Shown here: positions 1 to 64,000 of the stretch, in pieces
How positions within the stretch are numbered: position 1 is the stretch's first letter
How the letters are laid out: the number at the start of each line of letters is the position of its first letter
Assembly (NCBI RefSeq): GCF_035084215.1
Contig: NC_090328.1
Span: 5,952,001-6,016,000 of the forward strand
Length of the DNA stretch: 64,000 nucleotides
Direction of reading: 5' to 3'
Source: Heptranchias perlo
Lineage: Eukaryota
Made by a program: the position numbers and the translations under genes
Notes under the pieces: model-generated
What the model was told of the DNA's origin: nothing
Seen by the model: the letters and a program-made list of their open reading frames with translations, nothing else
The model's database searches: none

Positions 1-1995
1 ACAGCTGACAAGTTAACAGTGGTAAAGAGCTGACAAGCAAACAGTGTTAGACAGCTGACAAGTTAACAGTGTTAGACAGCTGACAAGCTAACAGTGTTAG
101 AGAGCTGACAAGCTAACAGTGTTAAATAGCTGACAAGTTAACAGTGTTAAATAACTTACAAGCTAACAGTGTTAGACAGCTGACAAGTTAACAGTGTTAG
201 ACAGCTGACAAGCTAACAGTGTTAAATAACTGACAAGCTAACAGTGTTAGACAGCTGACAAGTTAACAGTGTTAAAGAGCTGACAAGCTAACAGTGTTAG
301 TCAGCTGACAAGCTAACAGTGTTAGACAGCTGACTAGTTAACAGCGATAGACAGCTGACAAGTTAACAGTGTTAAAGAACTGACAAGCTAACATTGTTAG
401 ACAGCTGACAAGTTAACAGTGTTAGACAGCTGACTAGTTAACAGCGATAGACAGCTGACAAGTTAACAGTGTTAGACAGCTGACAAGTTAACAGCATTAG
501 ACAGCTGACAAGTTAACAGTGGTAAAGAGCTGACAAGCAAACAGTGTTAGACAGCTGACAAGCTAACAGTGTTAAATCGCTGACAAGTTAACAGTGTTAG
601 ACAGCTGACAAGTTAACAGTGTTAAATAACGGACAAGCTAACAGTGTTAGACAGCTGACAAGTTAACAGTGTTAGACAGCTGACAAGTTAACAGTGTTAA
701 ATAGCTGACAAGCTAACAGTGTTAGACAGCTGACAAGTTAACAGTGTTAAAGAGCTGACAAGTTAACAGTGTTAAATAACTGACAAGCTAACAGTGTTAG
801 ACAGCTGACAAGTTAACAGTGTTAAATAACTGACAAGCTAACAGTGTTAGACAGCTGACAAGTTAACAGTGTTAAATAACGGACAAGCTAACAGTGTTAG
901 ACAGCTGACAAGTTAACAGTGTTGAAGAGCTGACAAGTTAAGTGTATTAGACAGCTGACAAGTTAACAGTGTTAGACAGCTGACAAGCTAACAGTGTTAG
1001 ACAGCTGACAAGCTAACAGTGTTAAATAGCTGACAAGTTAACAGTGTTAAATAACTTACAAGCTAACAGTGTTAGACAGCTGACAAGTTAACAGTGTTAA
1101 ATAACTGACAAGCCAACAGTGTTAGACAGCTGACAAGTTAACAGTGTTAAAGAGCTGACAAGCTAACAGTGTTAGACAGCTGACAAGCTAACAGTGTTAG
1201 ACAGCTGACTAGTTAACAGCGATAGACAGCTGACAAGTTAACAGTGTTAAAGAACTGACAAGCTAACATTGTTAGACAGCTGACAAGTTAACAGTGTTAG
1301 ACAGGTGACTAGTTAACAGCGATAGACAGCTGACAAGTTAACAGTGTTAGACAGCTGACAAGTTAACAGCATTAGACAGCTGACAAGTTAACAGTGGTAA
1401 AGAGCTGACAAGCAAACAGTGTTAGACAGCTGACAAGTTAACAGTGTTAAATAACTGACAAGTTAACAGTGTTAAATAACTGACAAGCTAGCAGTGTTAA
1501 ATAGCTGACTAGTTAACAGTGTTAGACAGCTGACAAGTTAACAGTGTTAAATAACGGACAAGCTAACAGTGTTAGACAGCTGACAAGTTAACAGTGTTAG
1601 ACAGCTGACAAGTTAACAGCATTAGACAGCTGACAAGTTAACAGTGTTAAATAGCTGACAAGCTAACAGTGTTAGACAGCTGACAAGTTAACAGTGTTAA
1701 AGAGCTGACAAGTTAACAGTGTTAAATAACTGACAAGCTAACAGTGTTAGACAGCTGACAAGTTAACAGTGTTAAATAACTGACAAGCTAACAGTGTTAA
1801 ATAACTGACAAGTTAACAGTGTTAAATAACTGACAAGCTAACAGTGTTAGACAGCTGACTAGTTAACAGCGATAGACAGCTGACAAGTTAACAGTGTTAA
1901 AGAACTCACAAGCTAACATTGTTAGACAGCTGACAAGTTAACAGTGTTAGACAGCTGACTAGTTAACAGCGATAGACAGCTGACAAGTTAACAGT

Positions 1996-2212
1996 CTGGA
2001 ACGAGCTGCCAGAGGCAGTAGTAGAGGCGGGTACAATTTTGTCTTTTAGAAAGCATTTGGACAGTTACATGGGTAAGATGGGTATGGAGGGATATGGGCC
2101 AAGTGCAGGCAATTGGGACTAGCTTCGTGGTATAAACTGGGCGACATGGACATGTTGGGCCGAAGGGCCTGTTTCCATGTTGTAACTTCTATGATTCTAT
2201 GATTCTATGATT
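1996..2212 (+). mobile_element. CR1 LINE 3'-terminal fragment inside the satellite (copy 1)
   Basis: Encodes ...WNELPEAVVEAGTILSFRKHLDSYMGKMGMEGYGPSAGNWD* and ends in an (ATTCTATG)n tail. Nearly identical to the reverse complement of about 8427-8642. Confidence 0.95.
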
Positions 2213-4434
2213 AGACAGCTGACAAGTTAACAGCATTAGACAGCTGACAAGTTAACAGTGGTAAAGAGCTGACAAGCAAACAGTGTTAGACAGCTGACAA
2301 GTTAAAAGTGATAAATAACGGACAAGCTAACAGTGTTAGACAGCTGACAAGTTAACAGTGTTAGACAGCTGACAAGTTAACAGCATTAGACAGCTGACAA
2401 GTTAACAGTGTTAAATAGCTGACAAGCTAACAGTGTTAGACAGCTGACAAGTTAACAGTGTTAAAGAGCTGACAAGTTAACAGTGTTAAATAACTGACAA
2501 GCTAACAGTGTTAGACAGCTGACAAGTTAACAGTGTTAAAGAGCTGACAAGTTAATAGTGTTAAAGAGCTGACAAGTTAACAGTGTTAGACAGCTGACAA
2601 GTTAATAGCGTTAGACAGCTGACAAGTTAACAGTGTTAAATAACTGACAAGCTAACAGTGTTAAATAGCTGACAAGTTAACAGTGTTAAATAACTTACAA
2701 GCTAACAGTGTTAGAAAGCTGACAAGTTAACTGTGTTAGACAGCTGACAAGCTAACAGTGTTAGATAGCTGACAAGTTAACAGTGTTAGACAGCTGACAA
2801 GCTAACAGTGTTAAATAACTGACAAGCTAACAGTGTTAGACAGCTGACAAGTTAACAGTGTTAAATAACTGACAAGCTAACAGTGATAGACAGCTGACAA
2901 GTTAACAGTGTTAAAGAGCTGACAAGCTAACAGTGTTAGACAGCTGACAAGTTAACAGTGTTAAAGAACTGACAAGCTAACATCGTTAGACAGCTGACAT
3001 GTTAACAGCGTCAGACAGCTGACAAGTTAACAGTGGTAAAGAGCTGACAAGCAAACAGTGTTGGACAGCTAACAAGTTAACAGTGTTAAATAACTGACAA
3101 GTTAACAGCGTTAGACAGCTGACAAGCTAACAGCGTTAAATAGCTGACAAGCTAACAGTGTTAAATAGCTGACAAGCTAACAGTGTTAGACAGCTGACAA
3201 GTTAACAGTGTTAAATAACTGACAAGCTAACAGTGTTAGACAGCTGACAAGTTAACAGTGTTAAATAACGGACAAGCTAACAGTGTTAGACAGCTGACAA
3301 GTTAACAGTGTTGAAGAGCTGACAAGTTAAGTGTATTAGACAGCTGACAAGTTAATAGCGTTAGACAGCTGACAAGTTAACAGTGTTAAATAACTGACAA
3401 GCTAACAGTGTTAGACAGCTGACAAGCTAACAGTGTTAGACAGCTGACAAGCTAACAGTGTTAAATAGCTGACAAGTTAACAGTGTTAAATAACTTACAA
3501 GCTAACAGTGTTAGACAGCTGACAAGTTAACAGTGTTAAATAACTGACAAGCTAACAGTGTTAGACAGCTGACAAGTTAACAGTGTTAAAGAGCTGACAA
3601 GCTAACAGTGTTAGACAGCTGACAAGCTAACAGTGTTAGACAGCTGACTAGTTAACAGCGATAGACAGCTGACAAGTTAACAGTGTGAAAGAACTGACAA
3701 GCTAACATTGTTAGACAGCTGACAAGTTAACAGTGTTAGACAGGTGACTAGTTAACAGCGATAGACAGCTGACAAGTTAACAGTGTTAGACAGCTGACAA
3801 GTTAACAGCATTAGACAGCTGACAAGTTAACAGTGGTAAAGAGCTGACAAGCAAACAGTGTTAGACAGCTGACAAGTTAACAGTGTTAAATAACTGACAA
3901 GTTAACAGTGTTAAATAACTGACAAGCTAGCAGTGTTAAATAGCTGACCAGTTAACAGTGTTAGACAGCTGACAAGTTAACAGTGTTAAATAACGGACAA
4001 GCTAACAGTGTTAGACAGCTGACAAGTTAACAGTGTGAGACAGCTGACAAGTTAACAGCATTAGACAGCTGACAAGTTAACAGTGTTAAATAGCTGACAA
4101 GCTAACAGTGTTAAACAGCTGACAAGTTAACAGTGTTAAAGAGCTGACAAGTTAACAGTGTTAAATAACTGACAAGCTAACAGTGTTAGACAGCTGACAA
4201 GTTAACAGTGTTAAATAACTGACAAGCTAACAGTGTTAAATAACTGACAAGTTAACAGTGTTAAATAACTGACAAGCTAACAGTGTTAGACAGCTGACTA
4301 GTTAACAGCGATAGACAGCTGACAAGTTAACAGTGTTAAAGAACTGACAAGCTAACATTGTTAGACAGCTGACAAGTTAACAGTGTTAGACAGCTGACTA
4401 GTTAACAGCGATAGACAGCTGACAAGTTAACAGT

Positions 4435-4651
4435 CTGGAACGAGCTGCCAGAGGCAGTAGTAGAGGCGGGTACAATTTTGTCTTTTAAAAAGCATTTGGA
4501 CAGTTACATGGGTAAGATGGGTATGGAGGGATATGGGCCAAGTGCAGGCAATTGGGACTAGCTTCGTGGTATAAACTGGGCGACATGGACATGTTGGGCC
4601 GAAGGGCCTGTTTCCATGTTGTAACTTCTATGATTCTATGATTCTATGATT
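4435..4651 (+). mobile_element. CR1 LINE 3'-terminal fragment inside the satellite (copy 2)
   Basis: Same 217 bp and same junctions as copy 1. Confidence 0.95.
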
Positions 4652-6023
4652 GGACAGCTGACAAGTTAACAGCATTAGACAGCTGACAAGTTAACAATGG
4701 TAAAGAGCTGACAAGCAAACAGTGTTAGACAGCTGACAAGTTAAAAGTGTTAAATAACTGACAAGTTAACAGTGTTAGACAGCTGACAAGTTAACAGTGT
4801 TAGACAGCTGACAAGTTAACAGCATTAGACAGCTGACAAGTTAACAGTGGTAAAGAGCTGACAAGCAAACAGTGTTAGACAGCTGACAAGTTAACAGTGT
4901 TAGACAGCTGACAAGCTAACAGTGTTAGAGAGCTGACAAGTTAACAGTGTTAAATAACTGACAAGTTAACAGTGTTAAATAACTGACAAGCTAACAGTGT
5001 TAGACAGCTGACAAGTTAACAGTGTTAAATAACGGACAAGCTAACAGTGTTAGACAGCTGACAAGTTAACAGTGTTGAAGAGCTGACAAGTTAAGTGTAT
5101 TAGACAGCTGACAAGTTAACAGCATTAGACAGCTGACAAGTTAACAGTGTTAAATAACTTACAAGCTAACAGTGTTAGACAGCTGACAAGTTAACAGTGT
5201 TAAATAACTGACAAGCTAACAGTGTTAGACAGCTGACAAGCTAACAGTGTTAGACAGCTGACTAGTTAACAGCGATAGACAGCTGACAAGTTAACAGTGT
5301 TAAAGAACTGACAAGCTAACATTGTTAGACAGCTGACAAGTTAACAGTGTTAGACAGGTGACTCGTTAACAGCGATAGACAGCTGACAAGTTAACAGTGT
5401 TAGACAGCTGACAAGTTAACAGCATTAGACAGCTGACAAGTTAACAGTGGTAAAGAGCTGACAAGCAAACAGTGTTAGACAGCTGACAAGTTAACAGTGT
5501 TAAATAACTGACAAGTTAACAGTGTTAAATAACTGACAAGCTAGCAGTGTTAAATAGCTGACTAGTTAACAGTGTTAGACAGCTGACAAGTTAACAGTGT
5601 TAAATAACGGACAAGCTAACAGTGTTAGACAGCTGACAAGTTAACAGTGTGAGACAGCTGACAAGTTAACAGCATTAGACAGCTGACAAGTTAACAGTGT
5701 TAAATAACTGACAAGCTAACAGTGTTAAAGAGCTGACAAGTTAACAGTGTTAAATAACTGACAAGCTAACAGTGTTAGACAGCTGACAAGTTAACAGTGT
5801 TAAATAACTGACAAGCTAACAGTGTTAAATAACTGACAAGTTAACAGTGTTAAATAACTGACAAGCTAACAGTGTTAGACAGCTGACTAGTTCACAGCGA
5901 TAGACAGCTGACAAGTTAACAGTGTTAAAGAACTGACAAGCTCACATTGTTAGACAGCTGACAAGTTAACAGTGTTAGACAGCTGACTAGTTAACAGCGA
6001 TAGACAGCTGACAAGTTAACAGT

Positions 6024-6240
6024 CTGGAACGAGCTGCCAGAGGCAGTAGTAGAGGCGGGTACAATTTTGTCTTTTAAAAAGCATTTGGACAGTTACATGG
6101 GTAAGATGGGTATGGAGGGATATGGGCCAAGTGCAGGCAATTGGGACTAGCTTAGTGGTATAAACTGGGCGACATGGACATGTTGGGCCGAAGGGCCTGT
6201 TTCCATGTTGTAACTTCTATGATTCTATGATTCTATGATT
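6024..6240 (+). mobile_element. CR1 LINE 3'-terminal fragment inside the satellite (copy 3)
   Basis: Same 217 bp and junctions; carries CTTAGTGG, as the long copy at 8.4 kb does. Confidence 0.95.
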
Positions 6241-7137
6241 AGACAGCTGACAAGTTAACAGCATTAGACAGCTGACAAGTTAACAATGGTAAAGAGCTGA
6301 CAAGCAAACAGTGTTAGACAGCTGACAAGTTAAAAGTGTTAAATAACTGACAAGTTAACAGTGTTAAATAGCTGACAAGTTAACAGTGTTAGACAGCTGA
6401 CAAGTTAACAGTGTTAAATAACGGACAAGCTAACAGTGTTAGACAGCTGACAAGTTAACAGTGTTAGACAGCTGACAAGTTAACAGCATTAGACAGCTGA
6501 CAAGTTAACAGTGGTAAAGAGCTGACAAGCAAACAGTGTTAGACAGCTGACAAGTTAACAGTGTTAGACAGCTGACAAGCTAACAGTGTTAGAGAGCTGA
6601 CAAGCTAACAGTGTTAAATAGCTGACAAGTTAACAGTGTTAAATAACTTACAAGCTAACAGTGTTAGACAGCTGACAAGTTAACAGTGTTAGACAGCTGA
6701 CAAGTTAACAGTGTTAAATAACGGACAAGCTAACAGTGTTAGACAGCTGACAAGTTAACAGTGTTAGACAGCTGACAAGTTAACAGCATTAGACAGCTGA
6801 CAAGTTAACAGTGTTAAATAGCTGACAAGTTAACAGTGTTCGACAGCTGACAAGTTAACAGTGTTAAAGAGCTGACAAGTTAACAGTGTTAAATAACTGA
6901 CAAGCTAACAGTGTTGGACAGCTGACAAGTTAACAGTGTTAAATAACTGACAAGCTAACAGTGTTAAATAACTGACAAGCTAACAGTGTTAGACAGCTGA
7001 CTAGTTAACAGCGATAGACAGCTGACAAGTTAACAGTGTTAAAGAACTGACAAGCTAACATTGTTAGACAGCTGACAAGTTAACAGTGTTAGACAGCTGA
7101 CTAGTTAACAGCGATAGACAGCTGACAAGTTAACAGT

Positions 7138-7354
7138 CTGGAACGAGCTGCCAGAGGCAGTAGTAGAGGCGGGTACAATTTTGTCTTTTAAAAAGCATTT
7201 GGACAGTTACATGGGTAAGATGGGTATGGAGGGATATGGGCCAAGTGCAGGCAATTGGGACTAGCTTCGTGGTATAAACTGGGCGACATGGACATGTTGG
7301 GCCGAAGGGCCTGTTTCCATGTTGTAACTTCTATGATTCTATGATTCTATGATT
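7138..7354 (+). mobile_element. CR1 LINE 3'-terminal fragment inside the satellite (copy 4)
   Basis: Same 217 bp and junctions. Confidence 0.95.
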
Positions 7355-8049
7355 AGACAGCTGACAAGTTAACAGCATTAGACAGCTGACAAGTTAACAG
7401 TGGTAAAGAGCTGACAAGCAAACAGTGTTAGACAGCTGACAAGTTAAAAGTGATAAATAACGGACAAGCTAACAGTGTTAGACAGCTGACAAGTTAACAG
7501 TGTTAGACAGCTGACAAGTTAACAGTGTTGGACAGCTGACAAGCTCACAGTGTTCGACAGCTGACAAGCTAACAGTGTTAAATAGCTGACAAGCTAACAG
7601 TGTTAAATAACTGACAAGCTAACAGTGTTAAATAGCTGACAAGCTAACATTGTTAAATAACTGACAAGCTAACAGTGTTAGACAGCTGACAAGTTAAAAG
7701 TGATAAATAACGGACAAGCTAACAGTGTTAGACAGCTGACAAGTTAACAGTGTTAGACAGCTGACAAGTTAACAGTGTTAGACAGCTGACAAGCTCACAG
7801 TGTTCGACAGCTGACAAGCTAACAGTGTTAAATAGCTGACAAGCTAACAGTGTTAAATAACTGACAAGCTAACAGTGTTAAATAGCTGACAAGCTAACAT
7901 TGTTAAATAACTGACAAGCTAACAGTGTTAGACAGCTGACAAGTTACAGTGTTAAAAAGCTGACAAGCTATATCTTCGTTCCAGCTGGGTCGATGGTTAG
8001 GTTTATGAATGTTTCCTGATTTTATTGATTGTTGCGTAGGTGGCCCTTT

Positions 8050-8199
8050 AATTCGTGACAGTCGAACCGCCGGCTAACCAATGGGAGCAAGTTGGCGATT
8101 TCGGGGTTTGACTGAGCATGTGCGCATTCACAAACCCACTCCATCGATTCGCCGGCGGTCAGAGAGGACGCCGTTGCAATGTGGCGTCCTCGGGTGAGT
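8050..8199 (+). promoter_or_regulatory. Candidate CpG-rich promoter / first exon
   Basis: CpG cluster, CCAAT (TAACCAATGGG), an NRF1-like GCATGTGCGCA and a consensus donor CGG|GTGAGT at 8193/8194. Confidence 0.35.
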
Positions 8200-8339
8200 A
8201 ATTTGTGGCCCAATATCAGGTCATTATCTCATTGCTGTTTCTGGGATCTTGCTGTGCGCAAACTGTCTGCCACATTTGACTACACTTCAAAGGTAAATCT
8301 TTGGCTGTGAAGCACTTTGGGATGTCCTGAGGCTGTATC

Positions 8340-9830
8340 TTGAGGAAGAGCAGGGGGAGTTCTCCCCGGTGTCCTGACCAATATTTATCCATCAACCAAC
8401 ATGGTGAAAAAAAGTGAAAATGGTGATCATAGAATCATAGAATCATAGAAGTTACAACATGGAAACAGGCCCTTCGGCCCAACATGTCCATGTCGCCCAG
8501 TTTATACCACTAAGCTGGTCCCAATTGCCTGCACTTGGCCCATATCCCTCTATACCCATCTTACCCATGTAACTGTCCAAATGCTTTTTAAAAGACAAAA
8601 TTGTACCCGCCTCTACTACTGCCTCTGGCAGCTCGTTCCAGACACTCACCACCCTTTGAGTGAAAAAATTGCCCCTCTGGACCCTTTTGTATCTCTCCCC
8701 TCTCACCTTAAATCTGTGTCCCCTCGTTATAGACTCCCCTACCTTTGGGAAAAGATTTTGACTATCTACCTTATCTATGCCCCTCATTATTTTATAGACT
8801 TCTATAAGATCACCCCTAAACCTCCTACTCTCCAGGGAAAAAAGTCCCAGTCTATCTAACCTCTCCCTATAAGTCAAACCATCAAGTCCCGGTAGCATCC
8901 TAGTAAATCTTTTCTGCGCTCTTTCTAGTTTAATAATATCCTTTCTATAATAGGGTGACCAGAACTGTACACAGTATTCCAAATGTGGCCTTACTAATGT
9001 CTTGTACAACTTCATCAAGACATCCCAACTCCTGTATTCAATGTTCTGACCAATGAAACCAAGCATGCCGAATGCCTTCTTCACCACCCTATCCACCTGT
9101 GACTCCACTTTCAAGGAGCTATGAACCTGTACTCCTAGATCTCTTTGTTCTATAACTCTCCCCAACGCCCTACCATTAACGGAGTAGGTCCTGGCCCGAT
9201 TCGATCTACCAAAATGCATCACCTCACATTTATCTAAATTAAACTCCATCTGCCATTCATCGGCCCACTGGCCCAATTTATCAAGATCCCGTTGCAATCC
9301 TAGATAACCTTCTTCACTGTCCACAATGCCACCAATCTTGGTGTCATCTGCAAACTTACTAACCATGCCTCCTAAATTCTCATCCAAATCATTAATATAA
9401 ATAACAAATAACAGCGGACCCAGCACCGATCCCTGAGGCACACCGCTGGTCACAGGCCTCCAGTTTGAAAAACAACCCTCTACAACCACCCTCTGTCTTC
9501 TGCCGTCAATCCAATTTTGTATCCAATTGGCTACCTCACCTTGGATCCCGTGAGATTTAACCTTATGTAACAACCTACCATGCGGTACCTTGTCAAAGGC
9601 TTTGCTGAAGTCCATGTAGACCACGTCTACTGCACAGCCCTCATCTATCTTCTTGGTTCTTGATCTTGTCATTTATCTCATTGCTGTTTGTGGGATCTTG
9701 CTGTGTGAAAATTGGCTGCCATGTTTCCTACGTTATAACAGCGACCACACTTCAAAAGTATTTAATTGGCTGTGAAGCGCTTTGGGAAGTCCTGAGGACG
9801 TGAAAGGCGCTATATAAATGCAAGGTCTTT
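8340..9830 (+). mobile_element. DeuSINE (SacSINE1-like) split by the CR1 insertion (parts about 8340-8428 and 9661-9830)
   Basis: The two halves are collinear with the intact copy at 44127-44585 and end in GTGAAAGGCGCTATATAAATGCAAG. A further fragment lies at about 8218-8335. Confidence 0.8.
8427..9660 (-). mobile_element. Young 5'-truncated CR1 LINE with an uninterrupted ORF2 reverse-transcriptase C-terminal half (ORF 8452-9672)
   Basis: Motifs YMDFSKAFDKVPH, GVPQGSVLGP, KFADDTK, LVRPHLEYC, RGH..K and WN.LP; (ATTCTATG)n tail; candidate TSD TGATC at 8424-8428 and 9661-9665. Confidence 0.96.
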
Positions 9831-10234
9831 CTATCTCCTTGCTCTTCTTCAAATATTACCATGGGATCTCCACCATCCGAATCACCGAAACAAGTGGGCA
9901 CTGCCTCCGTTCAGCATTCTAACCAATGGATGGCACCTCCAACATCTGGGTTGGTCCATTAGAAGGTGACGCTCATGAGGTGTTGTTACCACCTGAGGTG
10001 CCCTTGACATCTCACTGTCGGAGGCTGAATGCCACTATATTTAGGACCTAATCAAAGTGTCTCTCAGCACTGTGTGTCGGTAATACTGCAGCCCCTTAAA
10101 ACTGGAAATCAGATCGTGAAATCATGCATTGCTACTGAAAAGTGCCATAAACTGATTGTAATCCATCCAGGCGTGTTTTTATTGTGACTAATTAAATGAA
10201 ACAGCGCAGTAATCTGCAGGCTGGCACCAGGTAA

Positions 10235-10440
10235 ATAACCATGAAAAGCTGTCGGATTGTTGTAAAAACCCGACTGGTTCACTGACGTCCTTCAGGGAAG
10301 GGAACCTGCCGTCCTTACCCGGCCTGGGCCGACATGTCTCTCCAGTCCCACACTATCTAGTTGACTCGCAATGCCCTCATGGCAACTAGGGATGAGCAAT
10401 AAATGTTGGCTTGTCAGTGACACCCACATCCCCAGATTAA
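10235..10440 (+). mobile_element. SINE fragment, same family as 40128-40560
   Basis: GGTTCACT..GTCCTT.AGGGAAGG core and a GGCAA.TAGGGATG.GCAATAAATG tail. Confidence 0.75.
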
Positions 10441-10509
10441 TATGTTACAAAGAAATTTTTGACAAGATTTTTCCCAACAAGTGTGTGTGTGTGAATGAAT
10501 GTGCGTCGA

Positions 10510-10650
10510 TGAAAACATAAAATTACAAAGCGATATTGATAGATTAGGTGAATGGGCAAAACTGTGGCAAATGGAATTCAATGTAGGCAAATGTGAGGTC
10601 ATCCACTTTGGATCAAAAAAGGATAGAACAGGGCGCTTTCTAAAGTGAGA
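10510..10650 (+). mobile_element. CR1 RT internal fragment
   Basis: Reads LQSDIDRLGEWAKLWQMEFNVGKCEVIHFG. Confidence 0.8.
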
Positions 10651-11079
10651 AGAAACACCATAAAAGTTCATGTTAAATGAAAATAATTCCAGGGATACAT
10701 AAAAATTCCAATCTCAGAGCCCCCGGAGCAGGAATGGTTCACACACAGCTTTTGCCCCACTTGTTGTGCATATCTCTTCCCACCTGAGCTTCCCCTTTTG
10801 TCGCTCATTACCACGTGCACGCTGAATTCACGCCCGTGCAGTGGGAGCTTGTATGCACAGAGGCAGAGTTTTGAAGCAATTTAAAGGGCTGCAGCAGCGA
10901 ATTTAAGAACATATTTTCACAGCTGGCAGACCACACAGTACGTTAAAGAGTACACCAATTCTACAGTTTTACCTGTGTTAAAGAGTGACAAATCTGTGAG
11001 TACAGTGAACTGAAGTGTTTTACCTTGGGATGATGCTGAGCGTTCAGTGCCTTCCGATTGCTTTAAATCACTTTTTGAC

Positions 11080-11400
11080 ATACTACAACCCTCCAAGATC
11101 TCTGCATACCTCCAATTCTGGCCTCTTGTGCATCCCTGATTTCTATCGCTCTGCCATTGGCGGCCGTGCCTTCAGCTGCCTAGACTCTAAGATCTGGAAT
11201 TCCCTCCTTAAACCTCTCCGCCTCTCTCTCCTCCTTTAAGACGCTCCTTAAAACTTACCTCTCTGATCAAACTTTTGGTCACCTGTCCTAATATCTCCTT
11301 ATGTGGCTCGGTGTCAAATTTTGTTTGATAATCGCTCCTGTGAAGCGCCTTGGGACGTTTTACTACGTTAAAGGCGCTATATAAATGCAAGGTGTTGTCG
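11080..11400 (+). mobile_element. L2-clade LINE 3' fragment
   Basis: GGRAFS..WNSL..FK.LLKT frame and a 3' UTR ending AAAGGCGCTATATAAATGCAAG; multi-copy in the window. Confidence 0.85.
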
Positions 11401-11839
11401 TTTCACTGAAAAGCAGAGTCTGTTCAGGTCTGAAGTTGGTACAATGATGAGATTTCATTAAAAAAAAACAAGCTGAGTAAGTTTGCAAAGGCAGCGGTGA
11501 GCACACAGCAGGAGAAGACTCATTTGGGGGTTTTCCCCAATGGCTTATGAATATAATACACTGAGTGGCCTTGAGTCTCCGCCGGAGGTGTCCTGATCTC
11601 TCCCGCCGTGTCTTCGGTTCGACCCCCAAGAGTGTCGGCGTGAATGGCTGCTAAGACCCTTCTTCTGGGCATTCCGCCGGTGATAGCGGGCGATCTGGAG
11701 AACCCCTGTGGAATTTCCTGGCCTGGAAGAGCATGGGCGGATTTACAGATGGAACACAGGAGCCTCCTGGACCGGAAAAGACCCTGCAGCCCATCCGGCC
11801 GGTCCCGGATATGAACGGCCCTCCAGTGAACAGTGAGCC

Positions 11840-12260
11840 CCTGGAATACGTTGCCGGGCTGGTGTGGTAGGTGCTGACTCTCTGTCGGCCTTCAAGAGGG
11901 AGCTGGACGGGTTCCTGACTGGGGCAGGGATCACATCGTATAGAACGCAAGAGTCATTACAGATAACACTTGGTCCATGTGATCCCCTGGACTGGTCTCG
12001 ATCGCCTGGGGGTGGGTGGAGGGGGTAGGAGAGGAATTTTCCAGAGTATTTTTCCCCCTTATTGGCCCAGGGTTGTTTCTCTGGTTTTTGCCTTTCCCAG
12101 GAGGTTACATGGCTGCGGGGGGGGAGGGGGTGTTGGCGGGGGGGGGGGAGGGGAGAAGGAGGAAGTCTTTAGTCATGATGGTCCAGCCATCATGGCGTGT
12201 GGGGCGGGCTTGATGGACCAGCTGGTCTTTTCCTGTCCGTCAATTTTATATGTTTGTGTA
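11840..12260 (+). mobile_element. CR1-type LINE 3' end with a long 3' UTR
   Basis: Degenerate WN.LP...FKRELD frame followed by a CR1-like terminus (GATGGACCAGCTGGTCTTTTCCTG). Confidence 0.6.
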
Positions 12261-12387
12261 AGTGTCGGAATTCTTCAGGTGTAAAGATGATTGTGCAAAA
12301 ACACTAGTTTTTTTCTCCAGTGAAATGGAACCAGCCTCACCACACTGTGCGCACAGTGAGTGCTGAAAGGATATAGACGGTCTCACA

Positions 12388-13070
12388 GTAGAACCATAGA
12401 AAAGATACAGCACAGAAGGGGGGCCATTCGGCCCATCGTGTCCGCGCCCACTTGAAGAACAACCAGGTGCCCATTCTAATCCCACCTTCCAGCACCCGGT
12501 CCGTAGCCCTGCAGCCTACAGCACTTTAGGTGCAGGTCCAGGGACTTTTTAAAAGAGTTGAGGGTCCCTGCCTCTACCACCAATTCGGGCAGCGAATTCC
12601 ATACACCCACCACCCTCTGGGTAAAAAAGATTTTCCTCATGTCCCCTCTAATCCTTCGACCAATCAGCTTAAATCTATGTCCCCTAGTTCTTGAACTCTC
12701 CACTAGGGGAAACAGGTACTTCCTGTCTACTCTACCTGGGCCCCTCACAATTTTGTACACCTCAATCAAGTCTCCCCTCAGCCTCCTCTGCTCCAAGGAA
12801 AACAACCCCAGCCTATCCAATCTCTCCTCGTAGCTGCAATTTTCAAGCCCTGGCAACATTCTTGCAAATCTTCTCTGCACTCTCTCCAGAGCAATTACAT
12901 CCTTCCTGTAATGTGGTGACCAGAACTGCGCACAATACTCCAGCTGTGGCCTTACCAGCGTTTTATACAGTTCCATCATTACATCCCTGCTTTTGTATTC
13001 TATACCTCAGCTAATAACGGAGAGCATTCCGTTTGCCTTCTTCACAACCTTATCTACTGTACTGCCACTT
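12388..13070 (-). mobile_element. 5'-truncated CR1 LINE
   Basis: ORF 12476-12979 (LVRPQLEYC...GAGRWD*) with a TTCTATG tail. Confidence 0.93.
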
Positions 13071-13359
13071 TCAGTAACACTGAGGTAATGCAGTGCCACA
13101 GTTCTGGAATGTGGGCTGTTCATGGATTTAACGCACACACATTCCCGTCGAGCTTTTCCAGCATTGTAAAATGCAGTCATTTTTTTTACGATACAGATTG
13201 TAAAAGGCTCATTATTTTGTGGTAGCGAGCGAAAGCTGCAGATGTAACGCAGCGAAAGGATCGATTGCTGCGTCGGCCGACTGCGATGCACGGTCGTCAG
13301 GGTTGTCATACCGCCCGATGCCCTCAGTCTGAAACTGCTCAGGCACCGTGCGGGACACT

Positions 13360-13518
13360 GGGGGCAATTGCAATCAGACGGGATCGGTGCAATGCTGGTT
13401 TCACACCCCGCCCGATTTTACTCTCCAGTGAAGTCACTGGGTGGGGTGTAAAACGGACGTCCCCCTCCCCCCCCCCCAACACCGATCCCGCCCGACGGGT
13501 TAGGTTAAAATTGCCTCC
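13360..13518. mobile_element. Palindromic MITE (non-autonomous DNA transposon, possibly Harbinger-like)
   Basis: Termini GGGGGCAATT / AATTGCCTCC; nested inverted pairs CGGGATCGGTG/CACCGATCCCG and TTTCACACCCC/GGGGTGTAAAA; centre CCAGTGAAGTCACTGG. Confidence 0.7.
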
Positions 13519-13529
13519 TATAGTTCTCT

Positions 13530-13870
13530 GAGCATGTGACCGATTATGTAAATTGGGCATGTTCTCACCGGGAAGGAGATGGTTGAGAGGTGATATGATT
13601 GCAGTTTTTAGCATTCTAGATAATGTAGACCATAACAAGCTGTTTCACCTTGTCCAGATCAGTAGAACCAGAGGACACGGCCTGCACTCGAAGGGGAGTA
13701 AATTCACAACTAATCTGCGGAAACAATATTTCAGTGAGCGAGTTGTCAATCTGAGAAGCAGGTTCCCTAGGGAGACGGTGGAAACCGTCAGTACTGATTC
13801 ATTCAAACACAAATTAGATAGATTTCTTTCAGAAAATAATATTTTGAGATACAGTATATGAGTAATTTGA
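13530..13870 (+). mobile_element. Older CR1 ORF2 C-terminal fragment
   Basis: LRGDMI...RTRGH...YFSERVVN...FKHKLDRF. Confidence 0.8.
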
Positions 13871-14049
13871 GACATGACGTGTGGAGAGTGTAAAATGCTC
13901 GGGAGGAACAGGTGACTCTGGACCTATGTTTCCCAAAACTCTCCACCACTGGGGGTTCTCCTCACCTCATGTCTGGGTCTGCTGTTGATAGAGATTGATT
14001 GCTATGAATAGTCAACAACTCCATTATCGTTGTATCATACAGTATATTG

Positions 14050-14345
14050 ACCAGTGCAGTACTGAGGGAGTGCTGCACGGTCAGAGGTGCCATCTTTTGG
14101 ATGAGATGTTAAACCAAGGCCCCGTCTGCCCCCTCAGGTGGACTTGTAAGATCCTATGGCACTATTTCAAAGAACAGGGAAGTTCTCCCCATTGTCCTGG
14201 CCAATATTTAACTCTCAACCAACATCAATAAAAACAGATTATCTGGTCATTATCACATTGCTGTTTGTGGGATCTTGCTGTGCGCAAATTGGCTGCTGAG
14301 TTTCCTACATTACAACAGTGACTACACTTCAGAAATACTTCAATG
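14050..14345 (+). mobile_element. DeuSINE fragment
   Basis: Collinear with 44225-44515. Confidence 0.85.
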
Positions 14346-14689
14346 CCCATGGAACTGCACCCCAGAAAGATATAAGGACTGGGGCATTGCCCCACTAAAA
14401 GTTAGAAGGTCCTCAGGACGGCGGAGGTCCACATACCCTACAAACCAGGTCTGATCAGCCTGACATCTCCTAGGGACAAGCAGGTTGTACAATACTTATT
14501 TATTTGATATAACAGTATTAGAACGTTGTTATATAAATACTTGTTGTTTTGTATAACTACATTAGAACATTGTTCTTTATCTATAATAAGGCGTGCATGT
14601 TCCGTAACACTCGGGCCCGAATCATTGTGGAAGTTATTATTAAAAAGGATTCACAATCCTTGGTAGCATTAATAATAACATACTACCAA

Positions 14690-14940
14690 CAAGGTTACAG
14701 AGATAGGGAGGGGCGGGGCCATGGAGGGCGTTTGAACACAAGGATGAGAATTTTAAAATCGAGGCATTGCCGGACCGGGAGCCAATGTAGGTCACCGAGC
14801 ACAGGGGTGATGGGTGAACGGGACTTGGTGCGAGTCAGGATACGAGCAGCAGAGTTTTGGAATGAGCTCAAGTTTACAGAGGGTGGAAGGTGGGAGGCCG
14901 GCCATTGGGAGCATTGGAATAGTCCAGTGTGGAGGTAACA
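14690..14940 (-). mobile_element. L2 LINE fragment
   Basis: QNSAARILTRTK...ITPVL.DLHWLPV..FKIL. Confidence 0.85.
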
Positions 14941-15120
14941 AATGCATGACCCCACCTGAGAACTGAGTAACTAAAGTCCACCTGTGAATTCCTCAGGCAT
15001 TTTGAAACATTGGGGGAAAATTTTCTATTTGCTGCCGAGGCGTGAAGCTGGAGTTACTGATCAGTGGATTGTTACTGAAAACAACACATGTCACATTCCA
15101 TCGGTTTCAAATCGAAAATC

Positions 15121-18100
15121 GGGTGATTCCTATAATGGGGTGGATTGGAGGGGAGATTCCTATAATGGGATGGATTGGAGGGGAGATTCCTATAATGGGA
15201 TGGATTGGAGGGGAGATTCCTATAATGGGGTGGATTGGAGGGGAGATTCCTATAATGGGATGGATTGGTGGGGAGATTCCTATAATGGGATGGATTGGTG
15301 GGGAGATTCCTATAATGGGATGGATTGGTGGGGAGATTCCTATAATGGGATGGATTGGTGGGGAGATTCCCAAAATGGATGGATTGGAGGGGAGATTCCT
15401 ATAATGGGGTGGATTGGTGGGGAGATTCTATAATGGGATGGATTGGTGGGGAGATTCCTATAATGGATGGATTGGAGGGGAGATTCCTATAATGGGGTGG
15501 ATTGGTGGGGAGATTCTATAATGGGATGGATTGGCGGGGAGATTCCTATAATGGGATGGATTGGTGGGGAGATTCCGAAATGGGGTGGATTGGTGGGGAG
15601 ATTCTATAATGGGGTGGATTGGTGGGGAGCTTCCTATAATGGGATGGATTGGTGGGGAGATTCCTATAATGGGATGGATTGGTGGGGAGATTCCTATAAT
15701 GGGGTGGATTGGTGGGGAGATTCCTATAATGGGATGGATTGGTGGGGAGATTCCTATAATGGGATGGATTGGTGGGGAGATTCTATAATGGGGTGGATTG
15801 GTGGGGAGATTCTATAATGGGGTGGATTGGAGGGGAGATTCTATAATGGGGTGGATTGGTGGGGAGATTCTATAATGGGGTGGATTGGTGGGGAGATTCC
15901 TATAATGGGATGGATTGGCGGGGAGATTCCTATAATGGGATGGATTGGTGGGGAGATTCTATAATGGGGTGGATTGGAGGGGAGATTCTATAATGGGATG
16001 GATTGGCGGGGAGATTCTATAATGGGATGGATTGGTGGGGAGATTCTATAATGGGGTGGATTGGTGGGGAGATTCTATAATGGGGTGGATTGGTGGGGAG
16101 ATTCTATAATGGGATGGATTGGTGGGGAGATTCTATAATGGGGTGGATTGGTGGGGAGATTCTATAATGGGATGGATTGGCGGGGAGATTCTATAATGGG
16201 GTGGATTGGTGGGGAGATTCTATAATGGGATGGATTGGCGGGAAGATTCTATAATGGGGTGGATTGGTGGGGAGATTCTATAATGGGATGGATTGGCGGG
16301 AAGATTCTATAATGGGGTGGATTGGTGGGGAGATTCTATAATGGGATGGATTGGCGGGGAGATTCTATAATGGGGTGGATTGGTGGGGAGATTATATAAT
16401 GGGATGGATTGGCGGGAAGATTCTATAATGGGATGGATTGGAGGGGAGATTCTATAATGGGATGGATTGACGGGGAGATTCCTATAATGGGGTAGATTGG
16501 CGGGGAGATTCCAATAATGGGATGGATTGGTGGGGAGATTCTATAATGGGGTGGATTGGTGGGGAGATTCTATAATGGGGTGGATTGGTGGGGAGATTCT
16601 ATAATGGGGTGGATTGGTGGGGAGATTCTATAATGGGGTGGATTGGTGGGGAGATTCTATAATGGGATGGATTGGCGGGAAGATTCTATAATGGGATGGA
16701 TTGGTGGGGAGATTCTATAATGGGATGGATTGGCGGGAAGATTCTATAATGGGATGGATTGGAGGGGAGATTCTATAATGGGATGGATTGACGGGGAGAT
16801 TCCTATAATGGGGTAGATTGGCGGGGAGATTCCTATAATGGGGTAGATTGGCGGGGAGATTCTATAATGGGATGGATTGGCGGGGAGATTCCTATAATGG
16901 GGTAGATTGGCGGGGAGATTCCTATAATGGGATGGATTGGCGGGGAGATTCCTATAATGGGATGGATTGGCGGGGAGATTCTATAATGGGGTGGATTGGC
17001 GGGGAGATTCTATAATGGGATGGATTGGTGGGGAGATTCTATAATGGGATGGATTGGTGGGGAGATTCCTATAATGGGATGGATTGGTGGGGAGATTCTA
17101 TAATGGGGTGGATTGGTGGGGAGATTCCTATAATGGGATGGATTGGCGGGGAGATTCCTATAATGGGATGGATTGGCGGGGAGATTCTATAATGGGATGG
17201 ATTGGCGGGGAGATTCCTATAATGGGATGGATTGACGGGGAGATTCTATAATGGGATGGATTGGCGGGAAGATTCTATAATGGGATGGATTGGTGGGGAG
17301 ATTCTTTAATGGGATGGATTGGCGGGGAGATTCCTATAATGGGATGGATTGGCGGGGAGATTCTATAATGGGATGGATTGGCGGGGAGATTCTATAATGG
17401 GATGGATTGGCGGGGAGATTCTATAATGGGATGGATTGACGGGACGATTCTATAATGGGATGGATTGGCGGGGAGATTCTATAATGGGATGGATTGACGG
17501 GACGATTCTATAATGGGATGGATTGACGGGGAGATTCTATAATGGGATGGATTGACGGGACGATTCTATAATGGGATGGATTGGCGTGGAGATTCTATAA
17601 TGGGGTGGATTGGTGGGGAGATTCTATAATAGGGTGGATTGGCGGGGAGATTCTATAATGGGATGGATTGGTGGGGAGATTCTATAATGGGATGGATTGG
17701 TGGGGAGATTCTATAATAGGGTGGATTGGCGGGGAGATTTTATAATGGGATGGATTGACGGGGAGATTCTATAATAGGGTGGATTGGTGGGGAGATTCTA
17801 TAATGGGATGGATTGGCGGGGAGATTCTATAATGGGATGGATTGACAGGTGGATTCTATAATGGGATGGATTGGTGGGGAGATTCTATAATGGGATGGAT
17901 TGACGGGGAGATTCTATAATGGGGTGCATTGGTGGGGAGATTCTATAATGGGATGGATTGGTGGGGAGATTCCTATAATGGGATGGATTGAGGGGGAGAT
18001 TATATAATGGGATGGATTGGTGGGGAGATTCTATAATGGGATGGATTGACGGGGAGATTCTATAATGGGGTGATTGGTGGGGAGATTCTATAATGGGATG

Positions 18101-21100
18101 GATTGACGGGGAGATTCTATAATGGGATGGATTGGTGGGGAGATTCTATAATGGGATGGATTGACGGGGAGATTCTATAATGGGGTGGATTGGTGGGGAG
18201 ATTCTATCATAGGGTGGATTGGCGGGGAGATTCTATAATGGGATGGATTGGCGGGGAGATTCTATAATGGGATGGATTGACGGGGAGATTCTATAATGGG
18301 GTGGATTGGTGGGGAGATTCTATAATGGGATGGATTGACGGGGAGATTCTATAATGGGGTGGATTGTCGGGGAGATTCTATAATGGGATGGATTGGTGGG
18401 GAGATTCTATAATGGGATGGATTGACGGGGAGATTCTATAATGGGATGGATTGACGGGGAGATTCTATAATGGGATGGATTGACGGGGAGATTCTATAAT
18501 GGGATGGATTGGTGGGGAGATTCTATAATGGGATGGATTGACGGGGAGATTCTATAATGGGATGGATTGGTGGGGAGATTCTATAATGGGATGGATTGGT
18601 GGGGAGATTCTATAATGGGATGGATTGGTGGGGAGATTCTATAATAGGGTGGATTGGCGGGGAGATTCTATAATGGGATGGATTGGTGGGGAGATTCTAT
18701 AACGGGATGGATTGACGGGGAGATTCTATAATAGGGTGGATTGGTGGGGAGATTCTATAATGGGATGGATTGGCGGGGAGATTCTATAATGGGATGGATT
18801 GACAGGTAGATTCTATAATGGGATGGATTGGTGGGGAGATTCTATAATGGGATGGATTGACGGGGAGATTCTATAATGGGGTGCATTGGTGGGGAGATTC
18901 TATAATGGGATGGATTGGTGGGGAGATTCCTATAATGGGATGGATTGAGGGGGAGATTATATAATGGGATGGATTGGTGGGGAGATTCTATAATGGGATG
19001 GATTGACGGGGAGATTCTATAATGGGGTGATTGGTGGGGAGATTCTATAATGGGATGGATTGACGGGGAGATTCTATAATGGGGTGGATTGGTGGGGAGA
19101 TTCTATAATAGGGTGGATTGGCGGGGAGATTCTATAATGGGATGGATTGGTGGGGAGATTCTATAATGGGATGGATTGACGGGGAGATTCTATAATGGGG
19201 TGGATTGGTGGGGAGATTCTATCATAGGGTGGATTGGCGGGGAGATTCTATAATGGGATGGATTGGCGGGGAGATTCTATAATGGGATGGATTGACGGGG
19301 AGATTCTATAATGGGGTGGATTGGTGGGGAGATTCTATAATGGGATGGATTGACGGGGAGATTCTATAATGGGGTGGATTGTCGGGGAGATTCTATAATG
19401 GGATGGATTGGTGGGGAGATTCTATAATGGGATGGATTGACGGGGAGATTCTATAATGGGATGGATTGACGGGGAGATTCTATAATGGGATGGATTGACG
19501 GGGAGATTCTATAATGGGATGGATTGGTGGGGAGATTCTATAATGGGATGGATTGACGGGGAGATTCTATAATGGGATGGATTGGTGGGGAGATTCTATA
19601 ATGGGATGGATTGGTGGGGAGATTCTATAATGGGATGGATTGGTGGGGAGATTCTATAATAGGGTGGATTGGCGGGGAGATTCTATAATGGGATGGATTG
19701 GTGGGGAGATTCTATAACGGGATGGATTGACGGGGAGATTCTATAATAGGGTGGATTGACGGGGAGATTCTATAATGGGATGGATTGGTGGGGAGATTCT
19801 ATAATGGGATGGATTGGCGGGGAGATTCTATAATGGGATGGATTGGTGGGGAGATTCTATAATGGGATGGATTGGCGGGGAGATTCCTATAATGGGATGG
19901 ATTGACGGGGAGATTCTATAATGGGGTGGATTGGTGGGGAGATTCTATAATAGGGTGGATTGGCGGGGAGATTCCGATAATGGGGTGGATTGGTGGGGAG
20001 ATTCTATAATGGGATGGATTGGCAGGGAGATACCGATAATGGGATGGATTGACGGGGAGATTCTATAATGGGGTGGATTGGTGGGGAGATTCTATAATAG
20101 GGTGGATTGGCGGGGAGATTCCTATAATGGGGTGGATTGGTGGGGAGAATCTATAATGGGGTGGATTGGTGGGGAGATTCTATAATGGGATGGATTGGTG
20201 GGGAGATTCTATAATGGGATGGATTGGTGGGGAGATTCTATAATGGGATGGACTGGCGGGGAGATTCTATAATGGGATGGATTGGTGGGGAGATTCTATA
20301 ATGGGATGGATTGGTGGGGAGATTCTATAATGGGATGGATTGACGGGGAGATTCTATAATGGGGTGGATTGGTGGGGAGATTCTATAATAGGGTGGATTG
20401 TCGGGGAGATTCTATAATGGGGTGGATTGGTGGGGAGATTCTATAATAGGGTGGATTGGCGGGGAGATTCTATAATGGGGTGGATTGGTGGGGAGATTCT
20501 ATAATGGGATGGATTGGTGGGGAGATTCTATAATGGGATGGATTGGTGGGGAGATTCTATAATGGGATGGATTGACGGGGAGATTCTATAATGGGGTGGA
20601 TTGGTGGGGAGATTCTATAATAGGGTGGATTGGCGGGGAGATTCTATAATGGGATGGATTGGCGGGGAGATTCTATAATGGGATGGATTGGTGGGGAGAT
20701 TCTATAATGGGATGGATTGGTGGGGAGATTCTATAATGGGATGGATTGACGGGGAGATTCTATAATAGGGTGGATTGACGGGGAGATTCCTATAATGGGA
20801 TGGATTGACGGGGAGATTCTATAATGGGGTGGATTGGTGGGGAGATTCTATAATAGGGTGGATTGACGGGGAGATTCCTATATTGGGGTGGATTGGTGGG
20901 GAGATTCTTTCATGGGGTGGATTGGTGGGGAGATTCTATAATGGGATGGATTGGCGGGGAGAATCTATAATGGGGTGGATTGGTGGGGAGATTCTATAAT
21001 GGGATGGATTGGCGGGGAGAATCTATAATGGGGTGGATTGGTGGGGAGATTCCTATAATGGGATGGATTGGCGGGGAGATTCTATAATGGGGTGGATTGG

Positions 21101-24100
21101 TGGGGAGATTCTATAATGGGGTGGATTGGTGGGGAGATTCCTATAATGGGATGGATTGGCGGGGAGATTCTATAATGGGATGGATTGGTGGGGAGATTCT
21201 ATAATGGGATGGATTGGCGGGGAGATTATATAATGGGATGGATTGGTGGGGAGATTCTATAATGGGATGGATTGGTGGGGAGATTCTATAATGGGATTGA
21301 TTGGCGGGGAGATTCTATAATGGGGTGGATTGGCGGGGAGATTCTATAATGGGATGGATTGGCAGGGAGATTCTATAATGGGATGGATTGACGGGGAGAT
21401 TCTATAATGGGATGGATTGGCGGGGAGATTCCTATAATGGGGTGGATTGGCGGGGAGATTCTATAATGGGATGGATTGGCGGGGAGATTCTATAATGGGA
21501 TGGATTGGTGGGGAGATTCTATAATGGGATGGATTGGTGGGGAGATTCTATAATGGGATGGATTGACGGGGAGATTCTATAATGGGGTGGATTGGTGGGG
21601 AGATTCTCTCATGGGATGGATTGACGGGGAGATTCTATAATGGGGTGGATTGGTGGGGAGATTCTATAATGGGGTGGATTGGTGGGGAGATTCTATAATG
21701 GGATGGATTGGTGGGGAGATTCTATAATGGGATGGATTGTTGGGGAGATTCTATAATGGGATGGATTGGTGGGGAGATTCTATAATGGGATGGATTGGCG
21801 GGGAGATTCTATAATGGGATGGATTGGTGGGGAGATTCTATAATGGGATGGATTGGTGGGGAGATTCTATAATGGGATGGATTGACGGGGAGATTCTATA
21901 ATGGGGTGGATTGGTGGGGAGATTCTATAATAGGGTGGATTGGCGGGGAGATTCTATAATGGGGTGGATTGGTGGGGAGATTCTATAAAAGGTGGATTGG
22001 CGGGGAGATTCTATAATGGGGTGGATTGGTGGGGAGATTCTATAATGGGATGGATTGGTGGGGAGATTCTATAATGGGATGGATTGGTGGGGAGATTCTA
22101 TAATGGGATGGATTGACTGGGAGATTCTATAATGGGGTGGATTGGTGGGGAGATTCTATAATAGGGTGGATTGGCGGGGAGATTCTATAATGGGATGGAT
22201 TGGCGGGGAGATTCTATAATGGGATGGATTGGTGGGGAGATTCTATAATGGGATGGATTGACGGGGAGATTCTATAATGGGGTGGATTGGTGGGGAGATT
22301 CTATAATAGGGTGGATTGGCGGGGAGATTCTATAATGGGATGGATTGGTGGGGAGATTCTATAATGGGATGGATTGGTGGGGACATTCTATAATGGGATG
22401 GATTGACGGGGAGATTCTATAATAGGGTGGATTGGTGGGGAGATTCTATAATAGGGTGGATTGGCGGGGAGATTCCTATAATGGATGGATTGACGGGGAG
22501 ATTCCTATAATGGAATGGATTGACGGGGAGATTCTATAATGGGGTGGATTGGTGGGGAGATTCTATAATAGGGTGGATTGGCGGGGAGATTCCTATGATG
22601 GGGTGGATTGGTGGGGAGATTCTATAATGGGGTGGATTGGTGGGGAGATTCTATAATGGGGTGGATTGGCGGGGAGAATCTATAATGGGGTGGATTGGTG
22701 GGGAGATTCTATAATGGGATGGATTGGCGGGGAGAATCTATAATGGGGTGGATTGGTGGGGAGATTCCTATAATGGGATGGATTGGCGGGGAGATTCTAT
22801 AATGGGGTGGATTGGTGGGGAGATTCTATAATGGGGTGGATTGGTGGGGAGATTCCTATAATGGGATGGATTGGCGGGGAGATTCTATAATGGGATGGAT
22901 TGGCGGGGAGATTCTATAATGGGATGGATTGGTGGGGAGATTCTATAATGGGATGGATTGGCGGGGAGATTCTATAATGGGATGGATTGGTGGGGAGATT
23001 CTATAATGGGGTGGATTGGTGGGGAGATTCTATAATGGGATGGATTGGCGGGGAGATTCTATAATGGGGTGGATTGGTGGGGAGATTCTATAATGGGATG
23101 GATTGGCGGGGAGATTCTATAACGGGGTGGATTGGTGGGGAGATTCTATAATGGGATGGATTGGCGGGGAGATTCTATAATGGGGTGGATTGGTGGGGAG
23201 ATTCTATAATGGGGTGGATTGGTGGGGAGATTCGATAATGGGGTGGATTGGTTGGGAGATTCCATAATGGGATGGATTGGCGGGAAGATTCTATAATGGG
23301 GTGGATTGGTGGGGAGATTCTATAATGGGATGGATTGGCGGGGAGATTCTATAATGGGGTGGATTGGTGGGGAGATTCTATAATGGGATGGATTGGCGGG
23401 AAGATTCTATAATGGGATGGATTGGAGGGGAGATTCTATAATGGGATGGATTGACGGGGAGATTCCTATAATGGGGTAGATTGGCGGGGAGATTCCTATA
23501 ATGGGATGGATTGGCGGGGAGATTCCTATAATGGGGTAGATTGGCGGGGAGATTCTATAATGGGATGGATTGGCGGGGAGATTCCTATAATGGGGTAGAT
23601 TGGCGGGGAGATTCCTATAATGGGATGGATTGGCGGGGAGATTCCTATAATGGGATGGATTGGCGGGGAGATTCTATAATGGGGTGGATTGGCGGGGAGA
23701 TTCTATAATGGGATGGATTGGTGGGGAGATTCTATAATGGGATGGATTGGTGGGGAGATTCCTATAATGGGATGGATTGGTGGGGAGATTCTATAATGGG
23801 GTGGATTGGTGGGGAGATTCCTATAATGGGATGGATTGGCGGGGAGATTCCTATAATGGGATGGATTGGCGGGGAGATTCTATTATGGGATGGATTGGCG
23901 GGGAGATTCCTACAATGGGATGGATTGACGGGGAGATTCTATAATGGGATGGATTGGCGGGGAGATTCTATAATGGGATGGATTGGTGGGGAGATTCTTT
24001 AATGGGATGGATTGGCGGGGAGATTCCTATAATGGGATGGATTGGTGGGGAGATTCTATAATGGGATGGATTGGCGGGGAGATTCTATAATGGGATGGAT

Positions 24101-27100
24101 TGGCGGGGAGATTCTATAATGGGATGGATTGACGGGACGATTCTATAATGGGATGGATTGGCGGGGAGATTCTATAATGGGATGGATTGACGGGACGATT
24201 CTATAATGGGATGGATTGACGGGGAGATTCTATAATGGGATGGATTGACGGGACGATTCTATAATGGGATGGATTGGCGTGGAGATTCTATAATGGGGTG
24301 GATTGGTGGGGAGATTCTATAATAGGGTGGATTGGCGGGGAGATTCTATAATGGGATGGATTGGTGGGGAGATTCTATAATGGGATGGATTGGTGGGGAG
24401 ATTCTATAATAGGGTGGATTGGCGGGGAGATTTTATAATGGGATGGATTGACGGGGAGATTCTATAATAGGGTGGATTGACGGGGAGATTCTATAATGGG
24501 ATGGATTGGTGGGGAGATTCTATAATGGGATGGATTGGCGGGGAGATTCTATAATGGGATGGATTGACAGGTAGATTCTATAATGGGATGGATTGGTGGG
24601 GAGATTCTATAATGGGATGGATTGACGGGGAGATTCTATAATGGGGTGCATTGGTGGGGAGATTCTATAATGGGATGGATTGGTGGGGAGATTCCTATAA
24701 TGGGATGGATTGACGGGGAGATTCTATAATGGGATGGATTGGTGGGGAGATTCTATAATGGGATGGATTGACGGGGAGATTCTATAATGGGGTGGATTGG
24801 TGGGGAGATTCTATAATGGGATGGATTGACGGGGAGATTCTATAATGGGGTGGATTGGTGGGGAGATTCTATAATAGGGTGGATTGGCGGGGAGATTCTA
24901 TAATGGGATGGATTGGTGGGGAGATTCTATAATGGGATGGATTGACGGGGAGATTCTATAATGGGGAGGATTGGTGGGGAGATTCTATCATAGGGTGGAT
25001 TGGCGGGGAGATTCTATAATGGGATGGATTGGCGGGGAGATTCTATAATGGGATGGATTGACGGGGAGATTCTATAATGGGGTGGATTGGTGGGGAGATT
25101 CTATAATAGGGTGGATTGGTGGGGAGATTCTATAATGGGATGGATTGACAGGGAGATTCTATAATGGGGTGGATTGTCGGGGAGATTCTATAATGGGATG
25201 GATTGGTGGGGAGATTCTATAATGGGATGGATTGACGGGGAGATTCTATAATGGGATGGATTGACGGGGAGATTCTATAATGGGATGGATTGACGGGGAG
25301 ATTCTATAATGGGATGGATTGGTGGGGAGATTCTATAATGGGATGGATTGACGGGGAGATTCTATAATGGGATGGATTGGTGGGGAGATTCTATAATGGG
25401 ATGGATTGGTGGGGAGATTCTATAATGGGATGGATTGGTGGGGAGATTCTATAATAGGGTGGATTGGCGGGGAGATTCTATAATGGGATGGATTGGTGGG
25501 GAGATTCTATAACGGGATGGATTGACGGGGAGATTCTATAATAGGGTGGATTGACGGGGAGATTCTATAATGGGATGGATTGGTGGGGAGATTCTATAAT
25601 GGGATGGATTGGCGGGGAGATTCTATAATGGGATGGATTGGTGGGGAGATTCTATAATGGGATGGATTGACGGGGAGATTCTATAATGGGGTGGATTGGT
25701 GGGGAGATTCTATAATAGGGTGGATTGGCGGGGAGATTCCGATAATGGGGTGGATTGGTGGGGAGATTCTATAATGGGATGGATTGGCGGGGAGATACCG
25801 ATAATGGGATGGATTGACGGGGAGATTCTATAATGGGGTGGATTGGTGGGGAGATTCTTTTATAGGGTGGATTGGCGGGGAGATTCCTATAATGGGGTGG
25901 ATTGGTGGGGAGAATCTATAATGGGGTGGATTGGTGGGGAGATTCTATAATGGGATGGATTGGCGGGGAGATTCTATAATGGGATGGATTGATGGGGAGA
26001 TTCTATAATGGGATGGATTGGCGGGGAGGTTCTATAATGGGATGGATTGGTGGGGAGATTCTATAATGGGATGGACTGGCGGGGAGATTCTATAATGGGA
26101 TGGATTGGTGGGGAGATTCTATAATGGGATGGATTGGTGGGGAGATTCTATAATGGGATGGATTGACGGGGAGATTCTATAATGGGGTGGATTGGTGGGG
26201 AGATTCTATAATAGGGTGGATTGTCGGGGAGATTCTATAATGGGGTGGATTGGTGGGGAGATTCTATAATAGGGTGGATTGGCGGGGAGATTCTATAATG
26301 GGGTGGATTGGTGGGGAGATTCTATAATGGGATGGATTGGTGGGGAGATTCTATAATGGGATGGATTGGTGGGGAGATTCTATAATGGGATGGATTGACG
26401 GCGAGATTCTATAATGGGGTGGATTGGTGGGGAGATTCTATAATAGGGTGGATTGGCGGGGAGATTCTATAATGGGATGGATTGGCGGGGAGATTCTATA
26501 ATGGGATGGATTGGTGGGGAGATTCTATAATGGGATGGATTGGTGGGGAGATTCTATAATGGGATGGATTGACGGGGAGATTCTATAATGGGGTGGATTG
26601 GTGGGGAGATTCTATAATAGGGTGGATTGGCGGGGAGATTCTATAATGGGATGGATTGGTGGGGAGATTCTATAATGGGATGGATTGGTGGGGAGATTCT
26701 ATAATGGGATGGATTGACGGGGAGATTCTATAATAGGGTGGATTGACGGGGAGATTCCTATAATGGGATGGATTGACGGGGAGATTCTATAATGGGGTGG
26801 ATTGGTGGGGAGATTCTATAATAGGGTGGATTGACGGGGAGATTCCTATATTGGGGTGGATTGGTGGGGAGATTCTTTCATGGGGTGGATTGGTGGGGAG
26901 ATTCTATAATGGGATGGATTGGCGGGGAGAATCTATAATGGGGTGGATTGGTGGGGAGATTCTATAATGGGATGGATTGGCGGGGAGAATCTATAATGGG
27001 GTGGATTGGTGGGGAGATTCCTATAATGGGATGGATTGGCGGGGAGATTCTATAATGGGGTGGATTGGTGGGGAGATTCTATAATGGGGTGGATTGGTGG

Positions 27101-30100
27101 GGAGATTCCTATAATGGGATGGATTGGCGGGGAGATTCTATAATGGGATGGATTGGTGGGGAGATTCTATAATGGGATGGATTGGCGGGGAGATTCTATA
27201 ATGGGATGGATTGGTGGGGAGATTCTATAATGGGATGGATTGGCGGGGAGATTCTATAATGGGATTGATTGGTGGGGAGATTCTATAATGGGGTGGATTG
27301 GCGGGGAGATTCTATAATGGGATGGATTGGCAGGGAGATTCTATAATGGGATGGATTGACGGGGAGATTCTATAATGGGATGGATTGGCGGGGAGATTCC
27401 TATAATGGGGTGGATTGGCGGGGAGATTCTATAATGGGATGGATTGGCGGGGAGATTCTATAATGGGATGGATTGGTGGGGAGATTCTATAATGGGATGG
27501 ATTGGTGGGGAGATTCTATAATGGGATGGATTGACGGGGAGATTCTATAATGGGGTGGATTGGTGGGGAGATTCTTTCATGGGATGGATTGACGGGGAGA
27601 TTCTATAATGGGGTGGATTGGTGGGGAGATTCTATAATGGGGTGGATTGGTGGGGAGATTCTATAATGGGATGGATTGGTGGGGAGATTCTATAATGGGA
27701 TGGATTGGTGGGGAGATTCTATAATGGGATGGATTGGTGGGGAGATTCTATAATGGGATGGATTGGCGGGGAGATTCTATAATGGGATGGATTGGTGGGG
27801 AGATTCTATAATGGGATGGATTGGTGGGGAGATTCTATAATGGGATGGATTGACGGGGAGATTCTATAATGGGGTGGATTGGTGGGGAGATTCTATAATA
27901 GGGTGGATTGGCGGGGAGATTCTATAATGGGGTGGATTGGTGGGGAGATTCTATAAAAGGTGGATTGGCGGGGAGATTCTATAATGGGGTGGATTGGTGG
28001 GGAGATTCTATAATGGGATGGATTGGCGGGGAGATTCTATAATGGGATGGATTGGTGGGGAGATTCTATAATGGGATGGATTGACGGGGAGATTCTATAA
28101 TGGGGTGGATTGGTGGGGAGATTCTATAATAGGGTGGATTGGCGGGGAGATTCTATAATGGGATGGATTGGTGGGGAGATTCTATAATGGGATGGATTGG
28201 TGGGGACATTCTATAATGGGATGGATTGACGGGGAGATTCTATAATAGGGTGGATTGGTGGGGAGATTCTATAATAGGGTGGATTGGCGGGGAGATTCCT
28301 ATAATGGAATGGATTGACGGGGAGATTCTATAATGGGGTGGATTGGTGGGGAGATTCTATAATAGGGTGGATTGGCGGGGAGATTCCTATAATGGGGTGG
28401 ATTGGTGGGGAGATTCTATAATGGGGTGGATTGGTGGGGAGATTCTATAATGGGATGGATTGGCGGGGAGAATCTATAATGGGGTGGATTGGTGGGGAGA
28501 TTCTATAATGGGATGGATTGGCGGGGAGAATCTATAATGGGGTGGATTGGTGGGGAGATTCCTATAATGGGATGGATTGGCGGGGAGATTCTATAATGGG
28601 GTGGATTGGTGGGGAGATTCTATAATGGGGTGGATTGGTGGGGAGATTCCTATAATGGGATGGATTGGCGGGGAGATTCTATAATGGGATGGATTGGCGG
28701 GGAGATTCTATAATGGGATGGATTGGTGGGGAGATTCTATAATGGGATGGATTGGCGGGGAGATTCTATAATGGGATGGATTGGTGGGGAGATTCTATAA
28801 TGGGATGGATTGGCGGGGAGATTCCTATAATGGGGTGGATTGGCGGGGAGATTCTATAATGGGATGGATTGGCGGGGAGATTCTATAATGGGATGGATTG
28901 GTTGGGAAATTCTATAATGGGATGGATTGGTGGGGAGATTCTATAATGGGATGGATTGACGGGGAGATTCTATAATGGGGTGGATTGGTGGGGAGATTCT
29001 CTCATGGTATGGATTGACGGGGAGATTCTATAATGGGATGGATTGGTGGGGAGATTCTATAATGGGATGGATTGACGGGGAGATTCTATAATGGGATGGA
29101 TTGGTGGGGAGATTCCTATAATGGGATGGATTGGCGGGGAGATTCCTTTTATGGGATGGATTGACGGGGAGATTCTATAATGGGGTGGATTGACGGGGAG
29201 ATTCTATAATGGGATGGATTGGTGGGGAGATTCCTATAATGGGATGGATTGGTGGGGAGATTCCTATAATGGGATGGATTGGTGGGGAGATTCTATAATG
29301 GGATGGATTGACGGGGAGATTCTATAATGGGGTGGATTGGTGGGGAGATTCTATAATAGGGTGGATTGTCGGGGAGATTCTATAATGGGGTGGATTGGTG
29401 GGGAGATTCTATAATAGGGTGGATTGGCAGGGAGATTCTATAATGGGGTGGATTGGTGGGGAGATTCTATAATGGGATGGATTGGTGGGGAGATTCTATA
29501 ATGGGATGGATTGGTGGGGAGATTCTATAATGGGATGGATTGACGGGGAGATTCTATAATGGGGTGGATTGGTGGGGAGATTCTATAATAGGGTGGATTG
29601 GCGGGGAGATTCTATAATGGGATGGATTGGCGGGGAGATTCTATAATGGGATGGATTGGTGGGGAGATTCTATAATGGGATGGATTGGTGGGGAGATTCT
29701 ATAATGGGATGGATTGACGGGGAGATTCTATAATGGGGTGGATTGGTGGGGAGATTCTATAATAGGGTGGATTGGCGGGGAGATTCTATAATGGGATGGA
29801 TTGGTGGGGAGATTCTATAATGGGATGGATTGGTGGGGAGATTCTATAATGGGATGGATTGACGGGGAGATTCTATAATAGGGTGGATTGACGGGGAGAT
29901 TCCTATAATGGGATGGATTGACGGGGAGATTCTATAATGGGGTGGATTGGTGGGGAGATTCTATAATAGGGTGGATTGACGGGGAGATTCCTATATTGGG
30001 GTGGATTGGTGGGGAGATTCTTTCATGGGGTGGATTGGTGGGGAGATTCTATAATGGGATGGATTGGCGGGGAGAATCTATAATGGGGTGGATTGGTGGG

Positions 30101-33100
30101 GAGATTCTATAATGGGATGGATTGGCGGGGAGAATCTATAATGGGGTGGATTGGTGGGGAGATTCCTATAATGGGATGGATTGGCGGGGAGATTCTATAA
30201 TGGGGTGGATTGGTGGGGAGATTCTATAATGGGGTGGATTGGTGGGGAGATTCCTATAATGGGATGGATTGGCGGGGAGATTCTATAATGGGATGGATTG
30301 GTGGGGAGATTCTATAATGGGATGGATTGGCGGGGAGATTCTATAATGGGATGGATTGGTGGGGAGATTCTATAATGGGATGGATTGGCGGGGAGATTCT
30401 ATAATGGGATTGATTGGTGGGGAGATTCTATAATGGGGTGGATTGGCGGGGAGATTCTATAATGGGATGGATTGGCGGGGAGATTCTATAATGGGATGGA
30501 TTGACGGGGAGATTCTATAATGGGATGGATTGGCGGGGAGATTCCTATAATGGGGTGGATTGGCGGGGAGATTCTATCATGGGATGGATTGGCGGGGAGA
30601 TTCTATAATGGGATGGATTGGTGGGGAGATTCTATAATGGGATGGATTGGTGGGGAGATTCTATAATGGGATGGATTGACGGGGAGATTCTATAATGGGG
30701 TGGATTGGTGGGGAGATTCTCTCATGGGATGGATTGACGGGGAGATTCTATAATGGGGTGGATTGGTGGGGAGATTCTATAATGGGATGGATTGGTGGGG
30801 AGATTCTATAATGGGATGGATTGGTGGGGAGATTCTATAATGGGATGGATTGGTGGGGAGATTCTATAATGGGATGGATTGGCGGGGAGATTCTATAATG
30901 GGATGGATTGGTGGGGAGATTCTATAATGGGATGGATTGGTGGGGAGATTCTATAATGGGATGGATTGACGGGGAGATTCTATAATGGGGTGGATTGGTG
31001 GGGAGATTCTATAATAGGGTGGATTGGCGGGGAGATTCTATAATGGGGTGGATTGGTGGGGAGATTCTATAAAAGGTGGATTGGCGGGGAGATTCTATAA
31101 TGGGGTGGATTGGTCGGGAGATTCTATAATGGGATGGATTGGTGGGGAGATTCTATAATGGGATGGATTGGTGGGGAGATTCTATAATGGGATGGATTGA
31201 CTGGGAGATTCTATAATGGGGTGGATTGGTGGGGAGATTCTATAATAGGGTGGATTGGCGGGGAGATTCTATAATGGGATGGATTGGCGGGGAGATTCTA
31301 TAATGGGATGGATTGGTGGGGAGATTCTATAATGGGATGGATTGACGGGGAGATTCTATAATGGGGTGGATTGGTGGGGAGATTCTATAATAGGGTGGAT
31401 TGGCGGGGAGATTCTATAATGGGATGGATTGGTGGGGAGATTCTATAATGGGATGGATTGGTGGGGAGATTCTATAATGGGATGGATTGACGGGGAGATT
31501 CTATAATGGGATGGATTGGTGGGGAGATTCCTATAATGGGATGGATTGGCGGGGAGATTCCTTTTATGGGATGGATTGACGGGGAGATTCTATAATGGGG
31601 TGGATTGACGGGGAGATTCTATAATGGGATGGATTGGTGGGGAGATTCCTATAATGGGATGGATTGGTGGGGAGATTCCTATAATGGGATGGATTGGTGG
31701 GGAGATTCTATAATGGGATGGATTGACGGGGAGATTCTATAATGGGGTGGATTGGTGGGGAGATTCTATAATAGGGTGGATTGTCGGGGAGATTCTATAA
31801 TGGGGTGGATTGGTGGGGAGATTCTATAATAGGGTGGATTGGCAGGGAGATTCTATAATGGGGTGGATTGGTGGGGAGATTCTATAATGGGATGGATTGG
31901 TGGGGAGATTCTATAATGGGATGGATTGGTGGGGAGATTCTATAATGGGATGGATTGACGGGGAGATTCTATAATGGGGTGGATTGGTGGGGAGATTCTA
32001 TAATAGGGTGGATTGGCGGGGAGATTCTATAATGGGATGGATTGGCGGGGAGATTCTATAATGGGATGGATTGGTGGGGAGATTCTATAATGGGATGGAT
32101 TGGTGGGGAGATTCTATAATGGGATGGATTGACGGGGAGATTCTATAATGGGGTGGATTGGTGGGGAGATTCTATAATAGGGTGGATTGGCGGGGAGATT
32201 CTATAATGGGATGGATTGGTGGGGAGATTCTATAATGGGATGGATTGGTGGGGAGATTCTATAATGGGATGGATTGACGGGGAGATTCTATAATAGGGTG
32301 GATTGACGGGGAGATTCCTATAATGGGATGGATTGACGGGGAGATTCTATAATGGGGTGGATTGGTGGGGAGATTCTATAATAGGGTGGATTGACGGGGA
32401 GATTCCTATATTGGGGTGGATTGGTGGGGAGATTCTTTCATGGGGTGGATTGGTGGGGAGATTCTATAATGGGATGGATTGGCGGGGAGAATCTATAATG
32501 GGGTGGATTGGTGGGGAGATTCTATAATGGGATGGATTGGCGGGGAGAATCTATAATGGGGTGGATTGGTGGGGAGATTCCTATAATGGGATGGATTGGC
32601 GGGGAGATTCTATAATGGGGTGGATTGGTGGGGAGATTCTATAATGGGGTGGATTGGTGGGGAGATTCCTATAATGGGATGGATTGGCGGGGAGATTCTA
32701 TAATGGGATGGATTGGTGGGGAGATTCTATAATGGGATGGATTGGCGGGGAGATTCTATAATGGGATGGATTGGTGGGGAGATTCTATAATGGGATGGAT
32801 TGGCGGGGAGATTCTATAATGGGATTGATTGGTGGGGAGATTCTATAATGGGGTGGATTGGCGGGGAGATTCTATAATGGGATGGATTGGCGGGGAGATT
32901 CTATAATGGGATGGATTGACGGGGAGATTCTATAATGGGATGGATTGGCGGGGAGATTCCTATAATGGGGTGGATTGGCGGGGAGATTCTATCATGGGAT
33001 GGATTGGCGGGGAGATTCTATAATGGGATGGATTGGTGGGGAGATTCTATAATGGGATGGATTGGTGGGGAGATTCTATAATGGGATGGATTGACGGGGA

Positions 33101-35292
33101 GATTCTATAATGGGGTGGATTGGTGGGGAGATTCTCTCATGGGATGGATTGACGGGGAGATTCTATAATGGGGTGGATTGGTGGGGAGATTCTATAATGG
33201 GATGGATTGGTGGGGAGATTCTATAATGGGATGGATTGGTGGGGAGATTCTATAATGGGATGGATTGGTGGGGAGATTCTATAATGGGATGGATTGGCGG
33301 GGAGATTCTATAATGGGATGGATTGGTGGGGAGATTCTATAATGGGATGGATTGGTGGGGAGATTCTATAATGGGATGGATTGACGGGGAGATTCTATAA
33401 TGGGGTGGATTGGTGGGGAGATTCTATAATAGGGTGGATTGGCGGGGAGATTCTATAATGGGGTGGATTGGTGGGGAGATTCTATAAAAGGTGGATTGGC
33501 GGGGAGATTCTATAATGGGGTGGATTGGTCGGGAGATTCTATAATGGGATGGATTGGTGGGGAGATTCTATAATGGGATGGATTGGTGGGGAGATTCTAT
33601 AATGGGATGGATTGACTGGGAGATTCTATAATGGGGTGGATTGGTGGGGAGATTCTATAATAGGGTGGATTGGCGGGGAGATTCTATAATGGGATGGATT
33701 GGCGGGGAGATTCTATAATGGGATGGATTGGTGGGGAGATTCTATAATGGGATGGATTGACGGGGAGATTCTATAATGGGGTGGATTGGTGGGGAGATTC
33801 TATAATAGGGTGGATTGGCGGGGAGATTCTATAATGGGATGGATTGGTGGGGAGATTCTATAATGGGATGGATTGGTGGGGACATTCTATAATGGGATGG
33901 ATTGACGGGGAGATTCTATAATAGGGTGGATTGACGGGGAGATTCCTATAATGGGGGGGATTGGAGGGGAGATTCTATAATGGGGTGGATTGATGGGGAG
34001 ATTCTATAATGGGGGGGATTGGAGGGGAGATTCTATAATGGGGTGGATTGATGGGGAGATTCTATAATGGGATGGATTGGCGGGGAGAATCTATAATGGG
34101 GTGGATTGGTGGGGAGATTCTATAATGGGATGGATTGATGGGGAGATTCTATAATGGGGTGGATTGGTGGGGAGATTCTATAATGGGGTGGATTGTTGGA
34201 GAGATTCTATAATGGGATGGATTGGCGGGGAGAATCTATAATTGGGTGGATTGGTGGGGAGATTCTATAATGGGATGGATTGGCGGGGAGAATCTATAAT
34301 GGGGTGGATTGGTGGGGAGATTCCTATAATGGGATGGATTGGCGGGGAGATTCTATAATGGGGTGGATTGGTGGGGAGATTCTATAATGGGATGGATTGG
34401 TTGGGAAATTCTATAATGGGATGGATTGGTGGGGAGATTCTATAATGGGATGGATTGACGGGGAGATTCTATAATGGGATGGATTGGTGGGGAGATTCTC
34501 TCATGGGATGGATTGGTGGGGAGATTCTATAATGGGATGGATTGACGGGGAGATTCTATAATGGGATGGATTGACGGGGAGATTCTATAATGGGATGGAT
34601 TGGTGGGGAGATTCTCTCATGGGATGGATTGGTGGGGAGATTCTATAATGGGATGGATTGACGGGGAGATTCTATAATGGGATGGATTGGTGGGGAGATT
34701 CCTATAATGGGATGGATTGGCGGGGAGATTCCTTTTATGGGATGGATTGACGGGGAGATTCTATAATGGGGTGGATTGACGGGGAGATTCTATAATGGGA
34801 TGGATTGGTGGGGAGATTCCTATAATGGGATGGATTGACGGGGAGATTCTATAATGGGATGGATTGGTGGGGAGATTCCTATAATGGGATGGATTGGCGG
34901 GGAGATTCCTTTTATGGGATGGATTGACGGGGAGATTCTATAATGGGGTGGATTGACGGGGAGATTCTATAATGGGATGGATTGGTGGGGAGATTCCTAT
35001 AATGGGGTGGATTGACGGGGAGATTCTATAATGGGGTGGATTGGTGGGGAGATTCCTATAATGGGATGGATTGGTGGGGAGATTCCTATAATGGGATGGA
35101 TTGGTGGGGAGATTCCTATGATGGGATGGATTGACGGGGAGATTCCTATCATGGGGTGGATTGACGGGGAGATTCTATAATGGGGTGGATTGGAGGGGAG
35201 ATTCCTATAATGGGGTGGATTGGCGGGCAGATTCTATAATGGGGTGGATTGGCGGGGCGAGTTCTGTAATGGGGTCGATTGGCGGGGCGATT
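15121..35292. repeat. About 20-kb G-rich satellite, 29/30-bp unit GGGAGATTC(C)TATAATGGGRTGGATTGRYG, about 690 units, with kb-scale higher-order duplications
   Basis: Direct periodicity; an identical variant block recurs at 20805, 26773, 29918 and 32333. Confidence 0.98.
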
Positions 35293-35439
35293 TTTAATGC
35301 CAGCTTTATGCCCAGGCAGCAAGTCCAAAGTCTACCCCGTTGTGTCATCGTCAAGTCTGTAACCTCACCTCGTTCAGGGACCCGCTAATAACAGCGGCTA
35401 AAAAAAAGGACGGTGTCTCATCGGTTCACTCATCGGCCT

Positions 35440-35601
35440 GGCCGTTAAAGGGTTAAGGTGCCTGTCTGTGGGCGGAGTTTTAACACTGACTGCACGGCTG
35501 GGAAGGAAGCAAAAGGAAGCGGGTTTTCAGGATCAATCTCAGTGCCGAGCAGGATTCAAGCGACAGAAGAGCTCTGAACGCGGAGGGGGCTGAGGAGGAC
35601 A
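35440..35601 (+). promoter_or_regulatory. Probable TATA-less promoter / 5' UTR of the Siglec-15-like gene
   Basis: GC box GGGCGG near 35470 and clustered ETS cores GGAAGGAAGC..AAGGAAGC at 35501-35520, directly upstream of the ATG. Confidence 0.5.
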
Positions 35602-35650
35602 ATGCTGCCCATTTTGCTCTGTGCGATCGCCCAGGTCGTCTCTGCTGCAG
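35602..35650 (+). CDS. Siglec-15-like receptor exon 1, signal peptide MLPILLCAIAQVVSAA
   Basis: ATG with A at -3, a hydrophobic 16-aa leader and a phase-1 donor CAG|GTGCGT, as is typical of IgSF leader exons. Linkage to downstream exons crosses an N gap. Confidence 0.72.
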
Positions 35651-36124
35651 GTGCGTATTTCACAGCCTGAAGCAGCAGCAATTAGTCTCTTTCCCGTTTG
35701 CTGCATCGCGCGTTTTAAATCTGTCGGAAATGGCCAGGGATTGAGACCTCTTGCTCCAGATTATTGGTAAAAGTCTTCGCGTGTTAATGTTAAACGTGTT
35801 CGAGTGCCCGCGACACAGCTTCTACCTTCAGTTAACTCACCCCTGGTGGCATCTGACTTCAAGGGTGGATAGGCATCTCGTTCCTCCTGATGAATTCTTT
35901 CACCGTACCTGAGAGAAAGTAAAGTTCAATATTAAGTTTCGGCCGCTCTTTGTCCTCCGATTGTCCGATGACGACACTTCGGTTTAATATCAAACCAAAC
36001 AATATAGTGCTGTGGGCCAGTTAATTATTGTACTGGCCCAATGTTTCACTCAAGCTTCTCCAGTGAGTAGCTGATCCATACAGTCTAGGATGGTCACAGA
36101 ACCGATCCCCGATCTGTGATGTTG

Positions 36125-36370
36125 CATAGAATTACATAGAATGTACAGCACAGAAACAGGCCATTCGGCCCAACTGGTCTATACCAGTGTTTATGCTCCA
36201 CACGTGCCTCCTCTCTCCCTCCTTCATCTCACCGTATCAGTATGTCCTTCTATTCCTTTCTCCCTCATGTGTTTATCCAGCTTCCCCTTAAATACATCTC
36301 TGCTATTCTCCTCAACTACTCCTTGTGGTAGCGAGTTCCACATTCTCCCCACTCTCTGGGTAAAGATGTT
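36125..36370 (-). mobile_element. CR1 3' fragment
   Basis: FTQRV..WNSLP...FKGKLD frame and a TTCTATG-type tail. Confidence 0.85.
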
Positions 36371-36374
36371 AGCT

Positions 36375-36730
36375 TGTATTGGACGGGAGGAGCAGTGCTG
36401 TCGTTCTCTTTGGCAGCACCTCTCAAACCTGCAATCTCCAACCGCCAAGGACAAGGGCAGCAGGTGCGTGGGAACACCGTCCGTCGCCTCCAAGTTCCCC
36501 TCCCAGTCACACACCATCCCGACTCGGAAATATACCGCCTCTTCCTTCATCGTTGCTGGGTCAAAATCCTGGAACTCCCTTCCTAACAGCGCTGTGGGAG
36601 AACCTTCACCACACGGACTGCAGCGGTTCAAGAAGGCGGCTCACCACCACCTTCTCAAGGGCAATTAGGGACGGGCAATAAATGCCGGCCTCGCCAGCGA
36701 CGCCCACATCCCGTGAACGAATGAATTAAA
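36375..36730 (+). mobile_element. 3' end of a second CR1-group LINE family (...SWNSLP...FKKAAHHHLLKGN*)
   Basis: Multi-copy in the window; 3' UTR TAGGGAYGGGCAATAAATGC...CACATCCC. Confidence 0.8.
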
Positions 36731-36949
36731 ATCAAGAGTGCTCTCTGATCTAGGGAGGGGGAAGTGTTGATAACTAGCCAGGAATCCCTGCTGGAAGTGA
36801 GCAAGTGTGGACGCTGGGATAGAGCAGGGCAGGACCGGACTACAGTGCCCTCCATTACTGAAATGCTCACTGTCAATGATCATGAATAACAGCCTCCTGT
36901 ACTGGAGAAATTGTACCGCAGCTTAGAGACAACGCCTTCGGGTGAAATA

Positions 36950-37383
36950 AGAGGAGGGGAGGGGAGGGGAGGGAAGGAAGCAAGGGGTGGGAGGGTTGGA
37001 GGGAGGAGAGGGGAGGGGTGGGAAAATGGGGAGGGGAGGGAAGGGGAGGGGAGGGACGAGGAGGGGAGGGGTGGAGAGATGAGCGGAGGGAGGAGAGGGA
37101 GGGAGGGGTGGGGAGGGGTGGAAGGGAGGAGAGGGGAGGGGAGAAGAGGGACAAGGAAGGTAGGGGCGGAGAGAGGAGCGGAGGGAGGAGAGGACGGGAG
37201 GGGTGGGGAGGGGTGGAAGGGAGGAGAGGGGAGGGGAGGAGAGGAACAAGGAGGGGAGGGGTGGAGAGAGGAGCGGAGGAGGAGAGGAGGGGGGTGGGGA
37301 GGGGTGGAAGGGAGGAGAGGGGAGGGGAGGAGAGGAACAAGGAGGGGAGGGGTGGAGAGAGGAGCGGAGGAGGAGAGGAGGGG
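36950..37383. repeat. Polypurine (GGA/GGGGA) low-complexity tract with a degenerate approx. 70-bp period
   Basis: Almost entirely G/A; runs into the assembly gap. Confidence 0.9.
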
Positions 37384-37579
37384 NNNNNNNNNNNNNNNNN
37401 NNNNNNNNNNNNNNNNNNNNNNNNNNNNNNNNNNNNNNNNNNNNNNNNNNNNNNNNNNNNNNNNNNNNNNNNNNNNNNNNNNNNNNNNNNNNNNNNNNNN
37501 NNNNNNNNNNNNNNNNNNNNNNNNNNNNNNNNNNNNNNNNNNNNNNNNNNNNNNNNNNNNNNNNNNNNNNNNNNNNNNN
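37384..37579. other. Assembly gap (N run)
   Basis: Run of N bases. Confidence 0.99.
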
Positions 37580-37687
37580 ATAATCAGCAAAACAAAATGG
37601 TATCCATTAATTTTCACGTTTACCGTGATTGTGGCGCAAAGTTTCAATAATAAAGAGCTCTACTGTCTAATATAGTAAGAACGATAG

Positions 37688-38092
37688 ACTTGTATTTATA
37701 TAACACCTTTCTCTACCCCTTAAAGTGCTTTACAGCCAATGAAGTGCAGCAGCCAATTTTGCGCTCAGCAAGATCCCACAAACAGCAATGTGATAATGAC
37801 CAGATCATCTGTTGCTGTGATTTTGGTTGAGGGATAAATATTGGCCAGGACAACTTCCCTGCTCTTCTTTGAAATAGTGCCATGGGATGTTTTGCATCTA
37901 GACAGCAGACAGGGCCGCTGGATTAACATCTCATCCAAAGGATAGCATAACTCTGAGAGTGCAGCACTCCCTCAGTACTGCACTGGGATTGTCAGCCTGG
38001 ATTCTGTGCTTCAACTCTCTGGAGTCGGATTTGAACCCACTACTTTCTGACTCAGAACAATGAGAGTGCTAACCCCCACTGAGCCACGGCTA
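37688..38092 (-). mobile_element. DeuSINE, near full length
   Basis: Reverse complement of the 44127-44585 family, including the tRNA-like head (GTGGCTCAGTGG...GGTTCAAATCC). Confidence 0.85.
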
Positions 38093-38519
38093 ATACGTAA
38101 CTAATGCTGAGTCAAGTGAGGGAAGGGTTAAGGATCATACTGTGACAAACATTTGGAATACCAGGTGTGTAGGTGACATTGGGTTGAATGTTTTAATTGA
38201 GAGGGAGCGGACTTGATTCATCCGTAAAACGGTGAGAGACGAGGCTTGGCGTCAATGAGGGTCATAAAATATCAAGTAGCTGAACAAAGGGGATTGGCCC
38301 AAGTTCTCCTGTTAAAATGGAATTAATTGGGGAGAGCAGAGAGGAGGGGCAATGTTCACACTCCATTACTGTAATTGTCAAGTGAAGTAGCAGAGAATCA
38401 TAAAGATAGAATTGATAATGTCGGGACAGAAACCGTACTACGATTTATTCTGATTCCTGAATTTCACACGACGCCGAGTTAAGCAAAGCAGATCTGCATA
38501 ATTTTACAATTTAAAAAAA

Positions 38520-38890
38520 TTATATTTGTTCATGGGATGTGGGCGTCGCTGGCGAGGCCGGCATTTATTGCCCATCCCTAATTGCCCTTGAGAAGGTGGT
38601 GGTGAGCCGCCTTCTTGAACCGCTGCAGTCCGTGTGGTGAACGTTCTCCCACAGTGCTGTTAGGAAGGGAGTTCCAGGATTTTGACCCAGCGACGATGAA
38701 GGAACGGCCGATATATTTCCAAGTCGGGATGGTGTGTGACTTGGAGGGGAACGTGCAGGTGGTGTTGTTCCCATGCGCCTGCTGCCCTTGTCCTTCTAGG
38801 TGGTGGAGGTCGCGGGTTTGGGAGGTGCTGTCGAAGTATTCTCGTTCGACAGGACGAGGATACTTTGACTTGCTGCAGGGCATCCTGTAG
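38520..38890 (-). mobile_element. 3' fragment of the 'HHHLLKGN' LINE family
   Basis: ORF 38578-38895 matches the 36375-36730 family. Confidence 0.85.
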
Positions 38891-39202
38891 ATCACACACT
38901 GCAGCCGGAGCGATGGGCAGGGTGGATATCTTTTCCTATTTTCCTGTGCTGGCCACCTCTTAATGCGGGTTCAATAACTGAGCGACAGGATTAAACAGTG
39001 AGGATTCGTACAGTACAGAGAGAGAGGGAGGAGCTCTGCACATCATCCAGGAGAAAGGAGGTGGGGAATTAGCGTTGGGGAATTAGGGGGCAGACAACAC
39101 CCTCGTATTCCATTTGTAGTTTCGCTGTCTTAGCGAAGGTGTCAACCCATTTAAAATGGACAACTCAATGCCCGTTTTAAAACAGCGGACTTATGAATGT
39201 TT

Positions 39203-39965
39203 ATAGAATCATAGAATCTTACAGCACAGAAGGAGGCCATTTGGCCCATCGTGGCTGTGCCGGCTCTTTGAAAGAGCTCTCCAATTAGTCCCACTCCTCC
39301 CTCTTCTTTCCTCATACTCTGCAAATTTTTCCTTTTCAAGTATTTATCGAGTTCCCTTTTGAAAGTTATTATTGAATCTGCTTCCACCGTCCTTTCAGGC
39401 AGCGCATTCCAGATCATAACAACTCGCTGCGTCAAACAAATTCTCCTCATCTTGCCTCTGGTTCTTTTGCCAATTATCTTAAATCTGTGTCCTCTGGTTA
39501 CCGACCCTCCTGCCAGTGGAAACAGTTTCTCCTTATTTAGTCTGTCGAAACCTCCATGATTTTGAACACTTCTATCAAATCTCCCCTTAACCTTCTCTGT
39601 TCTAAGGAGAACAACGCCAGCTTCTCCACTCTCTCCACATAACTGAAGTCCCTCATCCCTGATGCCATTCTGGTAAATCTCCTCTGTACCATATCCAAGG
39701 CCTTGACTTCCTTCCTAAAGTACTCCAACTGAGGCCGAACCAGTGTTTTATAAAGGTTTAGCATTTGCTTTTGTACTCTATGTCTCTATTTATAAAGCCC
39801 AGGATCACATATGCTTTTTTAACAGCCTTCACAACTTGTCCTGCCACCTTCAAAGATTTGTGTACATACACCCCCCAGATCTCTCTGTTCCTACATCCCC
39901 TTTAAAGTTGTACCATTTAGTCAATGATGCCTCTCCTTATTCTTCCTACTAAAATGTATCACTTC
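39203..39965 (-). mobile_element. CR1 LINE fragment with internal deletions
   Basis: LVRPQLEY, LRGDLIEVFK and WNALP...FKRELDKY frames; ATTCTATG tail. Confidence 0.9.
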
Positions 39966-40127
39966 CAAAATCAAGGCCCACTTCGCTGGCCTGTCGGGGG
40001 GAGGGGGTAGCTCGCTCTGGATGGATGCAGCAGCCATAAGATGTATCCACCATTGATACCAAGCCTGCCTTGCAGTCCTGTGAGGGGTGGTACCATTGCA
40101 GGAGGCACTGGGTAATGCTGCCCCCAA

Positions 40128-40560
40128 GTGGGTACGGTAGCATCGTGGTTACGTTATTGGACTCGTAATCCACAGGCCTCGACTAATAATCCGTGTAGAC
40201 CATGAGTTCAAATCCTACCACGGCAGCTGGGGAGTTTAAATTCAATTAATTAAATAAAAATCTGGAATAAAAAGCTAGTATAAGTAACGGTGACCATAAA
40301 ACTACCAGAGTGTCATAAAAACCCATCAGGTTCACTAATGTCCCTTTAGGGGAGGAAACCTGCCGTCCTTACCTGGTCTGGGCCTATACGTGACTCCAGA
40401 CCCACAGCAATGTGGTTGATTCTTAACTGCCCTCTGTAATGGCCCAGCAAGCCACTCAGTTCAAGATGGCAACTCACCACCAACTTCTCAAGGCCAATTA
40501 GGGATGGGCAATAAATGCTGGCCTTGCCAGCGTGCCCACATCCCGTGAATTAAAAAAAAT
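40128..40560 (+). mobile_element. Full-length tRNA-derived SINE sharing its 3' tail with the 'HHHLLKGN' LINE
   Basis: A-box-like TAGCATCGTGG, B-box GAGTTCAAATCC and a tail CACCACC..CTTCTCAAGG.CAATTAGGGATGGGCAATAAATG. Confidence 0.82.
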
Positions 40561-40769
40561 GAATTGAACAAAAAATTGTTTCCCCCACCCCAATGAGGCA
40601 ACACTGCCCCTTGTTCACCTTGCTGATTCACCAACGTGGCGGAGATGCCAGTGTCGGCACACTGGGATGGTGAGCTGCAGGATAAGCAGACTTGTGTAAT
40701 TAAAGTCACCAACTCCAGTCAGACATATCCCTGGAGGATTCATCACACAACCTCCAACCATCCTGCCCC

Positions 40770-41212
40770 TGTCACTCACTGACCTACATTGGCTCCCGGT
40801 CCGGCAATGCCTTGATTTTAAAATTCTCATCCTCGTTTTCAAATCCCTCCATGGCCTCGCCCCCTCCCTATCTCTGTAACCTCCTCCAGCCCTACAACCC
40901 TCCGAGATCTCTGCACTCCTCCAATTCTGGCCTCTTGCGCATCCCCGATTTTAATCACTCCACCGTTGGCGGCCGTGCCTTCAGCTGCCTCGGCCCTAAG
41001 CTCTGGAATTCCCTCCCTGAACCTCTCCGCCTCTCTCTCCTCCTTTAAAACGCTCCTTAAAACCCACCTCTTTGACCAAGCTTTTGGTCACCTGTCCTAA
41101 TATCTCCTTATGTGGCTCGGTGTCAAATTTTGTTTTGACAATCGCTCCTGTGAAGCACCTCGGGACGTTTTACTACGTTAAAGGCGCTATATAAATGCAA
41201 GTTGTTGTAGTT
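40770..41212 (+). mobile_element. L2 LINE 3' fragment
   Basis: LHWLPV...GGRAFS...WNSLP; ends GCAAGTTGTTG. Confidence 0.9.
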
Positions 41213-42129
41213 GCCATTAGATGCCCGACAACTCATCCCACGAACCGTTGAGTCAGGAGAAATTCAGCTTATTTCCATGAGATTTGGCGAGGCCGCGTTG
41301 CAGGCGATTGAGATGCTGAGGGACACAGATACTGTCGATATAAGATAGGCCATTGAATGTGGACTGGGAGAATAGAAGTAATAGGGGGGCAGCTGTAAAA
41401 CACAACAGGCCACAGGGGAGAGCAGGAGATTTCCCAGAGTAATGGATATGGGCAATAGACTCCAACAAAAAAAAACAACTCATGCTGAGCACATTAAATC
41501 CGACATCAACAAAAAAACTGTGGAACTACCTGATTAGGAATGGGAGTGAAGGTTACAGGATCACGTAACTCCAGAAAGTTAAAAGGTTTAAAAGGACGGC
41601 TGGGAGTTTGTAGATAGAACCTGAGGAGTGTGGGAAGGTTTAAAAATCAGAATCAGCTCGATGAGCATCAGAATGGATGTTGTGATAGGCTGGAATTAAT
41701 GCAACCTAGGTGGCATTCGCAAGATCAGGAGATAGGTTCAGATAAAGAAGGTTCTTGCTGTTCTATCCCAACCCTCCCAGAGTACCAGCCCTGCCTACTG
41801 AGACATTCCATCAGTCAAAACACAAACTACCTTCGTTACACAGGGGACCAACCCCAGCTTTCAATTCACAACCCTCTTGTAAAAAGGTGGGAATGCGGCT
41901 GGTCTCACTTGCTCCCTTAATCTTTAGCCTTTTGGCTTTCTTCCCCATGCTCAGTCTTCTCTCTCTCTCTCTCCCTCTCTCTTTTCTTTCACTTGCTTTT
42001 ACTTTCTTTATTTTTCCCCTTTTCTCCCTCTTTCTTATTCTCCCTCTTTCTTTCTCTCTCTCTCTCTCCCTTTCTGCGTTCGTCTAAAGATTGCCATGGC
42101 CACGAGGAGCGATCGGCCTGAATCAGGAG

Positions 42130-42370
42130 GTTAGGGGAAGGAAACCTGCCGTCCTCACCCGGTCCGGCCTATACGTGACTCCAGTCCCACACTAACGTGG
42201 TTGACTCTTAACTGCCCTCTGAAGTGGCCTAGCGAGCCACACAATTGTTTCAAGCCTCTACCAGCGATTTAAGAAGGCCCACCATCACCTTCTCAGGGCA
42301 ACTCGGGATGGGCAATAAATGCTGGCCTTGCCAGCGATGCCCACATCTCGAGAATGAATATTAAAAAGAA
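42130..42370 (+). mobile_element. SINE 3' half (40128 family)
   Basis: Collinear with 40345-40555. Confidence 0.8.
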
Positions 42371-42536
42371 GTTAAGGGCCACGTCTCACTAACCTACTGA
42401 AAGTCTCCCAGACTGTAACTAAGTTAATGAAACATGGCTCGCACCCTTTACAGTCCAGGGAGATCATTTACAGACCTTGGGTAGGGTCTATTATAGGACA
42501 GGTGGCTTTGGGAAGGAAAGAGCTTTTTCTTTTATT

Positions 42537-42945
42537 CTGCAGCGGTTCAAGAAGGTGGCTCACCACCACCTTCTCAAGGGCAATTAGGGATGGGCAATAA
42601 ATGCCGGCCTCGCCAGCGAAGCCACATCCCACGAACGAATAAAAAAAAAATTCTCAGGATGTGGGCGTCGCTGGCGAGGCCAGCTTTTATTGCCCGTCCC
42701 TAATTGCCCTTGAGAAGGTGGTGGTGAGCCGCCTTCTTGAACCGCTGCAGTCCGTGTGGTGAAGGTTCTCCCACAGTGCTGTTAGGAAGGGAGTTCCAGG
42801 ATTTTGACCCAGCGATGATGAAGGAACGGTGATATATTTCCAAGTCGGGTTGGTGTGTGACTTGGAGGTGGTGTTGTTCCCATGCACCTGCTGCTCTTGT
42901 CCTTCTAGGTGGCGGAGGTCGTGGGTTTGGGAGGTGCTGTCGAAG
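42537..42945. mobile_element. Two tail-to-tail 'HHHLLKGN' LINE 3' fragments (+ 42537-42650; - 42655-42945)
   Basis: Inverted arms of about 94 bp at 42537-42630 and 42657-42750. Confidence 0.88.
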
Positions 42946-43065
42946 AAGCCTGTCACTGCAGTGCATCCTGTTTCAGAGCCTACACCACATGAAGCTTTAA
43001 TGGGAGGAGTTGTACGGCCTTTTCTCATTCTGTGCTTTCCTGTGATACGTTGTTATGCCTCAAAA

Positions 43066-43465
43066 GTGTCCGTGAGAACGGCTGGACCATGGAGACCCCG
43101 GATAGGGTGACGGGTAGAGAAGGGAAGTCTGCCGTTCTGTTCTGCAAGTTCACTCACCCTTACCCTGGATATAAAGGCAACATCACCGTCATGTAGATGA
43201 GAAACCTGGAAAGATGTGGCACTTTTTAATTACACAAATTATCGATCACTAAACTGGCAGAGCAGTGGGTTTGAGAATCTGATCCACCAGAATGTAGACG
43301 AGCGCTACAGACTGATGGGGAACCCGAGGGAGAACGATGCTTCCATAATGATCCAACATCTGACTCTACGCGATAACGAACGGCAATTTATTTGCCTTGT
43401 GGATCTCCAGGACTATACGAATGAAACCTCCCAAAGCTTGTTTCAAACAATTCTTGTGGTGGCAG
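43066..43465 (+). pseudogene. Disabled Siglec-15-like V-set exon (pseudo-exon)
   Basis: Reads WTMETPDRVTGREGKSAVLFCKFTHPYPGYKGNITVM* (TAG at 43194-43196 in place of the conserved Trp), then a frameshift, then WKDVALFN...RYRLMGNPRENDASIMIQHLTLRD..FICLVD...LVVA. The phase-1 donor CAG|GTGAGG is intact, but there is no in-phase AG acceptor. Confidence 0.85.
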
Positions 43466-43485
43466 GTGAGGTGGATTATTGGGTC

Positions 43486-44020
43486 ATAGAATCATGCCAC
43501 ACAGGAGGAGGCCATTCGGCCCATCGTGCCTGGGCCGGCTCTTTGAAAGAGCTATCCAATTAGTCCCATTCCCCCTGCTCTTTCCCCGTAGCCCTGCAAT
43601 TTTTCCCTTTAAAGTATTTATCCAATCCCCTTTTGAAAGTTATTATTGAATCTGCTTCCACCGCCCTTTCAGGCAGCGCATTCCAGATCATAACAGCTCA
43701 TCTTTGGTTCTTTTGCCAATCACCTTCAATCTGTGTCCTCTGGTTATTGACCCTCTGCCACTGGAAACAGTTTCTCCTTATTTACCCTATCAAAACCCTT
43801 CATCATTCTAAACACCTCTATTATGGGGATCGAGCAGGAAAGTCGAGTTGAGTTTGAAGATCAGCCATGATCTTATTGAATGGCGGAGCAGGCTCGAGGG
43901 GCTGTATGGCCTACTCCTGCTCCTATTTCTTATGTTCTTATGTTCTTATTAAATCTTCCCTTAACCGTCTCTGCTCTACGGAAAACAACCCCAGCTTCTC
44001 CAGTCTTTTCACGTAACTGT
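43486..44020 (-). mobile_element. CR1 fragment containing a nested + strand CR1 3' end (about 43823-43950)
   Basis: The host resumes after an insert ending (TTCTTATG)n; TATTA occurs at both junctions. Confidence 0.85.
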
Positions 44021-44126
44021 TTCTATTACTCAAGTGCTGTGTTGTGAGGCGATTGCTTAGAAAAGATGTCCCTCTTGTCCCTCTGCCAATTTTTATCCCC
44101 TCCAAACTAATCTAAAGTAAAGCTAA

Positions 44127-44585
44127 GCAGTGGCTCAGTGGATAGCACTCTTGCCTCTGATTCAGAATGGTCGTGGGTTCAACTCCCACTCCAGAGACTT
44201 GAGCACATAATCCAGGCTGACCCTCCCAGTGCAGTACTTGAGGGAGTGCTGCACTGTCGGAGGTGCTGTCTTTTGGATGAGACATTAAACCGAGGCCGCG
44301 TCTGCCCTGGATGTAAAAGATCCCACGGCCACTGTTCGAAGAAGAGCAGGAGAGTTCTCCCTGGTGTCCTGGACAATATTTATCCCTCAACCAACATCAC
44401 TAAAAACAGATGATCTGCTCATTATCACATTGCTGTTTGTGGGACCTTGCTGTGCGCAAATTGGCTGCCCCGTTTCCCACATTACAACAGTGACTGCACT
44501 TCAAAAGTACTTCATTGGCTGTAAAGCGCTTTGGGACATCCTGAGGTTGTGAAAGACGCTGAATAAATATAAGTTCTTCCTTTCT
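44127..44585 (+). mobile_element. Full-length DeuSINE (SacSINE1-like)
   Basis: tRNA-like head (TGGCTCAGTGG A box, GGTTCAACTCCC B box), central Deu-like domain and an L2-like 3' tail. Confidence 0.85.
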
Positions 44586-44594
44586 TTTTATTTG

Positions 44595-44760
44595 TAAACA
44601 ATTTTACAACACCAAGTTATAGTCCAGCAATTTTATTTTAAATTCACAAGCTTTCGGAGGCTACCTCCTTCCTCAGGTGAACGATGTGGAAATGAAATCC
44701 TCAAAATGAAGTCGCATTTATAATTCACGGAACAATGCTTGGTGATAACAGTGCTTGGTG
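44595..44760 (-). mobile_element. Penelope-like element terminal (pLTR) fragment
   Basis: ACAACACCAAGTTATAGTCCA..TTTATT..TCACAAGCTTTCGGAG terminus, recalled as a PLE end in fish genomes; contains a hammerhead core. Confidence 0.65.
44643..44681 (-). ncRNA. Minimal type-I hammerhead ribozyme motif
   Basis: Minus strand reads UUCAC-CUGAGGA-A-GGAGG uag CCUCC-GAAA-GC-UU-GUGAA: core CUGANGA/GAAA/UH, 5-bp stems I and II, and a palindromic AAGCUU stem III. Confidence 0.7.
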
Positions 44761-45609
44761 ATAATTTCTTTTTATTGTGAGGTAAATAGTCATTTCAATT
44801 TGTCGTAAAGGTGCCTCACTTTCTGTTTCAGTGACTATCTCCACACATGCAAATGACGATCCAGATTCTTTCCCCTCAGTCTGGTTCAGTAAAAACTGAA
44901 GTCGAATACATTTTAAAGTTCATCACAACTTTAATAGCAGGTCTTAGTCTGTAGCTTCAATTCAGATTCCTGAGAGAATCCGAACGATTCTAACAGAATA
45001 AGGAGACAAAGACAAAGACAAAAACTCATACCTTTACATTTATACAGATCGATAGGGGTTGGAACATCATTAACACAAGAGTCAACACCAATCATAAGCC
45101 GGGCACAGGTTGCCATGCGAGATTACATTATTGCCGGCCAATCATAGACAATCCATGTGCTGACCATGTTGCTGTTAGACATCAAAGGGGATACTTCCTC
45201 ACCTTCCAACTTGGAATGTTCTTCCCTGTTCCTTCTGTTCCTTATCTCCCAACCTGGAATGTCTTTCAACTTTGGCTAAGCTCGTTACCTATATTGATCT
45301 GCCATAAACATGGAGACATTCAGACCAGTCCTTGAATCACATCAAAGACTCTACATTGATGAGACAATGCAAACCTGCTAACTACGCAAACATATGGCCC
45401 AGCAGGAGGCCAGGCCACCTGTACCATTCTCAGTTACTAACTAATTAACCCTTTCTAACCATTTTGCATTCTGCTTCTTTGCCACGTAGGCATTTTAATA
45501 TTTTACCGAAAACTGACCACGTAGGGATTCTCACAAACATAACGTAAACTGTCTCCATACACTGCGCTACTGAATAATATACATTCTTTGAAACCCTTCT
45601 CTATCTCAG

Positions 45610-45969
45610 CTGATAGGAACAATATCTGGCGAGTGACTGTGAACAAGGGAGATTCTGCCACACTGCCCTGCACCTTCAGTCCCCCTGACCAGTATCCGAG
45701 TAATATCACTGTCCTCTGGATGAAGGAGAATCCATGGAAAGAGTCGGTTGTTTTTAATCAAACTCGTTCCCTCAGGGATGGTTCTGACTCAGTTACTGTA
45801 AATAAAGGAGATCGATATCAGCTGATCGGAGACCCAACCCAAGGAGACGCCTCCATAAGGATGAGGGACCTGGGGCTGAACGACACCAGCAAGTATTTCT
45901 GTCACGTACACGTCAAGAATGGGGGAAGGGAATATGTGACTCAGGATGAGATGAGGCTACAGGTTGTCG
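45610..45969 (+). CDS. Siglec-15-like receptor, intact V-set Ig exon
   Basis: Acceptor TTCTCTATCTCAG|, 360 nt, phase 1-1, donor CG|GTAAGG. Motifs ATLPCTF, VLW, RYQLIGDP..GDASI and D...YFC resemble Siglec-15 VLPCTF...RFRLLGNP.RNDLSL...YFCRV. Confidence 0.9.
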
Positions 45970-46064
45970 GTAAGGAAACATATACGTCAAAGATAACAGG
46001 AAAAATAACTTTTGACCATTTTTTATTTTGTCATCCGGTCATTGAATGGTTTTGATAGTTTTTT

Positions 46065-46260
46065 TTGTATTCATTCTTGCGATATTGGCATCGCTGGCAA
46101 GGCCGGCATTTATTGCCCATCCCTAGTTACCCTTGAGAAGGTGGTAGAGGTCGCGGGTTTGGGAGGTGCTGTCGACGAAGCCTTGGCGAGTTGCTGCATT
46201 GCATCCTGTGAATAGTACACACTGCAGCCACGGTGCGCCGGTGGTGAAGGGAGTAGATGT
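46065..46260 (-). mobile_element. Degraded 'HHHLLKGN' LINE 3' fragment
   Basis: GGCATTTATTGCCCATCCCTAG..CCCTTGAGAAGG. Confidence 0.75.
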
Positions 46261-46319
46261 TCAGCACTGTGCACTGAGGCAAAAAAATATTACTTATCGA
46301 TTACTATCGGTGACACTAG

Positions 46320-46920
46320 TGAACGATTGCCTGCTTCGCCATCAATTAGATCACAGCTGATCTGTACCATAACTCCATTTTCCTGCCTTTGCCCCATATC
46401 CCTTGATACCCTCAGCTGACAAAAATCTATCGATCTCAGTCTGGAAAGCTCCAATTGACTCCCAGCATCCACAGCCTTTTGTGGGAGGGAGTTCCAGATT
46501 TCCACTCCCCTTAGAGTGAAAATGTGCTTCCTGATTTGACTCCTGAACGGCCTGGCTCTAATTTGAAGATTGTGCCCCCTTGTTCTGTATTCCAAGTTAT
46601 TATTGAACCTGCTTCCACCGCCCTTTCAGGCAGTGAATTCCAGATCAGAACAACCCGCTGCGTAAATTTTTTTTTCTCGTGTCGCCTCTGGTTCTTTTGC
46701 CTTAAATCTGTGTCCTCTGGTTACCGACCCTTCGGACACTGGAAACAGTTTCTCCCTATTTAAAATAGTTTCTCTGTATCTACCCGATCGAATCCTTTTA
46801 CCATTTTATGCACATCAATTAAAATTCTAAACTCAAGGGAATGCAACCCATGTTTATGCATCCTGTCCTCATAATTTACCACTTCAAGTCCTGGTATCAT
46901 TCTGCTAAATCTGCCCTATA
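46320..46920 (-). mobile_element. Cluster of CR1 fragments
   Basis: RGHNL..WNSLPQKAV frames; a second fragment starts at about 46595. Confidence 0.8.
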
Positions 46921-47197
46921 TCACCCTCCCCCCTCCCCCCCCCCGCCGCCAAGGCCAGTATATCCTTTGTGAAATGAGATTCACCAATTTGAACATACAT
47001 TCCTGAGATAAAGCATTACCGAAGGTGAAATGTTTAGCTTGATGGAGAGTGTCAATGCGAGTATGTTATCTAACTTGGACACAAGCATTTAATTAACAAG
47101 CCCAGGCAAGAATTGAGATTAGAAACAATGGACGTTTACAGCCCATTCTGATTCCAAGTCTTATGTCCCTTAAGTTTTAACGATTTACAAGGGACTT

Positions 47198-47638
47198 ATC
47201 ATAGAATCATAGAATGATACAGCACAGGAGGCCATTCAGCCCATCGTGCCTGCACCGGCTCTTTGAAAGATCTATCCAATTAGTCCCATTCCCCTGCTCT
47301 TTCCCCGTACCCCTGCCAATTTTCCTGCTTCAAGTATTTATCCAATTCCCTTTTGAAAGTTATTATTGAATCTGCTTCCACCGCCCTTTCAGGCAGCGTA
47401 TTCCAGATCAGAACAACTCGCTGCATAATTTTTTTCCCCTCATGTCGCCTCTGGCTCTTTTGCCAATCGCCTTAAATCTGTGTCCTCTGGTTACCGACCC
47501 TTCGGACACTGGAAACAGTTTCTCCTTATTTACTCTATCAAAACCCTTCATGGTTTTGAACAACTGTATCAAATCTCCCCTTAACCTTCTCTGATCTAAG
47601 AAGAACAACCCAAGCTTCTCTAGTCTCTCCATGTAACT
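47198..47638 (-). mobile_element. CR1 3' fragment abutting the exon-4 acceptor
   Basis: SYMERLEKLGLF...RGHRFK and an ATTCTATG tail. Confidence 0.9.
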
Positions 47639-47665
47639 TATCGACGTCTTTCTTTCTTCCCCAAG

Positions 47666-48043
47666 CCCCAGCCACCATCCTGGAGCTGTCGGTCGTGACC
47701 GATAACATAATCGGAGACTCCATCGTGTGTAAGGTCGAAGGGGAGCCACCTGCAAACATCACATGGATCGACCCTGAAAACAGCGCACTGCCCGGGAACA
47801 GCACGACAGTCACACAACTCCTGGAAAAACATCAAACTGTCGGAGAGATTCTTAACCCAACGCTGAGAGGGAACTACAGTTGTGTGGCTGTAAATGAGCA
47901 CGGGAGGGACGTCCGTCAGATCCACTTCCCCGCCGCTGACAACGATTACTCGAATTTCATTATCGCGATGCTGTGCCTGATCCCGCTAGCTAAATTTCTC
48001 CTCCTGCTGATAACAGGGATCATTCTCTTCATTAAAATAAAAG
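47666..48043 (+). CDS. Siglec-15-like receptor, C2-set Ig plus transmembrane exon with intramembrane Lys
   Basis: Polypyrimidine tract then AAG| (alternative CAG| giving a start at 47672), phase 1-1, donor AAG|GTACGT. Reads APATILELSV...CKVEGEPPANITW...GNYSCVAVNEHG; TM FIIAMLCLIPLAKFLLLLITGIILFI. Confidence 0.9.
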
Positions 48044-48361
48044 GTACGTCAAACTTCGGCTGTTTTGTGATTTGACGAGCAAATAATCAGTGAGGTCATA
48101 ACGGCACAAAACAATACAAGTGGATCCTAAATGTTACTGGAAACTACAAACCTGCTTCTCCAGATCATGATTAATACACGGAATTTTTAGAGTGTGGCAC
48201 TAACTTGTCTCTGATATCGAAATAAATACTTGTATAAGCAACTGTCGGATCTCCCATGGCATTGCTCAGTTACAGGGTATGTTAAAGTGTGACATCCAAA
48301 GTATGACAGGAATTAATTGTGACAGATAATTATAAGAGATGTAAATAAGAATTTTAAGACA

Positions 48362-50868
48362 CTATTGGGTGTATCCTCTCGGCCACTAAATAGTGGGAAG
48401 GAGAGAGAGGAGCAAATTTGCAGGAAAATTACAGAAAGGTGCAAAAACTATAGAGTAGTGATAATGGGGGACTTCAATTATCCTAATATAGAGTGGGACA
48501 GTAACAGTGTAAAGGGCAAAGAGGGGGAGGAATTCCTGAAACGTGTTCAAGAGAACTTTCTTGAACAGTGTGTTTCCAGCCCAACGAAGATGGAAGCAAC
48601 GCTGGATCTAGTTCTGGGGAATCAAGTGGAGCATGTTTCAGTGGGGGAGCATTTGGGGAACAGTGATCATAATATCATTAGGTTCAGAATAGTTATGGAA
48701 AAGGACAAGGAACATACTTAATTGGAGCAGGGCTAATTTCAGTGAGTTAAAAAAGAGATCTTGCGCAGATAAATTGGAATCAAAGAGTAAGGAGCTCTGG
48801 TGAGACCTCACCTGGAGTATGCATACAGTTTTGTGCTCCTTATCTAAAGAAGAATATACTTGCCATAGAGGGAGTGCAACAAAGGTTCACTAGATTGATT
48901 CCTGGGATGAGAGGGTTGTCCTATGAGGAGAGATTGAGTAGAATGGGCCTTTACTCTCTGGAGTTTAGAAGAATGAGAGGTGATCTCATTGAAACATATA
49001 AAATTTTTAGAGGGCTTGACAGGGTAGGCGCTGAGAGGCTGTTTCCCCTGGCTGGAGAGTCTAGAACTAGGGGTCATAATCTCAAGATAAGGGGTCAGCC
49101 ATTTAGGACCGAGATGAGGAAAAATTTCTTCACTCAGAGGGTTGCGAATCTTTGGAATTCTCTACCCCAGAGGGCTGTGGATGCTCAGTCGTTGAGTATA
49201 TTCAAGACTGAGATCGGTAGATTTTTGGACACTAAGGGAATCAAGGGACATGGGGATAGGGCGGGAAAGTGGAGTTGAGGTAGAAGATCAGCCATGATCC
49301 GATTGAATGGTGGAGCAGGCGTGAAGGGTTAGATGTAAGGTTCATAATACAGCAGAGAACGAAGCTGCATATGGAAAGTAGAGAGGAGATCTAAAAAAGA
49401 AAATAAGAGGGGCAAAGAAAGGGTATGTGAATAGATTAGCGGCTAATGTAAATGGGAACCCAAAAGGCTTTTATAAACATATAAATAGTAAAAGGGTAGT
49501 CAAAGGAATGATGGGGCTGATTAGGGACAAAAAAGGAGATCTCCTTGTGGAGGCAGAGGGCATAGCTGAGGAACTAAGTGAACACTTTGCATCGGTCTTC
49601 ACTAGAGAAGAGGATGCTGCCATTGTAGCAGTAAAGGAGGAGGTAGTAGCGATATTGGATAGGATAAAAATAGATAAAGAGGAGGTACTTAAAAGATTGG
49701 CTGTACTCAAAGTAGAAAAGTCACCCGGTCCAGAGGGGATGCACCCGAGGTTACTGAGGGAGGTAAGGGTGGAAATTGCGGAGGCTCTGGCCACAATCTT
49801 CCAATCCTCCTTAGATATGGGGGTGGTGCCGGAGGACTGGAGGATTGCAAATGTCACACCCCTGTTCAAAAAAGGGGAGAGGGATAAACCTGGCAATTAC
49901 AGGCCAGTCAGCCTAATGTCGGTGGTGGGGAAACTTTTAGAGATAATAATCTGGGATAAAATTAATTGGCACTTGGAAATGAATGGGCTAATAAATTAAA
50001 GTCAGCATGGATTTATTAAAGGAAAATCACGTTTGACTAACTTGATTGAGTTCTTTGATGAAGTAGTGGAGAGGGTTGATGAGGGTGGTACAGTTAATGT
50101 GTATATAGACTTTCAAAAGGCATTTGATAAAGTACCACATAATAGACTTGTTAGCAACATTAAAGCCCATGGGATTAAAGGGACAGTGGCAGTGTGGATA
50201 TAAAATTGGTAAAGGGACAGAACGCAGAGAGTAATGGTGAATGGTTGTTTCTCAGACTGGAGGGAAGTATACAGTGGTGTTCCTCAGGGGTCAGTATTAG
50301 GACCACTGCTCTTTTTGAAATATATTAATGACCTGGACTTGGGTATACAGGGTATAATTTCAAAGTTTGCAGATGATACAAAACTAGGAAATGTAGTAAA
50401 CAGTGAGGAGGATAGTAACGGACTTCAGGAGGACATAGACAGACTGGTGAAATGGGCAGACACATGGCAGAAGAAATTTAATTTAAGGGGAGCTTTGATA
50501 GAGGTGTTCAAAATCATGATGGGTTTTGATAGAGTAAATAAGGAGAAATTGTTTCCAGTGGCAGGAGGGTCGGTAACCAGAGGACACAGATTTAAGGTGA
50601 TCGGCAAAAAAACCAGAGGGGAGATGAGAAAACATTTTTTGTTACGCAGCGAGTTGTTATGATCTGGAATGCACTGCCTGAAAGGGCGGTGGAAGCAGAT
50701 TCAATAATAACTTTCAAAAGGGAATTGGATAAATACTTGAAAAGGAAAACATTGCAGGGCTATGGGGAAAGAGCAGGGGAATGGGGCTAATTGGAGAGCT
50801 CTTTCAAAGAGTCAGCACAGGCACGATGGGGCGAATGGCCTCCTCCTGTGCTGTACTATACTATGATA
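48362..50868 (+). mobile_element. Long degenerate CR1 ORF2 (APE endonuclease plus RT), with a nested CR1 3' fragment at about 48790-49335 and internal deletions
   Basis: MGDFNYP, LDLVL, SDHN, KSPGP.GMHP, NYRPVSL, GVPQGSVLGP and FADD motifs, interrupted by stops. Confidence 0.93.
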
Positions 50869-51357
50869 CAATGATATATAATAGTAGGTTTCTTGTATCA
50901 TCAGAGGTTTTATAACTCTAGGAGAGTTACACGAAGTAGTATTATGAGGGGCACTGATTTATGCTCCAGTGGTTTTGGAATCTGGCTGTAATACGGGGTG
51001 TTTACGGTAATTTTATCCCACTTCAGGAATGTTTCCTTTCTGTTTTACCAATAGTCCCTTTGATAAATATGTTGGAAATAAAAACCACATCTTCCCAGAA
51101 TAAAGTACACGGAGACTCAGGACTGTGTGCATGAATAATAATTCGGAACTGAAACCTCTCCAGTCTTCAGTGCCCTTCAAAATTCTTAGATACACTCCCC
51201 AACTTTGAGGTTGGAGATCTAGCTTTGCAATTCATAGTTTTAATTCCAATTCCTATATTAACATATGCATTAGTGATACCTCTTCTGTACGATAAGTATG
51301 AAATACTGAAGGCTTTTGGACTAAGTACAGTCAATTATTTACTCTTCTTCCCTACAG

Positions 51358-51381
51358 ATTAAGTGACTGTACAAACTGAGG
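51358..51381 (+). CDS. Siglec-15-like receptor 24-nt microexon containing the stop codon (…KIKD*, TAA at 51360-51362)
   Basis: Strong acceptor TTTACTCTTCTTCCCTACAG| and consensus donor AGG|GTAAGT; phase 1-1. Confidence 0.62.
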
Positions 51382-51547
51382 GTAAGTGAGCAGCTGTGAC
51401 CCCTACATGACCCTTTTTGTTAGTCTTGTGTCTGTCTGCACCAGGCTCCACTCCTGAATGTGATTCACACAAGGGCAGCCACAGTAATAGTTAGCCTTCC
51501 CCTTTTTTCTGTTTTTACTTCTTCTCTCTAAGCTGACCCACCAGTGC

Positions 51548-51790
51548 AGTTCTCCCCGGTGTCCTGGAGCCAATATTTATCCCTCAACCAACATCACCTA
51601 AAAACAGATGATCTGGTCATTATCTCATTGCTGTTTGTGGGATCTTGCTGTGCACAAATTGGCTGCCTTGTTTCCTGCATTACAATAGTGACTACACTTT
51701 AAAAGTACTTCATTGGCTGTAAAGTGCTTTGGAAGGCCGTGAAAGGTGCCATATAAATGCAAGTCTTTCTGTCTTTCGTCTTTCTTTTTT
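51548..51790 (+). mobile_element. DeuSINE 3' half
   Basis: Collinear with 44353-44585. Confidence 0.85.
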
Positions 51791-51869
51791 TCTGTGTGTG
51801 CCTCTTTCTGCGTTCCCTTCTCTTCACTTAATCCCTTTTATTCATTGCTTCTCTAATTTCTAATCCATA

Positions 51870-53035
51870 CCTTCTCTGCAGCCCCTGACATGATCCACCA
51901 CACAATCTCGCATCCCTCCGTTGTCCAGCTCAGTGGGACTGCCCTCGCTCGGTCTCACTTTTAACTATCTGATCATCTCCGGAGCATCTCCGGCAATGGC
52001 TTTTCTTCCGGCTCTCGCACCGTTACCTCAGGAGTCCCCGAAGGATCTGTCCTTAGACCCTTCCTCTTCCTCATCTACATGTTGCCCCTTGGCAACATCA
52101 CCTGCAGACATGGGATCAGCTTCCACGTGTACATTGACGATACCCAGCTCTACCTCTCCACCACCCCTCTCAATCCCTCCACTGCCTCTGTGTTGTTAGA
52201 CTGCTTGGCCGTAATTTTCTCCATCTGAACATTGGAAAGACCAAAGCCATTGTCTTTGGACCCCTGCCACAAATTCTGTACCCTAGCCACCAACTCCATC
52301 CCCTCCCCGACCACTGTCTCGGGCTGAACCAGTCTGTTTGCAACCTTGGAATCCTATTCAACCCCAAGCTGAGCTTCTGACCCCATATCCTCTCCACCAC
52401 CAAGACCGCCTACTTCCACCTTCATAAAATTACCCACCTCCATCCCTACCTCAGCTCATCTGCTGCTGAAACCCTCATCCGTGCCTTTGTTACCTCCAGA
52501 CTGGACTATTCCAATGCTCTCCTGGCCGGCCTCCCATCTTCCACCCTCCATAAACTTGAGCTCATCCAAAACTCTTCTGCCCGTATCCTAACTCGCACCA
52601 AGTCCCGTTCACCCATCACCTCCTGTGCTCGCTGAACTACATTGGCTCCTGGTCCGGCAATGCCTCGATTTTAAAATTCTCATCTTCGTGTTTAAATCAC
52701 TTAATGGCCTCACCCCTCCCTATCTCTGTAACCTCCTCCAGCCCTACAATCCCTGACCCCAAACTCTTCATTCCTCTGACTCTGGCCTCTTGTGCATCCT
52801 CCCTCCCTTCACTCCACCATTGGTGGCCATGCCTAGACCTTATGCTCTGGAATTCCCCTCCCTAAACCCCTCCATCCCTCCACCTCCCTCTCCCCCTTTA
52901 TGACCCTCCTTAAAATCCACCTCCAACCAAGATCACCCTTCCGAATATCTCCTTCATTTTATTTCCTTACACATCTGAGAAAAGCTCTTGGGATGTTTTT
53001 CTACGTTAAAGGTGCTATATAAATGCAACTTGTTT
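51870..53035 (+). mobile_element. Degenerate L2 LINE (RT C-terminal half plus 3' UTR)
   Basis: Remnants of LSAAFD, GVPQGS.L.P, LIRAFVTSRLDYSN and LHWL; same L2 tail as the other copies. Confidence 0.88.
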
Positions 53036-53554
53036 TTTTTAACATCGGTTTGAAGAGGAGAAATCCTTTGTTATCAGTACAAGGTAACTGGTCACTACAA
53101 CCTCAACCGCATCACCTGCAGATATAGTCTCCTGACCTCCTGTATTGAATCTCAGTCCCACCAAACTCCACCATGGACCGACGTGTCAATGGGTTGGTGA
53201 TGATGATATGCCTTGGGAATTTCACCCGTGGGATGTACCTGTTTGGGGTAGATTGTCACATCAGGTTGAAATCCTGGTGCTACACCTGATGACTTTGTAG
53301 GTCATCCATCACTATTGGCCTCTATGTCTGTGCAAGTTGTACACACCATGTTGGAACATTTGCACGTCAATGAGTCAATTGGCACTATTCATTGCTTACA
53401 CGCCTCTCTGCAGTGGCTACCCTGATTCATTGATAAGCCGCCATCCATCAGCAAAAAGAGTCTGTGTGTATAAAAGCCAGTCTGCATTGTACAAGATTGT
53501 TTAAAGTGTAGAGAAGTAAAGTTCACTTCAGAGCATAAAGAAAGAATAGAATTG

Positions 53555-53760
53555 CATTCATAGAGTGACAACCTCAGGACGTCCCAAAGCTCTTCACAGC
53601 CAATGATTTTTTTTTGAAGTGTACTCACTGTTGTAATGTAGGAAACGCAGCAGCCAATTTGCGCACAGCAAGATCCCACAAACAGCAATGAGATAACGGC
53701 CAGATAATCTGTTATTGATGGTTGAGGGATCAATGTTGGCCAGGACACAGGAGAGGACTC
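53555..53760 (-). mobile_element. DeuSINE fragment
   Basis: Reverse complement of the Deu domain and tail. Confidence 0.82.
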
Positions 53761-53839
53761 CACTGTAGAGCAAAACAATTGTTAGGGTCCTCGGAGCTCC
53801 CGAGTGAAAGTTACATTGAAGCACGAAGCAAGAAAAATT

Positions 53840-53995
53840 GGCTGGGAATTCCCTCTGAGTCGCACGTGCTCGGTCACTCTAACCGCGTTGGAAGTTCAGC
53901 GGGAACACCCTTCACTCGCGTAAACGAGGTTTCTACCACACTTCCAGTGAAATTACAGCGATAGAGCAACAGGGGTTCAGAGGAAATTCCCGGCC
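53840..53995. mobile_element. Short MITE with terminal inverted repeats
   Basis: TTGGCTGGGAATTCCCTCTGA versus the reverse complement of TCAGAGGAAATTCCCGGCCAA: 19/21 match. Confidence 0.7.
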
Positions 53996-54362
53996 AAAGT
54001 CTTTGTCAAACACATAATTCAAAGGGCAGAATAGGGAGATGGGTTGATCGATTGAAGGACCCGATGAAGGAACATTGGATGCTGTATATATAGAGTATAA
54101 TCATTTTATACATTCATTACTGGGTATATGTCTGTGGACAATCAGGTTGTGCCGTAATCCAAAGCCTCAATAAAACTCTTAAAACACAAAGCTTTAATAT
54201 GCCATAGGCGGCAACAGGAATACGGTTTAGTGTCGTAAAAGAAAGAATTGAGGAGCCCAGTAATTGGCATCGGTGACCCTCTGTACATTTGTAGACTGAC
54301 TCTGAAATAAAGAAAGTTTTGGCCAAATGTTTGTATTTAGTTTGGCTCCCGATCCACTAACA

Positions 54363-54752
54363 CCTCGATTTTAAAATTCTCATCCTTGTTTTCAAATCCC
54401 TCCATGGCCTCGCCCCTCCCTATCTCTGTAACCTCCTCCAGCCCTACAACCCTCCGAGATCTCTGCGCTCCTCCAATTCTGGCCTCTTGCACATCCCCGA
54501 TTTCCATCGCCCCACCATTGGCGGCCGTGCCTTCAGCTGCCTAAGCTCTGGAATTCCCTCCCTAAACCTCCCCACCTCTCTCTCCTCCTTTAAGACGCTC
54601 CTTAAAACCTACCTCTTTGACCGAGCTTTTGGTCACCTGTCCTAATGTCTCCTTCTTTGGCTCGATTATTTGTCTGATAATCGCTCCTGTGAAGCGCCTT
54701 GGGACATTTTACTACGTTAAGGGCACTATATAAATGCAAGATGTTGTTGTTG
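54363..54752 (+). mobile_element. L2 LINE 3' fragment
   Basis: Same family as 40770-41212. Confidence 0.9.
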
Positions 54753-55117
54753 TCATCGTCGTCTCTAAACAGTTTCTAAATGAGGCCTGTCCCGAGATAT
54801 TGGGTGTTGTCACTAGTCATCTGGTTCTGAAGGAACTATCTGCTGTAAAAGCAGCTGTGCGGTTTGTGGAGGGGTACGTTTCTTGGCAATGCTGACAGCA
54901 GCACCAAGGCTGAGGATTGGCTGATTACCTGCGGGACAAGACTACGTCACATCTCTTCAGTCACACAGCTTCTCCTCCACTCCATGTCGCCCAGTGACCA
55001 CAGGTACTTTATAAGATGGATACTCTTTCCGTAACAGCCTCTCACTCTCACGTGCTCCTCACATCACTGCAAGGAACAGCCTGCACCTTGGCGTTTTGCT
55101 TCTAATTTTGTTGGAGA

Positions 55118-55450
55118 CAAACTATTTCCTCCAGTGGGGGGAAATCAAGAACAAGGGGAACACAATCTTAAAATTAGAGCCAGGACATTAAGAAGGGAAA
55201 TCAGGAAGCACTTTTTCACACAAAGGGGAGTGGAAATCTGGAATTCTCTCCCCCAAAAGGCTGTGGATGCTGGGGGTCAATTGGAGCTTTCAAGGCTGAG
55301 ATCGATAGGTTTTTGTCGGGTGAGGGTATCGAGGGATATGGGGCACAGGCGGTAAAATAGAGTTGAGGTACAGATCAGCCGTGATCTAATTGAAGGGTGC
55401 AGCAGACCCGAGGGGCTGAATGGCCTCTTCCTGTTCCTAATGTTCCTCTG
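55118..55450 (+). mobile_element. CR1 3' fragment
   Basis: HNLKIRA...FFTQR..WNSLPQKAV. Confidence 0.85.
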
Positions 55451-55475
55451 TTAGCATTAAAAATTATTTGCATAC

Positions 55476-55946
55476 CTTATTGTAGACGACACAGCTCGAT
55501 TTATTTTAGCCACTGACAGTTGCTCTCCTGGTTCTCGTTTTCTTGACAGGCAGCTGAAGGATTCATCCATTCCTGACGAAGTCCCTGTTCGCAGACGGCC
55601 TGAGATCTTGGGGAGCTTTCCTCCGATTTTATCTCTGAACAATCGATCCTTGTATATTGAAGGGATGGCCCGGTGTATTGAGGGGCCTTTCATGAGCCTC
55701 AGTTCCTGGAACACTGAGAAAGATGACACTGTGTTGGTTGCCATAGCAACTCCGCACATAGTGGACGACGCAATATCTACTGCAACACAAACTATTCCAA
55801 CCCAACTTATTTCCATTATTACCATCTTTTTTGTCGCAACTACAACGGACATCTTTAGACAAGACTGTGGAGAGCACAATATTTTACAAGTGACATTCTC
55901 ATCGTGCTCCATACTTGGTGAAGTGTCTTTGCCATAACATCACTGC
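55476..55946 (-). other. Candidate exon of an unidentified minus-strand transcript (ORF from ATG 55912, 145 codons, phase 2)
   Basis: Acceptor TTCCCCCCCAACAG|, Kozak AGTATGG and donor AAG|GTATGC in non-repetitive DNA. No recognised homology. Confidence 0.35.
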
Positions 55947-56049
55947 CTGTTGGGGGGGAACCTCGATCTGTTGTTACAGGTCTTTACGTGGCTGGAAACT
56001 TGGGCAAGAAAATGTAGAGAAAGAGAGAGGAAGATTAGAGGAAGAGGGG

Positions 56050-56420
56050 AGTTCAGAATTGTGAGGGGTTTTGATGGAGTGGATAGGGAGAAATTGTTTC
56101 CAGTGGCAGGAGGGTCGGTAACCAAAGGACACAGATTTAAGGTGATCGGCAAAAGAACCAGAGGGGAGATGAGGGAAACATTTTTTTTTACTCAGTGAGT
56201 TGTGATGATCTGGAATGCACTGCCTGAAAGGGCGGTGGAAGCAGATTCAATAATAACTTTCAAAAGGGAATTGGATAAATACTTGAAAAGGGGAAAAATT
56301 TGTAGGGCTCTGGGGAAAGAGCAGGGGGGAGTGGGAGTGGGACTAATTGGAGAGATCTTTCAAAGAGCCAGCACGGGTTCGATGGGCCTCCTTCTGTGCT
56401 GTATCATTTTATGATCCTAT
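56050..56420 (+). mobile_element. CR1 3' fragment
   Basis: Near-identical to 50500-50860. Confidence 0.88.
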
Positions 56421-56544
56421 AATTACAGGAAACCTTGATATAAAATGGCCGGAATCTGAACTGCTCAGCTTCAAGTGTCTCGTTAATTATTTGTGACACA
56501 GGTGCCTTTAACGTCCTCGAGAGTTACAACATCTGGCTGCATTT

Positions 56545-57298
56545 AAGAACATAAGAAATAGGAGCAGGAGTAGGCCAATCGGCCCCTCGAGCCTGCTCCG
56601 CCATTCAATAAGATCATGGCTGATCTGATCCTAACCTCAAATCTAAATTCATGTCCAATTTCCTGCCCGCTCCCCGTAAACCCTAATTCCCTTTACTTCC
56701 AGGAAACTGTCTTTTTCTGTTTTAAATTTATTTAATGATGTAGCTTCCACAGCTTCCTGGGGCAGCAAATTCCACAGACCCACCACCCTCTGAGTGAAGA
56801 AGTTTCTCCTCATCTCAGTTTTGAAAGAGCAGACCCTTATTCTAAGATTATGCCCCCTAGTTCTAGTTTCACCCATCCTTGGGAACATCCTTACCGCATC
56901 CACCCGATCAAGCCCCTTCACAATCTTATATGTTTCAATAAGATCGCCTCTCATTCTTCTGAACTCCAATGAGTAGAGTGCCAATCTACTCAACCTCTCC
57001 TCATATGTCCGCCCCCTCATCCCCGGGATTAACCGAGTGAACCTTCTTTCTACTGCCTCGAGAGCAAGTATGTCTTTTCTTAAGTATGGACACCAAAACT
57101 GTATGCAGTATTCCAGGTGCGGTCTCACCAATACCTTATATAACTGCAGCAATACCTCCCTGTTTTGATATTCTATCCCCCTAGCAATAAAAGCCAACAT
57201 TCCGTTGGCCTTCTTGATCACCTGCTGCACCTGCATACTAACCTTTTGATTTTCTTGCACTGGGACCCCCAGATCCCTTTGTACTGCAGTACTTTCCA
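56545..57298 (-). mobile_element. 5'-truncated CR1 LINE (TTCTTATG-tail subfamily)
   Basis: ORF 56649-57260 (LVRPHLEYC...RGHNL...FKT). Confidence 0.93.
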
Positions 57299-57659
57299 GA
57301 AAGTTTTGAAGATGTTTGACTGTAAATGACTGCGCTGATCATTTGGAGCCACATTTGATACAGTAGTGGGCACCATACCTTCAATAAAGACAGTGGGTGG
57401 GTTGACACAAGAGAGACACGGGTGGTTAAGGATCTAGTATTGAGAGACGCACGGAGATGAACTTGTTTTTACATTCAAGAAGAAATGAAGAAGGCACCAG
57501 ATCAGAATGCTGAGTAAACACTGCCCTGTGCTGCACCAGCTGAGCTGAGATACATCTAAACTACCCGCGGAGCTGTCTGCTTCCAGCTCCATATCGTGCT
57601 GGGGGTCAGGGCTCCGAGTTCACACCTGGTGCAGCAGAGATGGAATGAGGGGGACATTA

Positions 57660-60600
57660 GTTATCACTGAGACTGAGAGGGGACGGAGAGGGGGAGGGTA
57701 GTGTTATCACTGAGACTGAGAGGGGACGGAGAGGGGGAGGGTGGTGTTATCACTGAGACTGAGAGGGGACGGAGAGGGGGAGGGTAGTGTTATCACTGAG
57801 ACTGAGAGGGGACGGAGAGGGGGAGGGTAGTGTTATCACTGAGTGTGAGAGGGGACGGAGAGGGGGAGGGTAGTGTTATCACTGAGACTGAGAGGGGACG
57901 GAGAGGGGGAGGGTAGTGTTATCACTGAGTGTGAGAGGGGACGGAGAGGGGGAGGGTAGTGTTATCACACAGACTGAGAGGGGACGGAGAGGGGGAGGGT
58001 AGTGTTATCACTGAGACTGAGAGGGGACGGAGAGGGGGAGGATAGTGTTATCACACAGACTGAGAGGGGACGGAGAGGGGGAGGGTAGTGTTATCACTGA
58101 GACTGAGAGGGGGACGGAGAGGGGGAGGGTAGTGTTATCACTGAGACTGACAGGGGACGGAGAGGGGGAGGGTAGTGTTATCACTGAGACTGAGAGGGGA
58201 CGGAGAGGGGGAGGGTAGAGTTATCACTGAGACTGAGGGGGGGACGGAGAGGGGGAGGGTAGTGTTATCACTGAGACTGAGAGGGGACGGAGAGGGGGAG
58301 GGTAGAGTTATCACTGAGACTGAGGGGGGGACGGAGAGGGGGAGGGTAGTGTTATCACTGAGACTGAGAGGGGACGGAGAGGGGGAGGGTAGTGTTATCA
58401 CTGAGACTGAGGGGGGGACGGAGAGGGGGAGGGTAGTGTTATCACTGAGACTGAGGGGGGGACGGAGAGGGGGAGGGTAGTGTTATCACTGAGACTGAGA
58501 GGGGACGGAGAGGGGGAGGGTAGTGTTATCACTGAGACTGAGAGGGGACGGAGAGGGGGAGGGTAGTGTTATCACTGAGACTGAGAGGGGACGGAGAGGG
58601 GGAGGGTAGTGTTATCACTGAGACTGAGAGGGGACGGAGAGGGGGAGGGTGGTGTTATCACTGAGACTGAGAGGGGACGGAGAGGGGGAGGGTAGTGTTA
58701 TCACTGAGTGTGAGAGGGGACGGAGAGGGGGAGGGTAGTGTTATCACTGAGACTGAGAGGGGACGGAGAGGGGGAGGGTAGTGTTATCACTGAGTGTGAG
58801 AGGGGACGGAGAGGGGGAGGGTAGTGTTATCACTGAGACTGAGGGGGGACGGAGAGGGGGAGGGTAGTGTTATCACTGAGACTGAGGGGGGACGGAGAGG
58901 GGGAGGGTAGTGTTATCACACAGACTGAGGGGGGACGGAGAGGGGGAGGGTAGTGTTATCACTGAGACTGAGAGGGGACGGAGAGGGGGAGGGTGGTGTT
59001 ATCACTGAGACTGAGAGGGGACGGAGAGGGGGAGGGTAGTGTTATCACTGAGACTGAGAGGGGACGGAGAGGGGGAGGGTAGTGTTATCACTGAGACTGA
59101 GGGGGGGACGGAGAGGGGGAGGGTAGTGTTATCACACAGACTGAGAGGGGACGGAGAGGGGGAGGGTAGTGTTATCACTGAGACTGAGAGGGGAGGGAGA
59201 GGGGGAGGGTAGTGTTATCACTGAGACTGAGAGGGGACGGAGAGGGGGAGGGTAGTGTTATCACTGAGACTGAGGGGGGACGGAGAGGGGGAGGGTGGTG
59301 TTATCACTGAGACTGAGAGGGGACGGAGAGGGGGAGGGTAGTGTTATCACTGAGACTGAGAGGGGACGGAGAGGGGGAGGGTAGTGTTATCACTGAGTGT
59401 GAGAGGGGACGGAGAGGGGGAGGGTGGTGTTATCACTGAGACTGAGGGGGGGACGGAGAGGAGGAGGGTAGTGTTATCACTGAGTGTGAGAGGGGACGGA
59501 GAGGGGGAGGGTAGTGTTATCACACAGACTGAGAGGGGACGGAGAGGGGGAGGGTGGTGTTATCACTGAGACTGAGGGGGGACGGAGAGGGGGAGGGTGG
59601 TGTTATCACTGAGACCGAGAGGGGACGGAGAGGGGGAGGGTAGTGTTATCACTGAGACTGAGGGGGGGACGGAGAGGGGCAGGGTAGTGTTATCACTGAG
59701 ACTGAGAGGGGACGGAGAGGGGGAGGGTAGTGTTATCACTGAGTGTGAGAGGGGACGGAGAGGGGGAGGGTAGTGTTATCACTGAGACTGAGAGGGGACG
59801 GAGAGGGGGAGGGTAGTGTTATCACTGAGTGTGAGAGGGGACGGAGAAGGGGAGGGTAGTGTTATCACTGAGACTGAGAGGGGACGGAGAGGGGGAGGGT
59901 AGTGTTATCACTGAGTGCGAGAGGGGACGGAGAGGGGGAGGGTAGTGTTATCACTGAGTGTGAGAGGGGACGGAGCGGGGGAGGGTAGTGTTATCACTGA
60001 GACTGAGAGGGGACGGAGAGGGGGAGGGTAGTGTTATCACACAGACTGAGAGGGGACGGAGAGGGGGAGGGTAGTGTTATCACTGAGACTGAGAGGGGAC
60101 GGAGAGGGGGAGGGTAGTGTTATCACTGAGACTGAGAGGGGACGGAGAGGGGGAGGGTAGTGTTATCACTGAGACTGAGAGGGGACGGAGAGGGGGAGGG
60201 TAGTGTTATCACACATACTGAGAGGGGACGGAGAGGGGGAGGGTAGTGTTATCACTGAGACTGAGAGGGAACGGAGAGGGGGAGGGTAGTGTTATCACTG
60301 AGTGTGAGAGGGGACGGAGAGGGGGAGGGTGGTGTTATCACTGAGACTGAGAGGGGACGGAGAGGGGGAGGGTAGTGTTATCACTGAGACTGAGGGGGGC
60401 CGGAGAGGGGGAGGGTAGTGTTATCACTGAGTGTGAGAGGGGACGGAGAGGGGGAGGGTGGTGTTATCACTGAGTGTGAGAGGGGACGGAGAGGGGGAGG
60501 GTAGTGTTATCACTGAGACTGAGAGGGGACGGAGAGGGGGAGGGTGGTGTTATCACTGAGACTGAGAGGGGACGGTGAGGGGGAGGGTAGTGTTATCACT

Positions 60601-61329
60601 GAGACTGAGAGGGGACGGAGAGGGGGAGGGTAGTGTTATCACTGAGACTGAGAGGGGACGGAGAGGGGGAGGGTGGTGTTATCACTGAGACTGAGAGGGG
60701 ACGGAGAGGGGGAGGGTGGTGTTATCACTGAGACTGAGAGGGGACGGAGAGGGGGAGGGTAGTGTTATCACTGAGACTGAGAGGGGACGGAGAGGGGGAG
60801 GGTGGTGTTATCACTGAGACTGAGAGGGGACGGAGAGGGGGAGGGTAGTGTTATCACTGAGTGTGAGAGGGGACGGAGAGGGGGAGGGTAGAGTTATCAC
60901 TGAGTGTGAGAGGGGACGGAGAGGGGGAGGGTAGTGTTATCACTGAGTGTGAGAGGGGACGGAGAGGGGGAGGGTAGTGTTATCACTGAGTGTGAGGGGG
61001 GACGGAGAGGGGGAGGGTAGTGTTATCACTGAGTGTGAGGGGGGACGGAGAGGGGGAGGGTAGTGTTATCACTGAGACTGAGAGGGGACGGAGAGGGGGA
61101 GGGTAGTGTTATCACTGAGTGTGAGGGGGGACGGAGCGGGGGAGGGTAGTGTTATCACTGAGACTGAGAGGGGACGGAGAGGGGGAGGGTAGTGTTATCA
61201 CTGAGTGTGAGGGGGGACGGAGAGGGGGAGGGTAGTGTTATCACTGAGTGTGAGAGGGGACGGAGAGGGGGAGGGTAGTGTTATCACTGAGTGTGAGAGG
61301 GGACGGAGAGGGGGAGGGTGGTGTTATCA
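57660..61329. repeat. 43-bp purine-rich minisatellite (GTAGTGTTATCACTGAGACTGAGAGGGGACGGAGAGGGGGAGG), about 85 units
   Basis: Direct 43-bp periodicity. Confidence 0.97.
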
Positions 61330-61494
61330 TGGAGGCTGACAGGGGATGGACAGAGGGTCGTGTTATTTTACTGAACTGCCAATGGTTTTCTTGGTTTCAA
61401 AACTATTATTTTGTTTTACCATTCATATTAGTAAAAGATGTTTTATTGTAAGTGAATTTTTTGTGGCTTGTTTTCGACTTTTTTCTGAAGATTT

Positions 61495-61695
61495 TAAAGA
61501 AAGATTTGCATTTCTGTTGCGCCTTTCACGACCTCAGGACATCCCAAAGCGCTTTACAGCCAATCAAGTACTTATTTTTGAAGTGTAATGCCCTGGTGTA
61601 ATGTAGGAAAAGCAGCAGCCAATTTGCACACAGCAAGATCCCACACACAGCAATGAGATGAATGACCAGATAATCTGGTATTTAGTGATGTTGGT
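61495..61695 (-). mobile_element. DeuSINE fragment
   Basis: Reverse complement of the Deu domain and tail. Confidence 0.8.
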
Positions 61696-62019
61696 GAACA
61701 GGAGCAGCAAACCCTGCTGAATTTTCCCTTTACGGCACTGAGTCCAAGTGTGCTGCTCCCACTGCTCCGTAGACTAAGATCTGCTAATTCAGCAGAGACT
61801 AGGAACTGAACTTGGGATCTTCTGGTCTTTATACCTTACTGCCACACCAAGCATGGCCTTTCACCCACCATGGCAATGAGGGAACTCACTGCTCTCATGC
61901 TCCCTAGGATTGGAAAATCAGCAGCAGACCCTCACTATTTATGAATTTGTTAACTGCGTCCCCAATACCAGAGCGATATCTGACCCCCTTTAAATGTGGA
62001 AAGTCCCAGGGCACTTGAC

Positions 62020-62550
62020 AATTGAAATGGAGGAGGTGGAGCGGTTTAGGGAAGGAGCTCCAGAGAGTCGAGCTGGATCGGACGGAGGCTCTGCCATTAA
62101 TGGCGGGATGAAGGGAGGTCGTGGGGCAGGGGGGGGGCAAAGAAATTCACAGAAGGCCAGAGGCAGGGATGGGGGTGAGGCGAGGACAGGGAGTGATCTG
62201 AAGGTGAGGATGAGGATTTTTTGGATATAACACTGGGGAGGACTGGCGGCCAGTCTCAGGTCAGCGAGGACAACCGGACGGGGGGGGGGGGAGGGGTGGA
62301 TGGATGAGTGGGACTTAATGCAGGACAGGGTCTTGGAGCAATCAAAGCCTATGGAGGGTGGGAGGATGGGGGGTGGAGGGGCTGAGCGAGGGGAGATGCT
62401 GGAGAAATCAAGCCGAGAGGCGACACAATTGTGGCTGTAGGTTTCAGGAGCACAAGAGCTGAGGTGGGGGCTGAGAGAGGAGGAGTCTATGTCGTGGAGA
62501 TGGAAAATAAAAGAGGTGTTGGTGACGGAGAGGACGTGGGACTTGGAAGC
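62020..62550 (-). mobile_element. Old L2 fragment
   Basis: Diverged similarity to the L2 3' region (AAGGTGAGGATGAGGATTTT, GTTTAGGGAAGGAGCTCCAGAG). Confidence 0.55.
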
Positions 62551-63077
62551 TGAGTTTACCTAGTTACAGAGTCGTGTTTATTGGTGTAACATGGACACCT
62601 TGTGTAGGTTGTAAATCTATTCGCAATCCCTTCATTAACATTCCATTGGTATGGAGTGCTCGTTCATCAGTTACATTTCTTGGAATGCCGGAGGTAAAGT
62701 TTTCTGAGGATTGTACAGGGAGAGAACATCGAATGGAACGCCTCCATTTTTTAAACCCGATGCCGAAGACTGTTTCTGTCAGAACACGTAACTTCAAAAC
62801 TCAGAAACTTTGCGTGAAAAAAGTAACAGGTGACATTTGGCGAACTTGTCGCTGGAAGCTAAACGGTTGAGGCCTGAATTTTCTGTCACCCTGACCCCGA
62901 CCCGTTTTCCAAGGGTCGGAGGTCATTATGAGGGACCAGCAAGGGAAATTCCGATGGTGACACCGCAGGATCTTGGGGGGGGGGGGGTGGGTGGGGGTGT
63001 TGGGGGGGGGGGGTGGATAAAGGAAGCAAGGGGAAACCCAAAGATCAGAGCGAAATTTAAAGGTTAGGTCTCCGACT

Positions 63078-63334
63078 GAGCTGAGAAGGGACTGCCAACT
63101 CTGGGAAAGTTCATCACACGACCTATAGCCTTCGACCTCCCCGCGCTCCCGCCATTGGTCACACGACATGCCCTTCCTCGCGCATTGCCTTCCCGCGCCA
63201 ACCGATAAATGAACGCGTTCAAAGAACTGGAAAAAAAGCACAACATTCTTTTCATGAAATTATTTTATTTTCTCCCGTGTTGCTCGCAGAATTCCTGGAG
63301 ACTCCCGCACAATCCGGTGGGCTGGCAAACCCTA
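63078..63334. mobile_element. Probable hAT-type MITE
   Basis: Ends AGGGACTGCCAAC / GCTGGCAAACCCT resemble AGGGTTGCCAAC-type TIRs; a related end begins at about 63952. Confidence 0.45.
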
Positions 63335-63347
63335 AACTGAGGCCGAA

Positions 63348-63751
63348 CAAACAACAACTTGCATTTATATAGCGCCTTTAACGTAGTAAAACGTCCCCAA
63401 GGTGCTTCACAGGAGTGATTATCAGACAAAATTTGACACCGAGCCACACAAGGAGATATTAGGACAGGTGACCAAAAGCTTGGTCAAAGAAGTAGGTTTT
63501 AAGGAGCGTCTTAAAGGAGGAGAGAGAGGCGGAGAGGTTTAGGGAGGGAATTCCAGAGCTTAGGGCCGAGGCAGCTGAAGGCACGGCCGCCAACGGTGGA
63601 ATGATGAAAATCGGGGATGTGCAAGAGGCCAGAATTGGAGGAGCGCAGAGATCTCGGAGGGTTGTCGGGCTGGAGGAAGTTACAGAGATAGGGAGGGGGC
63701 GAGGGCCATGGAGGGAATTTGAAGACGAGGATGAGAATTTTAAAATCGAGG
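63348..63751 (-). mobile_element. L2 LINE 3' fragment
   Basis: Reverse complement of the 54363-54752 family. Confidence 0.9.
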
Positions 63752-64000
63752 GGGTGCCAGATCTGAACATAGGTAAGGACCCGAGGCCTAACGGGAGTGA
63801 GAGGCTCCCCCCTCTCACTCGGGGGGCCTTCCCACTGGGGAGGCCCTACCACCCCGGAGATTACCTTGCACTCTCCCACTTGTGGTTTCCTGGGGCAGCA
63901 GGGGCAGGGTGGAAGCAGGTTAAAGGGGGCAGCTTACCATGACCCAAATGCCTAGGGGTCACCAACTCTCCAGGACTGTCCCGGAGTCTCCAGCAATGAA

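Follow-up and report, generated by a model that had tools for sequence, protein, structure and literature searches.

A 20-kb array between two inverted arms

The window analysed here, meaning the whole stretch of 64,000 nucleotides from the shark Heptranchias perlo (contig NC_090328.1, positions 5,952,001 to 6,016,000), holds three tandem arrays, one of them of 20 kb, and this one lies outside the Siglec-like gene next to it, as far as the coding exons matched there are concerned, the first of which begins near position 43030. In window positions, the features of the locus are the following.

13360..13518, no strand: another palindromic element, small and MITE-like, distantly related at most
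15009..15011, plus: weak candidate for the left target-site duplication, ATT; it holds on condition that the G at 15012 counts as one more base in the terminal run of G
15013..15055, plus: left terminal inverted repeat, mirror of 35296-35338; 31/43 by hand count, within the longer match of 50 positions
15053..15092, minus: left inner segment, putatively a decayed single inverted copy of the family inner segment; its limit at 15092 is set by symmetry
15093..15120, no strand: central part of the element, non-repeated, in which 15101-15115 form a small palindrome; an 11-mer shared with the small MITE-like element lies at 15115-15125
15121..35299, plus: satellite array, 692 units of 28-30 bp in 88 variants, differing from the 29-bp consensus at 1.45 positions on average
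29024..33875 (end approximate), plus: exact tandem block duplication within the array, 84 identical units at lag 83; second copy from 31439
35200..35295, plus: terminal degenerate units and a partial unit, passing into the right arm
35296..35338, minus: right terminal inverted repeat, at which the copies of a dispersed family end
35339..35341, plus: weak candidate for the right target-site duplication, GTT; 2/3 match with the left ATT

In the assembled sequence, the array was called with a period of 29 and 692.6 copies over 15121-35299 (~20 kb), and splitting it gave 584 units of 29 bp, 102 of 30 bp, and 6 of 28 bp (n = 692); the table of unit columns comprises 685 of these 692, the other 7 being omitted because they do not reduce to 29 bp. 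Identical runs of at least 10 units occur 22 times in the array, against a longest run of 6 in 30 shuffles of the unit order. A regular higher-order period was also considered and rejected, given that identity by lag peaks at merely 0.22 (lag 83) against an expected 0.097, and the duplications are therefore irregular blocks. The 84-unit duplicate (~2.4 kb) either arose recently by unequal exchange or was duplicated in the assembly.

Regarding the borders of the array, the first-pass annotation had aligned 15013-15062 without gaps to the reverse complement of 35289-35338 at 35 of 50 positions, and our own count is the same. The right arm also passes straight into the last degenerate units, as had been noticed, with positions 35281-35291 in register with the family inner segment (8/11, hand count), and the left arm is separated from the array by 58 non-repeated bases (15063-15120). 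The objection that shuffled flanks might align equally well fell away: with dinucleotide-preserving shuffles, 500 with 220-bp flanks and 500 with 500-bp flanks, the best shuffled 50-mer reached at most 30 and at most 31 matches, respectively, so that 35 was attained in 0/500 at either size, and no shuffle of either size matched the observed local-alignment score of 41. Real sequence is a more demanding null, since among 220-bp pieces of the window, paired at random in inverted orientation, 15 of 1481 pairs (~1%) also give at least 35/50, probably because of dispersed SINE/LINE copies, and thus the match between the arms signals shared repeat ancestry and not, on its own, enclosure. Neither arm has an extra copy elsewhere in the window. 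Enclosure is not general within the window either, because the flanks of its 43-bp array, taken as a control, reach only 24/50 in inverted alignment.

The dispersed family and its inner segment

Genome-wide copies were sought in read-derived contigs of four sequencing runs, all from one sample that is possibly the window's own source, at a likeness threshold of 80% that makes all copy counts lower bounds. The matching contigs numbered 64, 68, 69, and 69 per run, one in each being the locus itself and the remaining 63-68 lying elsewhere. In run X1, the depth climbs from 13.6 to ~1,900 solely over ~35296-35338, and 21, 23, 23, and 23 contigs per run depart at exactly 35338, with 5 more per run at 35337; beyond 35338 the agreement drops to 0.40, that is, the flanks are unrelated. 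This common exit at a single position into unrelated flanks identifies the right arm as the terminus of a dispersed family, in keeping with the earlier proposal that the array arose inside a DNA transposon. The 28 non-source pieces listed (of 270 in total) measure 43-50 bp and stand on contigs that are 534-3,580 bp long. The right junction itself stands on a single contig with 0 differences in 4/4 runs. Joints between the two arms were not found, and 0 contigs fit two places, at the 80% threshold, which is insensitive to a decayed copy.

The other copies can be read only 30 letters inward of the right arm. Five of the loose-end rows listed, namely those before 35296, 35298, 35299, 35301, and 35305 (3-16 contigs each, agreement 0.57-0.79), place the TTC of a TTCT(A/T)(A/T)AA-like motif in one register, with its C at 35274 (hand count), and the motif is absent from the listed row before 35300 (4 contigs, agreement 0.49). 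One listed row of 4 contigs has 12 exact letters in common with the satellite consensus (hand count). When the family motif was compared with the satellite, 11 of 3000 shuffles were as good as the last units and 55 of 3000 as good as the mid-array units; the first units gave no significant likeness (353/3000), and neither did the other two arrays of the window, used as controls (2440/3000 and 1339/3000). In fixed register, the motif matches the right end at merely 13/30, and a strict 21-letter family-like motif has 0 matches in the window at 3 mismatches. On balance, these comparisons support, with moderate statistics, the view that the satellite unit and the ~30-bp inner segment of the right arm would be homologous. 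The dispersed family would contain single-unit copies.

On the left side, positions 15053-15082 match a loose-end consensus of the family at 18/30 when the mirror register is fixed, and 12 of 200,000 shuffles do as well; transitions account for 8 of the 12 mismatches. A free scan of the window finds 3 further places likewise at 18/30, so the left match depends on the predicted register. A direct likeness between the left inner segment and the satellite unit was sought as well and discarded as not significant (p 0.44-0.70). The left inner segment may be read, from sequence comparison, as a never amplified relic, homologous to the unit from which the satellite descends. The left half, the centre, and unit 1 are contiguous, and no second terminus lies in between. 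A clean target-site duplication in strict register is not found at the locus, where ATT and GTT agree at 2/3 if one extra G is allowed. Just outside the family terminus, the consensus starts with AAT, or with T and then ATT, at a weak agreement of 0.40-0.53 over 30 letters.

The GGGG termini had also been likened to those of the small element at 13360-13518, and the likeness is limited: the left half resembles it (p 0.017-0.033, with many gaps), but the right arm does not (p 0.26-0.45). An 11-mer is present in both, at 13409-13419 (minus) and 15115-15125 (plus), these being the sole 2 matches in the window against 0.05 expected, for a pattern picked post hoc. Membership of the two in the same family was nevertheless rejected, the arms not being alignable, and neither arm is related to the palindrome at 53838-53997 (p 0.53-0.95). 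When public collections were scanned by pattern, chance matches alone came up, with 1 viral contig in one scan and 0 matches in another, and 53 metagenome loci from a pattern scan turned out to be one stretch with 8 flank variants, sharing no likeness past the pattern. Rfam has 0 matches in the window.

Origin of the array

Collapsing the array in four versions leaves an element of 166-195 bp, too short for a transposase. The first-pass annotation had suggested a DNA transposon of approx. 200 bp, of which a ~30-bp internal piece expanded about 700-fold in place; the collapsed length of ~185-195 bp, the 692 units, and the resemblance between unit and inner segment all agree with this, although the unit would come from the inner part of one arm of the palindrome and not from a central cargo. 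We consider it probable that one old palindromic MITE of ~185 bp inserted here, and that the inner segment on its right side, once duplicated, was multiplied through unequal exchange. Most likely, the 20-kb block grew from a 29-base piece of one small decayed element, and the earlier interpretation of a MITE-born satellite is supported.

In such a history, a dispersed non-autonomous palindromic MITE, made of a ~80-bp arm, a ~25-bp centre, and another ~80-bp arm, would have inserted long ago, with its right end being the family terminus at 35338 and its left end that of the same family in mirror register, as the alignments above show. The unit would derive from the ~30-bp inner segment of the right arm, consistent with the moderate statistics already given, and this segment may first have been duplicated when replication slipped, or when a break was repaired, at short direct repeats inside it, for which two GG(C/T)RG and two ATC/ATT motifs are candidates. 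The array would then have been enlarged and homogenised by unequal exchange, the presumed mechanism behind the observed blocks of 10 to 84 units; the ends of the element and the edge units, being outside homogenisation, would have decayed, and the left arm would retain a single inverted relic of the seed. Such a route to a satellite has precedent in passages of PMC12628747 and PMC9659126. The element is now almost certainly immobile, and no host function is indicated.

The alternative that survives best, which we nonetheless hold to be improbable, is that each end stems from a different copy of the family, the two copies having been neighbours that were either fused as a hybrid by stem-loop excision of the Xstir type, a mechanism described in a passage of PMC12628747, or joined by a deletion, with the array growing at their junction. 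The lack of a clean target-site duplication would suit this, as would arms just 72% alike over 43 bp, the commonness of the family, and the ~1% of random window pieces that share an inverted repeat of this level. Nevertheless, from the left arm through the centre, unit 1, and the last unit to the right arm, the parts are ordered and spaced as in one palindromic element with no internal terminus, and the ATT/GTT pair may be a decayed duplication. We regard as still less probable, and indeed quite unlikely, that a pre-existing unrelated satellite inserted into, or was captured by, a MITE, the likeness between unit and interior being a coincidence. The likeness is moderate, failing to reach significance for the first units and for the left inner segment, and repeat capture is the model proposed for miDNA4 in a passage of PMC12628747; against this, the unit occupies the expected place of the inner segment and resembles it in the last and mid-array units and in the 12-letter exact match of one row, and the control arrays bear no likeness to the family motif. 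Finally, a chance match of the arms, or an array that is mostly an assembly artefact, as the exact 84-unit tandem duplicate could suggest, deserves hardly any credence, since chance is excluded by the shuffles and by the end of the family at 35338, the right junction is intact on one contig in every run, and 88 variants with many imperfect blocks are unlike a collapsed or looped assembly.

Known systems and the meaning of the locus

The amplification of a segment within a single MITE, as preferred here, resembles several known systems. The miDNA4 MITE of Xenopus tropicalis (Scalvenzi and Pollet 2014, as reported in passages of PMC12628747, PMC9659126, and PMC12054243) is a Tc1/mariner element of 300-600 bp, 61% with one repeat motif, whose long arrays are proposed to shed their ends. 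Both are vertebrate cases with the structure inverted end, (repeat)n, inverted end, with short internal direct repeats proposed as seeds and a proposed path to classical satellites; in contrast to miDNA4, the two ends here still enclose 692 units (20 kb), the unit appears to be arm-derived, the termini are GGGG, and no TA duplication was seen. In the Xstir/Xmix MITE of Xenopus laevis (Hikosaka and Kawahara 2004, via passages of PMC12628747 and PMC9659126), the tandem repeat also comes from the MITE's own internal sequence and forms a composite of MITE and array, but the proposed route needs two nearby elements, whereas one element better explains the order of parts here. The Tetris foldback element of Drosophila virilis, with its TIR-220 satellite, likewise amplifies part of its inverted arm within the element, as 220-bp units fixed in the TIRs in up to 66 copies, and amplification is said to disrupt the element (in a passage of PMC4079207); at our locus a unit of 29 bp is present once in the left arm and has expanded solely in the right. 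The pearl-like MITE DTC84 of Donax trunculus carries core tandem repeats in a cassette of flanks with inverted repeats too, the repeats numbering five at most and being accompanied by a microsatellite and an AA duplication according to part of PMC3879986, and neither this five-repeat limit nor the microsatellite nor the AA duplication is seen here. As for the superfamily, a passage of PMC4482050 gives GG-starting termini for PHIS, with the Pangu group (ANT) and the ISL2EU group (A|AT|T). The GGGG start agrees, and AAT or T-ATT outside the terminus would fit an ANT-type target, the flank consensus being weak, but the duplication at this copy is 2/3 at best; judged from such sequence features, assignment to Pangu or ISL2EU is a lead only.

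The route from MITE to satellite is thus already known from miDNA4, Xstir, Tetris, and DTC84, no principle is changed, and it is the size and the surviving ends that stand out. In the open literature, searched by title or the start of the abstract, we found no paper on a MITE-born satellite in sharks and, in the same scope, no comparable long array retaining both ends; MITE has 0 occurrences in PMC11406177. Sharks therefore appear to join the lineages with MITE-born satellites.

Long arrays lose their context, so that resemblance is usually the sole ground for deducing where a satellite came from. At this locus the context is preserved in the two ends, the centre, the inverted relic of the seed, and the dispersed parent family, and this makes the ancestral and the homogenised unit directly comparable. 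It also indicates that 100-fold growth in place is possible, from ~185 bp to 20 kb. We offer as a tentative and rather doubtful proposal that the entire history of a satellite can be read at this one locus, from the ends around 20 kb, the seed relic in the opposite arm, and the ancestral state in the dispersed family, and that GGGG-ended palindromic MITEs may be a regular nursery for shark satellites. If this were true, cartilaginous fish would offer a graded series from 1 to ~700 units, with which the passage from seed duplication to satellite would be put to the test, together with whether the ends must go, as the miDNA4 model proposes.

Inverted arms and a dispersed-family terminus

The 29-bp-unit satellite is one of three long arrays in the window, and with its flanks it can be divided as follows, the other two arrays being added.

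Satellite, flanks and other arrays (window positions)
about 15013-15092: left arm
about 15093-15120: centre, with a small palindrome at 15101-15115
from 15121: 29-bp array
35281/35296-35338: right arm
1-7967: 25-bp array, 316 copies, truncated at the window's first base
57660-61357: 43-bp array, 86 copies

The first-pass annotation claimed an ungapped inverted match of 35/50 between 15013-15062 and 35289-35338, which we confirmed; dinucleotide shuffles (500 for each of two flank sizes) gave at best 31/50, and none reached the alignment score. In a harsher null of random inverted pairs of real sequence, 35/50 was reached by 15 of 1481, probably because of common repeats, and therefore the arm match speaks for shared repeat ancestry, while enclosure needs a positional argument. 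The flanks of the 43-bp array, taken as a comparison, have no inverted arms (24/50), and no further copies of either arm were found elsewhere within the window.

The right flank is present in four sequencing runs, which come from a single sample, possibly the window's source, and their contigs were aligned to 35250-35480 at an 80% likeness threshold, the summed contig depth not being a copy number. At least 64, 68, 69 and 69 contigs matched per run. A single contig in each run covers the whole interval with 0 differences, confirming the right junction, and the cover by other contigs is limited to about 35282-35353, with its peak at 35298-35337; 51-53 contigs per run fall below 90% likeness, which is what an old family should show. 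In each run 21-23 contigs leave the alignment at exactly 35338 (flank agreement 0.40) and 5 at 35337 (0.53), and these clustered exits into low-agreement flanks establish that the right arm is where a dispersed family truly ends. The alignment gave neither a joint nor a contig fitting two places, so a contig with both arms was not seen. In public microbial collections, arm patterns gave chance matches only.

No strict target-site duplication was found at the feature ends; the flanks ATT and GTT match at 2/3, provided that the left G run carries one extra base. Beyond the family end the consensus starts AAT, or T then ATT, which would fit the target sites given for Pangu (ANT) or ISL2EU (A|AT|T) in part of PMC4482050, as a lead only, at low agreement and without a transposase. 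The proposed likeness to the small palindromic MITE at 13360-13518 holds for the GGGG start and for one 11-mer, a pattern picked after the fact, but the arms are not alignable. A second palindromic MITE-like element (53838-53997; 58-nt arms, 71% complementary, GGC-type ends) was considered as a relative of the arms and found unrelated.

The inner segment and its mirror image

Loose-end consensus rows of the other contigs, read inward of the right arm, end before 35296, 35298, 35299, 35301 and 35305 (with 3-16 contigs and an agreement of 0.57-0.79 per row), and by hand count these five, among the rows listed, can be read as one segment in one register: a TTCTATAA-like motif, then a G-rich stretch, GATC and the arm. 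A further row, ending before 35300 (4 contigs, agreement 0.49), does not match it. The shuffle tests used one row (9 contigs, before 35299), whose likeness to the satellite was equalled in 11/3000 shuffles for the last units, 55/3000 for mid-array units and 353/3000 for the first units, vs. 2440/3000 and 1339/3000 for the window's two other arrays. A second row has 12 exact letters in common with the satellite consensus by hand count, and the CpG form ATAACGGG of a third is found in 4 of the 692 units.

In the mirror register set by both termini, the 9-contig row matches 15053-15082 at 18/30 (12/200,000 shuffles), with 8 of the 12 mismatches being transitions. A free scan of the window also gives 18/30 at three other positions, so this left-end match depends on the predicted register. 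The mirror-register match implies that the left end goes on as family arm well beyond the 50 bp first noted, and that it retains a single copy, inverted and decayed, of the segment from which the satellite arose. Compared directly with the unit, the left inner segment is not significantly alike (p 0.44-0.70), because its decay is too advanced.

Surroundings

The window is shark DNA. A Siglec-like gene (+; matching exons about 43030-48045) lies 7.7 kb beyond the feature; it has exons of both Ig V-set and I-set type as well as a hydrophobic segment. Its exon 45612-45968 (Pfam V-set, E 5.4e-16) is 100% identical to Heptranchias perlo sialic acid-binding Ig-like lectin 15 (NCBI name), and its protein matches bear shark names in 8/8. 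The first V exon (about 43030-43470) aligns to relatives as two pieces, one reaching 43190 and the other starting at about 43201, and in the database the product (P0003, 286 aa) begins only at 43348, so that the first domain of this copy may be broken. Nearer the array, the non-repeated, CpG-rich 35420-35660, with a GGGCGG box ~130 bp past the right arm, may represent a promoter or first exon, judged from the sequence alone, and an assembly gap (N run, 37384-37579), 2 kb from the array, follows a 95-bp repeat rich in purines. The 87-nt inverted arms of 42537-42750 (94% complementary, spaced 40 nt) look like a common interspersed repeat present twice in opposed orientation, and a CpG-rich short inverted repeat (8066-8159; 19-nt arms, 84%) lies ~100 bp past the 25-bp array end.

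Array turnover and origin

The array comprises 692 units in 88 variants, with a mean difference of 1.45 per unit from the consensus (685 units tabulated). Identical runs of at least 10 units number 22, vs. runs of no more than 6 when unit order was shuffled 30 times; the longest identical tandem block is of 84 units (29024/31439), where assembly duplication could be an alternative to unequal exchange. A regular higher-order period was sought and rejected, none being found. The 30-bp length is overrepresented at the two edges (20 units in the first 50, 13 in the last 42, vs. 1-13 per 50 inside), and the array units ending GGGC or GGGCA are the last three, consistent with edges escaping homogenisation. 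Since the arms are 72% alike and the units ~95%, the insertion would be old and the array turnover much younger.

With the array collapsed the element measures 166-195 bp, by choice of cut, and we infer ~185 bp by symmetry. A duplication of the right inner segment, with short direct repeats as the site of slippage or repair, would have come first, which agrees with the microhomology model that part of PMC12628747 reports for miDNA4, and unequal exchange, indicated by the identical unit runs, would later have enlarged the array. A single element is probably the source of both arms and array, supporting the first-pass reading of a satellite born within a MITE. A hybrid of two copies is an unlikely source. 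Still less probable is a satellite unrelated to the element, and a chance match or artefact is scarcely credible. There is no sign of function for array or element.

As parts of these papers describe them, satellites were born inside MITEs (miDNA4 and Xstir, Xenopus; PMC12628747, PMC9659126, PMC12054243), a foldback element (Tetris, Drosophila; PMC4079207) and an element of MITE/foldback type (DTC84, clam; PMC3879986), and the feature works as these do, but growth here is one-sided, from an arm segment. In the same accounts, miDNA4 elements have 300-600 bp, Tetris arrays at most 66 copies and DTC84 at most five repeats, vs. 692 units here with both ends kept. Literature searches by title and abstract start yielded neither a shark case nor a comparable long enclosed array; part of PMC11406177 treats shark satellites without MITEs, and the family may already be catalogued in repeat databases. 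The feature is thus a clean, extreme example of an already known satellite route.

Follow-up and report, generated by a model that had tools for sequence, protein, structure and literature searches.

Possible skipping of a broken distal V-set exon in a Siglec-15-like gene of the shark Heptranchias perlo

In the window analysed here (64,000 nucleotides of Heptranchias perlo, contig NC_090328.1, positions 5,952,001 to 6,016,000), a receptor gene, hereafter gene A, carries a distal V-set exon (V1) that is broken. Our best explanation, to which we give a probability of roughly 0.47, is that gene A survives by skipping this exon in frame. It would then encode a short receptor made of a leader, a second V-set domain (V2), a C2-set domain and a transmembrane (TM) segment with a lysine, leader-V2-C2-TM(Lys), the predicted activating member of a pair formed with a linked gene, gene B. 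The TM lysine of gene A would couple to DAP12/DAP10, and such coupling to DAP10/DAP12 has been described for the TM lysine of Siglec-15 (PMC7226832). Gene conversion would keep V2 and C2 of gene A matched to gene B, V1 would be dispensable because its sialic-acid arginine was already absent, and the short receptor would signal on ligands binding the common V2-C2 surface.

Lesions of V1 and exon structure of gene A

The dead V1 exon lies at 43066..43465 on the plus strand, as located by sequence, alignments and genome search, and retains an intact donor (GTGAGG). It is no chance match, since it is 90.1% identical in nucleotides to the V1 of its paralogue, gene B, over 282 nt (blastn), and was retrieved in the genome search with E-values of 5e-20 and 7e-19. 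The initial annotation of this DNA had described three lesions, and alignment, profile and sequence recovered all three at or near the places it gave. The splice acceptor is lost at 43064..43065, where AA stands for the AG of the paralogue; in the ungapped alignment, gene A reads CTCAAAA/GT and the intact paralogous V1 CTCACAG/GT. No phase-1 AG that could serve V1 was found within 42993-43105. Rescue through the AAG at 43064-66 (phase 2; 399 nt, a multiple of 3) was rejected, as it meets a stop 14 codons on. A premature TAG replaces the core Trp codon (TGG>TAG) at 43194..43196. Finally, one extra base shifts the frame within 43197..43201. The segment past the TAG measures 34 nt versus 33 nt (11 codons) in the orthologues, and scoring of an extra base against 13 intact V1 segments gave a maximum at 43198, the five best positions being 43197-43201, in agreement with the interval first proposed. 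A frameshift at about 43208-43222, suggested by the paralogue alignment, was ruled out by this orthologue profile. Within 43197-43230, the 30-nt segment of gene B fits the shifted register of the dead exon best by nucleotides, with a 1-nt and a 3-nt gap. Gene B may thus share the extra base plus a compensating deletion, in which case a conversion border could have broken gene A; protein scores (1.5 versus 2.1) give no decision.

An X1 contig over 43166-43462 shows 0 other letters and 0 gaps. Because it reproduces both the stop and the frameshift, these two are not assembly errors in the X1 sample, which may be the assembly's own source and whose “RNA-type” label is a guess. No run recorded as RNA was among those that the search returned. 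The reality of the lesions, for which the initial annotation had proposed a check, is thus upheld for the part of V1 that this contig covers. The acceptor sits in an A run outside the displayed contigs, which leaves some room for the view that the lesions are assembly errors and that gene A is an intact V-V-C2 receptor. With the stop and extra base repeated in X1 at 0 differences and with three lesions of three kinds, we consider it very unlikely.

V1 has not diverged from its orthologues more than V2, C2 or TM have, which argues that its loss is recent and has left little time for decay elsewhere in the gene. A recent loss would also suit a null allele carried by one individual, the species retaining an intact V1-V2-C2 allele as humans do with SIGLEC16 and SIGLEC16P. 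The runs examined all come from one sample, and dimorphism of activating partners is known (PMC5701461). Still, three separate lesions need time to accumulate, and the lone X1 contig over the exon shows the broken form only, though contigs drop rare variants; we regard a null allele as improbable, if less so than an error of assembly.

The other exons of gene A, all on the plus strand, are clean. The leader (signal peptide) exon at 35602..35650 (MLPILLCAIAQVVSAA) ends in a phase-1 donor, GTGCGT, and resembles the leaders of two orthologues. It is followed, past V1, by the V2 exon at 45610..45969 (sequence, Pfam and PDB alignment), with a His at the arginine position, and by the C2+TM exon at 47666..48043, whose TM segment contains LAKFLL (Lys codon at 47992-47994) and is 77-85% identical to those of three elasmobranch orthologues. 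A 24-nt micro-exon at 51358..51381 encodes the final Asp and the stop codon (protein end IKIKD), and matches the end of the database protein XP_067838508.1 and of the orthologues. The start portion of a 3' untranslated exon (acceptor TTGACAG) lies at 55550..56000, with X1 contigs over 55549-55761 and 55773-56000. Pfam matches in gene A are to V-set and Ig. All coding junctions are in phase 1, so skipping of V1 preserves the frame, as the initial annotation had proposed and the exon phases bear out.

The sole database model of gene A, XP_067838508.1 (286 aa, labelled Siglec-15, Heptranchias perlo), is identical to the gene A exons. It is leaderless, with its first Met at 43348 within the dead V1, and joins V1 to V2. 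A scan for an alternative leader, using donor consensus frequencies, gave three non-CAG candidates scoring >4.5, none of them with an upstream in-phase Met. In the V1-V2 intron, a donor-like GAG/GTAAAT at 44770-44790 is a candidate end of an alternative first exon. At the C2 exon, two in-phase acceptors stand 6 nt apart (47660-47672), the first being used in an X1 contig. Opposite the 3' untranslated exon, the minus strand holds a 158-codon stop-free frame (55461-55937).

Gene B and its probable exchange with gene A

Gene B lies on the opposite strand, from a leader at C4:6084576 to a last coding exon at C4:6047553, and the C2 exons of the two genes are about 76 kb apart on C4. It encodes an intact V1 with the arginine, V2 in two copies, a C2 and an anchor that is uncharged; its long tail contains two motifs, ILYSSV (ITIM consensus) and TLYSTV (ITSM type). 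The two genes thus share near-identical ectodomains (V2 and C2 96-99%, part of V1 90%) and end in opposite signalling parts, as judged by motif only: their membrane anchors are unrelated, that of A having a Lys and the IKIKD end, that of B no charged TM residue. Gene A is therefore predicted to be the activating-type and gene B the inhibitory-type member of a pair. Of the contigs displayed, those of X1 have the letters of A, and those of X6 and X7 have B-like letters.

Three A/B conversion tracts were delimited by blastn on the plus strand of the window. The V1 tract (43075..43356, 90.1% identical) ends 5' of the strand that carries the arginine; the remaining exon is A-type, and in protein this 3' part has 78% identity with shark orthologues and 20% with B. 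The tract around V2 (45545-45989) is 96.9% and 96.0% identical to the two V2 copies of B, and that at C2 (47651-47927) is 98.6% identical. The likeness ends within tens of bases into the introns and, inside the C2+TM exon, just ahead of the anchor. Synonymous and non-synonymous differences between A and B are too few for a selection test, and of the A/B differences in V1, 7 polarise each way and 6 could not be polarised.

Trees place the two genes by lineage in the ectodomain and by type at the signalling end. The protein trees comprised 29 rows, with one isoform per gene and with the partial or fused models P0042, P0043, P0046, P0047, P0055 and P0065 excluded. In the V2 tree, A and B are sisters within a species in five of the eight species having both (Heptranchias, Heterodontus, S. 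canicula, Pristis and Callorhinchus), the sister of B in Callorhinchus being a second Lys-bearing gene; in the other three (two skates and Hemitrygon), A and B cluster by skate or stingray lineage only. The C2 tree contains starred A+B pairs in three of the eight species, while Callorhinchus clusters by species and S. canicula is not resolved. On the other hand, the TM tree pairs A with B in no species, and in a 23-row TM tree all 18 Lys-bearing anchors fall in one clade (98/97), from few columns and with long branches. The 3' part of V1 also divides by type, A versus B (99/100, rough bootstrap). Such trees show repeated A/B gene conversion, as read from the sequences, across sharks, rays and a chimaera. 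The same tree pattern has been described for SIGLEC11/16 (PMC5701461) and for paired receptors generally (PMC13358205). The initial annotation had overlooked this pair, which weakens the clean Ig exons as a sign of function, since conversion from B can supply both V2 and C2 without selection.

The V2 of gene B is present twice, in nearly identical copies 1829 bp apart (C4:6076913-6079119), and database isoforms use one or both. Between A and B lies a third gene (C4:6034466-6037117) with a single V carrying the arginine, a C2 and an uncharged anchor; proteins like it are found in Carcharodon and Amblyraja. Further V1-V2 genes occur at C4:4.97, 5.70, 5.81 and 6.13 Mb.

Ancestry of V1 and relation to Siglec-15

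Among 16 other chondrichthyan species in which a gene bearing a gene A-type TM was seen, 13 have models with a full V1. In the remaining three, Hemitrygon has an isoform with part of V1 only, and two Scyliorhinus species have none with a full V1. The 13 species support an ancestral receptor of intact V1-V2-C2-TM(Lys) architecture, with V1 as its standard distal domain, in line with the V-V-C2 ancestor of the initial annotation. That annotation had also taken V1 for a duplicate V exon. The likeness of V1 to V2 is about 40%, and several genes in a cluster (C4:4.97-6.14 Mb) contain the two as a unit in that order; by these comparisons V1 and V2 are ancient distinct domains and no recent duplicate pair.

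At the place of the sialic-acid-binding arginine (R143 of human Siglec-15), where gene B V1 aligns an Arg, the dead V1 has a Leu codon (43396..43398, plus strand). R143, on strand F, is the essential arginine that binds sialic acid in human Siglec-15 (PMC10264397). In the 13 orthologous A-type V1s, this position is Leu in 11, Trp in one and Arg in one; the arginine is thus missing from 12 of 13 A-type V1s and present in 5/5 B-type V1s. It is thus improbable that the lost V1 ever served as a canonical site for sugar binding. The idea that the domain lost was the Siglec-like, sugar-binding one is not supported, given this Leu, which it shares with 11/13 orthologues. Resemblance to Siglec-15 greater than that of V2 had been claimed from the V1 N-terminus; it holds for the N-terminal third, the first 40 residues of the dead V1 matching human Siglec-15 with an E-value of 1.5e-5, but fails for the remainder. 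A Siglec-15 model from a lungfish (XP_043934105.1) has the V-V-C2-TM(Lys) architecture too, and each of its V domains carries the Arg. Two genes of Callorhinchus bear the Lys: the V1 of one is A-type, whereas that of the other is B-type and retains the arginine.

In two catsharks, the gene A models are leader-V2-C2-TM(Lys)-Asp proteins of 267 aa (S. canicula XP_038661837.1 and S. torazame XP_072371762.1), the same product, in another shark lineage, as the short receptor proposed here. These models come from automatic annotation and were judged from proteins. The protein searches made returned no full-V1 catshark protein, and four further species have isoform models that omit most of V1. Loss in catsharks would be independent of the Heptranchias loss, since Mustelus, a relative, retains V1.

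PDB 7ZOZ (human Siglec-15) is the best PDB match for V1, for V2 and for an orthologous full protein. Coelacanth Siglec-15 finds its best matches in the Heptranchias genome in the gene A/B cluster, and this search gave no better match outside C4. Like gene A, Siglec-15 combines V-set and C2-set domains with a TM lysine, and the Lys of the orthologue aligns with that of 7ZOZ. Unlike the gene A ancestor, it has one V domain instead of two, and R143 where gene A has Leu (dead V1) and His (V2). The Siglec-15 V domain also has an extra C95-C104 disulfide (PMC10264397), whereas in gene A neither V1 nor V2 has any cysteine beyond the canonical two. In addition, gene A differs from Siglec-15 by its one-residue tail and its inhibitory twin. 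At the human locus, the neighbours of SIGLEC15 are urea-transporter (SLC14A) and ATP-synthase (ATP5F1A) genes. The search for them on C4 gave no urea-transporter match, all of these being on C1, and no ATP-synthase match; in 200 kb behind the C1 urea transporter, neither an Ig match nor a separate conventional Siglec-15 was found. We have therefore filed gene A, by its sequence, as Siglec-15-like and not as Siglec-15, since it has neither the arginine nor the extra disulfide and synteny does not settle the question.

Splicing and the fate of gene A

The 3' part of gene A is spliced, since an X1 contig joins 45968 to 47665 (V2 to C2-TM) with the letters of A, running through the A-specific TM at 0 differences. 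Another X1 contig has 53 unplaced letters, which would correspond to a 30-letter overlap plus the length of the micro-exon. For the X1 V1 contig, 31 unplaced letters would fit CAG plus 28 bases of V2, that is, a V1-to-V2 join as in RefSeq, and the start of the X1 V2 contig, 45608, misses by one base the start that a leader-to-V2 join sharing GCAG should give. These joins are read from 31-letter word overlaps, with no displayed joints. The 35650>45610 leader-to-V2 junction was seen in no contig displayed, repeats having swamped the joint and loose-end tables. Over 35320-36100 there are 0 contigs from X1, X8 and X6, whereas the DNA run X2 spans the interval in one piece; since filtering may remove contigs, this counts neither for nor against the junction. 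The depth of X1 contigs differs widely between V1 and V2-C2-TM and was dropped as evidence, because depth cannot rank the parts of a gene. The initial annotation had the exon left out of transcripts. Against this, the RefSeq model XP_067838508.1 splices V1 to V2 and the X1 contig would fit such a join, so that its proposal is contradicted in part.

These joins also bear on a second reading, in which gene A is a young transcribed pseudogene: its transcripts would start inside or after V1, or include V1, yielding no signal-peptide-bearing protein, and its V2 and C2 would be clean through overwriting by B. We hold this to be a serious contender, nearly as likely as the short receptor. The leaderless RefSeq model with its start Met at 43348 and the contig arithmetic, which would fit a V1-to-V2 and not a leader-to-V2 join, count for it and against the short receptor. 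Moreover, the clustering of the lesions is unremarkable once the converted exons are set aside: the chance that three random lesions all fall in V1 is 0.34 on unconverted targets only and 0.04 with V2 and C2 included. The ATG lies about 300 bp past the end of a 20-kb satellite array, and SIGLEC16P offers a primate precedent (PMC5701461). Primates have often lost activating partners (PMC5701461; PMC13358205), which we also counted against the short receptor. However, a pseudogene is harder to reconcile with an intact leader and donor, TM lysine, micro-exon and downstream splicing, and with a V1-less product kept in the models of two catshark species. The short receptor is favoured since the leader, the TM and the micro-exon are intact although they lie beyond conversion repair, and since the catshark models represent the same product.

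The design itself is known from primates, where paired Siglecs are held alike by conversion; here it appears in a Siglec-15-like family of sharks, rays and a chimaera. SIGLEC11/SIGLEC16(P) and SIGLEC5/SIGLEC14 are, like A and B, linked genes, one with an ITIM and one with a charged TM, whose ectodomains are homogenised by repeated conversion and whose activating partner has been damaged (PMC5701461; PMC13358205; PMC4042635). The primate pairs, however, are CD33-related and convert the sialic-acid-binding exon, whereas in the Siglec-15-like A/B pair conversion is tightest in V2 and C2 and the V1 tract does not reach the strand with the arginine. Unlike the primate pairs, the A/B pair can be traced from the chimaera to sharks and rays. 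Shortening of a Siglec by in-frame skipping of the distal V-set exon, as proposed for gene A, has a parallel in CD33m, the exon-2-skipped CD33 (PMC6712934). CD33m, however, is a regulated isoform of an inhibitory receptor that skips an intact exon and thereby loses its sugar site, whereas the gene A exon is destroyed and had no arginine. A full-text search, with subscription journals largely outside it, turned up no publication that treats Siglec-15-like pairs of cartilaginous fishes, and a word search of the main text of two shark immunity papers (PMC7677710, PMC6795676) found no mention of Siglecs.

Dead exons are nothing unusual in immune genes that evolve fast; what stands out is the apparently repeated loss of an arginine-less V1 from the activating partner while V2-C2 are kept matched. 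Should Heptranchias and the catsharks both make the short receptor, the surface on which the pair is kept matched is V2-C2 instead of the sugar site, and this would point to where the ligand may be sought. If it is not made, gene A is a shark parallel of SIGLEC16P, an activating partner lost. A more far-reaching scenario, which we think unlikely, would have the pair kept since before the chimaera/shark split, with B sensing sialic acid through V1. Gene A would have lost the arginine early, been matched to B over V2-C2 only and shed V1 independently in the hexanchiform shark and in catsharks, to become a decoy blind to sialic acid and set off by microbial proteins that grip B at its stalk-side domains.

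The window contains other features. The satellite upstream of gene A, at 15121-35299, consists of about 693 tandem copies of a 29-bp unit; two more tandem arrays, with units of 25 bp and 43 bp, occupy 1-7967 and 57660-61357, respectively. Several LINE reverse-transcriptase-like fragments were recognised by eye at 8452-9672 and elsewhere, the longest of 406 codons on the minus strand.
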